DNA of 64,000 bases, taken from Longimicrobiales bacterium (GTDB lineage: Bacteria > Gemmatimonadota > Gemmatimonadetes > Longimicrobiales > Gaopeijiaceae). A program made the position numbers and the translations under genes. Shown in pieces: positions 1 through 64,000 of this stretch (position 1 is its first letter; the number at the start of each line of letters is the position of its first letter). Below the pieces are notes generated by a model. It did not search any database, was not told the DNA's origin, and was given only the letters and a program-made list of their open reading frames with translations. The stretch spans positions 1,856,001 to 1,920,000 of the forward strand of contig OZ242008.1 of assembly GCA_965204735.1 (NCBI GenBank). Reading direction: 5' to 3'.

Positions 1-966
1 TGGGACCTGGACCACACGCCTTCGGTGTGCGCCGGCTGCAGCCAGGGCTGCAACATCGAGCTCCACACCCGAGACAACTTGGTCCAGCGCGTCAAGCCCC
101 GGGAGAACCAGGAGGTCAACGGCCACTGGATGTGCGACTACGGGCGCGAGAGCTACGAGTGGCTCAACCGCCCGGACCGGCTTGCCGCGCCGCTGGTGGG
201 CCGGGCGCCCGAACGGGCGCGCGCGGATTGGCGGGACGCCTTGGGCCGCCTTCGCCGACGGATCGAGGAGGTGCGGGGCGCGGAGGTGCTGGCGGTCGCT
301 TCGCCGCTGTGGCCGAACGAGGGACTTGCCGCGCTGGACGCGGTGGCCCGGGCCGCCGGGACGGTGAAGGGGCGGGTCTTCCGCTCGCCCCGCGCCCAGG
401 ACGAGGAGCCGCTGCCGGGCTTCCCCCTGCTGATCCGCCGGAGGGACCTGGCGCCCAACGTGGACGGCGCCGGGCTGCTGGGGTTCGAGCGCGCCGGCGA
501 CGACCAGGGCAAGGGCGGGCTCGAAGGAGCGGCGGACCACGACGGAGTCGTTCTGGTCCTGGGGGACGAGCTGCCGGACCAGCCGGAGCAGTTCGGCGCC
601 CGCGCCGCCCTCTTCGTCTACCTGGGGACCCACGACTCGCCCGCCGCCGCAAACGCGGACTTCGTGCTGCCGGTCACGACCTGCGCCGAGCAGGAGGGGA
701 CGTTCGTGAACGCGCAGGGAAGGGTGCAGCGCTTCCAGCAGGCCCTGCGGCCTCCGGCGACGGCCCGGCCGGCTTGGCTCGTGCTGGGGGCTCTCGCAGC
801 GGCGCTCGGCAGTGGTCGCCCCCACGCCCGCGCGGACGCGGCGTTCGCGTCGCTGGCCGCCGACCACCCGTCGTTCGCCGGACTGGAGTACGACGCCCTG
901 GGGCTGGCCGGAGCGCCCCTTGCGGCCCCGGCGTCGGCCGAGCCGGCCGGAGCGCGCGCTCCATGA
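1..966 (+). CDS. nuoG: NADH-quinone oxidoreductase subunit G, C-terminal part (5' truncated by window edge)
   Basis: Frame is open from base 1 (WDLDHTPSVCAGCSQGC...NGHWMCDYGR, Fe-S Cys motif) and has a C-terminal ADFVLPVTTCAEQEGTFVNAQGRVQ motif; its stop overlaps the nuoH ATG. Confidence 0.9.
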   Translation, partial: WDLDHTPSVCAGCSQGCNIELHTRDNLVQRVKPRENQEVNGHWMCDYGRESYEWLNRPDRLAAPLVGRAPERARADWRDALGRLRRRIEEVRGAEVLAVASPLWPNEGLAALDAVARAAGTVKGRVFRSPRAQDEEPLPGFPLLIRRRDLAPNVDGAGLLGFERAGDDQGKGGLEGAADHDGVVLVLGDELPDQPEQFGARAALFVYLGTHDSPAAANADFVLPVTTCAEQEGTFVNAQGRVQRFQQALRPPATARPAWLVLGALAAALGSGRPHARADAAFASLAADHPSFAGLEYDALGLAGAPLAAPASAEPAGARAP

Positions 967-2291
967 ACGAGATGCACCACTTCTCGCCGATGGCCTTCCT
1001 GGCGATCGGCACGGTCAAGGTCTTGCTGGTCTTCACGGTGGTGATGGTGGTGGTGGCCTACATGACCTTTGCGGAACGGCGGGTCTCCGCCTTCATCCAG
1101 GACCGCCTGGGCCCCAACCGGGTGGGTCCCCAAGGTCTCCTGCAGCCCATCGCCGACGGGATCAAGAACATCCTGAAGGAAGAGACGATGCCCGGGACGG
1201 CGTCCAAGTTCTACTTCGTTCTGGGGCCCGCGCTGGCGATCACGCCCGCGCTGGCGACGATTGCCGTCGTGCCCTTCGCCGCTCCCCTGCCCACGCCGTG
1301 GGGGACGGTGGACATGATCGTGGCCGACGTGCCGATAGGCGTCCTGTACGTCCTGGCCCTCTCTTCGCTGGCGGTGTACGGCTTGGTCCTGGGCGGGTGG
1401 GCGTCGAACAACAAGTACGCGTTCCTGGGAGGGCTGCGGGCGTCGGCCCAGATGGTGTCCTACGAAGTGGCCTTGGGACTGAGCCTGGTCGCCGTGCTCC
1501 TCCTTGCCGGCAACGTGACCCTGACCGAGGTGGTGGCGAGGCAGCAGCAGCTGGACTTCTGGTTCGCGTTCCCCCTCTCCCTGGCGTTCGTCTTCTTCGT
1601 CGTGTCGGCGTTCGCCGAGACGAACCGCCTGCCCTTCGACATGCCCGAAGCGGAGTCGGAGCTGATCACCGGATACCACACCGAGTACTCGTCCATGAAG
1701 TTCTCCATGTTCTTCATCGCCGAGTACGCCCACGTGGTGACGGCGTCGGCGCTGATGGCCACCCTCTTCTTCGGCGGCTGGGACGTTCCCTTCTGGACCG
1801 GCGACGACATGTTCCACCACCAGGGCGCGCTGATTCGAGGCTTCGACGACGCCGGGGCGCCGATCCCCGCCACGCCCAGCGTCCTGGTGACCCTTCTGAC
1901 GCTGGCGTCGTTCTGCGCCAAGACGGCGTTCTTCCTCCTTCTCTTCATATGGGTGCGGTGGACGTTGCCCCGCTTCCGCTACGACCAGGTGATGCACCTG
2001 GGGTGGAAGGTCCTGCTTCCGGCAGCCCTGGGCTACGTGGTGCTCGTCGCGGGGACCATGCTGGTGCTCGACCAGCTGGGCGTGCCCTTCGGGTTCGCCT
2101 ACGGGCTGGCCCTTACCGGCGTGAGCGGGCTGGCCACCTTCGCGTTCCTCTTCGTCGTGGACCGGGACCGGATCATCGGCGGCGCCCATCGGCGGCGCCC
2201 GGGGCGGCCTGCCGCCTCTCCCGCGCCCGAACGAACCCCGACGGCGCCCGCTGCTCCCGACGGCGCCCCTGCAAGCTGGAAAGGCGGCTGA
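963..2291 (+). CDS. nuoH: NADH-quinone oxidoreductase subunit H
   Basis: Motifs ERRVSAFIQDRLGPNRVGP, AETNRLPFDMPEAESEL and RWTLPRFRYDQ; ATGA overlap with nuoG gives the start at 963. Confidence 0.97.
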   Translation: MNEMHHFSPMAFLAIGTVKVLLVFTVVMVVVAYMTFAERRVSAFIQDRLGPNRVGPQGLLQPIADGIKNILKEETMPGTASKFYFVLGPALAITPALATIAVVPFAAPLPTPWGTVDMIVADVPIGVLYVLALSSLAVYGLVLGGWASNNKYAFLGGLRASAQMVSYEVALGLSLVAVLLLAGNVTLTEVVARQQQLDFWFAFPLSLAFVFFVVSAFAETNRLPFDMPEAESELITGYHTEYSSMKFSMFFIAEYAHVVTASALMATLFFGGWDVPFWTGDDMFHHQGALIRGFDDAGAPIPATPSVLVTLLTLASFCAKTAFFLLLFIWVRWTLPRFRYDQVMHLGWKVLLPAALGYVVLVAGTMLVLDQLGVPFGFAYGLALTGVSGLATFAFLFVVDRDRIIGGAHRRRPGRPAASPAPERTPTAPAAPDGAPASWKGG

Positions 2292-2298
2292 CGGCAAG

Positions 2299-2799
2299 AT
2301 GGCGATCTCGGTCAAGGTCATGGAGCGCCCCGAGGCGGGCCGCACGTCGTACATGCGAGCCACCCTCAAGGGAATGAGCCTCACCTTCAAGCACATGGTG
2401 CGTCCCAAGTCGGTGACGCTCGAGTACCCGGAGGAGCAGCCCTCGCTCCATCCGCGCTGGCGGGGCACCCACCGCATGGAGGTCCACGCCGACGGACGGC
2501 CCAAGTGCGTGGCGTGCGGCCTCTGTCCCACCGTGTGCCCGGCCAACTGCATCCGGCTGGTGGGCGGCGAGGACGACCAGGGCAACCGCTACCCCGTCGT
2601 CTACGAGATCGACGAGTTCCGCTGCATCTTCTGCGGCATGTGCCAGGAGGTGTGCCCGGTGGAGGCGATCCACGTGGGTCGGCACTTCGAGAACGCCGAG
2701 TACACGCGGGACCGCTTCGTGTACGACCTGGACCGGCTCATGGAGCAGGACCACCCCACGACCCTTCTCTGGGACCCTTCGGACCCCCGCTCCGAATGA
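2299..2799 (+). CDS. nuoI: NADH-quinone oxidoreductase subunit I
   Basis: Two CxxCxxCxxxCP ferredoxin motifs; operon position. Confidence 0.97.
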   Translation: MAISVKVMERPEAGRTSYMRATLKGMSLTFKHMVRPKSVTLEYPEEQPSLHPRWRGTHRMEVHADGRPKCVACGLCPTVCPANCIRLVGGEDDQGNRYPVVYEIDEFRCIFCGMCQEVCPVEAIHVGRHFENAEYTRDRFVYDLDRLMEQDHPTTLLWDPSDPRSE

Positions 2800-3317
2800 C
2801 CTGGACCCTCTTCGGCCTCTTCGCGGTGACGGCGACGTGCAGCGCCGTCGGCGTCGTGATCGGGCGCAACCCGGTGGCGAGCCTCCTCTTCATGATCGCC
2901 ACCCTGGCCTCGGTGGCGGGCATCTACGTGCTCCTCGAGGCCCACTTCCTGGCCGCCGTGCAGGTGATCGTCTACGCCGGGGCGATCATGGTCCTCTTCC
3001 TCTTCGTGATCATGCTCCTGAACCTGGGCCACGACTACCAGGCCGACGTGAAGTTCGGGCTCTGGTTCCTTCTGGCCTTCGTGGTCGCGGGCCTCACCGC
3101 CGGCGCCCTGGCCACCCGCTTCGCCGATGCCGCCGATGCCGGCTTCGGGGACGGCGCCGCGGGCGAGGCGATCGACGCGGCCGTCCGGGAGAAGGGGGCG
3201 GTCGGCGCCATCGCCGATCCCCTCTTCACCGACTACGTGATCGCCTTCGAGCTCACCGGACTGCTCCTGCTGGTGGCCGTCGTGGCCGCCGTCGCCCTCG
3301 CCAAGCCCCGCAACTGA
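2796..3317 (+). CDS. nuoJ: NADH-quinone oxidoreductase subunit J
   Basis: [25 protein letters not shown] motif; ATGA overlap with nuoI. Confidence 0.96.
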
Positions 3318-3327
3318 CGTGGGAACG

Positions 3328-3624
3328 ATGCTGGTCGAACCTGCCCTGATCCTGAGCGCAGTGCTCTTCGTGATCGGTTCGTTGGGCGTCGTCGTGCGCC
3401 GCAACGCCATCATCGTCTTTCTGTGCATCGAGCTTCAGCTGAACGCCGTCAACCTGGCCTTCGTGGCGCTCTCCCGTCACGTCGGGATCGAAGGACAGGT
3501 CTTCGTGTTCTTCGTCATGACCGTGGCCGCCGCCGAGGCCGCCGTCGGGCTGGCGATCATCATCTCCATCTTCCGCCACTACCAGACGGTGGGCGTGGAG
3601 AAGTTCAGCCTGCTGAGATGGTAG
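3328..3624 (+). CDS. nuoK: NADH-quinone oxidoreductase subunit K
   Basis: [17 protein letters not shown] and [12 protein letters not shown] motifs; alternative GTG start at 3319. Confidence 0.96.
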
Positions 3625-3637
3625 CTCGACGCCCTCC

Positions 3638-5887
3638 GTGGAAGCCGTGCTGACCTCCGTTCTCCCGCCCCTGGGAGCGGCGGCCGCGGGCGAATTGGCC
3701 GTGGGAGCGGCGGCCGAGGTCGAGTCGGCCGTGCGGGCCATGGCGGCCGTTGCGCCCCAGGGGGCCGCCCACTGGGAGCCCTTCCTGCCCGGACTGGTGG
3801 TCCTCCTGCCCCTCCTGGGGTTCGTCGCCAACGCGCTCCTGGCTCTCTCGGCGTCCCGCCGCTCCTCCGCCGCGGTGCGAGCGGGGAAGGAGTGGGACCC
3901 CTTCGCCGGCGCGGTTCGGCCCCGAACCCACACGCTGCCCACCTGGATCGGCCCCGGCGTGATGGCGGGGGCCTTCGTCCTGGCGGCGGTGAACTTCGCG
4001 ACGGCCCTGGGGGCGCACCTGGAGGAGCCGGTGATCGCCGGTCCCTACTGGACCTGGATCGCCACCGAGACGCTGCGCGTCGACGCCGCCCTCCACTTGG
4101 ACCCCCTCTCGCTGGCGATGATGCTCGTGGTGACGGGGGTCGGCTTCCTCATCCACGTCTTCAGCGTGGGCTACATGAGGGACGACCCGGGCTACCCCCG
4201 CTACTTCGCCTACCTCAACCTCTTCGTCTTCTTCATGCTGGTCCTGGTCCTGGGGTCCGGCTACGCCACGATGTTCGTGGGATGGGAGGGCGTCGGGCTG
4301 TGCAGCTACCTGTTGATCGGCTACTGGTTCAGCGACCGGGAGAAGTCCGACGCGGGCAAGAAGGCGTTCATCGTCAACCGAATCGGCGACTTCGGCTTCC
4401 TGCTGGCGGTCTTCCTGATCTTCCAGGCGTTCGGGACGCTGGACTTCGTGTCGGTGGCGGCCGGGGCGGAAGGAGAGTTCGCCTACGGCGGCGCGACCGT
4501 CACGGCGATCACCCTCCTGCTCATGCTGGGCGCGGCGGGGAAGAGCGCACAGGTGCCGCTCCACGTGTGGCTGCCCGACGCCATGGCGGGACCGACGCCC
4601 GTGTCGGCGCTGATCCACGCGGCCACCATGGTCACCGCCGGGGTGTACATGGTCGTGCGCTCGTCGGCCCTCTACGCGCTGGCTCCCGCGAGCCAGGCGG
4701 TGGTGGCGGGGGTCGGCGTGCTCACGGCGTTCGTGGCGGCGACGATCGCCCTCAAGCAGCACGACATCAAGAAGGTGCTGGCCTACTCCACGGTCTCCCA
4801 GCTGGGCTTCATGTTCCTGGCCGCGGGAGTGGGAGCGTACGCGGCCGCGGTCTTCCACTTGGTGACCCATGCCTTCTTCAAGGCGCTTCTCTTCCTGGGC
4901 GCCGGGGCGGTGATCCACGCCATGCACCATGCGACGGCCCACGGAGAAGAAGGCCACGGCGCGCCGGACCCCCAGGACATGCGGAACATGGGAGGACTGC
5001 GGAAGCGCATGCCCGTCACCTGGGCCGTCATGGGGGTTGCCACGCTGGCCATTGCCGGGATATGGCCCTTCGCCGGCTTCTTCTCGAAGGACGAGATCAT
5101 CTGGTACGCGGGCGCGTGGGCCGGCGCGGAGTCGAACGCCTTCGGAGGACTCTACCAGGCGTACTGGGCGCTGGCCCTGGTCACGGCCCTCCTCACCGCC
5201 TTCTACATGGCCCGCCTGATGGTCATGACCTTCCACGGGGCCAGCCGCGCGGGACCGGGCGCGTCGCGCCTCCACGAGGCTCCCCGCGTCATGACCGTGC
5301 CGCTGGTGGTCCTGGCCGCGCTCTCGGTGGTGGGCGGCTTCCTCAACGTGCCCGAGGCGCTGCACGGGACCGTCCTGGGCCTCTTCGGGGCCGTCCCCGT
5401 CGAGTGGCTGCACCACTGGCTGGGACCTGTGATCCACGCCGCCGAGGAGATTCAGGTCGGCGCCGTTGGGGCGGCCTCCAAGTCGGCGCCCGTCGGCGGC
5501 GGCGAGTTCGCCTGGGCCCTCGCGTCCACCGCCGCGGCTGCGCTCGTGGTGGTCGCCACCTTCCGGGTCTTGGGGCGCCGCGCCTACGCGACGGCCGCCG
5601 ACGATCCGGCGCCCGCCGGCCCGGTCGTCCGATTCCTGCACCGCAAGTGGTACTTCGACGAAGCCTACGACCGAATCGTGGTTCGCCCCGTTCTGGCCGC
5701 CTCCCGCTGGTGCTGGAAGGTCGTGGACGAGCGCGTGATCGACGGCTCGGTCAACTTCACGGCGCAGTTCACCCGAGTCGTCGGCTGGATCGCAAGCATC
5801 TTCCAGACCGGTCAGGTGAACATGTACGCATTCGTGCTGGCCCTGGGCGTCCTCCTCGTCCTCGGGGCGGCGGTCCTCCTGCCTTGA
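3638..5887 (+). CDS. nuoL: NADH-quinone oxidoreductase subunit L
   Basis: GWEGVGLCSYLLIG, GKSAQVPLHVWLPDAMAGPTPVSALIHAATMV and THAFFKALLFL motifs; exact start uncertain. Confidence 0.97.
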   Translation: MEAVLTSVLPPLGAAAAGELAVGAAAEVESAVRAMAAVAPQGAAHWEPFLPGLVVLLPLLGFVANALLALSASRRSSAAVRAGKEWDPFAGAVRPRTHTLPTWIGPGVMAGAFVLAAVNFATALGAHLEEPVIAGPYWTWIATETLRVDAALHLDPLSLAMMLVVTGVGFLIHVFSVGYMRDDPGYPRYFAYLNLFVFFMLVLVLGSGYATMFVGWEGVGLCSYLLIGYWFSDREKSDAGKKAFIVNRIGDFGFLLAVFLIFQAFGTLDFVSVAAGAEGEFAYGGATVTAITLLLMLGAAGKSAQVPLHVWLPDAMAGPTPVSALIHAATMVTAGVYMVVRSSALYALAPASQAVVAGVGVLTAFVAATIALKQHDIKKVLAYSTVSQLGFMFLAAGVGAYAAAVFHLVTHAFFKALLFLGAGAVIHAMHHATAHGEEGHGAPDPQDMRNMGGLRKRMPVTWAVMGVATLAIAGIWPFAGFFSKDEIIWYAGAWAGAESNAFGGLYQAYWALALVTALLTAFYMARLMVMTFHGASRAGPGASRLHEAPRVMTVPLVVLAALSVVGGFLNVPEALHGTVLGLFGAVPVEWLHHWLGPVIHAAEEIQVGAVGAASKSAPVGGGEFAWALASTAAAALVVVATFRVLGRRAYATAADDPAPAGPVVRFLHRKWYFDEAYDRIVVRPVLAASRWCWKVVDERVIDGSVNFTAQFTRVVGWIASIFQTGQVNMYAFVLALGVLLVLGAAVLLP

Positions 5888-5891
5888 CGCC

Positions 5892-7691
5892 ATGACCGAC
5901 TTCCTCGCGTCGTTCGGGTACGAAAGCTGGATCCTCCACGCGCTGGTGTGGGGACCCCTCGCCGGAGCGGTTCACGTCCTGGCGGCGCCCAAGGAGCGGG
6001 CCAAGCGCCTGGCGTTTCGGTGGTCGGCCGTTCTCTTCGTGCTCAGCTCGGGTCTCTGGTGGGCTTACGACCCGACCGGGGGCGGGTTCGCCTTCGCGTC
6101 CTCGGCGCCCTGGATACCGGCCTGGGGCGTGGAGTACGCGCTTGGGCTGGACGGGATCTCCCTGTTCATGGTGATCCTGACCACGTTCACGACCCCCATC
6201 GCGATCCTGGGCTCCTTCAATTACGTGACCAAGCGGCGGAAGCCCTTCTACGCCTTGATGCTGCTGCTGGAGACCGGCGTCGTCGGCGTCTTTCTGGCCA
6301 CCGACCTGGTGCTCTTCTACGTCTTCTTCGAGCTCACCCTGGTTCCCATGTACTTCATCGTGGGGATATGGGGCGGCGAGAGGCGGATCTACGCCGCGGT
6401 GAAGTTCTTCCTGTACACGGCGGTGGGGTCGTTGCTGATGCTGGTGGCGATCCTCTACATGTACTTCGCCGGGGGCTCGGGCTCGTTCTCCTACGACGCC
6501 TTCCTGGGAACCGGCCTGGACCTGCGGGAGCAGCTCTGGCTCTTCGCCGCCTTCGCTCTGGCGTTCGGGATCAAGGTCCCCGTCTTCCCGCTCCACACTT
6601 GGCTCCCCGACGCCCACGTGGAGGCGCCCACCCCCGGCTCGGTGATCCTGGCGGCGGTGCTGCTGAAGATGGGCGCCTACGGCTTCCTTCGCTTTCTGCT
6701 CCCGTTCTTCCCCGAGGCCGCCCAGCACCCGGTGGTGGTCGCGGTCATGCTGACACTGGGCGTCGTGGGGATCGTCTACGCGGCGTGGGTCGCCGCCGTC
6801 CAGCCCGACGCCAAGAAGCTGGTCGCGTACACCTCCGTGGCCCACATGGGGTTCGTGGTGATCGGCGTCTTCGCCCTCACCGTCAACGGCCTCCAGGGCG
6901 GGCTCGTGGTGATGATCAGCCACGGCGTCTCCACCGGCGCCCTCTTCCTTCTGCTGGGCATGATGTACGAGCGGCGCCGAACCCGGCTGATCGAGGAGTT
7001 CGGCGGCATCGGACGGACCGCGCCGTTCTTCGCCACCGCCTTCGTGATCACGGCGCTGGCGTCGATCGGGTTGCCCGGCACCAGCGGCTTCGTGGGCGAG
7101 TTCCTGGCGCTGCTGGGCGCCTTCGAGACCCGGCCGGCGGCGGCCGTCGCGGCGACGACGGGGGTCGTCTTCGCAGCCTACTACATGCTTCCGATGGTCC
7201 AGCGGCTCCTCTTCAACCCGCCCGCCGATCCTGCGAACCGAAGCTTCCCCGACCTCTCCCGGCGCGAGACGGCGATCATGGCGCCGTTGCTGGCCCTGAT
7301 GATATGGATCGGCGTCCATCCGACGCCCTTCCTGGACCGGATGGGTCCCAGCGTGGACCGGGTCCTGGAGCGGGTGGAGGCTGCCCGCACCGGCGCGGCC
7401 GCGCCGGCCATGCCGTCGGTCGGCCAGCTGGCGCGGGTCCAGGCGGTCGAGCCCGCGGAGCCGCCCGCCGAGGCGCCGATGCAGTCCGTGCATCCGCCCG
7501 AGGCCGCCGGTCCCCTTGCCCTCGCCGAGTCGCCGGCGCTGGTCGATCCGCTGACGCTGGCGGCTCCGCTGGTGCTGGCCGCTCCGCCGGAGCTGATCGA
7601 TCCGCCAGCGCTGGCCGCTCCGTCCACGCTGGCCGCTCCGTTCGCGAGGAACGATCCGCCCGCGTTCCTCCGCGACGCGAACGACGAGTGA
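5892..7691 (+). CDS. nuoM: NADH-quinone oxidoreductase subunit M with Pro/Ala repeat C-terminal extension
   Basis: KVPVFPLHTWLPDAHVEAPTPGSVILA and LPGTSGFVGEF motifs. Confidence 0.97.
   Translation: MTDFLASFGYESWILHALVWGPLAGAVHVLAAPKERAKRLAFRWSAVLFVLSSGLWWAYDPTGGGFAFASSAPWIPAWGVEYALGLDGISLFMVILTTFTTPIAILGSFNYVTKRRKPFYALMLLLETGVVGVFLATDLVLFYVFFELTLVPMYFIVGIWGGERRIYAAVKFFLYTAVGSLLMLVAILYMYFAGGSGSFSYDAFLGTGLDLREQLWLFAAFALAFGIKVPVFPLHTWLPDAHVEAPTPGSVILAAVLLKMGAYGFLRFLLPFFPEAAQHPVVVAVMLTLGVVGIVYAAWVAAVQPDAKKLVAYTSVAHMGFVVIGVFALTVNGLQGGLVVMISHGVSTGALFLLLGMMYERRRTRLIEEFGGIGRTAPFFATAFVITALASIGLPGTSGFVGEFLALLGAFETRPAAAVAATTGVVFAAYYMLPMVQRLLFNPPADPANRSFPDLSRRETAIMAPLLALMIWIGVHPTPFLDRMGPSVDRVLERVEAARTGAAAPAMPSVGQLARVQAVEPAEPPAEAPMQSVHPPEAAGPLALAESPALVDPLTLAAPLVLAAPPELIDPPALAAPSTLAAPFARNDPPAFLRDANDE
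7476..7673 (+). repeat. Degenerate 18-bp tandem repeat (about 11 units) in the nuoM 3' extension
   Basis: Units such as ccgctgacgctggcggct / ccgctggtgctggccgct / ccgccagcgctggccgct / ccgtccacgctggccgct at exact 18-nt period, encoding P-x-x-L-A-A-like hexapeptides. Confidence 0.75.
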
Positions 7692-7696
7692 CCCCG

Positions 7697-9193
7697 ATGC
7701 TTATCGACTACTCCTCGGGCTTCCACTACTTGCTGGCGATGGCACCGGAGGCTGTGCTCGCGACCACGGGCATGGCGGTGCTCCTGGCGGGCGTCTCCGG
7801 GAAGCGGCAGAACGGGCCGGGCCAGGAGCTGGGCTGGATTGCGCTGGCCGGCTTGGCGGCGGCTGCCGTCGCCAACGGCTGGCTGTACTCGGGAGCGACG
7901 GAAGACGGGACCGACGCGATGATCGCCGTGGACCGGCTCCGCCTTTTCGCCAACTGGGTCTTCCTCCTGGGCGCCGCCTTCGCCGTGGTGGTCTCCCTGG
8001 ACTACGTGGCTCGGCGCCGGCTCCAGGCCGGCGAGTACTACTCGCTGATCCTCTTCGCCGTGGTCGGGATGATGTTCATGGCGTCGGCCCGGGACCTGAT
8101 GATCGTCTTCCTGGGCCTGGAGCTGATGTCCATGGCCGTGTACGCCCTGGCGGCGTTCAACCGTCGCGACCTGCGCTCGGCGGAAGCGGGTCTGAAGTAC
8201 TTCCTCCTGGGCGCCTTCGCCAGCGGCTTCCTCCTCTTCGGGATCGCGCTGGTCTACGGAGCGGCGGGGAGCGCCAACATCCAGGAGATCGCGATCGCGG
8301 TGCGCGAGGGCACGGCTTCTCGGGGCCTGCTGCTGCCGGGCGTGGCGCTGCTGGCGGCCGGCTTCGCCTTCAAGGTGTCGGCGGTGCCGTTCCACATGTG
8401 GACCCCGGACGTCTACCAAGGGGCGCCCACGCCGGTCACTGCCTTCATGGCCGCTTCGGTGAAGTCCGCAGCCTTCGTCGCGTTCCTGCGGATATTCATC
8501 GCAGGGCTGGGCGGCGCGTCGGCGGAGTGGGCGCCGATCCTCTGGTGGCTGTCGGCGGCGACGATGGTGGTCGGCAACCTGATCGCCGTCGTCCAGTCGG
8601 ACGTCAAGCGAATGCTGGCCTACTCCTCCATCGCCCACGGCGGCTACCTCCTCGTGGCATTGGTGGCCGGCAACGACGCGGCGACAGGGGGGCTCCTCTT
8701 CTACCTCCTCGTCTACACGGTGATGAACGTGGGCGCCTTCGCCGTCCTGATCGCGGCGGGCCGCCGCTCCGATCGCGGCTCGAAGATCGAGGAGTTCGCC
8801 GGCTTCGGCTGGCGCAACCCGCTCCTGGGCGTCCTCATGACCCTCTTCCTGCTCTCCCTTGCCGGCTTCCCGGGGACGGGCGGCTTCATGGCCAAGCTCT
8901 TCCTCCTCCAGGGCGCGGCGGAAGCGCAGCTGTGGGTTCTCTCGGTGATCCTCGTCCTCACGACGGTGGTGTCCTACTGGTACTACCTGCGGGTGGCTTG
9001 GTACATGTGGATGAAGGACGCCCCGGAGGCGACGGGGACGGTTCCCGAGCGCCTCGCCGTGCCCATGGCCGCCCATGTGGTCCTGCTGGTGGGCGCCGGA
9101 GTGGTGCTGTTGACGGGCGTCTTCCCCGGCGCCCCCCTGGAGCTGGCGATGGAGGCGGTGCACGGCTTGGCAGAGAGCGTTGCCGGGCACTGA
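7697..9193 (+). CDS. nuoN: NADH-quinone oxidoreductase subunit N
   Basis: SAEAGLKYFLLG, FKVSAVPFHMWTPDVYQGAPTP and KRMLAYSSIAHGGY motifs; alternative GTG start at 7688. Confidence 0.96.
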   Translation: MLIDYSSGFHYLLAMAPEAVLATTGMAVLLAGVSGKRQNGPGQELGWIALAGLAAAAVANGWLYSGATEDGTDAMIAVDRLRLFANWVFLLGAAFAVVVSLDYVARRRLQAGEYYSLILFAVVGMMFMASARDLMIVFLGLELMSMAVYALAAFNRRDLRSAEAGLKYFLLGAFASGFLLFGIALVYGAAGSANIQEIAIAVREGTASRGLLLPGVALLAAGFAFKVSAVPFHMWTPDVYQGAPTPVTAFMAASVKSAAFVAFLRIFIAGLGGASAEWAPILWWLSAATMVVGNLIAVVQSDVKRMLAYSSIAHGGYLLVALVAGNDAATGGLLFYLLVYTVMNVGAFAVLIAAGRRSDRGSKIEEFAGFGWRNPLLGVLMTLFLLSLAGFPGTGGFMAKLFLLQGAAEAQLWVLSVILVLTTVVSYWYYLRVAWYMWMKDAPEATGTVPERLAVPMAAHVVLLVGAGVVLLTGVFPGAPLELAMEAVHGLAESVAGH

Positions 9194-10655
9194 GCCGAGC
9201 CGGATCGACCCAGCCGCAGTCCCCGGCGGAATCTTTCGCCAGTACGACATTCGCGGGATCGTGGGCGAGAGCTTGGACCCGGCGATCGCAGAGGCGGTGG
9301 GCGCGGCCTACGGCGCCGAGCTCCGGGACCGCTTGGGAGGCGCCGTCCCCAAGGTGGTGGCGGGTCAGGACAACCGACCTTCGTCGCCCTCCCTGGCGGA
9401 CGGGCTGACGCGGGGCGTCCACGCCGCCGGCTGCGACGTGGTGCGGCTGGGAACGGTGCCCACCCCGGTCGCCTACTTCGCCGAGCACGAACTGGCGGCC
9501 CACGGGTCGCTGCAGGTCACCGGGTCCCACAACCCGTCCGAGTACAACGGCGTCAAGATGACGGTGGCGAAGGCGTCGCTTCACGGCGACGCGATCCAGG
9601 CGCTCTTGGCGCGGATCCGCTCGGGACGCATGAGGCCGGCGCAGGGACCGGCGGCGGACGTGGCCGGCCCGACCTCGCCCGGCGAGTCGGCGGCGGCGGA
9701 CGGGCGCTCGGCCTCCGGCGCCGTGGAAGAGGTGGACGTGCTGCCCGCCTATGTCGCCGCGGTCGCGGGACGCTTCCGTCCCGCCAGGCCGGTCAAGGTC
9801 GTGGTGGATTGCGGGAACGGGACCGGCGCGGTGGTGGCTGTCGAGCTCCTGGAGGCGGCGGGCGCCCAGGTGGTTCCCCTCTACTGCGACTCCGACGGCA
9901 CGTTCCCGAACCACCACCCGGACCCCACGGTGGACGACAACGTCCGCGAGCTGGCGGCCCAGGTTCGCCGCCACGGCGCCGAGGCGGGGATCGGCTTCGA
10001 CGGAGACGCGGACCGGATCGGCGTGGTGGACGGAGAGGGCCGGATCGTCCGGGCCGACGTCCTGCTGCTGCTCTTCGGCCTGGACATGCTCCGCCGGGTC
10101 GGCCCCGGCGTCCAGCTGGTGTTCGACGTGAAGTGCTCCCAGGCGCTGCCGGAGGTGTTCGAGCGGGCGGGCGGCGTGCCCGTGATGTGGAAGACGGGCC
10201 ACTCGCTCGTCAAGGAGAAGATGAGGGAGACCGGGGCTCCGATCGCCGGCGAGCTCTCGGGCCACATCTGCTTCGCCGACGACTACTACGGCTTCGACGA
10301 CGCGCTCTACGCCGCCTGCCGCTTGGTGGAGATGATCGCCGGGTCCGAGCGTTCGTTGGCCGAGATGGTGCGGGAGCTGCCGTCGTACGCCTCCACTCCC
10401 GAGATGCGGATCGACGTGCCGGAGTCCGAGAAGTTCGGCTTGGTGGCCGACGCCAGGGAGTACTTCGCCCGCGACCACGAGGTGATCGCGCTGGACGGCG
10501 CCCGGGTGCTGTTCGGGGACGGCTGGGGGCTGATCCGGGCCTCCAACACCCAACCGGCGATCACGGTGCGCTGCGAAGCCGCCACCGAGGCGCGCCTGGG
10601 GGAGATCCGCGAGACGCTGGAACGCTGGCTTCGGGCCCGAGGCGTCCGCCTGTGA
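9180..10655 (+). CDS. Phosphomannomutase/phosphoglucomutase (AlgC/ManB-like)
   Basis: IFRQYDIRG, active-site TGSHNP, metal-binding FDGDADR and sugar-binding GELSGH motifs. Confidence 0.95.
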   Translation: MPGTEPSRIDPAAVPGGIFRQYDIRGIVGESLDPAIAEAVGAAYGAELRDRLGGAVPKVVAGQDNRPSSPSLADGLTRGVHAAGCDVVRLGTVPTPVAYFAEHELAAHGSLQVTGSHNPSEYNGVKMTVAKASLHGDAIQALLARIRSGRMRPAQGPAADVAGPTSPGESAAADGRSASGAVEEVDVLPAYVAAVAGRFRPARPVKVVVDCGNGTGAVVAVELLEAAGAQVVPLYCDSDGTFPNHHPDPTVDDNVRELAAQVRRHGAEAGIGFDGDADRIGVVDGEGRIVRADVLLLLFGLDMLRRVGPGVQLVFDVKCSQALPEVFERAGGVPVMWKTGHSLVKEKMRETGAPIAGELSGHICFADDYYGFDDALYAACRLVEMIAGSERSLAEMVRELPSYASTPEMRIDVPESEKFGLVADAREYFARDHEVIALDGARVLFGDGWGLIRASNTQPAITVRCEAATEARLGEIRETLERWLRARGVRL

Positions 10656-11908
10656 GGCGCCCGGACTCCAAGCGTGGAGCCGGGGACCGCCTCGGCACGA
10701 CCGTAACCTTGGCCATACTGGTAAGTACTGTCGGCGCTGCTGTCGGGCCTCCTGGCGAGGAGCCGCCAAGTCACGCGATCCTCCACTTCGATCACGGACG
10801 ACACGCCGATCAAGCAGCTGGGTGAAGTGTTGTTTCACTCGGACAGCGTCGATTCATCGACATCGACGAAACTCGGCAAGTTGGGAGGAGGCTTGTTTCT
10901 CAACTCGAATCTGTTCGTATACGCCGACGCCCTTGCGAGGACGCTCAACTTTGTACACGTGGATCGGCGAGAGATCGTCACGGTCGGCGGCCATGGCCAG
11001 GGGCCCGGAGAGTTTCAGGTGGTTGGTGGGGTTTTTCGAGACGGCCGGGGCAATGTGATAGTTGACGACTGGGCAGCACTGCGTGCAACAGTACTTGATC
11101 CGGACGGAAATGCGATCCGAACCATAGCTTACGACGTGTCGCCGCTCACCGGCGGTCCGGGCGTGCCCAGGGTCGTCGGGCTGACGACGACCGGCACACT
11201 GATTGTACGCGATTCCGATCCATGGGTCGTTCCGCGGCCAGATGGCTTGTATCGACCGAATGTTTGGCTCGTCACTCTCGACGTCGCCTCCCGGTCATCC
11301 CTAACAATTGCGCACGGCCAGGGTCGAGAGAGCGTGCGAATGAACCACAGTGCAGATGACGCGCACAGCTTTTCCTTCAGTACCGTGGACGTCCCGTTTG
11401 CTCATGATCTGTTCAGCGTTTTCATGACGATAAGCTGTACGTAGCCGATACGAGCAAAGACAGTGCAGTCGTCGTGAATACGGCGGGAACCGTAGTTCGA
11501 CGAATTCCCCTTCCTCCCGCAAGAATCGCATCTGAAGAGGACCTTGCATCTTGGAAAGAACAGCAGACCACAAGACTGCGGGAGCGCAACAGATCTCCGA
11601 GTTCTTTTGATGCCAGCGACCACATCAGATGGACGAGGGAAGCCACTGGCAACACCGTTGCCCCGCGAATCAGCGGCATGTTCGTGGACGTCGCAGGACG
11701 GCTGTGGATGCAGCGATACGCGATGCCAACCGATACGGCGGCTTACTGGGAGCTGTGGGACCTGAATGATCAAGTTCTATCCGCTGTGGTGAGCGTGTCC
11801 CCAGGAGACCAGCTGTTGGATGCGGCGGGCGACGTTGTCTTGACCAGCAGCACGACCGAGTTGGGGTTGACCAGCATCACAGTATGGCGGCTTGCTGGCG
11901 AGTCGTGA
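10652..11908 (+). pseudogene. Exported 6-bladed beta-propeller-like protein, split into three frames (10652-10825, ~10725-11444, ~11420-11908)
   Basis: GTG overlaps the PMM stop and is followed by a hydrophobic signal-like segment. The middle piece has GGHGQGPGEF. Restoring one T in the TTTT at 11419-11422 gives ...PFAHDLFSVFHDDKLYVADTSKDSAVVVNTAG, collinear with the downstream paralog. The C-terminal VDVAGRLWMQRY...WELWD...LLDAAGDVVL matches the paralog. Confidence 0.7.
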
Positions 11909-13167
11909 ACCACCACCGGCTCGTTCGCGTACTTGCTCTGGTCGGCGCCGTAGTCGGAGTGTCGGGGCGGGCAGGGGACCAGAGGATTGTTGAACGGCGC
12001 CTGTCCTCGCCGCCGCTCTTTGACTCGCACCTCGTCACGGATCCTGGAATGTCGGCGATTGATGCGACATCTGCGCTCTTTACAGGGAAGAATCGATTTG
12101 CAGCAGCCGGTCCGGAGCATGCGGACGCCACGCTTGTCTTTGTCGACGTGGTCGATGGATCAGTGGCGACGGTTACTGCAGAGGCGCTGGGACTTTCGGG
12201 GATCGGGGGCATGACGCTGGTGCGGGCAGGCGCCGATGGCCGAGTGGTCGCTTGGCACGGCGAGTCCTCTCAGGTCGTCACCATCTCGACAACGGGGACG
12301 GCAGTTGAGCGCATACCCCTTGGGTTGCCCGCCGGCTTTATGACGGCGCCGTGGGAACTTGCTGCACTTGGCGTCGAAGATGGGGTGGCCGTGTTGAGGC
12401 AACGGGCCATTGGGGCCGGCTTCGGCAACGTGGGCGGCATGTCGTATCGTCAACGGCTAGAGTTTTCGCTGATTCGGCCCGGTGGAGACCCGGAACCCGT
12501 CGTGCAGGTTGGGGGAGCAGAACGTGTCTATCTTGCTGTTCGCGAGGACTCCGCTCGGGGCAATGTCGAGACGGATGTGATTTTCGGTGAAACGGTTTTC
12601 AGCGCTCCACTCGGCGCCGACAAGGTGATTGTTGCGGAAACCGACGCAGATTCGATCTGGGTGCTGGACACGCAGGGCAACTACAGGCCGCTGTTGCCGA
12701 CGCCACTGCGATCGGTTGTCGTGACTGAGGATGACGTTCGAATTGAGCGGAGTCGGCTGAGGCGGCGCAATCTGATGGACCAGGAGATGGACGGTTTGAT
12801 GGACATGGTATCCGGTCGGCATCGAGAGCAACTCATGGCTCTTGATCGTGCCAGTCGCATGGCGATCGACTTGGCGCCGGTGAGTTGGACGCCGCCGGCG
12901 ATCGCAGATCTGGTGGTGGACGGGCAGTCGAGAGTGTGGCTGAAGCGGTTCGTGCCGCCGACGGATTCGGTTGCCACTTGGGAAGTATGGAACACGGAGA
13001 GACGGGTTGTTGAGTTTCGCCTGGACGCACCGCAAGAGTGGGACGTCTTGGATGCTCGCGGTGACCAGGTGCTGCTTCGCGCGGAGGGGAGTTGGGAGGC
13101 CGGGGCAGATCGTCTTGGCCGGCTGCTGGTTATGGAAATGCAGCCGGCGTCGCGGCACGACGACTGA
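11905..13167 (+). CDS. Exported beta-propeller-like protein (paralog of the upstream split gene)
   Basis: GTGA overlap with the previous stop; N-terminal signal-like RLVRVLALVGAVVGVSG; C-terminal PPAIADLVVDGQSRVWLKRF...WEVWN...VLDARGDQVLL resembles 6-bladed propeller proteins. Confidence 0.75.
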   Translation: MNHHRLVRVLALVGAVVGVSGRAGDQRIVERRLSSPPLFDSHLVTDPGMSAIDATSALFTGKNRFAAAGPEHADATLVFVDVVDGSVATVTAEALGLSGIGGMTLVRAGADGRVVAWHGESSQVVTISTTGTAVERIPLGLPAGFMTAPWELAALGVEDGVAVLRQRAIGAGFGNVGGMSYRQRLEFSLIRPGGDPEPVVQVGGAERVYLAVREDSARGNVETDVIFGETVFSAPLGADKVIVAETDADSIWVLDTQGNYRPLLPTPLRSVVVTEDDVRIERSRLRRRNLMDQEMDGLMDMVSGRHREQLMALDRASRMAIDLAPVSWTPPAIADLVVDGQSRVWLKRFVPPTDSVATWEVWNTERRVVEFRLDAPQEWDVLDARGDQVLLRAEGSWEAGADRLGRLLVMEMQPASRHDD

Positions 13168-13359
13168 CGCACTTGTCCGGGAGCGCCTTGGATTGGTGGG
13201 CTGCCCGACGGTGCACGATGGCGGACGCCCGGGCTGCGAGGTGGACGCTCGCTGGCCGGGTCGACGCCGACCGGTACGGTGATACCGTGGTACCACGACG
13301 CGGGAGGCGCGGCGGCGAGCCGCCGGACCGACGGCCAACCTTCGGCAAGCGTCGGGCCG

Positions 13360-13369
13360 AAAAAAAAAA
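13360..13369 (+). repeat. A10 homopolymer in the intergenic region upstream of the peptide operon
   Basis: gccgAAAAAAAAAAtag, directly visible and highly atypical of this GC-rich DNA. Confidence 0.85.
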
Positions 13370-13519
13370 TAGTCCCATCCAGCTATCCAAACGCCCATTT
13401 CCGGTCGCCATCATTAAGCCGTCGGTGGAAAGAACCGCCGTGATCGGGGGTTCCGCCAGCCCGCAGGGCGGGCAGCACGGCTGTCTCCCGACACCCGGAC
13501 CCAAGCGATGGAGGCGAAG

Positions 13520-14227
13520 ATGGCGAAGACGCGAACCGAACGGAGCCGTTGGCGCGCCCGCGTGGCGCGCGGTTCGACGGCAACTGGTTCCTCACACGGA
13601 GATTCGTCGCCGGCCGAAGCGCTGCGCGGTCGCTCGCCGGGGACGTTGGCGGCGATCGGCGGCCAGGGGACGGTTGCGGTTCTGGCGGGCGTGGCCTTTG
13701 CCGCCTGTGCCGGAGGCGGGCCGAACAGATCGGCGCCCCTGGACGTGGGCGACCCGGCGCCGCCGTCGCTGCAGCTGTCCGGGAGCGGACCGGCTCTGGT
13801 CTGGGCGTTCAACTCGGTGGATTGCCTGACCTGCAAGCTGGCGGAGTCGTCGTGGGTTGTCCGGCGGCTTCAACGCCGCTTCCGCGGCCTGAAGACGGTG
13901 GTGGCGGCGGTCGGACCGGGCAGTGCGTCCGATCGGGAGATGGTCGCAGGGTTCCTCGCCTCGGAGCGAATCCAAGCCACGATCCTGATGCAGACGCGGA
14001 AGGCGCACGCCGGGGAGTTCGGCGGAGGCGCGCCGCTTCCTGCGCTGTACCTGGTGGGGCGGTCGGGAACCACCGTGACGGCTGCCGTGCCCGACCCCGC
14101 TGCCCCCGGCGTTCCCGATTGGGACCGCTTCGACCTGGACGCAGTCCTGCACCGCCTCGCCCAGTCGGTCGACGCGGACGAAGAGCCGAACAGCACACAC
14201 ACAACTCGCAAGGAGAACAACCAATGA
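13520..14227 (+). CDS. Thioredoxin-fold (TlpA/redoxin-like) lipoprotein with CxxC
   Basis: GGAGG RBS before ATG 13520; lipobox-like VAVLAGVAFAAC; redoxin N-motif LDVGDPAP; beta-strand plus CxxC (LVWAFNSVDCLTC); cis-Pro-loop-like PLPALYLVGRSG. Confidence 0.7.
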   Translation: MAKTRTERSRWRARVARGSTATGSSHGDSSPAEALRGRSPGTLAAIGGQGTVAVLAGVAFAACAGGGPNRSAPLDVGDPAPPSLQLSGSGPALVWAFNSVDCLTCKLAESSWVVRRLQRRFRGLKTVVAAVGPGSASDREMVAGFLASERIQATILMQTRKAHAGEFGGGAPLPALYLVGRSGTTVTAAVPDPAAPGVPDWDRFDLDAVLHRLAQSVDADEEPNSTHTTRKENNQ

Positions 14228-14499
14228 CGAACCGAACGGAGAAGCGTGCAAAGAGAAGCCGGGCGAAGACCCTGGTGGCCGCGACGGGCTTGGCCCTGGC
14301 CGTGATTTCCGCAAGCCCGGCCGCCGGGTTCGGACCCGCGCTCGACGGGCGGGCGGAGGCTCAGTACCACGTCAAGATGAAGCTGGTGTACGGACCCTTC
14401 CAGCTCTGCGTGTGGTCGTGCTACCTGGGCCGCTGCTGCGCCTACGACAAGCCCACCTTCCCATACTGGGAGTCGGAGTTCGACGCCATGACTCGTTAG
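14224..14499 (+). CDS. Small secreted Cys-rich precursor peptide 1 (91 aa; core C-x3-C-x4-CC)
   Basis: AAGGAG RBS; ATGA overlap with the thioredoxin gene; MTNRTEKRAKRSRAKTLVAATGLALAVISASPAAG...AEA|QYHVKMKLVYGPFQLCVWSCYLGRCCAYDKPTFPYWESEFDAMTR. Confidence 0.8.
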   Translation: MTNRTEKRAKRSRAKTLVAATGLALAVISASPAAGFGPALDGRAEAQYHVKMKLVYGPFQLCVWSCYLGRCCAYDKPTFPYWESEFDAMTR

Positions 14500-14532
14500 G
14501 CTGGAGTCCCTCGCCCCATCCCTCGGGCCGGA

Positions 14533-14565
14533 GCCGCCGGACGCATATAGATAGGCGCCGGCGGT
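14533..14565 (+). terminator. GC-rich stem-loop after peptide 1 (possible partial terminator or mRNA stabiliser)
   Basis: gccgccgg-a-cgc ... gcg-ccggcggt inverted repeat followed by ctgtt. Confidence 0.45.
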
Positions 14566-14605
14566 CTGTTGCCCGTCCCCGACAGAAGCGAAGAAGGAGT
14601 CGCCG

Positions 14606-15766
14606 GTGAAGACCAACGCACCCGCAGGAAGCCGCCAGAAGACGAACGCAACCGACGTTGCCCCTCGGGCGCGTCAGCCATCAATTCCGTCTGGTCGGGT
14701 CTTCCCAGTCCTGGTCGTCGCGCTGACGCTGTCGGCCTGCGACCGGGCCGATCCTCCGTCCCCTCCGGCGACGCCCTCCGCTTCGACCTCCGAGACGCCG
14801 TCGCTCGCCGCGCTGGAGGGGGTCTTCGAGGTCGTCGGCTCTATCGAGCTGGAAGAGACCGACGAAGTGCTGACGGTCCAGCCCATGGTGACCGTCGGCG
14901 GTCCCGGCGAGCTGCTGGTCGCGGAGCCCATGGAGGGACAGGTCCGCGTGTACGGCGTGGACGGGGCGCTCCGGGCGAACCTGGGACGCAGAGGAGCAGG
15001 TCCAGGCGAGTTCGAGTTCCCGATGACGGCGCATCGGACGCTCGACGGCGGGCTGGTGGTCGCCGACGTGGGCATGTCGCGCCTGACCTTCTTGGCATCG
15101 GGCAACCCTGATTCGGTCCAGGTTGCCGATCTGCCCGACGTCGGGCTGCTCGCTGCCCAGGACATGGGCGACGGGCGCTACTTGATCGCCGGTCTCAACC
15201 GCCCGGACGGCCCGGAGGGAAGCTTCCTCCACTTCTGGAACCGAGGAACCCAGGAGTTCGAGCGGAGCTTCCTGCGCATGAGAGTTCCGGAGGAGCTCGA
15301 GGCGCTGGCCATGACGATGTCCGGCGTGGTGGCGGTAACGGAGGCCGATACCATATGGGCGGCCTGGGCCCTTTCGGACACGCTCTACAAGTACGACCTC
15401 GAGGGCAATCGCCTTGCCGCCTACCCGCTTGTCCTGCCCCGTCCGGGAAGCGGACCGCAAGGCGGCGAAGTCATCCGCGATCCCGTGTCCATGCGGGAAG
15501 AGTTCGACGCCACTACGCAGATCATGAACGTGTTCCCGCTGCGCAGCGGGAGGATCGCGGTCCAGGCCATGCAGACCCGTGGCAACGATGCGGTCTTCGA
15601 TCTCTTGATCGTCGACCGGGAAGGGAACGACCTGTGGAAGCAGGCGGGCACTCCCAGGTTGTACGTCGTCGCCGACGACGTGTTCTACTTCCAGGATCCG
15701 TCCTCGGTGCACCCCAACAAGTGGGTCGTGGCCACATTGGCCGAGCTGCCCACCAACGAGGGATAG
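14606..15766 (+). CDS. 6-bladed beta-propeller (NHL/TolB-like) lipoprotein
   Basis: GAAGGAG RBS; lipobox VLVVALTLSAC; LGRRGAGPGEFEFP blade motif; repeated DGGLVVAD/LYKYDLEGN/LLIVDREGN blade-like segments. Confidence 0.8.
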   Translation: MKTNAPAGSRQKTNATDVAPRARQPSIPSGRVFPVLVVALTLSACDRADPPSPPATPSASTSETPSLAALEGVFEVVGSIELEETDEVLTVQPMVTVGGPGELLVAEPMEGQVRVYGVDGALRANLGRRGAGPGEFEFPMTAHRTLDGGLVVADVGMSRLTFLASGNPDSVQVADLPDVGLLAAQDMGDGRYLIAGLNRPDGPEGSFLHFWNRGTQEFERSFLRMRVPEELEALAMTMSGVVAVTEADTIWAAWALSDTLYKYDLEGNRLAAYPLVLPRPGSGPQGGEVIRDPVSMREEFDATTQIMNVFPLRSGRIAVQAMQTRGNDAVFDLLIVDREGNDLWKQAGTPRLYVVADDVFYFQDPSSVHPNKWVVATLAELPTNEG

Positions 15767-15782
15767 CCGTCGAGGGCGTGAC

Positions 15783-15814
15783 GGCGCGGCCGTCCACTTC
15801 GGGGCGGCCGCGCC
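15783..15814 (+). other. Stable hairpin upstream of peptide 2 (10-bp GC stem; loop region contains cUUCGg)
   Basis: ggcgcggccg (15783-15792) pairs with cggccgcgcc (15805-15814); cttcgg at 15797-15802. Confidence 0.6.
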
Positions 15815-15848
15815 CGAACGCAGTCAACACACCCCAAGGAGCAAGACC

Positions 15849-16094
15849 ATGAGAGCACCCAAGAGAGAAACCAACAAGAGGAGCCGCGCGAGGACGGCCG
15901 TCAAGGCAGCGGGCTTCGCACTCTTCGCGCTGGCCGGAGCGCCGGCTGCCGGCGACTTTCCGCAGGCGACGCCTGCGGTCGAAGCCGCTGCCCAGCACCG
16001 GGCTGCCAAGAAAGTCGAAGGGTGGTGGATATTCGAGAGGTGCACGGGTGACTGTCCGGGTCACGGCCGGTGCTGCGGCACCTCCGTCGTGTAG
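15849..16094 (+). CDS. Small secreted Cys-rich precursor peptide 2 (81 aa; core C-x3-C-x5-CC)
   Basis: CAAGGAG RBS; MRAPKRETNKRSRARTAVKAAGFALFALAGAPAAG...VEAAA|QHRAAKKVEGWWIFERCTGDCPGHGRCCGTSVV. Confidence 0.85.
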   Translation: MRAPKRETNKRSRARTAVKAAGFALFALAGAPAAGDFPQATPAVEAAAQHRAAKKVEGWWIFERCTGDCPGHGRCCGTSVV

Positions 16095-16149
16095 CCGGGC
16101 GGCCCAAGGCGCAGACCCCAATCAATCAAGACAAGGAGAAGAGAAAGTC

Positions 16150-16395
16150 ATGAAGACAAGACAGAAGACCACTGGCCGGCGTGCTTCGATCGCAAGACTG
16201 GCAAAGGGAGGCGCGTTGGCGGCGGGGCTGCTCGCCGTCGGCCCCTTCACGGCCGAGTTCGCTGACGCTCCGAGCGTCGAGGCAACGGCCCAGCGCGTGT
16301 ACGGCGACAAAGCGGTCCTGGCGTTGTGGTCCATCGAGTGGTGCATGTTCGACTGCCCGGGAGTCGGCGCCTACTGCTGCGGCCCGGTCGCGTAG
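16150..16395 (+). CDS. Small secreted Cys-rich precursor peptide 3 (81 aa; core C-x3-C-x6-CC)
   Basis: CAAGGAG-containing leader; MKTRQKTTGRRASIARLAKGGALAAGLLAVGP...VEATA|QRVYGDKAVLALWSIEWCMFDCPGVGAYCCGPVA. Confidence 0.85.
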   Translation: MKTRQKTTGRRASIARLAKGGALAAGLLAVGPFTAEFADAPSVEATAQRVYGDKAVLALWSIEWCMFDCPGVGAYCCGPVA

Positions 16396-16429
16396 CTCCG
16401 TCCCTAGCATAGCAGGAATCCCGAAGGAA

Positions 16430-16522
16430 GCCGGCGAGTTGGCGAGGCGGCTCGCCGGCCCCTAGGGGCACCACGCGGACGCACCGGCGGATCCCCCCGC
16501 ATCGACAGTAGGGGGATCCGCC
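16430..16522. terminator. Two stem-loops between the convergent peptide 3 and bshB1 genes
   Basis: gccggcgag/ctcgccggc (16430-16459) and ggcggatccccc/gggggatccgcc (16486-16522) inverted repeats; no clear U-tract. Confidence 0.55.
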
Positions 16523-16541
16523 ACCGCTGCTTGCCGGTTCC

Positions 16542-17267
16542 TCAGAAGGTTGCCGTGGCGAGCCGGCCCAAGGTCGAAGCCTCGGTGGTTTCCTCGGTCC
16601 AGTAGGGCTCGCCGTATTCGCAGCGGATGAGGGAGCCGTACCAGGCGTGCGCGCTTCGCACTTGGTCGAAGAACGGCCTGCGCCCGCCCGGAAACACCTC
16701 GCCGGCGCCCTTCGCGCGCCTGAACTGCGTGCCATATGCCGCGAGAACCGCGAGCTTTCGCTCCATCTGGCGGCCGATGTCGATCACGAAGGTGGGCTTC
16801 ACCGCATCCTCTCGGAACGCCAGGGCGTGCACCACCTTCTCGGGACGGTGGGCGGATCCGCCGCCGGGGAAGTTGCGCAGGCCCGCCAGGAAGGAGGCGT
16901 CTCGGGCCAAGCGCGCCGCCGCCTCGTGATCGGGATGGCGCCCCTTCGGCCAGTGGGTGACGACGACCCTGGGTCGAAGAGCACGGATTGCCCGGGCCAC
17001 GACGACGCGGGATTCCCGGTCGTCGACCAGCCCCGCGTCCGGCAGTCCGGCGCAGCGACGGTCCGCCAGTCCCAGGAGTTCGGCCGCCGCTGCCGCCTCC
17101 TGCGCCCGGGACTCCCGGCTTCCGCGACTCCCGGCCTCGCCGGCCGTCAGGTCGAGCACGCCCGTGCGCTCCCCGGCGTCCGCCGACTTCAGGAGAGCGC
17201 CGCCGCACAAGAGCTCGGCATCGTCCGGATGGGCCGTCACGGCCAGGACGTCGAGCGGCTCGATCAC
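16542..17267 (-). CDS. bshB1: Bacillithiol biosynthesis deacetylase (PIG-L family)
   Basis: LDVLAVTAHPDDAELLCGG, VLDLTAGEAGSRG, RHPDH and YGEPY motifs; GTG start 17267. Confidence 0.85.
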   Translation of the reverse strand: MIEPLDVLAVTAHPDDAELLCGGALLKSADAGERTGVLDLTAGEAGSRGSRESRAQEAAAAAELLGLADRRCAGLPDAGLVDDRESRVVVARAIRALRPRVVVTHWPKGRHPDHEAAARLARDASFLAGLRNFPGGGSAHRPEKVVHALAFREDAVKPTFVIDIGRQMERKLAVLAAYGTQFRRAKGAGEVFPGGRRPFFDQVRSAHAWYGSLIRCEYGEPYWTEETTEASTLGRLATATF

Positions 17268-17283
17268 GGCGGGACGCTCCGGG

Positions 17284-18567
17284 TCACTCGTAGCGCAGCG
17301 CGTCCACGGGGTCGAGCTTGGAGGCGCGCAGCGCCGGAAGGAGACCGAAGACGATCCCCGTGGCAGCGGCGAGGCCGATTGCGGCCCCGACGGACCAAAG
17401 GGGAATGCGCGCGGGAAGGGGGGTGAGGGCGGCGGCGGCGGACGACGCGCCCCATCCAACGAGCAGCCCGGCAGCGCCGCCCAGTGCGGTGAGGAACGAC
17501 GCTTCCAGGAGAAACTGCCACATGATCTCCCGGCGGGTCGCTCCCAACGCCTTTCGAACGCCGATCTCGCGAGTCCGCTCCGTGACGGAGATGAGCATGA
17601 TGCCGATCACCCCTATCCCGCCCACCAGCATCCCGATCGACGAAAGCCCGAGCATGACCGCGAAGAACATCGTCGTGAGCTGGTTGAAGAGATCCACCAT
17701 CTGCTCGGCCTTGACTGTCGCGAAGTTGTTTTCCTCGCCCGGTCCGAGGCCGCGCATCGAGCGCAGCGTGGAGACGATCTGGTGCTCGGCCTCGATCGCC
17801 GCGCCTTCCCGCGGCACCACCTGCACGCTCATGAACGTCCACCGGTCGCGTGCCTTCAGCCGCTTGTCGGCGGCGGTGTAGGGCACCACCGCGAAGTTCT
17901 CCTGAATCTCGCCGAAGTAGTTGTCGGCCAGGGAGTACACGCCGACCACCGTGAAGAGTTCGTTCGCCGCTCGCCGGCCGGCGTTCACTCGCACCCGCTT
18001 GCCGATCGGGTCGAGGTGTCCGAAGAGCACTTCCGCCAACTTCTCGGAGAGGACGACCACGGCTCGGGCCTGATTGATCTCGGCGACCGTGAAGTCCCGC
18101 CCGCTCACGAAGCCGCCCGGGGTGTACGAGGGCCATCCCGGCGACGCGCCGCGCCAGCTGACGTCGTACAGCCAATCCGACTCGAAGCGGACCGAGGCTC
18201 GGAACTCGTAGCCGGCGATTGCTTCTTCCACCGCAGGAAGGCTCTGAATGCGCCGCACCTCGCGGTTGCTGATGTCGGGCTTGTCGAACCAAGGGGGACG
18301 CCCGGATCCGTCGAAGGCCGCCCGCACGTCCGACATGTCGAAGGGCATCACCATGAAGTTGTCCGGTCCCGCGGAGTCGAACGCCGACATGACCTGGGTG
18401 CGGATCCCCGTCACGACCGCGGCGATCGTCACCACGACCCCCGTGCCGACCCCTACGCCCAGCACCGCCAAGGCGGCCCGCAGCCAGTTGGCCCGCAAGG
18501 CTTCGACCGCCACCCGCGCACCCTCCAGAAAGACCTTCCCCTTGGAACTCACCCTCTGTTCGGTCAC
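17284..18567 (-). CDS. ABC transporter permease, MacB/FtsX family
   Basis: [29 protein letters not shown] and [10 protein letters not shown] motifs; GAGGAG RBS before GTG 18567. Confidence 0.93.
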
Positions 18568-18589
18568 GATCGGCTCCTCTTTTCGCTCG

Positions 18590-19831
18590 CTACTCGTACC
18601 GAAGCGCATCGACGGGATCCAGCCTCGCCGCGCGCGCCGCCGGATAGACCCCGGACACCACGCCCACCACCAGCCCCAAGACCACTCCGAGGGCGGCCCA
18701 CTTGGGAGCCACGACGGCGGGAAGCGGCGACACCGCCCCCACCAGCACCGTGGCCGCGGACCCCGTCGCCACGCCGAAGACCGCCCCGATGCCCGACAGC
18801 GTCGCCGTCTCGATCAGCACCTGGACCAAGATGTCGCGGCGCTTGGCGCCGATCGCTTTTCGGATGCCGATCTCCCGAGTCCGCTCCATGACCGTCACCA
18901 GCATGATGTTCATGATCACGATCCCGCCCACCACCAACGAAGTGCCCACTAGGCCGGGCAGGGCGGTGAAGAGGACCGTGCTGATCCGGTTCCAGAACCC
19001 CAGGGTCCCTTCAGTCGTCTCCGCGGCGAAGTCGTTCAGGTCGCCCGGGCGGAGCCGTCGCCGGATCCGCATGATCTCCTCCGCCTCCTGCTGCAGGGGC
19101 AAGACAAGCTCCGGAGTGTTGGCCTTGATCACGATCTGGTCGACGATTCCCCGGGGGTTGGTGAAGCTCTGGACCGGCGACCGAGCGGGCGCCACGGCGA
19201 TGTTGTCGAGGGACTGTCCCAGAAACGAGCCCTGCTCTTCGAGGACGCCGACGACGCGAAAGGGGAACCCGCGAATGCGGACTTCCTTGCCCACCGGGTC
19301 CACTGCTCCGAAGAGGACGTCGGCCGTGGAGCGGCCGAGCACGACGACTGGCCTGCCTTGTTCGTCCTCGGCCTGGCTGAACACCCGTCCCTCCTCGGCG
19401 ACCCAGTTGCGGATGTTGAACATCTCGGCCGTGGCGCCCACGATCCTCACGTTCTCCACCTTGAGGCCGCTCGCCGACTCGAGCTGGCCCCCGCTGGCGG
19501 ACTGGGCGCCGACCACGGCCGGCAGCGCGACCCGCTCCCGGAGATGATCCAGATCGTCGTAGGTCAGCCTGGGCGCCCGAGCCCACGCCCGGCGCTGCTC
19601 GTCCGAGGTGTTCAGGTCGTTTCGCGGCCACCGGAGGACCGTCACCGTGTTGACGCCGATGAAGCTCTCGACGAGAGTCGTCCGCATGTAGCGGTCCACG
19701 CCCTCCACGATGCTCACGACGAGGACGAGGAACATCACGCCCACGATCACGCCCAGCAGGCTGAAGAAGCTCTTGAGCTTCTGGGTGCGGATCTGCTCCG
19801 TGGCCAGCCGGACTCCTTCGAGCGTCTTCAT
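18590..19831 (-). CDS. ABC transporter permease, MacB/FtsX family
   Basis: [29 protein letters not shown] and [10 protein letters not shown] motifs. Confidence 0.93.
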
Positions 19832-19839
19832 GGCCCGGG

Positions 19840-21150
19840 TCAGTTGCCGCCGTCGGCGCCGTCGCCCTCGTCCTCGTCCGGGTCGGAGGCCCGGATTCGG
19901 TCGCCGTCCTCGAGCGTCCGCACGATCTGATAGGGGCCGCTCACCACCGTGTCTCCCTCGGCCAAGCCGGACAGCACCTCGAAGTACTCCTGACCCGCGA
20001 TGCCGATCTCCACGGCCATGAACGTCGCGCTGCCGTCGCGCACGACGTACGCTCCCTCGACTTCCACGGGCGCGTCCGCCGCCTTGTCGTCGCCGGTCGG
20101 GAAGGCGGCGCCGGAGGTTCCGGACGCGCCCGCGGTCGCCGCCGAGTCCGGGGACAGCTCCCTGACCGTCAGAGCGATGATGGGGATGCTCAGCGCGTCG
20201 TCGCGAGTGGCCGTCACCAAGTCCGCGGTCGCCGACAGGTCGGGGCGAAGCTCGACCCCCGGGTTCCGGAGCGTGACCACCACCTCGAAGTCGATCGTCG
20301 GCGTCTGCCCAGTGCCGGCCGACGCGGAGGGCGACCTGATGGCGCTGTTGCCGATCTCGGTGACCACGCCGGCAAAGTCGCGGTCGGGGAAGGCGTCCAG
20401 CTCCACCGTGGCGCTGTCCCCGAGCTGAATGCCGGGCACGTCGGTCTCGTCGACCTCCAGCACCACCTCCATCACGGACAGGTCCGAGACGGTGAGCACC
20501 AAGCTGCCCGGGTTGTTCATCGTTCCCACGATGACCGTCTCGCCTTCCTCCACGTTCAGGCGCGTGACCCGGCCGGCCATCGGCGCCCGGATGATCGTCT
20601 TGGAGACGTTGTCGCGGGATTCCTCCACCGCCGCCTGGGACTGGCTCACCCCGTACTCGGCCGACTCCAGAAGCGACCGCTGAACTTCTTCCTGGGTCTG
20701 GGCGTTCTCCACGTCCTGCAAGCTGACGAGCAGCGAGTCCCGCGCCCGAAGGTCTGCCAGCCGCTGCGCGTCCCGCTGCGCCTGAAGGTAGTTGGCCCGA
20801 GCCTGCGCCACTTGGGCCTGGGCCTGAAGCAGCGCGGCTTGGCTTCGGCTCAGGCTCGCCTGGAAGCGCGTGGGGTCGAGGCGGAGAAGCACCTGCCCTT
20901 CGGTCACCTCCTCGCCTTCCTCCACCAGCATCTCCGTGACCCGCGCCGAAATGTCGGAGCTGATGTCCACCTTGCGCCGCGCCCGCACGTTGCCGCTGGC
21001 CGTCACCGTCTCGACCAGGTTTCTCCTCTCGATTCCTTCGATCCGGGCGCTGGTCCCCGTCGCTCGGGAGCCGTTGGAGCCGAGGACCGCCGCAGTTGCA
21101 AAGAGGGCGACGACGCCGGTTCCGACGATGACCTTGGTTCTGGTTCGCAT
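19840..21150 (-). CDS. Efflux periplasmic adaptor (MacA/HlyD family)
   Basis: Lipoyl half-motifs VEEGEEVTEGQVLLRLD and IRAPMAGRV, coiled coil, EVLSGLAEGDTVV. Confidence 0.93.
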   Translation of the reverse strand: MRTRTKVIVGTGVVALFATAAVLGSNGSRATGTSARIEGIERRNLVETVTASGNVRARRKVDISSDISARVTEMLVEEGEEVTEGQVLLRLDPTRFQASLSRSQAALLQAQAQVAQARANYLQAQRDAQRLADLRARDSLLVSLQDVENAQTQEEVQRSLLESAEYGVSQSQAAVEESRDNVSKTIIRAPMAGRVTRLNVEEGETVIVGTMNNPGSLVLTVSDLSVMEVVLEVDETDVPGIQLGDSATVELDAFPDRDFAGVVTEIGNSAIRSPSASAGTGQTPTIDFEVVVTLRNPGVELRPDLSATADLVTATRDDALSIPIIALTVRELSPDSAATAGASGTSGAAFPTGDDKAADAPVEVEGAYVVRDGSATFMAVEIGIAGQEYFEVLSGLAEGDTVVSGPYQIVRTLEDGDRIRASDPDEDEGDGADGGN

Positions 21151-21157
21151 GGTGTCC

Positions 21158-22729
21158 TCAGGGGTTCCTTATAGGGGCGCCGACCACGGCCTCCAAGTCG
21201 GCGACTGCGTCGTGATAGGTGAAGACGGCGAGAACCCGGGCCCGGTCGGCTCTGGCCTTGACCGTTTCCGCCTCCGCCAACTCGATGAAGCTGGAGATCC
21301 CCAGCCGGTACCGCTCCCTGGCCAAGCGAAGCTGTTCGTCCGCGAGCGCTTGGTTCCGTTCCTCGATCACGGCCGTCTCGTAGGCCGTCCGCACGATCGC
21401 CAGGCGCGACTCCACGTCGGCCCGCAGGGCGAGCTCCTGCTCGCGCAGCTGATGGCGGCTGTCCGAGAGCCGGGCCTTCGCCGCCTCCACGTTCTGCTGC
21501 CGGGAGAGGCCCTGGAAGACAGGCACCGACACCGTAAGCCCCGCCGACGGGGGCGAGTTCGTGAAGCTGAAGGGAAAGGCGTTGTTCTGGTCCCGGATCG
21601 CCTGGATCGCCGCGTCCGGGGTGGCAAGCCGGGAGCAGTTCTGGGGAGGCAGAGGGTCGGCCAGCCGGGCCGTCAGGTCGTTCAGCGTCTGGCACTGGCG
21701 GATCGCCGCCTGCCCCTGGGCGATCGCCTGGGCCTCCTGGCTGGCGGTGTTGCTCGCTTGGCGGGTGAAGCCGCTGAACCCGGTCGTGAGGGAGATCGAC
21801 GGGTAGTAGGAAGACCTGGCCATGCGCACGCCGTATCGGGCCGATTCCTCCGTCGCCCGCAGGGACCGCAGCCCGGGGTTGTCGCCGAGGGCGGACTCGT
21901 AGAGGTCGCGCGCGCTCCAGCTCGGCTCGGCAACCACGAAGGTCGTCGCCAACGACGGCTCCGCCGCCAACTCCACGCCCATCTGCTGAAGGAGCCTGAT
22001 CCGGGCGGTCCGAACCCCGGTCCGGGACTGGAGCACCGAGACCTGGGCCCTTCCCACGGCGACTTCGGCCTGCTGCACGTCGATGGCGTTGCCCGACCCC
22101 ACTTCCAGTCTTCCCTGGGCCAGCCGCAGGTCGATCTGCGCCCTCTCCATCTCCCGCTCGGAGAGGTTGAGCTCCTCGATCTGCCGCAGCACCTCCAGAT
22201 ACGCCTTGGTCACCCCCAGGCGAAGGCTCGCCTCCGCGACGCTCACCTGGGCGCGGGTGGCGTCTCGGTCGCGCTTGGCCTGTCCCGGGGCCAGGAGGGT
22301 TCGCCCGTCCATGGAGTAGCTGAAGCCCACGTTGTACGAGCTGAAGTAGAAGGAGGGCTGGTCCTGGAACCCCAGCTGCTCGGCGGTGATGCTGCCGAAG
22401 CGCTGCTCTCCCGCGCCCTGCCAGGAGAGGCTGGAGCTCGCCGACGCCGACGGCAGCCAGGAGGCGTAGGCGGATCGGACGTTCCAGTCGGCGACGGGCA
22501 CGTCGTTGCGGGCGACCTGCACCGCAGGGTTGTTGCGAAGGGCGACCTGCAGGGCGTCTTCAAGGGTCAGCGACGCGGGGACCTGCTCGCGGCCCGGGAC
22601 GGGCTGGCCTGCCGCGGGACGGAGAAGTCCGGCCGACAGCCCGGCGAGCACGAAGGCCGTCGCGAGCAAGGCGCCCGCCCCTCCACTTCGGATTGCGTTT
22701 CGGCTGTATGCCGCAGGACGGTATGACAT
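21158..22729 (-). CDS. TolC family outer membrane efflux protein
   Basis: AAGGAG RBS before ATG 22729; signal peptide; LTLEDALQVALRNNP and ERYRLGISSFIEL motifs. Confidence 0.92.
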   Translation of the reverse strand: MSYRPAAYSRNAIRSGGAGALLATAFVLAGLSAGLLRPAAGQPVPGREQVPASLTLEDALQVALRNNPAVQVARNDVPVADWNVRSAYASWLPSASASSSLSWQGAGEQRFGSITAEQLGFQDQPSFYFSSYNVGFSYSMDGRTLLAPGQAKRDRDATRAQVSVAEASLRLGVTKAYLEVLRQIEELNLSEREMERAQIDLRLAQGRLEVGSGNAIDVQQAEVAVGRAQVSVLQSRTGVRTARIRLLQQMGVELAAEPSLATTFVVAEPSWSARDLYESALGDNPGLRSLRATEESARYGVRMARSSYYPSISLTTGFSGFTRQASNTASQEAQAIAQGQAAIRQCQTLNDLTARLADPLPPQNCSRLATPDAAIQAIRDQNNAFPFSFTNSPPSAGLTVSVPVFQGLSRQQNVEAAKARLSDSRHQLREQELALRADVESRLAIVRTAYETAVIEERNQALADEQLRLARERYRLGISSFIELAEAETVKARADRARVLAVFTYHDAVADLEAVVGAPIRNP

Positions 22730-22890
22730 TGCCAGGACCAGCTCCTTGGGGTTCTCGCGTAAGGACGGCACGGGGTTCCCGCCCACAGACGGCGTGCCCG
22801 GCCGGCGCCGTGAAGTCGAGCGCAGGCGCCGGGCCACTGTACGAAGGCGTCCGCAGCCCGGTTTCGGTACGAACGGGGCCGCCGGGACGC

Positions 22891-23661
22891 TCATTCCCTG
22901 GAAACGTCGCCGCTTCGCCACGGCGTCGCCGCTTCGCCGATGCCCAGGACGCGCTCCGCCGCGAAGCCCCCCGCCGGGGCCTCCACCCGCACCAGCCGAC
23001 CGCTGCCGTCGAACCACGCCAGCCGCTCCTCGTCTCCGAAGCTGAGGCGAACCCGGGTGGTCGCGATCGGGCCGCCGTCCACCTGGATCGTCTCGGGCGT
23101 CGCGTCCGCCTCCGCCGAGGCTTCCTTCTGCGAGACGGGCGACAGCACGTGAAGGGAGGAAAGCCGGCCCTGGAGAAGTGCCCCCAGCACGAAGTAGTGG
23201 TGGGCGACCCCCTCGTCCAGAATCACCGTGGAGAGCGGGGCGCGGTACTCCCGGACCTCCTCGCCCCACGGCCCCTGGGTCAGGGCGTCGAGACGGCTTC
23301 CCGCTCGCTCCAGCGTGACGGCCAGCGTGTCGGGACCCTCGAAGCGGAGCGCCCGGTAGCTGCGGACGACGAGCGTCCGACCCTGCGCCACCAGAGTCGT
23401 GACCAGCGTGGGGCCGTCGCGCATCGCCACGGCGCCCGTGGCCGTTGCGCGCTGGTCGTCGCCCTCTCCCCGCCACTGGATCTCGAACTCCTCCGTGCCC
23501 GCCTCCCGGCCGTTCAGGTACAGCTGAAAGGCGCCCCTGTCCACGCGCTGCCCCGAGGCTTCCTCGGCAGGGAGGAAGGCGGGCGCGATCGCCGCGACGA
23601 CGCACGCCGCCCGCACTGCGGCGGCGCGGCCAAGGCGGGATGGGCGGAGTGACCGGTACAT
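22891..23661 (-). CDS. Hypothetical exported protein (beta-rich)
   Basis: MYRSLRP... followed by signal-like ACVVAAIAPAFLP; host-like codon usage; first gene of the efflux operon. Confidence 0.7.
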   Translation of the reverse strand: MYRSLRPSRLGRAAAVRAACVVAAIAPAFLPAEEASGQRVDRGAFQLYLNGREAGTEEFEIQWRGEGDDQRATATGAVAMRDGPTLVTTLVAQGRTLVVRSYRALRFEGPDTLAVTLERAGSRLDALTQGPWGEEVREYRAPLSTVILDEGVAHHYFVLGALLQGRLSSLHVLSPVSQKEASAEADATPETIQVDGGPIATTRVRLSFGDEERLAWFDGSGRLVRVEAPAGGFAAERVLGIGEAATPWRSGDVSRE

Positions 23662-23675
23662 TACGTTGAATGATA
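23657..23675. promoter_or_regulatory. Candidate overlapping bidirectional -10 elements for divergent, probably leaderless genes
   Basis: + strand TACATT (23657-23662) lies 7 nt before ATG 23670; - strand TATCAT (23675-23670) lies 8 nt before ATG 23661. Confidence 0.45.
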
Positions 23676-26600
23676 ATGGGTAAGCGCCGAGACCACGCCG
23701 CGCCGGCCGGAAGCGGCCCCGCTCGCTCGACGGCGTCGGAACTCCTTCTGGCCGCGGGCTGGGTGTGCGTCCTTCTGTGGATGCGGGCGGCCTCGCCGTG
23801 GGCGCTGGCCGGGGCCGCGGCCTGCGTCTTGGGGGCCGCCGCTTCGGGCGTGGAGCTGCGCCGGCTGGCGTCCTGCGTCGTGCTGGCCGGCGCCGCGACC
23901 GCCGGGTTCGTCTCGATCGCGGGGGAGCGCCGCTTCTCCACCGACTGGTCCGCCTACCAACTCCATCGGCAGGCGCAGGTGGACGAGACCGTGCGAACCG
24001 AGCTGGACTCGCTGGCGGCAAGAGGCGACGCGGCGGCGAAGCGGGCCGCGCGGGCGGCTGCCGCGGCGTCTTCCCGGGATGCGCTGCACGACTCCCTCCG
24101 CGCCTTGCTGCCGCCCTCCGGCGCGACGGCCGTCGCGGTCTTCGGCAGCGACAGGCGCCTCGAGACCTGGGCGGGAAGCCACCACGGCAGGCTTCCCGAC
24201 CAAGTCCTCGACGGCCGGGCCCGGCACTTCAGCGGAAGCACCCTCTTCTCCTACCTGTACTTCGCCGCGCCGGTCGCGGACGGGGGCGTCGCGGTCGTCG
24301 CCGCGCTGATGCGCTCGGACCTGCCCGAGCCGTTCTCGGGGCTGGGCGACTTCGCGTCCCGGATGCGGGAGCGAACCGGGGAACGGATCGAGGTCGCTTC
24401 GGCGGCGGGCGGGGGAGCGGACGACGTGGCGGCGTGGAGCGTCTCTCTCCGGGACCAAACCGACCGGCGGACGGCCCACGAGCGCTTCTGGAAGCGAATC
24501 GCCGCCGCGCTCGTCGCGCTTGCCTTGATCGTGAAGTTCGTCGTCGCTCCTCCCCGCCGCACCCGGTACGCGCTCTTCCTGCTCCTGGCCGCGGCGGCTC
24601 TCCTGCCCTTGGACGACGCCTTTCTGCCGGCGTACCTGGCCGACTCGGCGGCGTTCCGCCTGCCAGGTCCGGTGCCGCTTACGATGGGGCGAGTGCTGGC
24701 GCTGTCCTGCGCCCTCGTCCTCGTGTCGGCGCGGGCTGCCCATCTGTGGAAAGGGCGAGTGGGCGGCCCGTGGCTTGCGCCGCTGGTCGCGGCCGCCGCC
24801 TTTCCCCTGACCTTGACGTGGTTCGAGGCCGGGGCGTCGATCGACCTTCTGGGCATGTCGGAAACGTCGTGGGTGGTCTTTCAAGCCGTCGCGACGACGT
24901 TGTCCGGCGCAGCAGTCGCGGCAGCGCTGGTCCTGTCCGGGAGTCGAGGGCGCAACGGCGGCGGCTCCACCGGACGGCCTCTTCTTTCCGTCTTGGGAAT
25001 CGGGGTCTCGGTCGCCCTCTCCCTGGCCGTTGCCGCCGGCGTGCGCACGGGCTTCGCCCCCCCGGCGGCTCTGGCGGCGGCGTGGGCGCTGCCCGCGTTT
25101 CTGATCGCCGTCGGCCTCGCCGGCTTCCGCCCCGGCTCGTACGCCCGGTGGGCCTGCGCCTTGGCCCTGGCGGGGACGGCGGTCCTTCCCTTCGCCTGGT
25201 CGATGCGCACGGAGGCGAGGAAGTCGGTTGCGGAGCGCCGCCTGGGCTTCTTGGGCGTGGTGGCCGACCCGGGGATCGACCGGGCGCTGAACCGGGTCGC
25301 CGAACACGCCGACTCCCTCGACCGGCTGGGCGTCGACGACCTCGAGGTCCTCTACGGGGCCTGGACGTCCAGCGGCTTGGCGGCACAGAGCATTCCCGTC
25401 CTCCTCACTCTCTGGTCCGCCGAGGGCGTTCCGGTGCACGAACTCAAGCTGGGAACCACCCAGGAACGTCCCGCTTGGGTCGACCAGGTCGTCCTGACGC
25501 TTCCGGATGCCGCCCTCCGACGCTACCACGCGCCTCACGGCTTCCACGGCAGCCACTTGGTGTCGCTTCGCCTCGCCGGCGGTCGTCTCTTCACCGGCAC
25601 CGTCCCTCCCCGCCGGACGATCCCCGTGCCTTCCGCCTTGGGGCCCCTCTTCGCCTCCATGGAGAGCGGGACCGACCCCGAGTTCTTGAGCCTGGTCCGG
25701 CTCGACCGGCAACCGCCGCCGGGTCCGCCGACCGTCGAGTGGCGCCGCAACGACGAAGGATGGCGCGCCGCGAGCGTGGTTTCCTACCCCGACGGGGCGT
25801 ACTCCGTCTTCCACGTGATCAGCATCTCCAACTGGTGGGTCATGTTGGCCCGCGCGGTCTTGGCGCTGGCCCCCGCGTTCGCGGCGGTCTCGGCGCTCTG
25901 GCTTCTTGGGACGAGAACGCCTGGGGCCCGCCTGGCCGCCAAGCCTCGCTGGCACGGCTTCGCCACCTCGTTCCGCTCCCGGGTCACGGTGACGCTCTTC
26001 GGCTTCTTTCTTCTCTCCAGCGTGCTCTTCTGGGTGCTGGCCAACACCAGCCTTACCGGGGCTTCGGAGCGGACGGCGACGACCCTGGCGCAGAGGGTCG
26101 TGAACCAGATCGCGGCCGCCTACTCGGAAGAGGGCGGCTCGCTGGAGTCCCTTGCCCGACGAGTCGGCGCGGACCTGCTGGACTATCGGGACGGCGAGCT
26201 GGTGGGCGGCTCGGTGGACGAGCTGGTCGAACTGGGGCTCTACGAGACGTGGGTGGACCCGGAGATCCACGACGCGCTGCGGCGGGGCCAGCGGTTGGGC
26301 GCCGAGAAGGTCGCGAGCCTGGGGGAGTGGCGATACGTGGTGGCGTACCGCCGCCTTCCCGACGGCGACGTCGTGGCCGCCCCGATTCCCCTGCGGGCCG
26401 GCGCGGCGGCCCTTCGGCGACGGGACGTGGCCGACCTGCTGCTGGCCGCGCTCGTGCTCACTCCCGTTCTGTCCCTGGTGCTGGCGTTCTTCGTGGGCAG
26501 GGCCCTGGCTCGGCCCCTGAAGGAGCTGCGCGTCGCTTCGGACCGGGTCGGCGAAGGCAACTTGGCCGTGGGCTTGCCGGAGGATCGGGTCGACGAGTTC

Positions 26601-27761
26601 GGCGCCGTCTTCGCGGCCTTCAACCGAATGGTGCTTCGGCTGGACGAGACCCGCCAGGAACTGGTCCGGTCGACCCGGCGCACCCGGGCGATCGTCGAGG
26701 AAGTGGCCACGGGGGTGGTGGCCGTGAACTCCGCCGGGCAGGTCACGGTCGTCAACCCCCAGGCCCAGGCGCTGCTCGAGACGCGGCTGGAAGTTGGCGA
26801 CGCGCTTCCGCGGGGCGGTCGAGCCGGGGAGGTCGCCGGGTGGCTGGACGACCTGCGGCGGGACTCGACGGGCGAGAATGCGGGAAGCGCCGGCGGCGGC
26901 GATGCGCCGGGCGCCGACAGTCCAAGCGAGAGCGGACCAACGGGCCCGAGCGTCGCCCGAGTCTTCGATTGGGAGGGACGGAGGGTTCGGGGCCGGGCAA
27001 AGCGGATCACCCACGAAGGACATCCCGGCGGGGTGGTGGTGAACCTGGAGGACGTGACCGACGAGCTTCGAAGCGAACGGATCCTGGCGTGGGGCGAGAT
27101 GGCGAAGCAGGCGGCCCACGAAATGCGGAACCCCCTGACTCCGATCTCCCTCTCGGTGGACCACCTGCGCCGGGCGTGGAACGACCGAAGGCCAGACTTC
27201 GGCCGGATTCTGGAGACCAACGTCCAGGTCGTCCTGAAGGAAATCGACCGCCTCGCGGCGATCGCCCGGAGCTTTCTGCGGATGGCGTCGCCGGGCGCCG
27301 GAAGCGAAGGACCGGTCGCCTCCGTGGACGCCCGGTCCGTGGCGAGCGAGGTCCTGGACCTGTATCGGGGCGGCGGGGAGACGCGCATCCTCCTCGACGG
27401 CGAGCTGCCCCGGGTCATGTGCCGGCCCGACGAGCTGAAGGAAGTGCTCCTGAACCTGATCGAGAACTCCCGCGCGGCGATGCCGGAGGGGGGTTCGATC
27501 CGGATCTCGGCGGAGCACGGAGACGATCCGCGCGCCCGAGCGACGATCCTGGTCGAGGACGAGGGGTCGGGAATCCCGCCGGCGCTCCTGCCCCGCGTCT
27601 TCGAGCCCAAGTTCTCGACGCGCTCGTCGGGCACCGGGCTGGGCTTGGCGATCGTTCGACGCCTGGTGGAGTCGTGGGGAGGCTCCGTCGAAGCCGAGAG
27701 CGAGGTGGGGAAGGGGACGCGGATTCGCCTCCGGCTGCGCAGGCCCGACGGCGAGCGCTGA
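23670..27761 (+). CDS. Large multi-pass membrane sensor histidine kinase (HAMP-PAS-HisKA-HATPase; NtrY-like C-terminus)
   Basis: HAMP DEFGAVFAAFNRM; AWGEMAKQAAHEMRNPLTPI H-box; NLIENS N-box; DEGSGI, FEPKFST and GTGLGLAIV boxes. Confidence 0.92.
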   Translation: MIMGKRRDHAAPAGSGPARSTASELLLAAGWVCVLLWMRAASPWALAGAAACVLGAAASGVELRRLASCVVLAGAATAGFVSIAGERRFSTDWSAYQLHRQAQVDETVRTELDSLAARGDAAAKRAARAAAAASSRDALHDSLRALLPPSGATAVAVFGSDRRLETWAGSHHGRLPDQVLDGRARHFSGSTLFSYLYFAAPVADGGVAVVAALMRSDLPEPFSGLGDFASRMRERTGERIEVASAAGGGADDVAAWSVSLRDQTDRRTAHERFWKRIAAALVALALIVKFVVAPPRRTRYALFLLLAAAALLPLDDAFLPAYLADSAAFRLPGPVPLTMGRVLALSCALVLVSARAAHLWKGRVGGPWLAPLVAAAAFPLTLTWFEAGASIDLLGMSETSWVVFQAVATTLSGAAVAAALVLSGSRGRNGGGSTGRPLLSVLGIGVSVALSLAVAAGVRTGFAPPAALAAAWALPAFLIAVGLAGFRPGSYARWACALALAGTAVLPFAWSMRTEARKSVAERRLGFLGVVADPGIDRALNRVAEHADSLDRLGVDDLEVLYGAWTSSGLAAQSIPVLLTLWSAEGVPVHELKLGTTQERPAWVDQVVLTLPDAALRRYHAPHGFHGSHLVSLRLAGGRLFTGTVPPRRTIPVPSALGPLFASMESGTDPEFLSLVRLDRQPPPGPPTVEWRRNDEGWRAASVVSYPDGAYSVFHVISISNWWVMLARAVLALAPAFAAVSALWLLGTRTPGARLAAKPRWHGFATSFRSRVTVTLFGFFLLSSVLFWVLANTSLTGASERTATTLAQRVVNQIAAAYSEEGGSLESLARRVGADLLDYRDGELVGGSVDELVELGLYETWVDPEIHDALRRGQRLGAEKVASLGEWRYVVAYRRLPDGDVVAAPIPLRAGAAALRRRDVADLLLAALVLTPVLSLVLAFFVGRALARPLKELRVASDRVGEGNLAVGLPEDRVDEFGAVFAAFNRMVLRLDETRQELVRSTRRTRAIVEEVATGVVAVNSAGQVTVVNPQAQALLETRLEVGDALPRGGRAGEVAGWLDDLRRDSTGENAGSAGGGDAPGADSPSESGPTGPSVARVFDWEGRRVRGRAKRITHEGHPGGVVVNLEDVTDELRSERILAWGEMAKQAAHEMRNPLTPISLSVDHLRRAWNDRRPDFGRILETNVQVVLKEIDRLAAIARSFLRMASPGAGSEGPVASVDARSVASEVLDLYRGGGETRILLDGELPRVMCRPDELKEVLLNLIENSRAAMPEGGSIRISAEHGDDPRARATILVEDEGSGIPPALLPRVFEPKFSTRSSGTGLGLAIVRRLVESWGGSVEAESEVGKGTRIRLRLRRPDGER

Positions 27762-27789
27762 AGACGCGACCGGCTGGTCGGCTCTCGGC

Positions 27790-29175
27790 TCAGGCCTCCC
27801 GCACCTCCCGCACCAAGTCCGACATGGCCTGCTTGGCGTCCCCGAAGAACATCGAGGTGTTGTCCAAGTAGAAGAGGTCGTTGTCGATCCCCGCGAACCC
27901 GGCGCTGAGCGAGCGCTTCATCACGATCACGGCGCGCGCCCGGTCCACGTCGAGGATCGGCATTCCGGCGATCACCGAGTCCGGGTCGCGGGCTGCCGGG
28001 TTCACCACGTCGTTGGCGCCCACCACGAGCACCACGTCGGTCGAGTCGAACTCGGGGTTGATCTCGTCCAGGTCCAGCAGCTGGTCGTAGGACACGTCGG
28101 CTTCGGCCAGGAGGACGTTCATGTGGCCCGGCATCCGCCCCGCCACCGGATGGATGCCGAAGCGCACGGTCGCGCCCCGTTCCTGCAGCAGGTCGCACAC
28201 CTTCTTGAGCTCGTGCTGGGCCTGGGCCACCGCCAGCCCGTAGCCCGGCACCACCACCACCGACCCGGCGTAGGCCAGCATCATCGCCGCCTGCTCCGCG
28301 TCCACGTCCCGAACGGGGCGTTCGCCGGTCTTGAGCTGCGCCTTGGGTCCTTCGGCCCCGAACGCGCCGAAGGCCACGTTGCCCAGGGAGCGGTTCATCG
28401 CCTTGCACATGATCCGAGTGAGGATCAGCCCCGACGCGCCCACCAGGGCGCCGGCGATGATGAGGATCATGTTGCCCAGGACGAAGCCCGTGGCCGCCGC
28501 CGCCAGTCCCGAGTAGGAGTTGAGGAGCGACACCACGACCGGCATGTCGGCGCCCCCGATGGGGATCACCAGCAAGACCCCGAGCGCCAACGCGGCCACC
28601 GCCAGGGCGACGTACGTCTCGGGGCTGGGGTCGCCCACGGTGAACGCGACGCCCGCAGTCAGGATCCCCAGGAAGAGGACCGCGTTGGCGGTCTTCTGAA
28701 GAGGGAAGGTGACCGGGTTGCCGGTGACGACGCCCTGAAGCTTGCCGTAGGCGACGAAGCTGCCGGAGAACGTCACCGCGCCGATGAGGGTGCCCAGGAT
28801 GATCGTGGCTCCCGAGGCGGCCGTCATCTCGCCCCCGGCGCCGGCCACCCGGAGGAACTCGGCCCCGGCCACCGCCGCCGACGCGCCTCCCCCGAAGCCG
28901 TTGAAGACGGCCACCAGCTGGGGCATCGCGGTCATCTTGATCGTCCGGGCCAGCAGCGCGCCGGCCAGCGTTCCCAGCAACACGGACGCCGCGACGGTGG
29001 GCCAGCTGAGGATCTGGTTCTGGAGGACCGTGACCACCACGGCCACGAGCATGGCCAGGGCGGCTCGGGCGTTGCCGGAGCGGGCAGTGGCCGGCGACGA
29101 GAGCTGCTTGATCCCCGAGACGAAGAGGAACGCCGACGCCAGAAGGGCGAGGTGGGCGATCATTGCGGCGTCCAC
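27790..29175 (-). CDS. pntB: NAD(P) transhydrogenase beta subunit
   Basis: MTAMPQLVA, PIGGADMPVVVSLLNSYSG, VPGYGLAVAQAQ and IHPVAGRMPGHMNVLLAEA motifs. Confidence 0.97.
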   Translation of the reverse strand: MDAAMIAHLALLASAFLFVSGIKQLSSPATARSGNARAALAMLVAVVVTVLQNQILSWPTVAASVLLGTLAGALLARTIKMTAMPQLVAVFNGFGGGASAAVAGAEFLRVAGAGGEMTAASGATIILGTLIGAVTFSGSFVAYGKLQGVVTGNPVTFPLQKTANAVLFLGILTAGVAFTVGDPSPETYVALAVAALALGVLLVIPIGGADMPVVVSLLNSYSGLAAAATGFVLGNMILIIAGALVGASGLILTRIMCKAMNRSLGNVAFGAFGAEGPKAQLKTGERPVRDVDAEQAAMMLAYAGSVVVVPGYGLAVAQAQHELKKVCDLLQERGATVRFGIHPVAGRMPGHMNVLLAEADVSYDQLLDLDEINPEFDSTDVVLVVGANDVVNPAARDPDSVIAGMPILDVDRARAVIVMKRSLSAGFAGIDNDLFYLDNTSMFFGDAKQAMSDLVREVREA

Positions 29176-29178
29176 GGC

Positions 29179-29457
29179 TCAGCCTTTCCTGAACATGCGG
29201 AGCATGCGGTCGGTGACCATGAAGCCGCCGACCACGTTGACCGTGGCCATGACGATCCCGGCCACGCCCAGCCAGCGCACCACCGGCGTCTCCGCCGCGC
29301 CCGTCACGACCAGGGCTCCAATGAGGGCGATCCCCGAGATCGCGTTTGCGCCCGACATGAGGGGCGTGTGAAGGGTGGGGGGGACCTTGGAGATCACCTC
29401 CTTGCCGGCCAGCGTGGCCAGCACGAACACGTACAGGCCGATCAGCATCTCGCTCAT
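29179..29457 (-). CDS. pntAB: NAD(P) transhydrogenase alpha subunit part 2 (membrane)
   Basis: VPPTLHTPLMSGANAISG and NVVGGFMVTDRMLRMF motifs. Confidence 0.94.
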   Translation of the reverse strand: MSEMLIGLYVFVLATLAGKEVISKVPPTLHTPLMSGANAISGIALIGALVVTGAAETPVVRWLGVAGIVMATVNVVGGFMVTDRMLRMFRKG

Positions 29458-30599
29458 CGCTGCTGCTCCGTTGCGCCGGCCAGGTTGGTCCTGACCCGCT
29501 CGTTCACGACTTCCCCGCCTCGCGTCACGCACGCGGCGGCGGTGATCTCGTCGTCGGGGTTGGTTGCGCCCTCGTCGTCGAAGAGGTGGCAGACGAAGGC
29601 GGCCAAGTTCCGGGCGTACATCTCGCTGGCGTGGTACGGCAGCTCCGCCGGCAGGTTCGCTGGACCCATGACCGCCACGCCGTCGTGGTGGACCGTCTTC
29701 CCGGCCGAGGTCAGCTCGCAGTTCCCGCCGGACTCGGAGGCAAGGTCCACGACGGCGCTTCCCGCCCGCATCGAGGCCACCATCTCGCGGGTGACGAGCA
29801 CCGGCGCCGGCTTGCCCGGGATCTGGGCGGTCGTCACCACCAGATCCATCTCGGGGACGTGGGCCGCGATCAGCTCGAGCTCCCGCCGGTGCTGTTCTTC
29901 GGAGAGGGCCTTGGCGTAGCCGCCCTCGTCCTCGACGCCCTCGTCCAGATCGGCTTCCAGGAACCGGGCGCCGAGACTCTGGACCTGCTCCTTCACCGCG
30001 GGCCGGACGTCGAACGCCGACACGACCGCGCCGAGCCGCCGGGCCGTGGCGATGGCCTGAAGACCCGCCACTCCCGCGCCCAGGATCATTGCCTTGGCGG
30101 GGCGGATCGTTCCGGCGGCGGTCGTGAGCATGGGCAGGAAGCGGGTCACGGCGCCCGCCCCCCGGAGCACGGCCATGTAGCCGGCCACCGTCGCCTGGGA
30201 CGAGAGGACGTCCATCTTCTGGGCTCTGGTGATCCGAGGGACCAGCTCCACGGCGAACGAGGAGACTTCGCGTTCCGCCAGCGCCTCGATCGCGTCGGTG
30301 GGGCCAAGGGGGTTCAGGTGGCAGGCCAGTGCGCACGCGCGGGGCAGGGCCGCCACCTCGTCCAGCGACGGCGGCTGGACCTTCAGGACCAAGTCGGCAG
30401 CCTCCAGCGCGGCCCTTCTGCCGGCGACCACCTCCACGCCGGCTTCCCGGAAGTCGTCGTCGGCGAAGGACGCCGCCGTGCCGGCCCCTGCTTCGATCCG
30501 AAGCGTCCACCCGCGCTTCTGGTACTCCCGCACCGCGCTGGGGGCGAGGGCCACCCGCCGTTCGCCGGGGCGGCTCTCCGTCATGACAGCGATTCTCAT
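29454..30599 (-). CDS. pntAA: NAD(P) transhydrogenase alpha subunit part 1 (dI)
   Basis: GERRVAL, PRITRAQKMDVLSSQ, GAGVAGLQAIATARRLGA and EGGYAK motifs. Confidence 0.95.
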   Translation of the reverse strand: MRIAVMTESRPGERRVALAPSAVREYQKRGWTLRIEAGAGTAASFADDDFREAGVEVVAGRRAALEAADLVLKVQPPSLDEVAALPRACALACHLNPLGPTDAIEALAEREVSSFAVELVPRITRAQKMDVLSSQATVAGYMAVLRGAGAVTRFLPMLTTAAGTIRPAKAMILGAGVAGLQAIATARRLGAVVSAFDVRPAVKEQVQSLGARFLEADLDEGVEDEGGYAKALSEEQHRRELELIAAHVPEMDLVVTTAQIPGKPAPVLVTREMVASMRAGSAVVDLASESGGNCELTSAGKTVHHDGVAVMGPANLPAELPYHASEMYARNLAAFVCHLFDDEGATNPDDEITAAACVTRGGEVVNERVRTNLAGATEQQR

Positions 30600-30793
30600 G
30601 GATGTCGTTCCTCGTCGGTGGGCGCCGTCGGGCCGAGCGCCAGTCGGGGGCGCGGCCGATTCGCTTCGACGGCTGCGACAACTTGCCGCGCGCTTTCCCG
30701 TTCCGCCAGCGGGAGAACTTCCGCGGCTCGCGGGCGCCCCGACGGCGGTCGAAAAAATTGGCCGATCCAGCCATCCAAACGTCCCGCTCAAGT

Positions 30794-30802
30794 TGGTATG
30801 CT
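30794..30802 (+). promoter_or_regulatory. Candidate extended -10 (TGnTATGCT) upstream of comM/yifB
   Basis: tggtatgct 31 nt before ATG 30834. Confidence 0.4.
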
Positions 30803-30833
30803 GTGGTTCCACCCCTGCCGGAGGTCCGCAGCC

Positions 30834-32360
30834 ATGCTCGCCGTCGTTCATTCCTACTGGGTTCACGGGGTCGAAGGCCAGCCCGTGAGAGTCGAGGTCA
30901 AGGTCCAGTCGGGCCTTCCGGTATTCACGGTCGTGGGTCTCCCGGCGGGAGCTGTGCGGGAGGGGAAGGAGCGGGTCTTCGCCGCGCTTGCTCAAGCGGG
31001 GATGCCCCTGCCGCCCCGCAGGGTCACCGTCAACTTGGCTCCCGCCGACCTGCCCAAGTCCGGTTCCGGCTTCGACCTGCCCATCGCCGTCGGACTTCTG
31101 GCGGCCTGCGGGCAGGTCCCGCCCGAATCGCTGCAAGGGAGCGGCTTCGTCGGCGAACTGGGACTGGACGGATCGGTGCGCCCGATTCGCGGTGCCATCG
31201 CCCTGGCCATGAGCTGCCTCGCGGAGAAGCGGAGACGGCTCTTCGTGCCCCTCGGGAACGTCCGCGAGGCGTCGGCAGCACCCGGGTTGGAGACCCTGGG
31301 AGTCGCCGACCTGGGCGAACTCGTTGCGCACCTCAGGCAAGGAAACGTGCTCCGCCCCAGGAGCGCCCCGCCTCCCGTCGCCTCCCCTGCGAGCGGCCCG
31401 GACCTGCTGGAGGTGCGGGGACAGGAGATGGCGAAGCGGGCGCTCGTGATCGCCGCGGCGGGGGGCCACAGCCTTCTCATGTCGGGTCCGCCGGGCGCCG
31501 GGAAGACGATGCTCGCCCGCCGGCTGGCAGGGCTCCTGCCGCCGCTCTCGGAGCGCGAGTCCCTGGAGGTGACCCGCGTCCACTCGGTCGCCGGGCTTCT
31601 CGACGCAGAGGCGCCCGTCAAGACGACCCGTCCCTTTCGGTCGCCCCACCACACGATCTCGGCCGGCGGCCTCATCGGAGGCGGGAACCCTCCCCGCCCG
31701 GGAGAGATCAGCTTGGCGCACCTGGGCGTGCTCTTCCTCGACGAGCTTCCCGAGTTCGGCCGCCGCGTCCTGGAAACCCTCCGGCAGCCCATCGAGTCCG
31801 GACGAGTCAGGATCGCCAGAGTCCGGCACTCGGTAACCTTTCCGGCGCGCTTCCAAGTCGTCGCCGCCATGAATCCCTGCCCCTGCGGCATGGGAGGCGA
31901 CGACTGCATCTGCCACGACCGGGACGTGGCGCGCTACCGCGGCCGCGTGTCGGGTCCCCTGCTGGACCGCATCGACGTGCACGTGCCCATGGGTCCCGTG
32001 AGCTGGCGGGAGCTGGAGGGGACGGTCGGCCCCTCGGGCCGGAGCTCCGACGACGCTCGGGCGCTCGTCCTCGAGGCCCGCCGGCGACAGGCTGCGCGCT
32101 GGGGCGGCGCCGGGGCCGAGAACGGGAGTCCGGCGAACGCGCAGCTCCCTGCCCGCGACCTGATGGCCGCTTGTCCCTTGACGCCCGAGGCTTCCCAGCT
32201 CGTCGACGAGGGCGTCGGCAAGTTCCGCCTCTCGGCCCGGGCGGTCCACCGCACTCTGCGGGTGGCCAGGACGATCGCCGACTTGGCCGGCGAAGAGCGG
32301 CTGGACGTGCGGACGGTGGCGGAAGCCCTGCGGTTGCGAGTGGGGTTTCGTCCGGGTTAG
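30834..32360 (+). CDS. comM: YifB/ComM Mg-chelatase-like AAA+ ATPase
   Basis: VNLAPADLPKSGSGFDLPIA, GPPGAGKT, FRSPHHT, VLFLDELPEF and MNPCPCG motifs. Confidence 0.93.
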   Translation: MLAVVHSYWVHGVEGQPVRVEVKVQSGLPVFTVVGLPAGAVREGKERVFAALAQAGMPLPPRRVTVNLAPADLPKSGSGFDLPIAVGLLAACGQVPPESLQGSGFVGELGLDGSVRPIRGAIALAMSCLAEKRRRLFVPLGNVREASAAPGLETLGVADLGELVAHLRQGNVLRPRSAPPPVASPASGPDLLEVRGQEMAKRALVIAAAGGHSLLMSGPPGAGKTMLARRLAGLLPPLSERESLEVTRVHSVAGLLDAEAPVKTTRPFRSPHHTISAGGLIGGGNPPRPGEISLAHLGVLFLDELPEFGRRVLETLRQPIESGRVRIARVRHSVTFPARFQVVAAMNPCPCGMGGDDCICHDRDVARYRGRVSGPLLDRIDVHVPMGPVSWRELEGTVGPSGRSSDDARALVLEARRRQAARWGGAGAENGSPANAQLPARDLMAACPLTPEASQLVDEGVGKFRLSARAVHRTLRVARTIADLAGEERLDVRTVAEALRLRVGFRPG

Positions 32361-32370
32361 CCTCCCGGGC

Positions 32371-33588
32371 ATGGAGCACTACATGGACTACGCGGCCACC
32401 TCGGCAGTGCGCCCTCCCGAGGTCGTGGACGCAGTCGCCGACTTCTTGCGGGGCGTGGGCTGCACCCCGGGGCGCGGCGGACACTCGGGGGCGGTGGAGG
32501 CCGCCAGGATCGCCTTCCGGTGCCGCCGAGCAGTCGCCCGGACGCTGGCCCTCCCCGGCGACCCGGGGCGGGTCGCCTTCGCGCACAACGCCACTCACGC
32601 ACTCAACACGGCGCTCCATGGCCTCCTGGGGCCCGGCGACGTCCTCGTCGTCACCCAGTACGACCACAACGCCGTGCTGCGTCCCGCCCACTACCTGGCC
32701 AGGACCCGAGGCGTCGAGGTAAGGACGATTCCCGGCGACCCCGACGGCGGCGTGGAGATGGACGCCGCCGCCCGCCTGCTGGACGGCGCCGCGGCGCTGA
32801 CGGTCAATGCGGCGTCCAACGTGCTGGGCACCACGGCGCCGCTGAAGCCTCTCGCGCGGCTGGCCCGCGCGGCAGGCGCCGTCGTGATCGCCGACGCCGC
32901 CCAGAGCGCCGGCCACGTCGAGGCCGAGTTCGCGACGGCGGGCGCCGACGTCGTCGCCTTCACGGGGCACAAGGGCTTGCTGGGCCCCCAGGGCACCGGA
33001 GGACTGTGGGTGCGCGAGGAGGTCCAGGTCGCCCCCTTCTGCGTCGGCGGCACGGGAGGCGACTCCAGGCGCCGGGAGATGCCGTCCACCATGCCCGACC
33101 GGCTGGAGGCCGGAACCGGGAATGCGCCGGGCTTGGCGGGCCTCCTGGCCGGGTGCCGCTTCCTCGCTCGCGAGGGCGTGGCGAAGGTGCACGCCCGCGA
33201 GATGGCCCTGAAGGCCCGCCTCCGGGACGGCCTGGCGTCGGTGCGCGGGCTCGACGTGCTTTCTCCTCCAGCGCCGCAGGGAGTGCCGGTCGTGACGGTG
33301 CGTTCCCGACGCATCGACGCCGCGACGTTGGCCGAGCGCCTCGACCGGGAGCACGGCGTCCAGACCCGAGCCGGGATTCACTGCGCGCCCGAGGTCCACG
33401 CCATGCTGGGCACTTCCGACGAAGGCGCCGTGCGCTTCTCCCTGGGGTGGGCGTCGTCGGAGGAAGACGTGGCGGCCGCGGTGCAGGGCGTGGACGCCAC
33501 GCTGCGCCCGACCGCCGTGCCCGTCGGGGCCGATCTGGCGCCGTCGTCCCCGCCGGTCGCCGCCCCGCCCTCCGAGGCGGCGCGGTAG
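32371..33588 (+). CDS. Class V PLP aminotransferase, cysteine desulfurase-like
   Basis: YMDYAATS, DAAQSAG, FTGHKGLLGPQGTG (PLP Lys) and RAGIHCAP motifs. Confidence 0.9.
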   Translation: MEHYMDYAATSAVRPPEVVDAVADFLRGVGCTPGRGGHSGAVEAARIAFRCRRAVARTLALPGDPGRVAFAHNATHALNTALHGLLGPGDVLVVTQYDHNAVLRPAHYLARTRGVEVRTIPGDPDGGVEMDAAARLLDGAAALTVNAASNVLGTTAPLKPLARLARAAGAVVIADAAQSAGHVEAEFATAGADVVAFTGHKGLLGPQGTGGLWVREEVQVAPFCVGGTGGDSRRREMPSTMPDRLEAGTGNAPGLAGLLAGCRFLAREGVAKVHAREMALKARLRDGLASVRGLDVLSPPAPQGVPVVTVRSRRIDAATLAERLDREHGVQTRAGIHCAPEVHAMLGTSDEGAVRFSLGWASSEEDVAAAVQGVDATLRPTAVPVGADLAPSSPPVAAPPSEAAR

Positions 33589-33599
33589 CGTCGCGAGCC

Positions 33600-34988
33600 A
33601 TGGCGAAGATTCTGGTCGTCGACGACGAAAAGTCGATCCGACGTGCTCTCCAGCAATTCCTGGAGTACGACGGGCACCAGGTGCGCCTCTGCCCCGACGG
33701 CCCCTCCGGGCTCGAGGAACACGCTCGGTTCAGGCCCGACGTCACGCTGCTGGACGTGAAGATGCCGCGGGTCGACGGACTGGAGGCGCTGGAACGGATC
33801 AAGGAGGAAGATCCCGGAGCGGTCGTGATCATGATCTCGGGACACGGCACGATCAGCACGGCGGTGGAGGCGACCAGGAAGGGCGCCTTCGACTTCCTGG
33901 AAAAGCCCCTCAAGACCGCCCGGCTCCATCTGACCCTCCGCAACGCCCTCATGGTCCGAGGCCTTGCGGAGAGCGTGGAGCGGCTCAAGCAGGACGTGGA
34001 GGTCCGCTACGAGATCGTAGGCGGCTCCGAGGCGATCCAGGCGGTGCTGCAACGGATCGAGATGGTGGGCGGCACCCTGGCCCGAGTCCTGGTGACCGGA
34101 GAGAACGGCACGGGAAAGGACCTTGCCGCCCGGGCCCTCCATCGTCTCTCGCCCAGGGCGGAGAAGCCCTTCGTGGACGTGAACTGCGCCGCCATCCCCG
34201 CCAACCTCATCGAGTCCGAGCTCTTCGGCCACGTCCGCGGCGCGTTCACCGGCGCCGTCGCCAGCCGTCCCGGCAAGTTCGAGCAGGCCCACGGCGGCAC
34301 CCTCTTCCTGGACGAGGTGGGCGACATGTCCCTTGCGGCCCAGGCCAAGGTCCTCAAGGCGCTCGAGGGAGGCGCGGTGACGCGGGTGGGGGGAACGCGC
34401 CCCGTGCCCGTGGACGTCCGCGTGGTCTCGGCCACCAACAAGGACCTGGAGGAAGAGGTGGCCCAGGCACGCTTCCGCGAAGACCTCTACTACCGGCTCG
34501 CCGTGGTTCCCATTCGGATGCCCCCTCTGCGCAGCCGCCGCGACGACGTCCCGATGCTGGTGACGCACTTCGTGGACCACCTGAGCCGGACGAGCGGCGT
34601 CCCCCGAAAGCGCTTCGCCCCGGAAGCGATCTCCGCGCTGGAGGGGCAGGAGTGGCCAGGAAACGTCCGGGAGCTCAAGAACACCGTGGAGCGACTGCTG
34701 ATCCTCAGTCCCGGCGAGGCGGTGGAGCGGGCCGACGTGCTCCAGGTGGGGCCGGGCGACGGGGAAGGCAAGGGACTCGCGGAAAGCATCGCGTCGATGG
34801 ACTCCTTCAGGGAGTTCAAGGCGGCGGCGGAGAAGGCGTTCCTCGAGGAGAAGCTGCGCGCCAGCGGGTGGAACGTCTCCGAGACCGCCTCCCGGATGGG
34901 GCTGGCCCGCGGAAACCTCCACCAAAAGATCAAGAAGCACGGGCTGCGGGCTCCCCGCTCGCGGGCTTCCCAGGCGACCGGCCAGTAG
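33600..34988 (+). CDS. Sigma-54-dependent response regulator (NtrC/NtrX family)
   Basis: Receiver ILVVDDE/LLDVKMP; GENGTGKD; ESELFGHVRGAFTGA; WPGNVRELKN; C-terminal HTH. Confidence 0.95.
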   Translation: MAKILVVDDEKSIRRALQQFLEYDGHQVRLCPDGPSGLEEHARFRPDVTLLDVKMPRVDGLEALERIKEEDPGAVVIMISGHGTISTAVEATRKGAFDFLEKPLKTARLHLTLRNALMVRGLAESVERLKQDVEVRYEIVGGSEAIQAVLQRIEMVGGTLARVLVTGENGTGKDLAARALHRLSPRAEKPFVDVNCAAIPANLIESELFGHVRGAFTGAVASRPGKFEQAHGGTLFLDEVGDMSLAAQAKVLKALEGGAVTRVGGTRPVPVDVRVVSATNKDLEEEVAQARFREDLYYRLAVVPIRMPPLRSRRDDVPMLVTHFVDHLSRTSGVPRKRFAPEAISALEGQEWPGNVRELKNTVERLLILSPGEAVERADVLQVGPGDGEGKGLAESIASMDSFREFKAAAEKAFLEEKLRASGWNVSETASRMGLARGNLHQKIKKHGLRAPRSRASQATGQ

Positions 34989-35046
34989 AAGCCGGGAGGT
35001 TTCGGCGCGGCCCGCGCGGCGGCGGACCGGGACGCCGACGTCGTGG

Positions 35047-35089
35047 TGGGTGGCCGGGGCCGTGTTTGGTTGGGTGGCCGGGGTCGTGT
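35047..35089 (+). repeat. Direct repeat, 2 x 19 bp at 24-bp period
   Basis: tgggtggccggggccgtgt / tgggtggccggggtcgtgt. Confidence 0.65.
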
Positions 35090-35252
35090 CGCGGGCCGCT
35101 CGCCGAGCCTGAGGCCCCGGCCGCCGGTGCGCCCTGCCACCGGTCGGCCACTTCCAGCGAAAGCCTTCCATCGCGAACTTTGGAGCGCCTGCGCGGACGC
35201 GTGCTTCTCGGCTCTTTCTTCGTCGGGGCTCGCGGTGCCTCTGGGCAGGCGT

Positions 35253-35288
35253 CGATTCCCGCTTCAGCGACGGTTCCCGCTCCAGCGA
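35253..35288 (+). repeat. 18-bp tandem duplication just upstream of the sigma factor RBS
   Basis: cgattcccgcttcagcga / cggttcccgctccagcga. Confidence 0.65.
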
Positions 35289-35297
35289 GGAAGGTGG

Positions 35298-36143
35298 ATG
35301 AGCGCGACTTCCGGCTCCGACTCGGTGTCCTTCAGGCGGTACCTGGACGAGATCCGCCGCTATCCGCTCATCGACCGGGCGGAGGAGGCGCGGCTCGCCG
35401 AGGAGGTCCGAGGGGGAAGCGAGGACGCGCTGGACAAGCTGATCCGCTCCAACCTGCGGTTCGTGGTCAAGGTTGCCAAGAAGTACAGACACCAGGGCGT
35501 CCCGCTTCAGGACCTGGTCAACGAAGGCAACGTGGGGCTGATTCGGGCGGCCCGGAAGTTCGACGAGCGGAAGGGGATCAAGTTCGTCACCTACGCGGTG
35601 TGGTGGATCCGCCAAGCGATCCTCCAGGCCATCGCCGAGCAGAGCCGAATCGTTCGCGTGCCCCTCAACCGCGCCGCGGCGCTCCATCGGATCGGGCAGC
35701 GGAAGTCGTCGTTGCGCCAGGACCTGGGGAGGGAGCCCACGCTGGACGAGCTGGCCGACGGGCTGGACCTTTCGCAGAGCATCCTGGACGCGACGTTGGC
35801 CGTCTCCCAGTCCCATCTCTCGCTGGACGCCCCGGCAGGCCCCGGGGAAGAGCACAGCCTAATGGACTACATGCCCGACCAGCTCTCCCCCCGGCCCGAC
35901 GAGCACGTCTTCGAGAACGCCTTGGCGGAGATGCTGAACTCGGCCCTCTCCACCCTCGACGAGCGACAGGCGCGGGTCCTGCGTCTCTACTACGGCCTCG
36001 ACGACGAGGAGCCCAGGACTCTGGAGGAGATCGGCGCGCTGCTCGGGGTCACCCGGGAGCGCGTCCGCCAGATCAAGGAGAAGGCGCTGGCCCGCCTCCG
36101 TCACCCGACCAGGGCTCGGTTCCTGGAAAGCTACTTTCACTAG
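35298..36143 (+). CDS. RNA polymerase sigma-70 family factor (RpoD/SigA-like, lacking region 1.1)
   Basis: YLDEIRRYPLI, NLRFVVKVAKKY, DLVNEGNVGL, KFVTYAVWWIRQAI and TLEEIGALLGVTRERVRQI motifs. Confidence 0.94.
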   Translation: MSATSGSDSVSFRRYLDEIRRYPLIDRAEEARLAEEVRGGSEDALDKLIRSNLRFVVKVAKKYRHQGVPLQDLVNEGNVGLIRAARKFDERKGIKFVTYAVWWIRQAILQAIAEQSRIVRVPLNRAAALHRIGQRKSSLRQDLGREPTLDELADGLDLSQSILDATLAVSQSHLSLDAPAGPGEEHSLMDYMPDQLSPRPDEHVFENALAEMLNSALSTLDERQARVLRLYYGLDDEEPRTLEEIGALLGVTRERVRQIKEKALARLRHPTRARFLESYFH

Positions 36144-36151
36144 CCGCCGGC
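36136..36151 (+). repeat. Left target-site duplication (16 bp) of the IS
   Basis: ttcactagccgccggc, identical to 38012-38027. Confidence 0.92.
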
Positions 36152-38011
36152 TGTCGTACCAATTTAGAAATGTCCGGTCTTACCAAGATAGAAATGTCCT
36201 CTTTCGGGCGATGTTCGGCGGGAGTCGAACTCGTGCCCGGGAGAGGAGCGAATGGAGTTGAGCTTGAAGGAGCGGGACCGGATCTCGGTGTTGAGGCAGG
36301 TGAGCGAAGGCGTGCTGGCGGCGGCCGACGGCGCGGCGCGCTTCGGGGTGACGGAGCGTCACTTCCGGCGCGTGCGCCGCCGGTTCGAGGCGGCGGGCGA
36401 CGAGGTGGTCGTGCACGGGCTCCGGGGTCGGAGGTCGAACCGGTCGCTGCCGTCGGAGACGCGGGAGCAGGTGCTGGTCATGGCCAGGGACCCCGACTAC
36501 GCCGACTTCGGCGCCACGTTTCTGGCGGAGCACGTCGAGCGGGAGCTGGGCGTGCGCGTCAGCGCGGAGACGCTGCGGGCATGGCGGAAGGGCGCGGGCT
36601 TGTGGCAGCGCAAGCGCAAGCGGGCGAAGCACCGGCGCCGACGGCCGCGTCGCGCCGCGCGGGGCGAGCTGCTCCAGTGGGACAGCTCGGTTCACGCCTG
36701 GCTTGAAGACCGGGGGCCGCCCGACCTCGTGCTGATCGCGCTGCACGACGACGCGACGAGCGGGTTCATGCACGGTCGCTTCGTCGAGCGCGACACGGGC
36801 GCCGCGAATCGGCGAGCGATCGTCGAGTGCCTCGAACGCCACGGACGGCCGAGGGCGGTATACGTGGACCACGCGGGCCACTTCGGGCAGCGCCTCGGCC
36901 CGGAGGGCAAGCGGACCCGGACGATCATCGGCACGGCGCTGGAGAAGCTGGGCGTCGAGGTGATCCTGGCGAACTCGCCGCAGGCGAAGGGCCGGGTCGA
37001 GCGGACGTTCGGCACGGCGCAGGACCGGCTGGTCAAAGAGATGCGCTTGGCGCGAGTCACCACGCTCGAGGCGGCGAACCGCTACTTGGAGGAGCGGTGG
37101 GTTCCGTTCTGGAACGAACGCTTCACGGTGGCGCCGGCCGATCCCCTCGACGCCCATCGCCCGCTGCCTCAGGACATCGATCTGGAAGCCCTCTTCGCCG
37201 AGACGGACACGCGGGTCGTGGCCCGCGACTTCACCGTGCGCTTCGAGAACCGCTTCTGGCAGGTCACGGCCCGCGACGCCGAGGCGGCCGGCGTCGCGCC
37301 GGGCTCCCCCGTCGTCGTCGAACGGCGCCTCTCGGGCGAGCTGCGCTTCCGGCATCGCGGCTGCTACCTGACGCCCAAGGCCTTGGGGGCGGTCCGGTCG
37401 GCGACGCCCAAGCCGGCGCCGGCGCCCGCGACGGCCAAGCCCAGGCCCAAGCCGCCGAAGCCGGGAAGGGATCACCCGTGGCGCAAGCACTTCAGCGCCA
37501 GCGTGGCCCAGGCCGTGGCCAAGCGGGAACACCGCGCCGCCCACTCCAACGGGACCGGTCCCGAGCGGTGCAGGACCTCGTCCTGAGCCCGCAGGCGGGG
37601 ACGGCGGCTCGCACCCCCCTTCCCGCAAAGGTCGGACGCGACCGCAGTGTCGGCATCCGTGCCTCCGAGGCTTGCCGGCGCTGCGCAGGTCGCTCGGCGC
37701 ACCACGACCGTCCGAGCTGGCAGGCTCAGTGCGAACTGCGAGCCATCGGGGCAGCAGTGTCCGGACCCGTCCGCGTTGGCGTCCACCCGGCCAGAGCTTG
37801 GCCACGGCGACGACCTCGACTCGCCCGGCCGCCACTGGCCTTGAAGCGCCCGGAACAGGGCGCCCGGCGCCGTCCAGCCCAGGCTTGCTGGATCCGCGTG
37901 TCCTGCGCCCGACACCTGGCCCCCGGCCTCAGGAAGAACCCACCGTCCACACCATCAGGGGGGACATTTCTACTTTGGCCAACTACCGGACATTTCTACT
38001 TTGGCTTGACA
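36152..38011 (+). mobile_element. Complete insertion sequence, IS1202/ISNCY family (1860 bp)
   Basis: TGT...ACA ends; terminal IRs TGTCGTACCAATTTAGAAATGTCCGGT vs reverse-complemented right end TGTCAAGCCAAAGTAGAAATGTCCGGT; second CCAAnnTAGAAATGTCC copy at each end; 16-bp flanking direct repeat; single transposase. Confidence 0.92.
36252..37586 (+). CDS. DDE transposase (ISNCY/IS1202, IS481-related)
   Basis: N-terminal HTH; HGLRGRRSN; GELLQWDSS, HDDAT, YVDHAG and ANSPQAKGRVERTFGTAQDRL catalytic segments. Confidence 0.93.
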   Translation: MELSLKERDRISVLRQVSEGVLAAADGAARFGVTERHFRRVRRRFEAAGDEVVVHGLRGRRSNRSLPSETREQVLVMARDPDYADFGATFLAEHVERELGVRVSAETLRAWRKGAGLWQRKRKRAKHRRRRPRRAARGELLQWDSSVHAWLEDRGPPDLVLIALHDDATSGFMHGRFVERDTGAANRRAIVECLERHGRPRAVYVDHAGHFGQRLGPEGKRTRTIIGTALEKLGVEVILANSPQAKGRVERTFGTAQDRLVKEMRLARVTTLEAANRYLEERWVPFWNERFTVAPADPLDAHRPLPQDIDLEALFAETDTRVVARDFTVRFENRFWQVTARDAEAAGVAPGSPVVVERRLSGELRFRHRGCYLTPKALGAVRSATPKPAPAPATAKPRPKPPKPGRDHPWRKHFSASVAQAVAKREHRAAHSNGTGPERCRTSS

Positions 38012-38027
38012 TTCACTAGCCGCCGGC
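38012..38027 (+). repeat. Right target-site duplication (16 bp) of the IS
   Basis: ttcactagccgccggc. Confidence 0.92.
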
Positions 38028-38029
38028 CG

Positions 38030-38059
38030 TTGACATCGTCCCGATCCGTGGAGTATTAT
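38030..38059 (+). promoter_or_regulatory. Sigma-70 promoter of the rplM operon
   Basis: TTGACA (38030-38035), 18-bp spacer, TATTAT (38054-38059). Confidence 0.8.
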
Positions 38060-38163
38060 TCCAGGCTTTGGACCTTCAGGCCGATTCCTGGAGAACGCGC
38101 GTCCGCAGACGCCGGACGCCGGCTGCAGGGACGGCAAGCCAAGACGCCGAGAACGGGACGACA

Positions 38164-38613
38164 GTGAACAGAACCTTCACGCCGCGAGAAGGGGACATCC
38201 GCCGGAGCTGGTGGGTCGTCGACGCCGAAGGGAAGCCTCTGGGCCGGCTGGCCACCGAGGTCGCCCGGGTGCTGCGAGGCAAGCACAAGACGATCTACAC
38301 GCCGCACCTGGACACTGGCGACCACGTGATCGTGGTCAACGCCGCCAAGGTCGGACTTACCGGTCGAAAGGCGGAGCAGAAGACCTACTTCCGCCACTCG
38401 GGCTACATGGGCGGAGAGAAGCACATTCCCTTCCGCAAGATGCTGGAGCGGTTCCCCGACCGGGTGATCGAGCTGGCCGTCCGGGGGATGCTCCCCAAGA
38501 ACAAGCTGGGCCGAAGGATGCGTCGAAAGCTCCGAGTGTACGCCGGACCGACCCACCCGCACCAAGCCCAGAACCCCCGAGCGCTGGAGATCCGCGCCGG
38601 GCGCGCGTCGTGA
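38164..38613 (+). CDS. rplM: 50S ribosomal protein L13
   Basis: [32 protein letters not shown] and [10 protein letters not shown] motifs. Confidence 0.98.
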
Positions 38614-39005
38614 GCGCTTCGCAGTCGTGCCGGGCAGTCGGTCGGAGGAAGACCAGCGTCGCGCGCGTCAGCCTTCGCCCGGGCACCGGGAAGTGGAAGG
38701 TGAACGGTCGGGGCCTCGACGACTACTTCCCGCGACCGGCCCACCGGACGCGGGTCGAGGACCCGATGCGGGCGGCCGACGCCGAAGGCCGCTTCGACGT
38801 GGAGGTTCGCGTTCGGGGCGGGGGCCTGACGGGCCAAGCCGACGCGATCCGGCTGGGGGTGGCCCGAGCCCTGGCGGCCGACGACGCAGAAGCGCGCAGG
38901 CCCTTGCGGGAGAGCGGGATGCTCACCCGGGACGCCCGCAAGGTGGAGCGCAAGAAGCCCGGGCGTCCCAAGGCGCGCAAGCGCTTCCAGTTCAGCAAGC
39001 GATAG
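38610..39005 (+). CDS. rpsI: 30S ribosomal protein S9
   Basis: [18 protein letters not shown] and [19 protein letters not shown] motifs. Confidence 0.98.
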
Positions 39006-39015
39006 GCGTCGACCC

Positions 39016-39909
39016 ATGGAACAAGCCGCCCCAGCCGTGGGGTTGAACGAACTCATCGAGGCCGGGGTCCACTTCGGTCATCAGACCAGGCGTTGGAATC
39101 CGAAGATGCGCCCGTACATCTTCGGCGAACGCAACGGCATCCACATCATCGATCTCCGCAAGACGCTCGATCGCCTCGAGGCCGCCCAGGAGGCGTTGCG
39201 CCGCGTCGTCCTCAAGGGCGAACGAGTGCTCTTCCTCTCCACCAAGCGGGCGCTCAGGACGGTGATCGAGGAAGAGGCGGCCCGGTGCGGCGCCCTCTAC
39301 GTCACGGAGCGCTGGTTGGGCGGAATGCTCACCAACTTCCAGACGATCCGCCGCCAGATCCGTCGAATGAAGGAGCTGGAGCGAGGCCAGGAAGAGAACG
39401 CCTTCGAGTTCTACACCAAGAAGGAGCGTCTCCTCCTGGAGCGGGAGCGCATGAAGCTGGAGAAGTACTTCCAGGGCGTGCGCGACATGGCCCGCCTTCC
39501 CGGCGCCGTCTTCGTGGTGGACGCGAAGCGGGAGATCATCGGGGTGCGCGAGGCGCACAGGCTCGGGATTCCAGTGGTCGCGATCGCGGACACGAACGTG
39601 GACCCCGAGCTCATCGACTACCCCGTCCCCGGCAACGACGACGCCATCCGCTCCGTCAGCCTGATCGTGGGCGCGATCGCCGACGCCGTTCAGGGCGCGC
39701 GTCGCCAGGTGCCCGACGAGCAGCGCAAGCGCCAAGTCGAGATGGAGGCGACCACGTACTCCACCGAGACCGGCGAGAAGTCCGCGGACGGGCGGGAGCC
39801 GCGCCGCCGCCGGCCGCCGAAGAGGCGGCGGCCCAGGCCGGGCGCCGTCGGTCGGTCGAAGGGTCCGGGGTCGAAGGGTCCGGGGGGCGGCGCCAAGGCC
39901 GGCGGCTAG
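39016..39909 (+). CDS. rpsB: 30S ribosomal protein S2
   Basis: [26 protein letters not shown] and PGNDDAIRS motifs. Confidence 0.98.
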
Positions 39910-39926
39910 AGGGGACGGAAACGACG

Positions 39927-40520
39927 ATGCAGATCGGCGCGCGGCTGGTGAAGGAGCTTCGCGACCGCACGGGCGCGGGAATGATGGAGTGCAAGAAGGC
40001 GTTGCAGCAGACCGGCGGCGACGTCGAGGCGGCGATCGACCTGTTGCGCAGCAAGGGCGCGGCCAAGGCCGCCAAGCGTGCCGGCAAGGCCGCCAACGAG
40101 GGGGTCGTGGCCAGCTACGTCCACCACGGCGGGCGGATCGGCGTCCTGCTGGAGCTCAACTGCGAGACCGACTTCGTGGCCGCCACCGAGGAGTTCCAGC
40201 GCTTGGCCAGGGACTTGGCCATGCACGTGGCCGCCGCCGACCCCGTGGCCGTCGACGCGTCGGGACTGGACCCGGCGCTCGTGGAGCGGGAACGCGCCGT
40301 CTACCTGGAGCAGGTGGCGCAGGAGGGAAAGCCGGACCACGTCCGAGACCGGATCGTGGAGGGCAAGCTTGCCAAGTTCCGCAGGGAAAGGGTCCTGCTG
40401 GAGCAGGCGTACGTGCGGGACCCGGACCGGACCGTGCGGGATCTGGTCACCGGCGTCTCGGCCAAGACCGGGGAAAAGATACAGGTCGGCCGCTTCGCCC
40501 GCTTCCAGATCGGCGCATAG
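39927..40520 (+). CDS. tsf: Elongation factor Ts (short form)
   Basis: [19 protein letters not shown] and [10 protein letters not shown] motifs. Confidence 0.97.
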
Positions 40521-40521
40521 C

Positions 40522-40557
40522 CTCTCGTCCGGCCGTGAACTCCCGTCCGGCCGTGAA
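40522..40557 (+). repeat. 18-bp tandem duplication that duplicates the pyrH GTG start
   Basis: ctctcgtccggccgtgaa / ctcccgtccggccgtgaa. Confidence 0.7.
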
Positions 40558-41269
40558 GAGGAGCGCCGGCTACAGCCGAGTCCTTCTCAAGTTGTCCGGC
40601 GAAGCCCTTTCGGGGGAGCGGGGCTACGGCGTGGACCCGCACGTCGTCGACGGAATCACCGACGAGGTGCGGGCCATCCACGACCTGGGCGTGTCCCTCG
40701 GGCTGGTGATCGGCGGCGGGAACATCGTGCGCGGCGCGGTCGCGAGCAGGGAGGGGGTGGACCGGGTCTCGGCGGACTACATGGGGATGCTCGCCACGAT
40801 CGTCAACGCCTTGGCGGTTCAGGACCTGCTCGAGCGAAAGGGCGTGGACACCCGGGTGATGACGGCGATCCGGATGGAGCAGGTGGCCGAGCCCTACATC
40901 CGCCGTCGAGCGATCCGCCACCTGGAGAAGGGCAGGGTCGTGATCTTCGCCGGCGGCACGGGCAACCCCTACTTTTCCACCGACACGGCGGCAGTTCTGC
41001 GCGCCATGGAGATCGACGCCGACGTGGTGATCAAGGCCACGAAGGTCATGGGGGTGTACACCGCCGACCCCTCCACGGACCCGGCGGCCGAGTTCATCTC
41101 CGACATCTCCTTTCGGGAGGTGGTGTCCCGCGACCTGCGCGTCATGGATGCGGCCGCCGTCTCCCTTTGCCGGGAGAACGACCTGCCCATCATCGTGCTG
41201 TCCCTGGAAGACCAGGGCGCAGTGCGAAGCGCAATCCACGGAGACCGGATCGGCACGCTGGTGTCCTGA
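40553..41269 (+). CDS. pyrH: UMP kinase
   Basis: [19 protein letters not shown] and [13 protein letters not shown] motifs; alternative start 40535. Confidence 0.97.
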
Positions 41270-41316
41270 TCCCCGTCCGCAGAAGAGGGGCGGATCGGCC
41301 CCGGGAAGGAAGCAAG

Positions 41317-41868
41317 GTGCGCTTGCCCGAAGACGCCAAGAACAGAATGGAAGACGCGCTGGACGCGGTGCGCCGGGAGTTCGCGACGGTGCGGACCGGC
41401 AAGGCGACCCCGGCGATCCTCGACTCGGTCCGGGTGCCCGCCTACGGCGGCCAGATGCCTCTCGACCAAGTGGCCACGATCACCGCCCCGGATCCCTCGC
41501 TCCTTGTGGTCCAGCCCTTCGACCCCTCGCTGCTCGAGGCGGTGGAGAAGGCCGTGCGCGCCTCGGGACTCGGCCTCAACCCCTCCAACGACGGGTCGCT
41601 GGTTCGAGTGCCCATCCCGTCCCTGACGGAAGATCGGCGCAAGGAGTACGCCCGCCTCCTCCACAAGCTCGCGGAAGACGGCCGAGTCTCGGTCCGCCAC
41701 GCCCGCCACGCGGCCAACGACGAGATCAAGGCGCGGCTCCGGGACCACGAGATCGGCGAGGACGAGGCGATGAGGCTGCGCAACCAAGTCCAGAAGCTCA
41801 CCGACGAATACGGCAAGAAGATCGCTCTCCTCCTGGAGGCGAAGGAGAGGGAGGTAATGGCGATCTGA
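41317..41868 (+). CDS. frr: Ribosome recycling factor
   Basis: VRTGKATP, LGLNPSNDG and LTEDRRKE motifs. Confidence 0.97.
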   Translation: MRLPEDAKNRMEDALDAVRREFATVRTGKATPAILDSVRVPAYGGQMPLDQVATITAPDPSLLVVQPFDPSLLEAVEKAVRASGLGLNPSNDGSLVRVPIPSLTEDRRKEYARLLHKLAEDGRVSVRHARHAANDEIKARLRDHEIGEDEAMRLRNQVQKLTDEYGKKIALLLEAKEREVMAI

Positions 41869-41904
41869 AGAAGCTCGCGACCACCTCGCCTTCTCGGTTC
41901 AGCG

Positions 41905-42666
41905 ATGCCTGACGGGCCGCCGGACCACTCCGGCCCTCTGGACGGCATCCGAGTGGGCGGCCGCGTGCCGCGCCACGTGGCGGTCATCATGGACGGCAAC
42001 GGTCGCTGGGCGAGGGCGCGGGGTCTTCCGAGGCACGCCGGGCACCACGAGGGAATGAAGGCGGTTCGGGAATCCGTGACTGCGGCCTTGGCCGCGGGCG
42101 TCGACATCTTGACCCTCTACGCCTTCTCGACCGAGAACTGGAAGCGCCCCAAGACCGAAGTCGCGGCGCTCATGGGCGTCCTTCAGATGTACGTCGAGAA
42201 GGAGCGTCGCGCCCTGGCCCGAGAGGGCGTCGAGGTGCGGGTCCTGGGAGAGACCGAGCGCCTGGACGCCCTCTCCCGCAGGGCCGTGCGCCGGATCGAG
42301 GAGACGACCCGCGGCGGCCGCGAGCTGCGGCTCAACCTGATGATCTCGTACGGAGGGAGGGAAGAGATCGTCCGCGCCGCGCGCAACTTGGCGGCGGAGG
42401 CGCGGGCCGGACGGCTCGCGCCCGAGTCCGTGGACGCCTCCCGCTTCTCCGCCGCCCTCTTCACCAAAGGCCTTCCGGACCCGGATCTCCTGATCCGCAC
42501 TTCCGGCGAACTTCGGATAAGCAACTTCATGTTGTGGCAAGTGGCCTACACCGAGCTCCACATCTCGCCCGTGCTCTGGCCCGACTTCACCCGAGAAGAC
42601 TTCTACGGGGCCTTGCTCGACTACCAGCGCCGCGACCGCCGCTTCGGCACGGTCACGACGGCGTGA
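41905..42666 (+). CDS. uppS: Undecaprenyl diphosphate synthase
   Basis: HVAVIMDGNGRWA, YAFSTENWKRP and IRTSGELRISNFMLWQ motifs. Confidence 0.97.
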   Translation: MPDGPPDHSGPLDGIRVGGRVPRHVAVIMDGNGRWARARGLPRHAGHHEGMKAVRESVTAALAAGVDILTLYAFSTENWKRPKTEVAALMGVLQMYVEKERRALAREGVEVRVLGETERLDALSRRAVRRIEETTRGGRELRLNLMISYGGREEIVRAARNLAAEARAGRLAPESVDASRFSAALFTKGLPDPDLLIRTSGELRISNFMLWQVAYTELHISPVLWPDFTREDFYGALLDYQRRDRRFGTVTTA

Positions 42667-42699
42667 GCCCGCCGCTTCGGCGTCGCCAATCGTCGGCCG

Positions 42700-43572
42700 A
42701 TGTCGCCTGAGCTGCGTTCGCGGGTGTTCGTCGCAGTGGTCGGCCTTCCGCTGGGGTGCGGCGCCGCCTTCGTGGGGGGCTGGTTCTTGGCGGGCCTGGT
42801 CGCGTTCTTGGCGGCAGTGGCGGCCCACGAGTTCTACTCGCTGGCGTCCGCCAAGAGCGGACAGCCCTTGGGCTGGTTCGGCATCCCGGCCGCCGCGGTG
42901 CTGGTCTTGGCCGCCCAGCACGATCTCGTGTTCTCGGAGTGGGGCGGCCTGGCGCTGGCGCTTCTGATGGTGCTGGGACTGCTGACTTCCGCGGCGGTCG
43001 TCTTCAACCGACGCATCGAAGACGAGCCGCTCCTGTCGGCGTCGGCGACGGTCTCGGGAGCGCTCTACACCGGGGGCACGCTCTCGTTCGCGATCCTCCT
43101 CCGGAACCTGCCGGAGGCCCGGGGGACGTTTCCCGCCGAACCCTGGGAGGGGGCGCTCCTCCTGATCTTTCCCCTGTGGGTGACTTGGGCGGGGGACACT
43201 GCGGCGTACTTCGCCGGGCGAAAGCTGGGCCGAGTGCGCCTTGCCCCCCGCATATCGCCGGGCAAGACGGTGGAAGGCGGGATCGCCGGACTGGCCGGAG
43301 CGGTGGCCGCGGGTCTCGTCGCCGGCTTCGTGCTGGACGGGTACCGGAACTTCCCGGTGACTCCGCTGGCCGGCGCGGCCGTCGGCCTCTTGCTGGGCGT
43401 CGCGGGCCAAGTCGGCGACTTGGCGATCTCGGTCCTCAAGCGGGAAGCGGGCGTCAAGGACTCGGGCGCGCTGCTGCGCGGGCACGGGGGCGCGCTGGAC
43501 CGCTTCGACGGACTCTTCTTCACGATCCCGCTGGCCTATGCGCTGATCCTCGTGATCCAGGTCCTGCCTTGA
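42700..43572 (+). CDS. cdsA: Phosphatidate cytidylyltransferase
   Basis: ISPGKTVEG and KREAGVKDSGALLRGHGGALDRFD motifs. Confidence 0.95.
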   Translation: MSPELRSRVFVAVVGLPLGCGAAFVGGWFLAGLVAFLAAVAAHEFYSLASAKSGQPLGWFGIPAAAVLVLAAQHDLVFSEWGGLALALLMVLGLLTSAAVVFNRRIEDEPLLSASATVSGALYTGGTLSFAILLRNLPEARGTFPAEPWEGALLLIFPLWVTWAGDTAAYFAGRKLGRVRLAPRISPGKTVEGGIAGLAGAVAAGLVAGFVLDGYRNFPVTPLAGAAVGLLLGVAGQVGDLAISVLKREAGVKDSGALLRGHGGALDRFDGLFFTIPLAYALILVIQVLP

Positions 43573-44735
43573 CGCGACGGAGGGTGGCGGTCCTGGGGGC
43601 CACGGGTTCCGTGGGCATGACGACTCTGGACGTGGCCCGCCGGCACCCGGAGCGCTTCCAGGTGGCGGCCCTGGCCGCCGCGCGCTCGGTGGACAGGCTG
43701 GAAGCGCTCGCGGCGGAGTTCGGGGTCGCCCACGTGGCGGTGGCCGACCCGGCTGCGCTGGACGCCCGCGCCCCTGCGCGGGCCGGCTGGAGGTCGGGTC
43801 CACGCTCCGTCGAGGAGATCGCCCGCCTTGCCGAGGTGGAGATCGTGGTCAACGCGGTGGTGGGAGCCGCGGGGCTGCGGGCGACCCTGGCGTCCCTTGA
43901 AGCGGGGAAGCGCTGCGCGCTGGCCAACAAGGAATCCTTGGTGGCCGGCGGCGAGCTGGTGACGGCGGCGGCTCGCCGGGGCGGCGGGGAGCTGGTGCCC
44001 GTGGACAGCGAGCACTCGGCGATCCACCAGTGCTTGGCCGGCGCCGCGCCGAAGGACCTTCACCGGGTGATCCTGACCGCCAGCGGAGGACCGTTTCGCG
44101 ACGCCTCGCCGGCGCGCCTGGAGGCGGCCGGCCCCGAGACGGCGCTCCGCCACCCCACTTGGCAGATGGGCGCCAAGATATCCATCGACTCGGCGACGCT
44201 GGCCAACAAGGCGCTCGAAGTGATCGAGGCCCACTTCCTCTTCGGCGTGCCCTACGAGCGGATCGAGGTGGTGATCCACCCCACCTCCGTGGTCCACTCC
44301 TTCGTCGAGCTCGTCGACGGCTCCGTGCTGGCGCAGCTGGGCGAGCCCACGATGGAGCTGCCCGTGCTCCACGCCCTCGTCTGGCCAGACCGGGCCGCCG
44401 ATCCGGCGCTGCGCACCTTCGATCCACTGGCGTCGTCGCCCCTGGAGTTCGAGCCGGTGGACCGCCGGCGCTTCCCCCTCTTCGAGCTGGGCGTCTCGGC
44501 GGGCCGTGCTGGCGGTGCCGCGCCGGCGGTCTTCAACGCCGCCAACGAAGTCGCGGTCGAAGCGTTCCTCCGAAGACGGGTTACCTTTTCGGGCATGGCC
44601 CGGGTCGTGTCCGCCGCTCTGGAGGCGCTGGACGGGAGATCGGCCCACGACCTGGAATCGGTGCTCGATGCGGACGCGAGCGCTCGCCGCGTGGCAACGG
44701 CGGAAGTCGAGGCGACGGCCCGCCGGACCGGTTAG
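43569..44735 (+). CDS. dxr: 1-deoxy-D-xylulose 5-phosphate reductoisomerase
   Basis: LGATGSVG, LANKESLV, PVDSEHSAI and HPTWQMGAKISIDSAT motifs. Confidence 0.97.
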   Translation: MTRRRVAVLGATGSVGMTTLDVARRHPERFQVAALAAARSVDRLEALAAEFGVAHVAVADPAALDARAPARAGWRSGPRSVEEIARLAEVEIVVNAVVGAAGLRATLASLEAGKRCALANKESLVAGGELVTAAARRGGGELVPVDSEHSAIHQCLAGAAPKDLHRVILTASGGPFRDASPARLEAAGPETALRHPTWQMGAKISIDSATLANKALEVIEAHFLFGVPYERIEVVIHPTSVVHSFVELVDGSVLAQLGEPTMELPVLHALVWPDRAADPALRTFDPLASSPLEFEPVDRRRFPLFELGVSAGRAGGAAPAVFNAANEVAVEAFLRRRVTFSGMARVVSAALEALDGRSAHDLESVLDADASARRVATAEVEATARRTG

Positions 44736-44765
44736 AGCTTCCCGCGAAGCAAAGGAGGAACGAAG

Positions 44766-46112
44766 ATGACGATGGTCGTGGCGACGATAATCCTGCTGGG
44801 CGTGTTGATTCTAGTGCACGAGCTGGGCCACTTCTGGGCCGCGAAGGCCGTGGGAGTGGGCGTCGAGCGGTTCTCCATCGGTCTGGGACCCCGCTTGTGG
44901 GGCTTTACCCGAAAGGGAACCGAATACGTGGTCGCAGTCGTTCCGCTGGGCGGCTACGTGAAGATGCAGGGGATGAACGACGAGATGATGGAGCGAATCG
45001 AGGGCGGCGAGGCGTCCGAAGCTCCCCGGGAGCCCCACCCGGGCGACTTCGACGAAAAGCCCCTTTGGGCTCGGGCGTTCGTCATCTCCGCGGGCGTGAT
45101 CATGAACATGCTGTTCGCGCTGGTGGTCTACACGGGCGTGTACGCGGTCTGGGGAAGCCAGGACTACGCCACGACCCGGGTCCAGGCAGTCGAGGCGGAC
45201 TCGCTGCCCGCCGGCGCCGAGGCGCTTGCCGGGATCGCCCCGGGAGCCACCGTGGTCCGGGTGGGGTCCGAGACGCCCGAGTCGTGGGGCGCCCTCCTCG
45301 ACGCCTTCGTCCACGCCCCGGAAGGCCCGCTTCAGGTCGTCACGGAGGAACCGTCGGCCGTCCTGCGGATCGACGGGCCTGCGAACGAAGCGGAACGCCG
45401 ACGTCTGGCGGCGTCGCTGGAGATGTGGCTTCCCCCCAAGGTGGGCGCGATCGAGCGCGGAGGACCGGCGGCGACGGCCGGCTTGGAGGTGGGCGATGTG
45501 ATCGCCAGCGTGGCCGGCGCCGAGGTGTCGAACTGGGGGGACCTGCAGCGGGAGCTGTGGGCGCGCCCCGGGGAGCGAGTGGAGCTGGGGGTGCGGCGGG
45601 GGGACGCGGGGCTGACCCGGGTCGCGGTGCTGGACGACGCGGAGGGCCCGGACGGCGAGCGGGTGGGTCTCCTCCGGGTCAGCTCGATGGTCGAGACCGT
45701 GGATATCCCGGTCGGGCCCGGCGAGGCCGTCGCCGCCGGAGTGGCCGAGACGGTGGGAACGACCGGCCTCATCCTCGGGTTTCTGGGCCGCCTCTTCACC
45801 ATGGACGTGTCCCCGCGCGAGGTCGGCTCCATTGGCACCATCGCCGTCGTGTCGGGAAGGGCGGCGGAGGCCGGCATCTCCACCTACCTCCAGTTCATGG
45901 CCCTCTTCAGCATCAACTTGGCCGTCCTCAACATGTTGCCGATTCCGGTGCTGGACGGCGGCCACATGGTGTTCCTGGGCATCGAGCTGGTCCGAGGCCG
46001 GAAGCTGACCGTGAAGCAGCGCCTTCGCTGGAGCCAGGTCGGCCTCGTGGTGGTGCTGGGAATCATGGCGTGGGCCATCGGAAACGACGTGCTGCGCTTC
46101 TTCGGGCTGTAG
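44766..46112 (+). CDS. rseP: RIP metalloprotease RseP
   Basis: HELGH, PLGGYVKM, PDZ region and NMLPIPVLDGG motif. Confidence 0.96.
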   Translation: MTMVVATIILLGVLILVHELGHFWAAKAVGVGVERFSIGLGPRLWGFTRKGTEYVVAVVPLGGYVKMQGMNDEMMERIEGGEASEAPREPHPGDFDEKPLWARAFVISAGVIMNMLFALVVYTGVYAVWGSQDYATTRVQAVEADSLPAGAEALAGIAPGATVVRVGSETPESWGALLDAFVHAPEGPLQVVTEEPSAVLRIDGPANEAERRRLAASLEMWLPPKVGAIERGGPAATAGLEVGDVIASVAGAEVSNWGDLQRELWARPGERVELGVRRGDAGLTRVAVLDDAEGPDGERVGLLRVSSMVETVDIPVGPGEAVAAGVAETVGTTGLILGFLGRLFTMDVSPREVGSIGTIAVVSGRAAEAGISTYLQFMALFSINLAVLNMLPIPVLDGGHMVFLGIELVRGRKLTVKQRLRWSQVGLVVVLGIMAWAIGNDVLRFFGL

Positions 46113-46161
46113 AGCCCTCCGCCCCAGGCCGGCGGACGGCGGCGGGTGCGGCGCCGGCGCG

Positions 46162-46983
46162 TCAGAAGAGCGAGAACTGGACGGGAGCGGCTGCGCGCCG
46201 AAGCGCGGCCAAGTCGAGCCAAGCGGTGGGCTCGTGCGCCGGCGCCACCTCCACCAGCCCTCGGTAGCCCTTGGACCGAAGGACGGCGTCGACGGCGGTT
46301 CGGGCCAGCGCGGGGGTGTTGGACTCCTCGGAGAGGTGAGCGAGCACCACCGCCGACAGCCTGGGGCCGAAGACCTCGCCGACGAAGGCGGCCGCCGCTT
46401 GATTGGACATGTGGCCGTGGCTCGAAGCGATCCTGGCCTTGACGGCGGCCGGATACCCGGCGGACCACAGAAGCACCTCGTCGTGGTTGGCCTCGACGAT
46501 CAGCCCGTCGCATCCGCGCAGCGCGTGCTTGACTTGCGCCGTGGGCCGGCCAAGGTCGGTGGCGACGCCCAGGCGAAGGCCGCTCGTCTGTTCGACCAGG
46601 GCGAGCGCCACCGGCTCGACGGCGTCGTGGACCGTGACGAACGGTTCGATCAGCACGTCGCCCACCGTGAAGGGGTGGCCGGGGCGATAGGTGGCCACGT
46701 CTTCGGTTCCCCGGAGGAGCTTCGCGCACGCGCGTCGGGTCGCGGCGGTCATCAGCAGCCGGGTGCCGTGCGCCCGGGCGAACACGCCTGCGCCCCGCAC
46801 ATGGTCCCCGTGCTCGTGGGTCACCAGAATGGCGGCCAAGTCGCCGGGGGAGGCGCCGAGCACGGCCAAGCGCTTGCCCAGCTCCCGGCCGCTGAACCCG
46901 GCGTCCACGAGGATGCGCGTCGACCCGGCGGCCACCAGGGTCGAGTTGCCGCCGCTCCCGCTTCCCAGCACCGAGAAGCGCAC
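46162..46983 (-). CDS. MBL-fold metallo-hydrolase (YycJ/WalJ-like)
   Basis: VLGSGSGGN, THEHGDH, EANHD, GHMSN and AHLSEESN motifs. Confidence 0.9.
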   Translation of the reverse strand: MRFSVLGSGSGGNSTLVAAGSTRILVDAGFSGRELGKRLAVLGASPGDLAAILVTHEHGDHVRGAGVFARAHGTRLLMTAATRRACAKLLRGTEDVATYRPGHPFTVGDVLIEPFVTVHDAVEPVALALVEQTSGLRLGVATDLGRPTAQVKHALRGCDGLIVEANHDEVLLWSAGYPAAVKARIASSHGHMSNQAAAAFVGEVFGPRLSAVVLAHLSEESNTPALARTAVDAVLRSKGYRGLVEVAPAHEPTAWLDLAALRRAAAPVQFSLF

Positions 46984-46988
46984 CTGGG

Positions 46989-48326
46989 TCAGCCTGGGCG
47001 CGAACGGCCGGCGGGGCGCCCCGCCGCGGACGTCCTCCCGCGCAGGAAGGCGGTCTCGGCGAAGGCGCGACGGTAGAGACCGCGCATCCCGTCGGAGAGC
47101 TCCACGCCCCGCCGCGCCATCGCCCGCTCCGCCGTGGCCAGGAACCGCTCGACGTCGTGCTCCGCGGCGCCGCTCCCCGCGCCCCAGGAGAAGGGAGGCA
47201 CGTACTTGGGGGCCAAGCCGCCCCCGAAGAGGCAGGAGCCGGCCTCCACGACCGAGCCGGTGTTCAGCAGCGTGCCGATCGCGGTCCGCACATGGTCGCC
47301 GAGGAGGCATCCGGCCTTGAGAAGTCCGGTGTCGACGACCCGGTCCCGGACGCGGGCGCGAACGAGGCCGTAGCTGTTCTTCAGGTCCGAGTTCGTGGTC
47401 ATCGCGCCCAGGTTCGCCCAGCGCCCGACGATCGAGCGGCCCAGAAACCCGTCGTGGGCCTTGTTCGCGAAGCCCAGGACCACCGTGGACTCGACCTCGC
47501 CGCGGACCTTGCAGCACGGCCCCAGGCTGGATGCGGACACGGAGCCGCCGAGGACGGTCGTGCCAGCTCCGGCGTAGAACGGCCCCGCGACCCGCGAGTG
47601 GGCGCGCACATGGACGTCCGCTTCCAGGACGATCGGGCCGGCAGTGGCGTCCAGCACGACGCCGGGTTCCACGACCGCCCCTTCGCCGAGGGCGATTCGG
47701 CCGCTGCCGAGACGATGGACCGACGCGGGCGGGTCGGTCTCGGCGAACCGTGCCGCGTCCGCGCGGATCCTGTCCTCGTTGGCGTCCATCAGCTCCCAGG
47801 GCGAGCGCAGCAGCCGTCCTGCCACGGGCACGGTCGGCCAGTCGGGGTAGAGGCCGGCGGTCAGCCGCCGGGGGAATGGCGTCCCGGGAGGCAGCCACGC
47901 GCCCGCCGTCGCGGCGCCGATGGGAGAACCGCCCGCCGCCGCGGCGGGGAACGGCCCGTCCGGGGCTTCCTCTTCGCCGCCTCGGCGGTGGGCGGCCAGC
48001 AGGAGCGGGCGGTCGCCCAGCCGGCGCAGGAGTTCGTCGCGAAAGCCGCCGCCGGCGTCGGGAACGAAACGGCTGGAAAGCACGAGACGCCCGCCGTCCG
48101 CGCCCACCTCGGCGCCCGTCGCCCAGGGCGGGACCCCCTCTTCCCGGAAGCCCGCCATTCTCGAGTCCGCCACATGACCCTCGCACGCTCGGCCGAGCGC
48201 CCGCTCGGCTCGGGCCCGCAGGGTCTCCGTGCCGAAGAGGAGCTCGCCCACCGGGCGCGTGAGGGCGAAGGGAAGCCAGCATCGTGCTTCCTGGTCGTCA
48301 AGAACAAGTAGGTGAAACATCGTCAA
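46989..48326 (-). CDS. Putative sugar nucleotidyl/acetyltransferase with left-handed beta-helix (GlmU-related)
   Basis: PFALTRPVGELLFG, hexapeptide region, NKAHDGFLG and NLGAMTTNSDLKNSYG motifs. Confidence 0.8.
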   Translation of the reverse strand: MTMFHLLVLDDQEARCWLPFALTRPVGELLFGTETLRARAERALGRACEGHVADSRMAGFREEGVPPWATGAEVGADGGRLVLSSRFVPDAGGGFRDELLRRLGDRPLLLAAHRRGGEEEAPDGPFPAAAAGGSPIGAATAGAWLPPGTPFPRRLTAGLYPDWPTVPVAGRLLRSPWELMDANEDRIRADAARFAETDPPASVHRLGSGRIALGEGAVVEPGVVLDATAGPIVLEADVHVRAHSRVAGPFYAGAGTTVLGGSVSASSLGPCCKVRGEVESTVVLGFANKAHDGFLGRSIVGRWANLGAMTTNSDLKNSYGLVRARVRDRVVDTGLLKAGCLLGDHVRTAIGTLLNTGSVVEAGSCLFGGGLAPKYVPPFSWGAGSGAAEHDVERFLATAERAMARRGVELSDGMRGLYRRAFAETAFLRGRTSAAGRPAGRSRPG

Positions 48327-49384
48327 CTACAATCTAAATCATCATTTAGATCGACTTGATTCAAGTATCGCTTTATATTGGCGGATTCGCTCCTGGGGAT
48401 GACCAGGGTCACCTCGCCGGCCCGCGCCACCAGGAGGTCGCTCACTCCCGCCACCACCACGCGGCCCGACTCGGCGAAGACGATGTTTCGCCGGGCCTCG
48501 GCGGTCTGCACGTCGCCGTGGCAGACGTTGCCCGATGCATCGGCCTGCCTGATCCTCGCCAGGGCCTCCCAGCTGCCCACGTCCTCCCACTCGAACGTGG
48601 CGTCGATCGAGCCCACCCGACGGCTCCGTTCCAGCACCGCCACGTCCACGGCCGCCGTCCCGGCGTCCCGGAAGTAGGAGGCCGCGTCGCCCCGCTCCAG
48701 ATGGGGCAGGGCGCGGGCGATCTTGGGCGCTTGGGCCTCCACCTCGGCGAGGAAGGTCTTCACCGGCCAGACGAAGATCCCCGTGTTCCATCGGTACCCC
48801 TTCTCGACGTACCGGGCGGCGGCTTCGGCGCCGGGCTTCTCCACGAAGGAGCGCACGCGGTACGCCCGGTGTCCCTCGGGCGCGGGCAGGAGCTCGCCGG
48901 GCTCGAGGTAGCCGTAGCCGGTCTCGGGCCGATCGGGAGGCGCCGCAACGGTCACCAGCAAGCGTTCCTTCCTCGCCAGCTCCACGCCCGCCGCCAGGAC
49001 TTCCCGAAACGCCGCGTCCGGTCGAACGGCCGCGTCGGCGTGAAGGGAGACGTGCACGGCTTCGGGGTCGGCTCGGGCGATCTCCCAGGCCGCGCGCACC
49101 AGCGCCGAGGCGGTGCCCCCGCCCGGAGGAGGCTCCGTCAGAAAGGAAGCTCGGTCGAGCCCGGCGGCCGCTTGCAGCGGCTCGACCAGCTTCTCTTGGG
49201 TGAGAACCTTGACCCGCTCCGGCGGCACGAACCCCCGCAACCGATTCAGGGTGTCCACCAGAAGCGGGTTGGGGCTGGCCAAGGGCAGGAGCTGCTTGGG
49301 CCGCTCGGGCGTGCTCAGGGGCCAGAACCGGGATCCCGCGCCGCCGGCGAGTATCGTCACCCAAGCGTCGAGCCGGGATGTCAC
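48323..49384 (-). CDS. manC: Mannose-1-phosphate guanylyltransferase
   Basis: ILAGGAGSRFWPLSTPERPKQ, PETGYGY, FVEKP, WNTGIF and WEDVGSW motifs. Confidence 0.9.
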   Translation of the reverse strand: MTSRLDAWVTILAGGAGSRFWPLSTPERPKQLLPLASPNPLLVDTLNRLRGFVPPERVKVLTQEKLVEPLQAAAGLDRASFLTEPPPGGGTASALVRAAWEIARADPEAVHVSLHADAAVRPDAAFREVLAAGVELARKERLLVTVAAPPDRPETGYGYLEPGELLPAPEGHRAYRVRSFVEKPGAEAAARYVEKGYRWNTGIFVWPVKTFLAEVEAQAPKIARALPHLERGDAASYFRDAGTAAVDVAVLERSRRVGSIDATFEWEDVGSWEALARIRQADASGNVCHGDVQTAEARRNIVFAESGRVVVAGVSDLLVARAGEVTLVIPRSESANIKRYLNQVDLNDDLDCS

Positions 49385-49843
49385 GAAGCACCTCCGCGTG
49401 GTCGAGGCGGCCGCCGACAGCGACCGGGCGCCGAAGCCGCCGGCGTCGCCGGAAGCCGCGCGTCTCCGGGCCGGCGAGCCCGGCCTCCGAGACTACTCTT
49501 GGGCGCCTGGACATTCAAGTTCGGCTTCCCCAGCAACTCGAGCCGGCTTCGCCAGTGTCGGACCGAGGCGCGGCGAACCCGTGCAGGCGGCCGGGACCCT
49601 GTGGACGGTCTCGAAGCGCTCGACGCCGGGCCGGCGGAGCCCGCGTGCGCAGTTGGGACCTTGTACGGCTCCGGGTCGCGGACTTCTTGTTGGCGGCGAA
49701 CCGCGCGCAGGCGGCCGGGACGCCTGGAACAGACCCGGATACGGGAACATCAACCGGCGAACCGCGCGCACGCGGCCGAGACGCCGATTCGGAGATCGTC
49801 GGCAGTGTTGACCGGCATGGCGCCGGCGGCTAGCATCGAGGAC

Positions 49844-50401
49844 ATGAGGTTACGCAGCTTCCTTGTCGCGGCCGTGGCGGGGGCCGTCCTGCCGGCCGCT
49901 TGCAGCGACGACCCCTTCGCCGTGCGCTGGGAGGCGAACCCCGACACGGTTCGTCTCTTCGCCCTCTCCCACCCGACGCCCAACCTGCACTCGGCCTTCG
50001 ACTTCTTCCCGCGGACTCCGGTCCGGGTCGAGGCTCCGACGACGGGGCGCTCGTGGGACTTGGCCGTGGACGTCCGGGACGGCGCGTTCGTGTGGTTGCC
50101 GCCGGGCGCCTTGGGGATCGTCTCCCAGTCGGGGGTGGCCACGCTGGACGGCGAGACATTTCTCTCCGCCGAGCAGGCGCCGGCCGACAGGTCGGAGTAC
50201 GTCTCCGACGCGCCTGTGCCCATCGCTGCGGGACAGGTGTACGCCGTCCGCACCCGGCGCCATCCGGGCCTCTTCGGCACCCAGTGCAACTACTACGGAA
50301 AGATCGAGCCGCTGGTGGTCGACGTGGCCGCGAGGACGATCGTCTTCCAGTTCGACGTGAGCGGCGCCTGCAACAACCGCAGCTTGGTTCCACCGGACTG
50401 A
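49844..50401 (+). CDS. Hypothetical lipoprotein
   Basis: MRLRSFLVAAVAGAVLPAAC lipobox; two further Cys near the C-terminus; directly upstream of serS. Confidence 0.75.
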   Translation: MRLRSFLVAAVAGAVLPAACSDDPFAVRWEANPDTVRLFALSHPTPNLHSAFDFFPRTPVRVEAPTTGRSWDLAVDVRDGAFVWLPPGALGIVSQSGVATLDGETFLSAEQAPADRSEYVSDAPVPIAAGQVYAVRTRRHPGLFGTQCNYYGKIEPLVVDVAARTIVFQFDVSGACNNRSLVPPD

Positions 50402-50407
50402 TCCTCG

Positions 50408-51691
50408 GTGCTGGACATCGGGCGCGTGCGCCGCGACGCCGCCGGCGTGTCCGAGGCGCTGACGCGAAGAAAGCTGTCCGAGGCGCCCGAACGGATCGAA
50501 GCGCTGCGGGCAAGGGACTCGGCGCGGCGCGAGGCCCTTTCCCGGGCCAACGTCCTGAGGGCCGAGCGAAACCGGGTCTCCAAGGAGATCGGCGCGGCCA
50601 AGCGACGGGGCGAGGACGCCGAGGCCGAGATCGCCCGCATGAAGGAGGTCGGGGACCGCATCCAGGCGCTGGACGCGGTCGTGGCCGCTGCGGACGAATG
50701 GGTCGCCGCGGAGCTGGCGGGCATCCCCAACCTCCCGGACCCCCGGGTGCCCGAAGGGGACGATTCGGCCAACCGCGTCGTCCGGGAGTGGGGGACGCCA
50801 AGGCCGGCGCCGGGCCCCGGCCGGCCTCATTGGGAGATCGGCGAGTCGCTGGGGATACTGGACCTGAAGCGGGGCGCCAAGATGTCGGGCTCCGGCTTTC
50901 CCGTCCTGCGGGGCAAGGGCGCGGCGCTGCAGCGGGGGCTGGTGGACTGGATGATCCGCCTTCACGCGGAAGAGCACCGATACACGGAAGTGCGCGTCCC
51001 CTACTTGGTGACCGAGGACGCGATGACGGGCACGGGCCAGCTTCCCAAGTTCGCCGACGAGTCCTACGCGACCCGTCGGGACGGGCTTTGGCTCATCCCC
51101 ACGGCCGAGGTCCCCGTCACCAACCTGCACCGGAACGAGATCCTGGCGGGGCGATCGCTGCCCCGAAAGTACGTGGCCTACTCGCCCTGCTTCCGACGGG
51201 AAGCCGGGGCGGCCGGCAAGGACACGAGAGGACTGCTGCGGGTTCACCAGTTCGACAAGGTCGAGCTGGTCCGCTTCGAGTCGCCCGAGGAAAGCGGCGC
51301 CGCGCTGGACGAGCTGGTGGGGGAAGCGGCCCGAACCCTGGAGCTGCTGGGCTTGCCGCACCGGGTCGTCCTCCTGGCCAGCGGCGACCTGGGCTTTTCC
51401 GCCTCCATGACCTACGACCTGGAAGTGTGGGCGCCGGGCGTGGAGAGATGGCTGGAGGTGTCCAGCTGCTCCACCTTCACCGACTTCCAGGCCCGGCGAG
51501 CGAAGATCCGCTTCCGCCCGTCCCCGGGCGCCGGCGCCGAGTTCCTGCACACCCTCAACGGATCGGCGCTGGCGCTGCCCCGAGTGGTGGCCGCCCTTCT
51601 GGAGACGGGCCAGCAGGACGACGGCTCGGTGCGGCTCCCGGAGGTCCTGGAATCCGTCCTGGGCTTCATCGAGATCGACGCCGAGGAGTAG
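50408..51691 (+). CDS. serS: Serine--tRNA ligase
   Basis: GTGQLPKF, LIPTAEVP, CFRREAGAAG, RVHQFDKVE, EVSSCS and HTLNGSALA motifs. Confidence 0.98.
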   Translation: MLDIGRVRRDAAGVSEALTRRKLSEAPERIEALRARDSARREALSRANVLRAERNRVSKEIGAAKRRGEDAEAEIARMKEVGDRIQALDAVVAAADEWVAAELAGIPNLPDPRVPEGDDSANRVVREWGTPRPAPGPGRPHWEIGESLGILDLKRGAKMSGSGFPVLRGKGAALQRGLVDWMIRLHAEEHRYTEVRVPYLVTEDAMTGTGQLPKFADESYATRRDGLWLIPTAEVPVTNLHRNEILAGRSLPRKYVAYSPCFRREAGAAGKDTRGLLRVHQFDKVELVRFESPEESGAALDELVGEAARTLELLGLPHRVVLLASGDLGFSASMTYDLEVWAPGVERWLEVSSCSTFTDFQARRAKIRFRPSPGAGAEFLHTLNGSALALPRVVAALLETGQQDDGSVRLPEVLESVLGFIEIDAEE

Positions 51692-51697
51692 CGGGGC

Positions 51698-52900
51698 GTG
51701 ACCGCCGCCACGTCGCGGACCTGGCCCGCGGCCCTGGGGCTCCTCTTCATCGTGCTGATGGCTTGGTACATCGTCTACACCGCCGAGATCGTGCGGTCGC
51801 GGCAGGCCGACGCCGAGACCTTCACCCGCATCTACGCGGAGGTGCAGCAGGGGCTGACGAGTCCCGAGCCGGGAGCGGAGCTGGCCGCGCTGGCGCGCCT
51901 GCAGCAGCTCCTGGTCGAGCTTGGCGTGCCCTTCGTCGTCACCACCGAGCCGGGGGGACTCTACTACACCTCGGCAAACCTTCCTTTCCCCGTCTCTTCG
52001 CCGCCGACGCCCGACGAAGAGGAACGGATACTCCAGTACGCAAGGGAGGTGCTCGACGCCCGCAACTCGCCGGTCGGCGACGCGGGCAGCCAGCTGGTGC
52101 ACTACGGGATCACCTCCGAAGCCGCCCGCCTCCAGTGGATGCCCTTCCTGTGGGCGGCGGGTCTCCTCATCACCGTGCTCCTGGCCGTCACCGTCTTTCG
52201 CTACCAGCGGAGGGCGACGACGGAGCAGGCGTGGACGGCGATGGCGAGGGAGCTGGCCCACCAGCTGGGCACCCCCATCAGCTCCTTGCAGGGATGGGCC
52301 GAGCTGCTGGGGCTCCCGGCCCAGGACCGCCCCGGCCGGATGACCAGGAAGGAGATCGCCGCCGCCATCGAGGAGGACATGCTGCGGCTCGAACGGGTGA
52401 GCCGCCGCTTCGAGCTCATAGGCAGGGACTTGGAGCTGGGTCGCGTCTCCCTTCGGGACGTGATCGGGGAGCTCCGGGGGTACATGGAGGCCCGTCTGCC
52501 CCGGCTCGGCCCGGGCGTCGCGCTCCACGTGGACGTGCCCGAGGACCTGCCGGACGTCCAGGGCCACCAAGTCCTGCTGGCCTGGGCGCTGGAGAATGTG
52601 GTCAAGAACGCCCTGGACGCGGTGGCGGGGACGGGCGGCTCGATCACCATCTCGGCGCGCCCGGCCGAGGGGCGCTGGGTGGTGCTCTGGATACGGGACA
52701 CGGGGCCGGGCGTTTCCGCCGAGATCCGGGACCGGATATTCGATCCGGGGGTGACCACCAAGTCGAGCGGATGGGGCGTGGGCCTGACGCTCGCTCGACG
52801 GATCGTGGAGAGCGTCCACGGAGGGCGGATCGAACTGCTGGACGGGTGGGAGCGGGGCGTTACGTTCCAGGTCCGGCTCCCCCGGGCATCCGGCTCCTGA
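51698..52900 (+). CDS. Membrane sensor histidine kinase
   Basis: Two TM segments; ARELAHQLGTPISSL H-box; ENVVKNALDA; DTGPG; GWGVGL. Confidence 0.92.
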   Translation: MTAATSRTWPAALGLLFIVLMAWYIVYTAEIVRSRQADAETFTRIYAEVQQGLTSPEPGAELAALARLQQLLVELGVPFVVTTEPGGLYYTSANLPFPVSSPPTPDEEERILQYAREVLDARNSPVGDAGSQLVHYGITSEAARLQWMPFLWAAGLLITVLLAVTVFRYQRRATTEQAWTAMARELAHQLGTPISSLQGWAELLGLPAQDRPGRMTRKEIAAAIEEDMLRLERVSRRFELIGRDLELGRVSLRDVIGELRGYMEARLPRLGPGVALHVDVPEDLPDVQGHQVLLAWALENVVKNALDAVAGTGGSITISARPAEGRWVVLWIRDTGPGVSAEIRDRIFDPGVTTKSSGWGVGLTLARRIVESVHGGRIELLDGWERGVTFQVRLPRASGS

Positions 52901-52957
52901 CCGGCTCGGGCCGCCCTCCGAAGCGTCGTCGCCGAGCCCCGCCGCCTCTCCCGGTCC

Positions 52958-55240
52958 ATGTCGAAACACCGCATCGACGCCGGCGTCGCCCTCAACCCGG
53001 AGCAGCGGGAGGCCGTCGAGCACCTTGAAGGTCCCGCCCTCGTCCTGGCGGGGGCGGGCTCGGGCAAGACGCGGGTCCTCACAACGCGCATCTGCCGCTT
53101 GGTGGCGGAGCACGGGGTGCCTCCGTGGAGGATCATGGCGGTCACCTTCACCAACAAGGCGGCCGGCGAGATGCGCGAACGCGTGACGGCCATGCTGGAC
53201 GCCGACCCCCGGGGGATCTGGCTGGGCACCTTCCACGCCCTCGGCGCCCGGATGCTCCGACGCCACGCCGTTCTCGCGGGCCTCCGCCCCACCTTCTCGA
53301 TCCTCGACGCGGAGCAGTCCCTGCGACAGGTCAAGCGCGCGGCAGCCGACGCGGGCCTGGACCCGAAGCGCTGGTCGCCCAAGGGGTTCCGGACGCACAT
53401 CTCTACCGCCAAGAACCAGCTGGTGGGCCCTGCCGCCTTCGAGCGCGACCACGGACTCGACCACGACCTCGTGCTCCGCAACACGGCGCGGGTGTACCCC
53501 GTCTACCAAGCCGCGCTTCGAGAGCAGAACGCGGTGGACTTCGACGACCTTCTGGCGCTGCCGGTCCGTCTTCTGGAGAACAACGCCGAGCTGCTGGCGG
53601 GGTACCGGGAGCAGTTCGCCTTCCTGCTGGTGGACGAGTACCAGGACACCAACCACGCCCAGTTCCGGCTGCTGGAGCTTCTGGCCGGGCAAGGAGGCAA
53701 CTTGATGGTGGTGGGCGACGACGACCAAAGCATCTACGGCTGGAGGGGCGCCGACATCCGGAACATCCTCGACTTCGAGAAGGGCTTCCCGGGCGCCAAG
53801 ACCGTCAGGCTGGAGCGCAACTACCGCTCCACCGCGGTGATCCTGTCGGCCGCCAACGCCGTCATCCGGCAGAACCGCGACCGCAAGCCCAAGACCCTTC
53901 GCACCGACCGCGCCCAGGGTCCGCCCGTGACCTGCCTGGAAGCTGCGGACGAGGTGGACGAAGCGGCGTGGATCCCCGCCGAGATCGAGCGCGCGATGCT
54001 TGCGGACCCGCAGCTGGACCACAAGGACTTCGCGGTTCTCTACCGCACCAACGCCCAGGCCCGGGCCATGGAGGACGGGTTCCGCCGACGGGGCGTGCCC
54101 TACCAGGTCGTCGGCGGCGTGCGCTTCTACGAGCGCCGGGAGGTGCAGGACGTCCTGGCGTACCTTCGCCTGATCTCCAACCCCCGGGACCGGGACGCCT
54201 TTGCGCGCGTGGCCAACTACCCCAGGCGGGGCGTTGGACGCGTGAGCCTCGAGCGGCTGGGGGCCTTCGCCGCAGGGTCGTCCATCACGCTTCTGGAGGC
54301 CGCGGCGGAGGCGGCCCGGGCACCGGGAGTTCCCCCTGCGGGCAGGCGCGGACTGGTCGAGTTCGCCGGCTTGGTCCGCAGGTACTCGGCTCGGGCCGCC
54401 GCCACGTCGGTGGGGCAGCTGCTGGAGGAGCTGGTCGACGAGCTGGGCCTGCTCGCCGTGCTCCGCGACGAGGGGCCGGACGGCGAAGACCGGGCCGACA
54501 ACGTGCGGGAGCTGGTGGCGGGCGCCGGCGACTTCCAGGCCGAGCTGGAGGACGACGAGGACCGGGACGCCTTCACCGACCTGGACCTCTTCCTGCAGCA
54601 GGTGGCGCTGGTGGCCGACGTGGACCGCCACGACCCCGACGCCGACGCCGTCGCTCTCATGACGCTCCACAGCGCCAAGGGACTGGAGTTCCCCGTCGTC
54701 TTCATCAGCGGCATGGAGGAAGGCCTCTTCCCCCTGGCCCGTTCCTACGACGAACGCCGGCTGCTGGAGGAGGAGCGACGGCTGTTCTACGTGGGAGCGA
54801 CCCGCGCCCGGGAGAAGCTCTACCTGACCCACGCCCGGCGCCGGCGCAGGGCCGGCGAGGTCGCCTTCAGCCCCCTCTCCAGCTTCGCAAGCGTCTTGAC
54901 CGGCGACCTGGAGACCAAGACCACGCCCCAAGCGCCTTCGCGAGGGCGGGCCGGGCGGCAAGGCTTCGGCGGCGCCGTCGCGGATTGGCGAGGGCGGACG
55001 GCAGGACGGACGGAGCGGGGGGGTTGGGCGGGACGGACGGCCCACGGGGACGAGGAGTTCGACCAGGACCGTCCCAGCTACCGGAAGGGCGAAGGGGTCG
55101 TGCACGAGACCTTCGGCTCCGGCACCATCGTCGAGCTGGCGGGCTTCGGCCGCGACCTCAAGGTGGTGGTGGACTTCGGCGATGCGGGACGGAAGAAGCT
55201 GCTGGTGCGCTACGCCGGACTGCAGAAGGACTACTTCTGA
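52958..55240 (+). CDS. uvrD: ATP-dependent DNA helicase UvrD/PcrA
   Basis: AGAGSGKT, TFTNKAA, VDEYQDTN, VGDDDQSIY, MTLHSAKGLEF and EEERRLFYVG motifs; C-terminal Tudor-like domain. Confidence 0.95.
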   Translation: MSKHRIDAGVALNPEQREAVEHLEGPALVLAGAGSGKTRVLTTRICRLVAEHGVPPWRIMAVTFTNKAAGEMRERVTAMLDADPRGIWLGTFHALGARMLRRHAVLAGLRPTFSILDAEQSLRQVKRAAADAGLDPKRWSPKGFRTHISTAKNQLVGPAAFERDHGLDHDLVLRNTARVYPVYQAALREQNAVDFDDLLALPVRLLENNAELLAGYREQFAFLLVDEYQDTNHAQFRLLELLAGQGGNLMVVGDDDQSIYGWRGADIRNILDFEKGFPGAKTVRLERNYRSTAVILSAANAVIRQNRDRKPKTLRTDRAQGPPVTCLEAADEVDEAAWIPAEIERAMLADPQLDHKDFAVLYRTNAQARAMEDGFRRRGVPYQVVGGVRFYERREVQDVLAYLRLISNPRDRDAFARVANYPRRGVGRVSLERLGAFAAGSSITLLEAAAEAARAPGVPPAGRRGLVEFAGLVRRYSARAAATSVGQLLEELVDELGLLAVLRDEGPDGEDRADNVRELVAGAGDFQAELEDDEDRDAFTDLDLFLQQVALVADVDRHDPDADAVALMTLHSAKGLEFPVVFISGMEEGLFPLARSYDERRLLEEERRLFYVGATRAREKLYLTHARRRRRAGEVAFSPLSSFASVLTGDLETKTTPQAPSRGRAGRQGFGGAVADWRGRTAGRTERGGWAGRTAHGDEEFDQDRPSYRKGEGVVHETFGSGTIVELAGFGRDLKVVVDFGDAGRKKLLVRYAGLQKDYF

Positions 55241-55917
55241 CCCGTCCCGCCGTCTGCTTCCGCGCCGCGTTCCGCGCCGTCGATCCGGCCGCCGCCCGGC
55301 GGGGCGTCGCCGTCCATGCCGTGGGTCCGCGGGCCGCCGGCGCGCGGCGCGGAGTCGCCTTCCAGGCCGGCGGTTCCCGGGTTGCCGTCGCCCGCCGCGT
55401 CGTCGGCCTCGCCAGATTCGGGCGCGTCGGCGGCCTGGGCGGCTTCGGGCGCCGCGCTCCCCTTGCTCGCCCGCTGCAGCAAGCCGGCCCCGCGCCGGAA
55501 GATCCGCAGCTTCGCCGCCGCGTCGAGCACCGCCTCCTCCGCCTCGGACTGGATCAAGTCCAGGAGCGCCGAGAGCTCGGCCAGCCGCTTCCGCAGGTGG
55601 AGCGCGGCGTCGTCCAGCCCGCCGGCGATCCCTCCCAGCGCGCTGGTGGCCCGCACCACTTCGGATCGGACGGCCTCGGCGGCCCGGTCCAGGTTCCGCG
55701 CCGCGCTCGCCGCGTGCCGCAGGAGGGGCTGGGCGTCCTCGGTGGTCTCGGCCACGAACTTGCTCCAGCCCTTGGAGAGCTTTCGGAGCTCGCCCAGCAC
55801 GAGGACCAGCACGACCAGGACGGCCACGAAGAGCGCGGCCAAGCCGACCAGGACCCAGCCGGCCGCCGATTCCAGGGCGCCCCGCGCGAGTGCGACGACG
55901 ACGGTGTCTTGAGGCAT
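55231..55917 (-). CDS. Hypothetical membrane protein (one TM plus coiled coil, DUF948-like)
   Basis: N-terminal TM WVLVGLAALFVAVLVVLVLVLG followed by heptad-rich helix; fills the uvrD-murA gap. Confidence 0.65.
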   Translation of the reverse strand: MPQDTVVVALARGALESAAGWVLVGLAALFVAVLVVLVLVLGELRKLSKGWSKFVAETTEDAQPLLRHAASAARNLDRAAEAVRSEVVRATSALGGIAGGLDDAALHLRKRLAELSALLDLIQSEAEEAVLDAAAKLRIFRRGAGLLQRASKGSAAPEAAQAADAPESGEADDAAGDGNPGTAGLEGDSAPRAGGPRTHGMDGDAPPGGGRIDGAERGAEADGGTGQK

Positions 55918-55963
55918 CCTCCGAAGCTACAAGCGCCGCGGGGAATTCGGTATCTTGCCCGTC

Positions 55964-57241
55964 ATGCCTACGTTCGTGGTCGCCGGCGGCCGCCGGCTGA
56001 GCGGATCCGTCCGACCAGCGGGGAACAAGAACGCCGCCTTGCCCGTCCTGGCGGCCACCCTCATGTCGGGAGAACGGGTCGTCGTTCGCAACGTGCCCCG
56101 AATCCGCGACGTGCTCACTCTGTTGGAGATCATGGAGTCGCTGGGGGCCCGCGTCGCCTGGACCGGCCCCAACGCCGTCGAGGTGAACGCCGCCGACGTG
56201 GCGGCCGAGCGGCCCGACCGGGCCCTGGCCGAGCGGATTCGCGCCTCCGTTCTCCTGGCCGGTCCCCTCCTGGCCCGCTTCGGCAAGGTCTCCCTCCCGC
56301 CTCCCGGGGGGGACGTGATCGGCCGCCGCCGACTGGACACCCACCTCTTGGCCTTTCAGGCCCTGGGCGGATCGGTGGACGCCTCCGGCGACCTGACGGT
56401 GGAAGCTCCGGTGCTGAGGGGCGCCGACGTCTTCCTGGACGAGCCGTCGGTCACCGCCACCGAGAACGCGGTCATGGCGGCGACGCTCGCCGAGGGCGAG
56501 ACCACGATCCGCAACGCCGCGGCGGAGCCCCACGTGCAGGACCTCTGCCGGCTCCTCAACGCCATGGGGGCGCGGGTCGGCGGCATCGGCAGCTCCACCT
56601 TGGTCGTGCACGGCGTGTCCGAGCTGGGCGCCGCCGACTTCGAGATCGGCTCCGACCACATCGAGACCGGGTCGTTCATCGGTCTGGCCGCCGTCACCAA
56701 GAGCCTGCTGGTGATCGAAGAGGCTCCGGTCGAGCACCTGGACTCGACCTTGCTGGGCTTCCGCCGGCTGGGCATCGAGTGCCGAGTCGACGGGCGAAAG
56801 CTGGTGGTCGACGGCCGCGCCACGCCCGAAGTCCGCATGGACGCCTTCGGACACGTGCCCAAGGTGGACGACGGGCCGTGGCCCGCGTTCCCCGCCGACC
56901 TCACCTCGATCGCTGTGGTGGCCGCCACCCAGGCCAGAGGATCGGTCCTGATCCACGAGAAGATGTTCGAGTCGCGGATGTTCTTCACCGACAAGCTGGT
57001 GAGCATGGGCGCCCGCATCATCCTCTGCGACCCGCACCGGGTGATCGTGATCGGACCCGCGGCGCTGCGCGGCGGCGTCGTGGAGAGCCCCGACATCCGG
57101 GCCGGCATGGCGATGCTCATCGCCGCCCTCGGCGCCCGCGGCACGAGCCGCATCCGCAACGCCGGCCAGATCGAGAGGGGCTACGAGCGGATCGACGAGC
57201 GGCTGGGAGCCCTTGGGGCCGAGATCGAGAGGATCGAGTAG
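55964..57241 (+). CDS. murA: UDP-N-acetylglucosamine 1-carboxyvinyltransferase
   Basis: GNKNAALP, RASVLLAGPLLAR, PPPGGDVIGRR (Asp at the usual Cys position) and IERGYE motifs. Confidence 0.96.
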   Translation: MPTFVVAGGRRLSGSVRPAGNKNAALPVLAATLMSGERVVVRNVPRIRDVLTLLEIMESLGARVAWTGPNAVEVNAADVAAERPDRALAERIRASVLLAGPLLARFGKVSLPPPGGDVIGRRRLDTHLLAFQALGGSVDASGDLTVEAPVLRGADVFLDEPSVTATENAVMAATLAEGETTIRNAAAEPHVQDLCRLLNAMGARVGGIGSSTLVVHGVSELGAADFEIGSDHIETGSFIGLAAVTKSLLVIEEAPVEHLDSTLLGFRRLGIECRVDGRKLVVDGRATPEVRMDAFGHVPKVDDGPWPAFPADLTSIAVVAATQARGSVLIHEKMFESRMFFTDKLVSMGARIILCDPHRVIVIGPAALRGGVVESPDIRAGMAMLIAALGARGTSRIRNAGQIERGYERIDERLGALGAEIERIE

Positions 57242-57313
57242 CCGGGGCTCGACTGCAAGCCCTTTTTCGGCTATCCTACTTGTGCTGGCGGGGCCGCTCG
57301 CGCGGTCCCTTGG

Positions 57314-57345
57314 AAGTGGGGGAGAGGGCGGCCCCTGCTTTTTTT
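57314..57345 (+). promoter_or_regulatory. rimP-leader-like hairpin plus U-tract (attenuator/terminator upstream of rimP-nusA)
   Basis: aagtggggg...cccctgctt followed by a T-run, just upstream of the rimP RBS. Confidence 0.6.
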
Positions 57346-57371
57346 GTCCCGTCTACCCGGGGGAGCAGCAC

Positions 57372-57884
57372 ATGGCGACAAGCCGCGACACGAAGCCGGA
57401 CCGGTTGGAGGTGCAGGCCCGAATGGAGGAACGGCTCTCCGGCCTGGGCTACGACTTGGTGCAGCTGGAGTGGGCGGGATCGTCGCGACGTCCCGTGCTG
57501 CGGCTGCGCATCGAGCGCTCCGCCCTCGACCGGCCCGTCTCCGTGGGAGACTGCACCAAGGTGAGCCGAATCCTTGAGCCCTGGCTGGAAGCCGAGGCCA
57601 AGATGCCGGGAAGGTACGTGCTGGAGGTCTCGTCGCCGGGCCTGAACCGACCCCTCGCAAAGGACCGGGACTTCGACCGGTTTCGAGGACGGCGCGTTGC
57701 GGTGAGGGGCCGAGAAGCGCTCTGCGGTCGGGCGCTCCGGCTGGAAGGAGAGCTGCTGGGCCTCGCGGGAGACGAGAACGGCGCCGCCGCGATCCGTCTG
57801 CGCCTGGGCGAGGGCGACGAAGTCGAAGTTCCCAGGTCGAAGGTGGAGGCCGCCCACTTGGTTCACCAATGGAGGACGCCATGA
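57372..57884 (+). CDS. rimP: Ribosome maturation factor RimP
   Basis: VGDCTKVSR and YVLEVSSPGLNRPL motifs. Confidence 0.95.
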   Translation: MATSRDTKPDRLEVQARMEERLSGLGYDLVQLEWAGSSRRPVLRLRIERSALDRPVSVGDCTKVSRILEPWLEAEAKMPGRYVLEVSSPGLNRPLAKDRDFDRFRGRRVAVRGREALCGRALRLEGELLGLAGDENGAAAIRLRLGEGDEVEVPRSKVEAAHLVHQWRTP

Positions 57885-59245
57885 TCGACTCGGGCCAGGT
57901 CCTTGCCGCTTTCCGCGAGATCGCCGCTTCCAAGAGCCTCGAGCCGGAGGAAGTCAACGAGCTGATCCGAGACGCGATCCACGCGGGCCTTGCGCGGATA
58001 TACGGTCCCAACGTCGATGCGGAGATCACGATCGACGACGTGGCGGGAGAGATCGAGATGGTCGTCCTCAAGCGCGTGGTCGAGGCGGTCGAGGACCCGG
58101 CGACGGAGACCTCCCTGGACGAAGCGCGCTGGGACGACGAGACGTACGAGGTCGGCGACGTGATGGAGATCCCCGTCGAGTTCTCGCAGTTCGGGCGCAA
58201 CGCCGTGACGGCGGCAAAGCAGCGGATCGTGCAGCTGGTCCGCGAAGGCGAGCGGCAGCGCATCCGCGACGAGTACTCGGGGCGAGTCGGCGAGCTTCTC
58301 TCGGGCCAAGTCCAGCAGATCGAACGGGGGAAGCTGGTCCTCATCCTGAACCGCTCGCGGGATGCCGAGGCGGTCATTCCGTGGAAGGAGCAGAATCCCC
58401 GCGAGCGCTTTCGCCAAGGCGAGTCGATCCGCGCCGTGCTCAAGAAGGTCGAGGAGACGACCCGCGGCCCGCGTCTGATCCTGTCGCGCGCCGATCCCCT
58501 CTTCGTGGCTTCGCTCTTCAAGCTCGAGGTGCCGGAGATCTACCAGGGAATCGTCGAGATCAAGGAGCTGACCAGGGAGGTGGGAGGAAGGACCAAGATC
58601 GCCGTCCACAGCCGGGACGAGTCGATCGACCCGGTGGGCGCCTGCGTGGGGCTGAAGGGCTCCCGCGTGCAGGCCGTGGTCTCGGAGCTCGGGGGCGAGA
58701 GGATCGACATCGTGCCGTGGCACCCCGAGCCCGAGATCTTCGCCCGTCGCGCGCTGGCGCCGGCGCGGGTGGCGAAGGTGGTCTCCGACGCGGAGCGTCA
58801 GGTGATCACCGCCATCGTGGACGAAGACCAGCTCTCGCTCGCAATCGGCAGGAACGGCCAGAACGTGCGCCTCGCTTCCCAGCTGATCGGCTGGCAGATC
58901 GACCTCTACGGCTCCCGGGAGTGGGTGGACAGAGGGTCGGACATGTCGATCTTCGCCGACGCCGGCGAGGAGTCCTACGAGACCTCCGACTTTCCGCTGA
59001 CCGAGCTGGCCCTGGACGACGGCACGCTGACGGCCCTCAAGGGAGCGGGCCACGACAGCTTCCGGGACATCATCGACTTGGGCCGGACCGACTTCCTGGC
59101 CATCGACGGCATCACCGAGGAAGCGGCCTTGGACCTGGTCGCCCTGGTCGACGAACTGACTGCCGTCGCCTCGAGTCCGGCCACGGCCGAAGGCGATCCG
59201 GCAGGCGCGGCGGCCGGCAGCGGCGAAGATGCGGACGGATCGTAG
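57881..59245 (+). CDS. nusA: Transcription termination factor NusA
   Basis: [25 protein letters not shown] and [14 protein letters not shown] motifs. Confidence 0.97.
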
Positions 59246-59275
59246 GGCCGCGGGCACGCGAAGGAGGACGGCGCC

Positions 59276-62131
59276 GTGCGGGTGAAGGAGCTCGCGGTCG
59301 ACCTCAAGGTCGCGCCCGACATGCTGCTCCGGTTCCTGAGGGACTCCGGCGTTCGGGTCGGCAACCCCGACGCCCCCCTGGCCGACGCCGACGTGGCCCG
59401 GATCCGAACTCGCCTCGAGCGGGAGCGCAGGGCCGGGCGCGGGAGCGCGGCGGAGGTCATGAAGGCGGCGGTGCGGGCCAGCAAGCCGACGAGCCGTCGC
59501 CGTCGCCCGCCGCGCAGGTCCAAGGCGGGAGCGTCGGCGGCGCAGCGCAGCGCCCGCCGAGCCCCCGACGCCCAGCCGTCCGAGGCTCCTCCGGAGGCGG
59601 CCCCGACCGCGAGTGCGGCACCCGAAGCTGCCGCGCCCGAAGACGAGGCCGCGGCGCGCGCGGAAGCGGTCGCCCCGTCTGAAGCGGCTGCGCCCGTCGA
59701 CGGGGCGCCGAAGACCGAAGCCGCTCCCGCCGACGGCTCCGTCGCGTCCACCTCTTCCGAGGAAGCCGCGGCTCCGACCGAACCGCCTACGCCCGGTCCG
59801 CCGTCGGCCCGGCCGGGACGGGCCCAGCGGAAGGTCGAGACGGCGACCGAGGAGGAGTCCGCCAAGGAAGCCACCGATTCCGGGGCGGCAGCGGTTTCGG
59901 TCACGCCTTCGCCGCCCTCCGAGGGGCCGCGTCCGCCCTCGGAAAGTCCCTCCGCGCCGGAGGCCGGCGCCGCAGCTCCTCCTCCGCCTCCGCCGCAAGC
60001 CGCCGCGCCCGGCGCCGCTCTCCCGGCCGCCAGACCGGCGCCGGCGCGCGAAGGGGCCCCCAGGAAGCCTGCCCGCGTGGCCGACGGACCCAAGCCGGCC
60101 GCCAGCGCGGGACCGGGCGGCAAGGTGCGCATCCAGGCCGAGGGCTACACGTCCGACGGCCGCAAGAAGCAGAAGCGGAAGAAGGGCAGGCGCCGGCCGG
60201 CCGCGGACCGACTTGCCGCCAAGGAGAACGTCCAGCGGGTGCTGGCCGAGATCAAGGGCGGCCGCAAGAGAACGCGGAAGGGAAAGGCGGCGCTGGCGAC
60301 GGAAAAGGAGATGCGGGCCGCCGCCGAGGAGAGGGCCGCCGAAGCCCTCGCCGCCGAGGCCAAGCAAGTTCGGGTCAACGAGTACCTCACCGTCGCCGAG
60401 CTGGCCGAGCTGATCAAGACGCCGCCCACCGAGATCATCGGGTCGGCCTTCAGGAACATGGGCCTCATGGTGACGATCAACCAGCGTCTCGACTTCGACC
60501 AGATCGAGCTGCTGCTCGAAGGCTTCGGCTTCGTCGCCGTCCGAGAGACCGACTACGCCCCGGGGCCGGAGGCGCAGGACGAGGACGACCCGGCGGACCT
60601 CCGTCCCCGACCGCCGGTGGTCACGGTCATGGGGCACGTGGACCACGGCAAGACGCGACTGCTGGACCGGATTCGAGACACCAACGTCGTGGCGGGCGAG
60701 GCCGGTGGAATCACCCAGCACATCGGCGCCTACCACGTCGAGATGGAAGGGGACCGCACCATTTCCTTCTTGGACACGCCCGGCCACGCCGCCTTCACCG
60801 CCATGCGGGCCCGCGGCGCCGAGCTTACGGACTTGGTGGTGCTGGTCGTGGCGGCGGACGACGCGGTCATGCCCCAGACCGTGGAGGCGATCAGCCACGC
60901 GAAGAACGCCGGCGTGCCGATGGTGGTGGCGGTCAACAAGATCGACCTCCCCGCCGCCGACTCCGCCCGGGTGAAGCAGACCCTTCTGCAGCACGGCGTG
61001 ACCGCCGAGGAGTTCGGCGGCGACACCATGGTGGCCGAGGTGTCGGCCAAGACCGGCCAGGGAATGGACGACCTGCTGGAGAAGATCGTCCTCCAGGCCG
61101 AGCTGCTGGAGTTGACCGCCAACCCTGCGCGGGAGGCCGCGGGCACCATCGTCGAGGCCGAGCTGGACGTGGGGAAGGGACCCCTTGCGACGGTCCTGGT
61201 CCAGAAGGGCACGCTTCGGGTGGGCGACAGCTTCGTGGCGGGGCTGCACGACGGTCGCGTCCGAGCCCTCCTCGACGAGCGCGGCAACGCGGTGGACGAA
61301 GCGGGTCCGGGAATCCCGGTCCAGATACTTGGCTCGTCGGGCGTGCCGCGAGCCGGCGACGCCTTCCAGGTCATGGATTCGGTCGACGCCGCGTCGGTCG
61401 CCGGGGCCAGGCGGCGGCTGGATCGGGAGAAGCAGCTTCGGATCAAGGAGCAGGGCATCAATCTGGGCGACTTCTCGCAGCTGCTCGCCGCCGGCAAGAC
61501 CGGAGTCCTGCGGGTGGTCATCAAGGGCGACGTGGACGGCTCCGTGCAGGCGCTCTCCGACTCGCTGGAGCAGCTCTCCACCGACGAGGTTCGGGTCGAG
61601 ATCGTCCACAGGGGCGTAGGGGCCGTCAACGAGTCCGACGTGATGCTCGCCCTGACCGCGGGCGCCGTGATCATCGGCTTCCGGGTCCGTCCCGACACGG
61701 GCTCCCGCCAGTCGGCGGCCCGGAAGAAGGTGGACATCCGCATCTACGAGATCATCTACGAGGCTGTGGACGACGTGAAGAACGCCCTCGAAGGCCTCCT
61801 GGCGCCGGAGCGGCGGGAGAGCGTGGTGGGCGCGGCCGAGATCCGGGTCGTCTTCAAGATCAAGGGCGTGGGCACGATCGCGGGCAGCTTCGTCACCGAC
61901 GGGGTCATGCGTCGCAGCGGCCAAGCTCGGGTGATTCGCGACGGGGGCGTCGTCTACGAGGGCGAAGTCTCTTCCCTGAAGCGCTTCAAGGACGACGTGC
62001 GGGAGGTGAAGGAAGGCTTCGAGTGCGGCATCGGGATCGCCAACTTCAACGACGTGAAGGTGGGCGACGTGATCGAGACGTACCGCGTCGAGGAGTTCGC
62101 CCGCACCCTTGCCGTCGCGGGACAGAGCTGA
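59276..62131 (+). CDS. infB: Translation initiation factor IF-2
   Basis: [36 protein letters not shown] and SLKRFKDDV motifs. Confidence 0.98.
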
Positions 62132-62147
62132 AGGCTCCTTCCCGGCG

Positions 62148-62426
62148 GTGGTCGTCACAGTGTCCACATGGGATCTGCTCCTCCCCGGCGCCGCGTCCCT
62201 CAAGGAGAAGAGGTCCGTCGTCCGTTCGCTCAAGGACCGCCTCGGCAGGATGAACGTGTCCGTGGTGGAGTCGGGCCTTCAGGACCAGCGCAATCGTGCC
62301 GTGCTTTCGGTCGCGTTCCTGGCGGCCCACAACTCGCAGGCCGACTCGGTCCTCGCCTCGGTGGACCGGCTCGTGGCCGACGCCCGAGGGGTCCGGGTCG
62401 CGGGAAGTTCCGTGGAGCGGTTCTGA
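62148..62426 (+). CDS. DUF503 family protein (YlxP-like)
   Basis: SLKEKRSVVRSLKDRL motif; conserved position between infB and rbfA. Confidence 0.85.
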   Translation: MVVTVSTWDLLLPGAASLKEKRSVVRSLKDRLGRMNVSVVESGLQDQRNRAVLSVAFLAAHNSQADSVLASVDRLVADARGVRVAGSSVERF

Positions 62427-62845
62427 TGTCGCGCCGTCGCGTTCGCCTAGGCGAGCAGCTGCGCCGGGAGCTGTCCACGAAGATCGCGACGATCGTGCGG
62501 GACCCGGGGGTGGGCCCGCTCGCAATCACCGACGTGGAGGTGACCGAGGACCTCTGGCTGGCCCGGGTCTACGTCGCGCCTCAAGGAACGCCGGAGGAGC
62601 AGGAGCGGACGATGACCGCCCTGGCCCGCTCCGCCTCTTTCCTGCGCTCGGTCTTGGCCCGGGAGCTCCGCGTGCGGAGGATGCCCGAGCTGCGCTTCCT
62701 GCGGGACGACTCCGCCGAGTCCGGGAGCCGGATCGAGCAGATCCTCAAGCAGGTGCTGCCGCGGGGGGCAGAGGCCTCGGGGCACGACGCGTCGGCGGAC
62801 GAGGCCCGGACGCTTGCGGAGGAGCCCCTGCCGACGGATCCTTGA
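62426..62845 (+). CDS. rbfA: Ribosome-binding factor A
   Basis: ITDVEVTEDLWLARVY and RRMPELRFLRD motifs. Confidence 0.94.
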   Translation: MSRRRVRLGEQLRRELSTKIATIVRDPGVGPLAITDVEVTEDLWLARVYVAPQGTPEEQERTMTALARSASFLRSVLARELRVRRMPELRFLRDDSAESGSRIEQILKQVLPRGAEASGHDASADEARTLAEEPLPTDP

Positions 62846-62862
62846 GCGGTCCGTCGCCCTCG

Positions 62863-63816
62863 ATGGGCATCCTCCTCGTGGACAAGCCGGCCGGTCCCAC
62901 GTCCCACGACGTGGTCGCCGTCGCCAGGCGGGCCCTCGGCGGCGTGAAGGTGGGGCACGCCGGAACCCTCGACCCCTTCGCCACCGGCCTGCTGGTCCTC
63001 GGGACGGGACGCGCCACTCGCCTGCTCGAGTACCTGGTGGGTCTCGACAAGGAGTACGACGCCGTTGCGCGCCTGGGCGCAGCCACCGACACCCACGACC
63101 ACCTGGGCGACCTCGTTTCGGAGGACGACTGCTGGCGGCAAGTCGACGAGGGACAGGTTCTGGCGGCAGCGAGGGAGCTGACCGGCGAACTTTCCCAGAC
63201 GCCGCCGTCCTACTCGGCGGTCAAGGTGCGGGGCGTACCGGCCCATCGGCGGGCTCGGCGCGGAGAAGACGTGCGCATCCCTGCGCGGACGGTGACGGTG
63301 CGCTCCTTCGACGTGCTGGCCGTGGAGCTGCCGGAAGTCCGCTTTCGGGTGGCGTGCACGAGCGGAACCTACGTTCGCAGCTTGGCAGCCGACTTTGGGG
63401 CCCACCTGGGCACCGGGTGCCACTTGACTGCGCTTCGCCGGACCCGGGTGGGCGCCATGGGCGTAGAGGCCGCTGCGTCGATCGAGAGCCTCAAGGCCGG
63501 CCGTCCTGCGGCCAAGGCCTGGGTGGCCCCGGCGGACGCCCTGGCGCACCTTCCTTGCGTGGAGGTCGCTCCCGAGGCAGTCGCGAAGCTGGCAAGGGGC
63601 CGAGAGGTTGCCGTCAAGCCCGCGACCGGCGGGCGGGCTGCGCTTGCGCCGAGCGTCGCTGGCGCGGAGTCCGTCGTCAAAGGTTCGGGCGGCGGCTTCG
63701 GCGCCGCTGCTCCACTCGCCCCGGTCGTCGGCTTGCGCTCCGACGGCGCGCTCGTGGCCGTGGGGGTCCTGGCGAACGGGACGCTGAAGCCGCGAAAGGT
63801 CTTCCTCCATGGATAG
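62863..63816 (+). CDS. truB: tRNA pseudouridine(55) synthase
   Basis: DKPAGPTSHDVV, KVGHAGTLDPFATG and GTYVRSLA motifs; alternative TTG start 62842. Confidence 0.97.
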   Translation: MGILLVDKPAGPTSHDVVAVARRALGGVKVGHAGTLDPFATGLLVLGTGRATRLLEYLVGLDKEYDAVARLGAATDTHDHLGDLVSEDDCWRQVDEGQVLAAARELTGELSQTPPSYSAVKVRGVPAHRRARRGEDVRIPARTVTVRSFDVLAVELPEVRFRVACTSGTYVRSLAADFGAHLGTGCHLTALRRTRVGAMGVEAAASIESLKAGRPAAKAWVAPADALAHLPCVEVAPEAVAKLARGREVAVKPATGGRAALAPSVAGAESVVKGSGGGFGAAAPLAPVVGLRSDGALVAVGVLANGTLKPRKVFLHG

Positions 63817-64000
63817 CTTGGGCTGCCGCGCCGAGTCCGCCGGAGCGGCCGGGGCGCTGCCCCGCGACGGCCTCCCCGTGGTCGCCACGGTCGGCGCCTT
63901 CGACGGCGTGCACGTGGGGCACCAAGCCGTCGTCCAGGAGATCGTGGACCGGGCCCGGTCCCAGGGCGGCCGAAGCGTGCTGGTCACCTTCGATCCTCAT
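63809..64000 (+). CDS. ribF: Riboflavin kinase/FAD synthetase, 5' part (runs off window)
   Basis: VGAFDGVHVGHQ and VLVTFDPH read in frame from ATG 63809. Confidence 0.9.
   Translation, partial: MDSLGCRAESAGAAGALPRDGLPVVATVGAFDGVHVGHQAVVQEIVDRARSQGGRSVLVTFDPH

Follow-up and report, generated by a model that had tools for sequence, protein, structure and literature searches.

The window analysed here, a 64,000-nt stretch of DNA from a Longimicrobiales bacterium, an uncultured member of the Gemmatimonadota, contains five genes, all on the plus strand, between a phosphomannomutase (PMM) gene and a bshB1-like gene, just as the initial annotation had placed them:

9180-10655: PGM/PMM, flanking gene
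13520..14227, plus strand: TlpA/DsbE-like thioredoxin-fold lipoprotein, 235 aa, active-site motif C-L-T-C
14224..14499, plus strand: peptide 1, precursor of a putatively exported four-Cys mini-protein, 91 aa
14606..15766, plus strand: six-bladed NHL-type beta-propeller lipoprotein, 386 aa, lipobox LSAC, distant DUF5128 relative
15849..16094, plus strand: peptide 2, precursor of a putatively exported four-Cys mini-protein, 81 aa
16150..16395, plus strand: peptide 3, precursor of a putatively exported four-Cys mini-protein, 81 aa
16545-17459, minus strand: PIG-L/bshB1-like gene, flanking gene

The ATGA overlap said to couple a DCLTC-containing thioredoxin to peptide 1 was seen at 14224, with the ATG of the peptide gene on the stop codon of the thioredoxin gene; in loci L040 and L041, an ATGA overlap joins the propeller and thioredoxin genes. 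GGAG-type ribosome-binding sites precede all three peptide genes and the propeller gene. Genes for a MacB/MFP/TolC-type pump adjoin the module, and respiratory complex I genes lie upstream of it. Between 10.7 and 13.2 kb, also upstream, the GC content is lower and additional propeller-like ORFs occur; this stretch is the only part of the region with a recently inserted look. Since the genome encodes one VKOR and two DsbD/CcdA-type membrane proteins, either redox direction could be supplied.

A domain scan of the 19 large ORFs between positions 27 and 32372 found no radical SAM, LanM, YcaO, P450, DUF692 or C39-transporter domains, in agreement with the initial annotation, and no copper or other metal genes. 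The hallmarks of RiPP or class II bacteriocin systems, either a tailoring enzyme or a C39 peptidase transporter together with a double-glycine leader, are missing from the scanned ORFs, which fits the earlier view that the locus belongs to no recognised RiPP class. Likewise, no described family of unrelated function was found to which the proteins could be assigned.

The thioredoxin ORF is also open from an ATG at 13508; the start at 13520 is favoured because GGAGG lies 5 nt upstream of it and a public protein of 235 aa (98% identical) fits it. Besides the DCLTC active site, the protein has a lipobox-like motif, AFAAC, and the lipobox cysteine and both CxxC cysteines are invariant in 10/10 homologues. 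C-L-[GTSA]-C or C-F-G-C was found in 46 of 47 unique homologues. Sequence profiles hardly recognise the protein: it matched none of the Pfam families at E<=10 (AhpC-TSA, Redoxin and Thioredoxin_8 among them) and no NCBIfam model, AhpC-TSA was matched by one of ten homologues at E 0.011, and a profile search of the PDB returned StoA at a marginal E of 0.011, with all others at E>=0.2. The proposed thioredoxin fold was nevertheless borne out by the AlphaFold model (core pLDDT 88-96), for which Foldseek found 369 PDB matches at E<=0.001, headed by DsbE, ResA, CcmG, StoA, SdbA and YkuV; structures of the ResA/CcmG/TlpA/StoA/DsbE/SdbA type were matched at E 5.5e-7 to 3e-5. A strand at 96-102 is followed in the model by a helix from 107, with C106 and C109 at the junction.

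The protein is thus modelled as a thioredoxin-fold lipoprotein with its CxxC at the N-terminus of helix 1 and a membrane tether, features that it shares with the ResA/CcmG/TlpA/StoA/DsbE/SdbA group. It differs from that group in that the W commonly found ahead of the first cysteine is missing and no Pro lies within the motif, and its partners are a propeller and mini-proteins, not genes for cytochrome c or copper-centre assembly. Judged by structural similarity, its closest relatives are mostly reductases (ResA, CcmG, TlpA), not oxidases. Redox activity is not to be assumed, however, because Pro occupies the putative cis-proline position, as assigned from the alignment, in only 27 of 47 unique homologues (the window protein, with LPALY, included) and because the Trx domain of NHLRC2 lacks classical oxidoreductase activity according to the available part of its structural report (PMC6107167).

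The propeller scored 17.1 bits (E 0.0034) against PF17170 (DUF5128, "6-bladed beta-propeller"), below the cut-off of 22.9. The same model was matched at E<=0.01 by 26 of 42 members of the propeller family (best 1.4e-7), and a precomputed match exists for 9 of 41 database homologues; by these profile scores, the protein is a distant branch of DUF5128 and not a clean member. Its AlphaFold model (pLDDT 82.8 overall, about 95 in the core) aligned to NHL domains with Z 21-22 in VIA-align. The best full-length matches were 3s9j (Z 22.1, 300 residues aligned) and 4raa (Z 20.8, 295 aligned), both exported Bacteroides propellers from structural genomics, and the NHL domain of SOQ1 (7djl_B) was aligned with Z 18.9 and an rmsd of 3.7 over 246 residues. 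At the level of the model, these comparisons confirmed the propeller that had been proposed and showed it to be six-bladed and NHL-type.

Peptides 1, 2 and 3 align as paralogues, each with a basic N-terminus followed by a hydrophobic stretch and four cysteines in an invariant C-x3-4-C-x4-7-CC framework (C-x3-C-x4-CC in peptide 1). Peptides 1 and 3 matched the family profile at E 5.2e-19 and 2.7e-23, respectively, and the exact sequences of peptides 2 and 3 were found among public gene calls. Exactly four cysteines past residue 25 are present in 103 of 108 unique family members; the four are invariant in 23/23 and 46/46 aligned peptides and, with one Pro, make up all the invariant columns of the alignment, which has no conserved His or Met. 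The family extends across several families of the class, and nearly all of its ORFs have a Shine-Dalgarno-like sequence upstream. Among 22 related pairs, pN was 0.13 and pS 0.28, and dN/dS was about 0.4 in leader and core alike, so the core shows no trace of diversifying selection. The small ORFs are therefore conserved, as had been expected of them. A locus carries one to three divergent paralogues with the framework fixed, and the median net charge calculated for their predicted mature portions is +1.

The leaders appear from their sequence to be Sec-type signals, with the hydrophobic stretch 12-18 residues upstream of an AxA-Q motif. The peptides may be cleaved at this motif, with a pyroglutamate terminus, and may be released outside the cell; the long basic N-terminus and the position of the hydrophobic stretch are also compatible with their staying membrane-anchored. 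No Pfam or NCBIfam model matched the three window peptides. The VEAxAQ-like motif visible by eye in many peptides recalls NVEALA, yet PF14055 matched 0 of 46 peptides even at E<=10, and neither the three window peptides nor anything else in their own genome at E<=1.

The three kinds of gene travel together, as the initial annotation had suggested should be checked. Thirty loci were retrieved by way of thioredoxin homologues, and in every one the thioredoxin gene has a propeller homologue adjacent to it, with a small exported Cys-rich ORF beside the two; this ORF was found by profile in 22 loci and by eye in 8 (L057, L059, L060 and L062-L065 being those named). Of 40 loci found via the propeller, a set that partly overlaps the first 30, 31 contain the thioredoxin and 33 the peptide, leaving 9 propeller homologues without a thioredoxin and 7 without a peptide. 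Among 401 genomes of the phylum, all 21 that are peptide-positive belong to the 47 that are thioredoxin-positive. This is a conserved three-component module of Longimicrobiales and Gemmatimonadota.

The module lies between PMM and bshB1 in eight of nine relatives from genus g3, the ninth locus having no PMM match, and is placed in the same way in the closest relative (L068). At the module site of one relative only decayed propeller fragments are left, and in relatives without the module the pump is still present and bshB1 still in the adjoining position. Identity to the g3 relatives is 30-42% for the peptides, 38-45% for the thioredoxin and 43-50% for the propeller, compared with 61-75% for the neighbouring genes bshB1, PMM, MacB and HlyD. 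Because it is syntenic in relatives and decayed or lost in some, we consider the module to be old and variably retained. The description of the locus as an accessory insert is thus correct only in part, the module being no recent insert.

We modelled propeller residues 62-386 together with residues 33-81 of peptide 2. The complex scored 0.87, versus 0.05 for the best of three controls; the score is the model's own confidence. In calibration sets, 116 of 157 solved complexes but only 2 of 215 mismatched pairs attained that mark, counts that apply only roughly here, as custom alignments were used. The runs had at least 60% of contacts in common, with a partner pLDDT of 55-57. The predicted contacts involve peptide residues 56-64 and 66 (VEGWWIFER and T), immediately before the Cys65-Cys76 segment, and the mouth of the central tunnel of the propeller. 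On the propeller side, the predicted contact residues show below-average conservation (mean top-residue fraction 0.43 versus 0.58) and are hydrophobic, so nothing points to catalysis there. The prediction favours a propeller mouth that binds the aromatic stretch VEGWWIFER, and lends weight to the earlier suggestion of a receptor, immunity or maturation role for the propeller.

Among known systems, human NHLRC2 and Arabidopsis SOQ1, both fused Trx-NHL proteins, come closest, along with unstudied cassettes of Bacteroidales. NHLRC2 and SOQ1 combine, as the module does, a TlpA/DsbE-like thioredoxin fold with a six-bladed NHL-type propeller, and SOQ1, in the thylakoid lumen, also acts outside the cytoplasm. 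In the portions of the two reports available, the TlpA-like Trx domain is seated against the top face of the NHL propeller, where the two form a proposed ligand cleft (PMC6107167; bioRxiv 10.1101/2021.03.16.435614), and the TlpA-like structures listed for NHLRC2 (DipZ, DsbE, DsbF and TlpA-type; PMC6107167) also match our thioredoxin model. Neither protein appeared in the results of our PDB sequence search, and neither has significant sequence similarity to the module proteins. They are single polypeptides, whereas the module has two lipoprotein genes, separate in all loci read (the long ORFs that overlap in L052 and L059 do not share a reading frame). The active site is CC(I/V)NC in NHLRC2 and SOQ1, as given in the available part of PMC6107167, versus C-L-[GTSA]-C in the module, which moreover always comes with small exported four-Cys proteins. 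For the bacterial homologues that they examined, the NHLRC2 authors report, in that same part, no conserved neighbours (PMC6107167).

In the Bacteroidales cassettes, known from gene neighbourhoods in databases, an NVEALA small protein (PF14055) is encoded together with a TlpA-like protein and a propeller lipoprotein of DUF5128/DUF4221 type. They would thus seem to share the three-part architecture of the module, and the best full-length matches of our propeller, 3s9j and 4raa, are Bacteroides proteins. A short exported protein beside a DUF5128-type propeller is typical of NVEALA loci and is found here and in relatives. The cassettes differ in that our peptides have no PF14055 match and the window propeller stays under the PF17170 cut-off. 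Our search found no paper on them and, in the full-text literature, no description of the module itself; the novelty claimed for it should nevertheless be toned down, as its architecture has parallels in these cassettes and in the fused proteins.

The sublancin locus pairs a bacteriocin with a dedicated thiol-disulfide oxidoreductase, BdbB. Such loci resemble the module in having a small exported Cys peptide beside its own thioredoxin-fold enzyme; the module differs by the absence of a double-glycine leader, a C39 peptidase ABC transporter and a glycosyltransferase, by its Sec-type signals and by the propeller partner, which is always present.

Taking these data together, we think it probable, if far from assured, that the peptides are held by the propeller while their disulfides are handled by the thioredoxin-like enzyme, in a three-component module of the cell envelope. 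One to three small proteins would be exported via their N-terminal signals, each carrying a hydrophobic aromatic stretch and then a C-x3-4-C-x4-7-CC loop. According to the complex model, this aromatic stretch would be captured by the NHL-type propeller lipoprotein where its central tunnel opens. The TlpA/DsbE-like lipoprotein, whose gene in relatives is often translationally coupled to that of the propeller, would then carry out thiol-disulfide exchange on the four cysteines directly after the bound stretch, so that a two-disulfide mini-protein would be formed or controlled. The propeller would act as the substrate-recognition subunit of a dedicated redoxin, and the pair would therefore be a split counterpart of fused NHLRC2 and SOQ1. 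As in the initial annotation, the formation of two disulfides, the redox direction and any toxin, signal or metal role of the peptides are inferences. The folded mini-protein most likely serves in competition or signalling, and the MacB/MFP/TolC-type pump next door may be its way out of the periplasm.

The peptides might also be bacteriocin-like toxins, with the thioredoxin as their dedicated oxidase and the propeller mainly as the producer's immunity protein rather than a maturation scaffold; LanI-type immunity lipoproteins sequester their peptide at the membrane. Divergent paralogues on a fixed Cys framework would suit this, as would the adjoining pump, the presence, absence and decay of the module among relatives, its faster evolution (30-50% versus 61-75% identity to the g3 relatives) and a hydrophobic predicted pocket that varies more than other parts of the propeller, as for a specific binder. 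However, a single propeller would need to protect against as many as three distinct peptides, the median net charge of these is only +1, and their dN/dS of about 0.4 in both leader and core gives no hint of diversifying selection on the core. A dedicated transporter or C39 peptidase is lacking, the pump is present in module-less relatives too, and the module occupies a single syntenic chromosomal site and not a mobile element, and we regard this explanation as unlikely. We rate as lower still the chances of a SOQ1/NHLRC2-like system that relays or senses redox state in the periplasm, in which the pair acts on other envelope targets and the mini-proteins are not end products but membrane-tethered redox partners or regulators, comparable to the Cys-pair domain of SOQ1. 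Both folds agree with it, the basic N-terminus and hydrophobic stretch could act as a signal anchor, the neighbouring bshB1 is a thiol-cofactor gene, and reductases that draw on CcdA/DsbD, of which the genome has two, are the thioredoxin's relatives by fold. SOQ1 moreover has a third domain with a Cys pair at its Trx-NHL interface, according to the available part of bioRxiv 10.1101/2021.03.16.435614. Yet the motif is C-L-[GTS]-C and not CC(I/V)NC, the 70 loci read (the "longer" length class left out) include no fused form, and several divergent peptide copies per locus would be odd for a relay component; bshB1, moreover, is on the opposite strand and still there where the module is absent.

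That the mini-proteins bind a metal such as copper while the TlpA-like protein keeps their thiols reduced is very improbable. The C-x3-C spacing and CC pair, the TlpA-type reductases in the closest fold family (the role of TlpA toward ScoI and CoxB appears in the reference list of PMC6107167) and the complex I genes upstream would fit, but the locus has no copper or metal genes, the peptides conserve no His or Met, only one Pro and the four cysteines, and the aromatic stretch with its predicted docking to the propeller would seem to have no counterpart in known metallochaperones. High-GC DNA yields many spurious ORFs, and one could ask whether the peptide genes are real or adjacent by more than chance; this doubt, scarcely credible, is already contradicted by the invariant Cys framework across several families of the class, the upstream Shine-Dalgarno-like sequences, pN below pS and the adjacency in 30/30 loci.

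Returning to a propeller that holds the peptides for the redoxin, we suggest only tentatively, as a possible but rather doubtful extension, that the module is the first machine of a TlpA-like redoxin and an NHL propeller with its natural substrates encoded alongside, in which the propeller, as substrate-recognition subunit, would grip an aromatic stretch and the redoxin would lock or unlock the C-C-CC loop adjacent to it. If true, NHLRC2 and SOQ1, proteins for which no substrate is known, would have a bacterial counterpart in split form, and the module would represent one branch within a so far undescribed class, that of propeller-assisted disulfide mini-proteins across several phyla.

Five genes on the plus strand, encoding a thioredoxin-like lipoprotein, a propeller lipoprotein and three small exported four-cysteine peptides, lie between a PGM/PMM gene and a convergent PIG-L/bshB1-like gene:

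9180-10655: PGM/PMM gene, the upstream flank of the five module genes
13520-14227, + strand: thioredoxin-like gene, with the motif D-C-L-T-C and a lipobox-like AFAAC
14224-14499, + strand: peptide 1 gene, its ATG overlapping the thioredoxin stop as ATGA
14606-15766, + strand: propeller gene, with the lipobox LSAC
15849-16094, + strand: peptide 2 gene
16150-16395, + strand: peptide 3 gene
16545-17459, - strand: PIG-L/bshB1-like gene, convergent with the module

The thioredoxin reading frame is also open from an ATG at 13508; the start at 13520, with GGAGG 5 nt before it, fits a public protein of 235 aa that is 98% identical. GGAG-like ribosome-binding sites were found 5' of all three peptide genes and of the propeller gene. 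A Pfam scan of the 19 large ORFs from 27 to 32372 identified complex I subunits and the PMM upstream and, further out past the minus-strand genes, a histidine kinase and a transhydrogenase. The minus-strand run (16545-23941) comprises the bshB1-like gene, two MacB-type permeases (FtsX plus MacB_PCD, without the ATPase domain), an HlyD-type adaptor and a TolC-like outer-membrane protein. This run adjoins the module in every locus checked and also occurs in two genomes without the module (G080 and G133); the MacB/HlyD/TolC genes could be an exit route for periplasmic peptides or a mere neighbour. The same 19 ORFs included neither a RiPP tailoring enzyme nor a C39 transporter. Both the layout of five co-oriented genes between PMM and bshB1 and the lack of such RiPP functions at the locus, as described in the initial annotation, were thus borne out by the ORFs, motifs and neighbours.

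Within 13100-16600, the promoter scan returned no promoter-like site, and the terminator scan returned 4 sites versus 2.3 expected, none of them at a gene end. An inverted repeat (GCCGGCGAG, 12 nt, CTCGCCGGC) was seen by eye at 16430-16459, in the gap that separates peptide 3 from the convergent bshB1 gene; no T-run accompanies it, and it is absent from the terminator-scan output. Among the 6 sequencing runs listed for expression, none was an RNA dataset carrying this DNA.

The three peptides are paralogues (39% and 21% identity to peptide 1 for peptides 2 and 3, respectively) that share 13 invariant columns, including the four Cys, and they are the only copies in the genome, a single 4.14-Mb contig. 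Nine loci of relatives from the same family contributed 20 more peptides, nearly all preceded by a Shine-Dalgarno-like sequence, and in the resulting alignment of 23 the invariant positions were the four Cys and one Pro after the hydrophobic stretch. A profile search against 1.84 billion representative proteins (E<=0.001) gave 46 matches, 45 of which share this layout at a length of 60-109 aa; P0065 (2180 aa, matched in 15 short stretches) was left out unfetched as a likely low-complexity match. The four Cys were again invariant in the 46-row alignment.

Pooling the peptides from all loci with the representatives gave 108 unique sequences, in which loop 1 spans 3-5 residues and loop 2 spans 4-9. 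Exactly four Cys past residue 25 were present in 103 of the 108, and the same number carried 4-6 hydrophobic or aromatic residues among the 8 preceding the first Cys. An AQ dipeptide ahead of the core was found in 73/108; 46/108 have a small-x-small-Q motif, which precedes the first Cys by a median of 16 residues. Across 22 related peptide pairs, which are not independent of one another, pN was 0.13 versus a pS of 0.28, and dN/dS was ~0.41 in the leader versus 0.43 in the core, which indicates, as judged from the sequences, purifying selection without a hypervariable core. A conotoxin-like pattern of conserved leader and hypervariable core was ruled out by the same leader and core values. With 108 members, Cys invariant in the alignments and pN below pS, the small ORFs hold up as conserved, real genes.

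Neither Pfam nor NCBIfam models gave a meaningful match to the peptides. Membership in the NVEALA family (PF14055) was rejected, with 0/46 peptides matching even at E<=10 and no match in the own genome; a set of 14 control genomes likewise gave no NVEALA match above threshold. An ESM Atlas search with peptide 2 returned nothing usable, and public names of family members, where given, read 'hypothetical protein', Gemmatimonadales MAG.

The thioredoxin-like protein likewise had no Pfam or NCBIfam match, and its 40 database homologues carry no domain and no informative name. Its AlphaFold model is confident in the core (pLDDT 88-96, residues 70-200) and matches DsbE, ResA, CcmG, StoA, SdbA, YkuV and peroxiredoxin-like structures among 369 PDB matches at E<=0.001. 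The lipobox Cys and the CxxC were invariant in a ten-sequence alignment. Among 47 unique homologues, 46 have C-L-[GTSA]-C (once C-F-G-C), and in the remaining one a Tyr replaces the first Cys; Pro occupies the presumed cis-proline site, as read from the alignment, in 27.

The window propeller scored 17.1 bits against PF17170 (DUF5128), below the 22.9 cut-off, and 26 of 42 propeller family members matched that model at E<=0.01. The predicted structure is a six-bladed, NHL-type propeller (pLDDT 82.8 overall, ~95 in the core). In VIA-align comparisons it was matched by 3s9j, a DUF4221 protein of Bacteroides vulgatus (Z 22.1, rmsd 3.5, 300 aligned), by the exported Bacteroides fragilis protein 4raa (Z 20.8, 295 aligned), by eukaryotic NHL domains (Z 21-22), by peptidylglycine amidating lyase (19.9) and by SOQ1 (18.9). 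Reading lipoprotein sorting from the position that follows the lipid-modified Cys gave inconsistent results (G in 17 and D in 12 of 42) and was dropped. The propeller profile matches the own genome 54 times, mostly via the NHL motif, so this protein type is strongly expanded there. One other full-length paralogue was found (G000:C1:3351933-3353111, E 1.9e-89), with no thioredoxin or peptide alongside. A strict genome-wide filter for small exported ORFs with >=4 Cys, whose length rule excluded peptide 1, found 10 such ORFs; two adjoin a propeller, both in the window locus, and no further peptide-propeller pair passed the filter elsewhere in the genome.

The three components occur together well beyond the window. 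Matches to the thioredoxin profile were found in 47 of 401 genomes of the phylum; these include 21/24 from the related genus g3 and representatives of four further families within the class. All nine g3 loci read contain the propeller, the thioredoxin and one to three peptides, then the convergent bshB1, with PMM directly upstream of the module in 8/9. We examined 30 loci (L036-L065), namely 20 fetched around stronger thioredoxin matches, the nine g3 loci and one more, and a propeller homologue adjoined the thioredoxin in every one of them. A peptide profile match lay beside this pair in 22/30. By eye, the other eight (L057, L059, L060 and L062-L065 being named) have a small exported Cys-rich ORF adjoining the pair, some with another framework: six Cys in L062-L064, for instance, or C-x2-CC-x4-CC-x5-C in L059. 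Several peptide families may be served by the pair. The small exported ORFs with other Cys frameworks, found in more distant loci, are:

L059, 7681-7900, - strand
L062, 7605-7853
L063, 6446-6742, - strand
L064, 7017-7265
L064, 10353-10703

Another kind of small ORF, hydrophobic at its N-terminus and ending in a CC-rich tail with three CC pairs, was seen at L053 11029-11286, at a distance of ~1 kb from a second copy of the module in the genome G205.

From the peptide side, the 46-sequence profile matched 21/401 genomes (E<=1e-4), all 21 of them among the 47 thioredoxin-positive ones. From the propeller side, 40 loci were found, partly overlapping the earlier genomes and all from Gemmatimonadota MAGs (Longimicrobiales and Candidatus Palauibacter); the thioredoxin was present in 31 and the peptide in 33, while three had peptide and propeller without thioredoxin and four the propeller alone. 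The proposed co-occurrence of peptide, thioredoxin and propeller was thus confirmed by profile searches. Gene order varies: propeller-thioredoxin-peptides in most loci, g3 included (with an ATGA overlap of the propeller and thioredoxin genes in L040 and L041), peptides-propeller-thioredoxin in Palauibacter-type loci, and thioredoxin-peptide-propeller-peptide(s) in the window and its closest relative's locus (L068). In the latter, at 3683-5404, the propeller frame stays open for ~100 codons past the point where similarity stops, running across a peptide ORF that is read in a different frame. The corresponding public protein has 468 aa, and the overrun may be genuine or may stem from a frameshift or an assembly error.

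The own genome, L068 and genus g3 all carry the module at the PMM-bshB1 site. In G080, a genome without thioredoxin or peptide at this site, just a pair of out-of-register propeller pieces (L067 7540-8146, the same place as L107) lies between PMM and bshB1, the remnant of a decayed module. Given the common site and this remnant, the module is old at this position and was lost in some lineages. Compared with g3 relatives, the peptides are 30-42%, the thioredoxin 38-45% and the propeller 43-50% identical, versus 61-75% for the neighbours bshB1, PMM, MacB and HlyD; the module thus evolves faster than the genes around it.

The stretch between PMM and the module (10.7-13.2 kb) is different, with a GC content of 0.55-0.63 versus ~0.70 around it and three extra NHL/propeller-like ORFs:

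10827-11444 and 11474-11908: two ORFs that look like one gene split in two
11884-13167: ORF of 427 aa, a distant propeller paralogue

None of the three is present in L068 or in any of the nine g3 loci, and weak relatives of them adjoin the propeller of another relative's locus, L106. This stretch looks inserted. The initial annotation had placed the five genes in an 'accessory insert', a description that holds only in part: it fits the 10.7-13.2 kb stretch, by its GC content and its absence in relatives, and the module itself sits at the same site in L068 and g3 and was lost in some lineages.

We modelled the complex of the propeller (residues 62-386) with peptide 2 (33-81), each with its own alignment, as the initial annotation had suggested. 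The complex scored 0.87 (0.88, 0.81 and 0.87 in separate runs) versus 0.05 for the best control. The mark of the complex was reached by 116/157 solved complexes and 2/215 mismatched pairs in a calibration that is rough here given the use of own alignments. At least 60% of contacts are common to the runs, the partner pLDDT is 55-57, and the prediction supports, rather than shows, binding of peptide 2 to the propeller. The confident peptide contacts in the model are residues 56-64 and 66 (V-E-G-W-W-I-F-E-R and T), the conserved hydrophobic stretch directly before Cys65. On the propeller, the modelled contacts are spread along the whole chain (92, 108-109, 138, 140, 155-156, 180, 182, 237-240, 255, 296, 300, 305, 307, 322, 324 and 329), most of them at the starts of inner strands, which on the secondary-structure map would place the contact zone at the mouth of the central tunnel. 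These residues are mainly Met, Phe and Leu, and their conservation is below that of an average position (0.43 versus 0.58), a profile more in keeping with a binding pocket than with a catalytic site.

Combined with the gene coupling, the predicted complex suggests a mechanism in which the peptide would be exported, its aromatic stretch would be gripped by the propeller, and the TlpA-like lipoprotein would work on the four cysteines that follow, so that either a two-disulfide mini-protein would be released or the redox state of the peptide would be controlled. The own genome encodes one VKOR and two DsbD/CcdA-type proteins, and no DsbB was found in it; with the former proteins the dedicated redoxin could be re-oxidised or re-reduced, and it could work in either the oxidising or the reducing direction. 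Formation of pyroGlu on an N-terminal Gln of the peptides is possible as well, since the genome carries a plant/bacterial-type glutaminyl cyclase (G000:C1:2875711-2876403; PF05096, E 4.3e-87), unlinked to the module.

Neighbourhoods in Bacteroidales combine an NVEALA small protein with a DUF5128/DUF4221-type propeller and a TlpA-like protein. The link of our module to these cassettes holds in part for the propeller (PF17170) and fails for the peptide (PF14055). Literature searches on NVEALA and DUF5128 found nothing, and the literature searched on PF17170/PF14055/BF3164, on Longimicrobiales biosynthetic gene clusters and on NHL/TlpA lipoproteins gave no description of the module.

Another close architectural parallel is offered by NHLRC2 and plant SOQ1, in which a TlpA-like Trx domain is fused to a six-bladed NHL propeller (PMC6107167; bioRxiv 10.1101/2021.03.16.435614). 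Human NHLRC2, mutated in FINCA disease, has a CCINC motif in its Trx domain without classical reductase activity, and the cleft between its two domains was proposed as a ligand site (PMC6107167). The Trx domain of SOQ1 sits against the top face of its NHL domain, with a third, Cys-pair domain at the interface (bioRxiv 10.1101/2021.03.16.435614). In these sources the ligand or partner sites of both proteins are proposed ones. The module resembles a split version of this fusion; however, its genes are separate, its motif is another and sequence similarity is undetectable, and by these features it is not a member of the NHLRC2/SOQ1 family.

Overall, the initial annotation's interpretation of a Sec-exported disulfide mini-protein system outside the RiPP classes survived every test that was run. 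The module is conserved but narrowly distributed, and its parts are individually of known fold. A dedicated redoxin with an exported Cys peptide and a Trx-NHL pairing are both of already known kinds; the libraries and papers searched contain no description of the combination or of the peptide family. Neither the peptide nor the thioredoxin family is covered by a Pfam or NCBIfam model, so the module likely escapes present-day annotation and genome mining. If the proposed reading is true, small disulfide-bonded exported proteins would be made or controlled without known RiPP or bacteriocin machinery, with the propeller lipoprotein presenting the substrate to a dedicated redoxin. It would also provide a simple bacterial system, consisting of three small genes with a well-defined predicted contact, for asking what role a Trx-NHL pair plays, and about a hundred four-cysteine mini-proteins from a phylum with few cultured members would be candidates for antimicrobial or signalling activity.

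Follow-up and report, generated by a model that had tools for sequence, protein, structure and literature searches.

Small four-cysteine peptides are encoded in a conserved module with a thioredoxin-fold and a propeller lipoprotein in Gemmatimonadota

Results

Genes and features of the locus

The stretch of DNA analyzed here, a 64,000-nt segment of a Longimicrobiales genome (the window), carries genes for three small cysteine-rich precursors, P1, P2 and P3, together with genes for two lipoproteins, one with a thioredoxin fold (the redoxin) and one with an NHL-type propeller (Table 1). The stop codon of the redoxin gene overlaps the start of P1, and all three peptide genes have an AAGGAG ribosome site 8–11 nt upstream of the ATG (14210–14215 for P1, 15836–15841 for P2 and 16133–16138 for P3). 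Their GC3 values of 0.77–0.87 are similar to those of neighbouring genes. The module occurs as a single copy in this genome.

Table 1 Features of the locus in window coordinates
Feature	Position	Strand	Details
Thioredoxin-fold lipoprotein, 239 aa	13508..14227	+	Lipobox Cys67; CLTC active-site motif 106-109
P1 precursor, 91 aa	14224..14499	+	A-E-A then Q47; C62-x3-C66-x4-C71C72; 19-residue tail
Six-bladed NHL-type propeller lipoprotein, 386 aa	14606..15766	+	Lipobox LSAC with Cys45
GC-rich hairpin between propeller gene and P2	15783..15814	+	13-bp stem; z-score -2.9
P2 precursor, 81 aa	15849..16094	+	A-A-A then Q49; strand VEGWWIFER; C65-x3-C69-x5-C75C76
P3 precursor, 81 aa	16150..16395	+	A-T-A then Q48; C65-x3-C69-x6-C76C77
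GC-rich hairpin 3' of P3	16430..16459	+	12-bp stem; z-score -1.9

Equally good folding was found in 1 of 200 shuffles for the hairpin upstream of P2 and in 6 of 200 for the one 3' of P3. The former may be a terminator, an attenuator or a processing site. The latter is probably the end of the transcription unit, and a consensus terminator scan called no terminator there. A hairpin 3' of P1 was not significant (z-score -1.3), a sigma-70 promoter scan returned 0 promoter-like sites, and the terminator scan yielded four terminator-like sites (2.3 expected), none of them convincing. The three-part arrangement, with lipoprotein genes flanking the peptide genes, was absent from the original prediction made on this DNA.

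P1, P2 and P3 are paralogous genes

P1, P2 and P3 are real paralogous genes, with BLASTP E-values of 1e-8 between P2 and P3 and 2e-6 between P1 and P2. Translations and alignments agree with the original prediction on the positions of the marked Gln and the four cysteines in each precursor (Table 1), on KRSRA at residues 10–14 and PAAG at 32–35 of P1 and P2, and on second loops of 4, 5 and 6 residues in P1, P2 and P3, respectively. Longer mechanical open reading frames (13549–14499 and 16048–16395) do enclose P1 and P3, as had been pointed out. The suggestion that automated annotation may miss the peptides is not supported, as public gene calls, NCBI among the sources, already contain all three proteins in identical form (91, 81 and 81 aa).

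When the whole 4.14 Mb genome was scanned in six frames for C-x3-C-x3-8-CC no more than 25 residues from a stop, 25 matches were obtained, among which only P1, P2 and P3 have a signal-like leader. Homologues with the same cysteine frame were found in all three other genomes of the genus that were searched, and, within the phylum sample, also in further genera and families, so that the pattern lies far beyond chance. A homologue search returned 14 proteins, including the window's own P1 and P2, and a representative library gave 24 at E ≤ 1e-3; every homologue retrieved in either search keeps the frame. A lack of such homologues had been named as a possible refutation; instead, every one of the 61 aligned sequences has the four cysteines, with a spacing of C-x3-5-C-x4-9-CC, and 59 of the 61 have exactly four cysteines after residue 35.

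A Sec-like leader precedes a variable four-cysteine core

The N-termini of P1–P3 look like Sec signal peptides ending at A-x-A. Across the family, these N-termini combine a positive n-region (median net charge +6), a hydrophobic h-region (alignment columns 31–44) and small residues at -3 and -1, where Ala, Val or Leu (51/61) and Ala (53/61), respectively, prevail. The conserved A-x-A stands immediately N-terminal to the Gln at which the original prediction had begun the core, a placement this supports; the leaders of the family are basic and hydrophobic. On this basis, the predicted mature peptides would comprise 45 (P1), 33 (P2) and 34 (P3) residues and start with Gln. A Pro follows the hydrophobic block and precedes A-x-A in 58 of 61 sequences. 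The distance between block and A-x-A is 10–17 residues in the peptide family, a longer predicted c-region than signal peptidase I sites usually have; distant members have a signal of normal length ending in A-x-A. Export by the Tat route was considered and rejected, as the twin-arginine consensus is not followed: RR occurs in 22 of 61 sequences, neither P1 nor P2 among them, and a Tat-like motif in 7 of 61.

Only the four cysteines are invariant in the 61-sequence alignment, which contains no invariant aromatic residue; the residues between the cysteines are highly variable and their spacing takes seven combinations. From 13 pairs with at least 60% identity, we estimated dN/dS at 0.34 for the signal, 0.26 for the linker, 0.38 for the strand before the first Cys and 0.27 for the Cys loops. 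Since values of 0.26–0.38 prevail throughout, every part of the peptide is under purifying selection. The original prediction had seen in this gene family the pattern of diversifying toxins or ligands. A family with a leader and an invariant four-Cys frame it is, and among near-identical variants the mature part varies about twice as often as the remainder (23 of 109 versus 16 of 144 sites; Fisher p = 0.035). Strong diversifying selection, however, is not borne out by these estimates, as dN/dS is close to 0.3 for both the leader and the core, and subtypes are kept, with the P2-like form GWWIF..C..CPG.G.CCG found across genera.

No curated Pfam or NCBIfam model matched the peptides, a profile search of the PDB gave only weak matches (E ≥ 0.045) to signal or membrane segments of exported proteins, and an ESM Atlas search returned no usable match. 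We found no fused or longer forms of the peptide, which is weak evidence. The likeness to a conotoxin framework put forward originally holds for the cysteine order, C-C-CC, and stops there: the host is bacterial, the signal region is of an unrelated type and none of the family models was matched, which leaves an analogy only. An AlphaFold2 model of P2 alone, built with 61 sequences, reached a pLDDT of 56.5, which is insufficient for structure-based searching, and contained only a helix (8–29) and a hairpin (54–66).

Two lipoproteins accompany the peptides

The redoxin belongs to the TlpA/ResA/DsbE class of extracytoplasmic thioredoxin-fold proteins with a CxxC motif. Each of 20 homologues retains its residues C67, C106 and C109, and the CxxC is found in 23 of 23. 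Within the AlphaFold2 model, the core (residues 71–200) has a pLDDT of 83–96, and its top Foldseek matches in the PDB are extracytoplasmic thiol-disulfide oxidoreductases (2b5x, 1lu4, 3gl3, ResA, SdbA and CcmG; E 4.5e-6 to 8e-5). A profile search matched ResA at E 0.004. No Pfam or NCBIfam model reached its threshold with the window copy, and one of 20 homologues gave a weak AhpC-TSA match (E 0.011).

For the propeller lipoprotein, a profile search matched the NHL domains of TRIM71, TRIM2 and Thin at E of about 1e-25, and a single-sequence search matched NHL domains at E 6e-12. The window copy scores 17.1 bits against PF17170 (DUF5128), for which the cut-off is 22.9, and several homologues carry PF17170. 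The lipobox Cys45 is nearly invariant among homologues.

A complex of peptide and propeller was modelled with ipSAE values of 0.83, 0.85 and 0.80 in three runs, compared with 0.02 for the best control, and at least 69% of the contacts agree between runs. Of 157 solved complexes, 116 attained the mark applied, as did 2 of 215 mismatched pairs; since our own alignments were used, these counts are approximate. The peptide itself has a pLDDT of only 48–61. In the model, peptide residues 47–49, 51–52 and 56–64 make the contacts, with the aromatic strand before the first Cys docked on a propeller face rich in Met (M109, M140, M236, M238, M307 and M322). The propeller contact residues are hydrophobic and variable, with a conservation of 0.47 versus 0.63 for the rest of the protein, and the Met positions are not conserved. 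Because A-x-A-Q falls within the modelled interface, its conservation could reflect propeller binding instead of cleavage.

The module is conserved while its surroundings differ

Among 25 peptide-anchored loci, the propeller gene is adjacent in all 25 and the CxxC thioredoxin-fold lipoprotein gene in 24. The peptide genes are not stand-alone toxin genes, and form part of a conserved three-part module with two lipoprotein genes. Searching with the thioredoxin-like protein gave matches in 31 of 401 genomes. Of 12 further loci retrieved in this way, 11 have an adjacent propeller gene and, beside it, a small signal-bearing Cys-rich open reading frame (identified by eye). The peptide profile at E ≤ 0.01 catches only six of these 12 loci, one of the six probably falsely. 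The twelfth locus lacks both the propeller and the peptide, and its redoxin is probably unrelated.

At E ≤ 1e-3, the peptide profile matched 29 of 401 genomes, of which we retained 22. The seven set aside, six in open frames of 289–724 aa and one in a frame of 100 aa, reach at most model positions 3–70 and are probably signal-peptide look-alikes. Peptides were found in 16 of 24 sampled genomes of one genus (g52) and 20 of 70 of one family (f1), with 1–3 tandem copies per locus. The module recurs in a poorly studied phylum, and the closest named homologues come from Gemmatimonadetes metagenome-assembled genomes.

Other flanking genes differ by family, with nuoN-pgm and bshB1-macB-hlyD-OEP in f1 and unrelated genes in another family (f7). 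A functional link to the adjoining MacB-HlyD-OEP pump was rejected, this flank being common only within f1. The flanks of the scanned loci contain no outer-membrane route or peptidase conserved with the module and no conserved metal transporter or regulator; a MerC-domain gene is adjacent in one of ten loci with scanned flanks. Pfam scans of the window flanks and of 48 flanking proteins from eight other loci revealed no known RiPP-class modifying enzyme. Elsewhere, the genome encodes DsbA-like proteins, a VKOR and two DsbD/CcdA-like proteins.

Discussion

Relation to known systems

No paper in the literature searched describes a module of a Sec-type four-Cys peptide, a propeller lipoprotein and a redoxin. 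Among the bacteriocins of gut Bacteroidales, small exported peptides that are rich in disulfides and have a thiol oxidoreductase of their own are already known. Bacteroidetocins (class IIf) are 42-aa four-Cys toxins with a 15-residue double-glycine leader, a peptidase-domain ABC transporter and a five-TM protein, and the thiol oxidoreductase of the cluster is needed for full activity of the secreted toxin (PMC6671954). Our locus is similar in its small four-Cys peptides with a mature part of about 40 residues, in a two-membraned host, in the thiol oxidoreductase gene of the cluster and in an accessory character with several variants. It differs in its Sec-like leader, in having no conserved peptidase-domain ABC transporter, and in its third component, a propeller lipoprotein; transporter-type genes (MacB/FtsX-type permeases, HlyD and OEP) are found in the flanks of f1 only. 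Family-model searches revealed no sequence similarity to bacteroidetocins. TMcins of Gram-positive bacteria have a membrane-spanning precursor whose transmembrane helix is kept in the product and whose single disulfide, needed for activity, is formed by TmcD, a DsbA-like CxxC oxidoreductase (CPHC) of the cluster (PMC13712780). The spanning segment of the precursor and the cluster-encoded CxxC oxidoreductase are shared with our locus, whereas no propeller partner is described for TMcins.

Two further parallels concern the propeller. NHLRC2 of animals and SOQ1 of the plant thylakoid lumen fuse a thioredoxin-like domain to a six-bladed NHL propeller, and we know of no substrates for this pairing. 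Our locus likewise pairs a TlpA-like thioredoxin fold with an NHL propeller outside the cytoplasm, but as two separate lipoproteins with small Cys-rich peptide genes alongside; among the PDB profile and Foldseek matches listed, no specific similarity to NHLRC2 or SOQ1 appears beyond the generic folds. In Bacteroidales, NVEALA small proteins (PF14055) neighbour DUF5128 propellers, again a small exported protein beside a six-bladed propeller of that type. PF14055 matched 0 of 9 peptide members at E ≤ 10 and nothing in this genome or any of 14 control genomes, so that the genome-wide result carries no information; we found no paper on NVEALA or DUF5128.

A putative function and its alternatives

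We propose, at somewhat less than even confidence, that the locus encodes exported peptides stapled by disulfides, which the redoxin would mature while they are bound to the propeller and which are possibly bacteriocin-like. Signal peptidase I would cut the Sec signal peptide after A-x-A to release the 45-, 33- and 34-residue products; the aromatic strand that precedes the first Cys would dock, in the periplasm, on the hydrophobic, Met-rich propeller face of the model; and the TlpA/ResA-like lipoprotein would set the redox state of the four cysteines, in the simplest form by introducing or rearranging two disulfides, which would staple the C-terminal loops. The fourth and weakest step, drawn by analogy, is that the stapled peptides may serve as accessory competition factors like bacteroidetocins, with the propeller as escort and perhaps as protection for the producer.

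An accessory character is suggested by the patchy presence in g52 and f1, the 1–3 copies, the variable mature part and the less conserved propeller contacts. Against a competition role, the absence of a conserved outer-membrane route or peptidase from the flanks may be held, and dN/dS of about 0.3 with subtypes kept across genera is easier to reconcile with a conserved function than with an arms race. The maturation step faces objections of its own. Many proteins of the TlpA/ResA/CcmG class are reductants, which speaks against the redoxin as an oxidase, and a private oxidase is not obviously needed because DsbA-like, VKOR and DsbD/CcdA-like genes are already present in the genome. Moreover, the peptide alone is predicted to fold poorly, and a single propeller would need to accommodate as many as three distinct peptides.

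A rather unlikely alternative, which nonetheless fares best among those considered, is that propeller and redoxin constitute an envelope thiol-redox unit, the split counterpart of fused NHLRC2/SOQ1, with the peptides as its resident periplasmic clients or sensors. The pairing of the same two domain types in every locus, both as lipoproteins, would suit such a unit, as would the modelled peptide–propeller contact, the purifying selection on all peptide parts and the absence of export genes conserved with the module. Yet the chains of NHLRC2 and SOQ1 are absent both from the 14 PDB sequences that the propeller profile retrieved and from the redoxin Foldseek matches listed; patchiness in close relatives and variable copy number are odd for a housekeeping redox function, and a module present as a single copy in this genome is not a general system.

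Methylamine dehydrogenase consists of a Cys-rich light subunit (MauA) and a propeller heavy subunit (MauB), with a thioredoxin-like biogenesis factor (MauD). By analogy with these three kinds of component, and given the high-confidence modelled interface on the propeller face, the peptides might be the small subunits of a periplasmic enzyme, or of a binding complex, built around the propeller. We consider this improbable: none of the three proteins reaches the threshold of a Pfam or NCBIfam model, the methylamine dehydrogenase subunit families do not figure among the Pfam matches listed for peptides and propeller, no invariant aromatic residue is available to carry a quinone cofactor, up to three different peptides accompany each propeller, and the propeller contacts are hydrophobic and variable instead of conserved and polar.

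Metal handling seems very unlikely. Under this reading, Cu, Zn or Hg would be ligated by the four cysteines, maintained in reduced form by the redoxin, with participation of the Met-rich face of the propeller. TlpA-class proteins reduce copper-site cysteines, and the four invariant cysteines with their CC pair, the modelled Met-rich contacts and the single MerC-domain neighbour could be read in the same sense. A metal site is at variance, however, with highly variable inter-Cys residues in seven spacings, with propeller Met positions that are not conserved and with flanks lacking a conserved metal transporter or regulator. Finally, although GC-rich DNA is expected to contain many spurious frames (52 frames of 30 aa or more overlap this 5-kb region), we regard chance reading frames as refuted by conservation, given the ribosome site at each gene, the Cys frame kept over genera and families, dN/dS below 1 and conserved synteny.

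Implications

Returning to peptides matured on the propeller, the complex model offers a concrete candidate contact between the propeller face and the aromatic strand that precedes the first Cys, in a system where neither peptide nor redoxin matches curated family models. We would go further only with considerable doubt, and suggest that the propeller may be a peptide-binding scaffold which, with a private TlpA-like redoxin acting on dedicated four-Cys mini-proteins, forms an undescribed envelope peptide-handling machine. Should the peptides prove active, compact scaffolds stapled by disulfides would become available from a new source; should they be redox clients, they would offer a way into the function of Trx-NHL proteins. 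Were the peptide-handling machine real, its peptides would be the first natural clients for a conserved Trx-NHL pairing that bacteria share with plants (SOQ1) and animals (NHLRC2), and would represent a new Sec-dependent class of disulfide-stapled bacterial peptides.

Three related four-cysteine precursors

The genome around the window is complete (4.14 Mb, 69% G+C), and each of the three precursors P1, P2 and P3 encoded there has AAGGAG 8–11 nt before its start codon and a GC3 within 0.77–0.87, matching the neighbouring genes. The similarities of P2 to P3 (1e-8) and of P1 to P2 (2e-6) are both significant. Translations and alignments confirm the original prediction as an observation: its description of the three proteins was exact, with every named residue present, and mechanical ORF calling likewise places P1 and P3 inside longer ORFs. 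Its concern that annotation may miss these two proved unfounded, because a public gene-call collection with NCBI among its sources already contains identical proteins of 91, 81 and 81 aa.

The peptides match no Pfam or NCBIfam model. A nine-sequence profile retrieved 14 proteins, including P1 and P2, from a 5.8-billion collection and 24 representatives (E ≤ 1e-3) from a 1.84-billion library, and the cysteine frame is kept in all retrieved sequences. Met1 and the four cysteines are the only invariant positions across 61 aligned sequences; a proline closes the hydrophobic stretch in 58 of 61 sequences, exactly four cysteines lie beyond residue 35 in 59 of 61, and the spacing C-x3-5-C-x4-9-CC occurs in seven combinations. 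The peptide profile matched 29 of 401 genomes sampled evenly from the phylum. Seven of these (six with the match in long open frames, one in a 100-aa frame) were set aside, all of them covering little except the signal-like part of the peptide. The 22 retained genomes include 16 of the 24 of genus g52 and four of another family, and all three other genomes searched in the window's own genus carry two peptide copies apiece. Cysteine-rich ORFs of different patterns also exist: a genome-wide motif scan surfaced one with more than 10 Cys in its final 50 residues, and the second locus of genome G256 has a signal-bearing ORF with three CC pairs.

Coordinates of the module, its surroundings and related features. 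Window coordinates unless prefixed; G000:C1 denotes the same genome outside the window, L0xx module loci in other genomes.
Feature	Position	Strand	Length	Remarks
Low-G+C region	10656-13500			between phosphoglucomutase-type gene and module
Split paralogous ORF	10827-11444 + 11474-11908			appears split
Paralogous ORF	11884-13167		427 aa	
Redoxin, thioredoxin-fold lipoprotein	13508-14227			upstream of P1; invariant lipobox Cys and CxxC
P1 precursor	14224-14499		91 aa	
Propeller, six-bladed NHL lipoprotein	14606-15766			between P1 and P2; NHL profile matches
P2 precursor	15849-16094		81 aa	
P3 precursor	16150-16395		81 aa	
Two MacB/FtsX-type permeases, HlyD-type adaptor, OEP	17284-21982	minus		after bshB1
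Orphan propeller paralogue	G000:C1:3352062-3353114			full-length
ORF with very Cys-rich tail	near G000:C1:3777783	minus		
Integrase genes, rve-type and phage-type	L058:4877-7896			directly adjoin module
ORF with three CC pairs	L085:8992-9189		65 aa	~1 kb from module copy

Peptide, propeller and redoxin genes form a conserved module

We compared 25 peptide-anchored loci (the window's own, four others of the same genus and 20 taken from the phylum sample). Each holds 1–3 tandem peptide genes; the propeller adjoins the peptides in all 25 and the redoxin in 24, the exception being the second locus of one genome. A redoxin-based search of the same 401 genomes matched 31, and among 12 further loci fetched in this way the propeller is adjacent in 11. 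Beside the propeller in these 11 lies a small signal-bearing Cys-rich ORF, six-Cys variants included (judged by eye). The peptide profile at E ≤ 0.01 detects only six of the 12, and one of these six matches, on the opposite strand and ~2 kb off, is probably false. At four loci from other families of the same class (L078, L080, L081 and L082), the propeller–redoxin pair adjoins small exported peptides with six cysteines, which the peptide profile misses; these variants have one additional cysteine ahead of the frame and C-x2-C behind the CC.

The module's neighbours in family f1 are a phosphoglucomutase-type gene on one side and bshB1 on the other, with MacB-MacB-HlyD-OEP beyond the latter; the flanks in family f7 are unrelated. 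Since all other flanking genes vary between families, the trio constitutes the conserved unit. The permease–HlyD–OEP block is syntenic throughout f1 and is not beside the module in f7, where unrelated genes flank it; we therefore rejected the efflux pump as a clue to function. Integrase genes next to the module in one genome, and the low-GC setting of the second module copy in another (L017), hint at occasional mobility.

The stretch upstream of the redoxin has a G+C of 0.63–0.65 against about 0.70 and contains two ORFs that are paralogous to each other and belong to no known family. Their C-terminal parts share 37% identity (E 2e-10), with a GPGEF-type motif as a hint of a distant propeller. 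This stretch looks like an insertion, because the redoxin directly follows the mutase gene in two sister genomes.

The redoxin, single-copy in this genome, was modelled with a confident core (pLDDT 83–96), which Foldseek groups with extracytoplasmic thiol-disulfide oxidoreductases (DsbE, ResA, SdbA, CcmG; E 4.5e-6 and above). The propeller profile hits TRIM71, TRIM2 and Thin (E about 1e-25); PF17170 falls slightly under threshold in the window's copy and is found in some homologues. The propeller's nearest named homologues are from Gemmatimonadetes MAGs. Near the orphan paralogue (E 7e-86 to the profile), we found neither a redoxin nor a Cys-rich peptide gene.

Predicted export and a modelled peptide–propeller contact

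The precursors start strongly basic (median net charge +6), followed by a 14-column hydrophobic block and the proline; a Tat-like motif is present in just 7 of 61 sequences. Before the Gln marked in the original prediction, position -3 is A, V or L in 51 of 61 and position -1 is Ala in 53 of 61, and the Gln stands 15–18 residues from the first Cys, a narrow range. From the proline to A-x-A there are 10–17 residues, a long interval for signal peptidase I cleavage, and the N-terminus could instead be an uncleaved membrane anchor. We nevertheless read A-x-A followed by Gln as the likely cleavage site, because in distant members the same A-x-A closes a signal peptide of ordinary length. The predicted mature peptides would comprise 45, 33 and 34 residues.

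Complex models of propeller residues 66–386 (30-row alignment) with P2 residues 36–81 (61-row alignment) gave ipSAE values of 0.83, 0.85 and 0.80, with a contact agreement of at least 69% across runs; the best of three controls reached 0.02. Among solved complexes, 116 of 157 reach the ipSAE mark, as against 2 of 215 mismatched pairs; these counts are a rough guide only, since our own alignments were used here. The peptide's own pLDDT is only 48–61. Confident modelled contacts of P2 are residues 47–49, 51–52 and 56–64, covering A-A-Q and the aromatic strand that leads up to the first Cys. Those of the propeller come from several blades and are chiefly Met, Leu and Phe, at positions less conserved (mean 0.47) than the remaining protein (0.63). 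The model supports peptide–propeller binding, short of demonstration.

Selection and proposed function

For 13 non-independent pairs of ≥60% identity, dN/dS was 0.34 in the signal, 0.26 in the linker, 0.38 in the pre-Cys strand, 0.27 in the Cys loops and 0.76 in the tail. Within 90% clusters, varying sites are more frequent in the mature part (23/109) than in the leader (16/144; p = 0.035), and peptide subtypes reappear across genera. The variability of the core is thus modest, and these data do not demonstrate positive selection.

The module most likely makes disulfide-stapled exported peptides. The precursor would be exported by Sec and cleaved at A-x-A, the propeller lipoprotein would capture its aromatic strand, and the private redoxin would perform thiol chemistry on the four cysteines. 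Bacteroidetocins provide experimental precedent, being four-Cys peptide toxins that share with the module a thiol oxidoreductase gene in the cluster (PMC6671954); in TMcins, the parallel is a membrane-inserted precursor that has its own disulfide-forming enzyme (PMC13712780). Against this view of the module, the compared flanks contain no outer-membrane export route and no peptidase conserved with it, selection is purifying throughout, and the redoxin's sequence does not reveal whether it acts as oxidase or reductase. The genome also already has DsbA-like, VKOR and DsbD/CcdA-like genes, which weighs in the same direction; no DsbB was found in it. In the main rival explanation, the module works as a resident redox unit that has the mini-proteins for clients and corresponds, in split form, to the Trx-NHL fusions NHLRC2 and SOQ1. 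We give less weight to the peptide being the small subunit of an enzyme, with methylamine dehydrogenase as the parallel, or to metal handling by the peptides.

Our search found no description of the peptide–propeller–redoxin module in the literature, nor any paper on NVEALA or DUF5128. What was first interpreted as a diversifying toxin or ligand family with a conotoxin-like cysteine order is supported in part and better described as one copy of this conserved module. An accessory function in competition would be consistent with its patchy distribution in close relatives, its tandem divergent peptide copies and the variable contact surface of the propeller.
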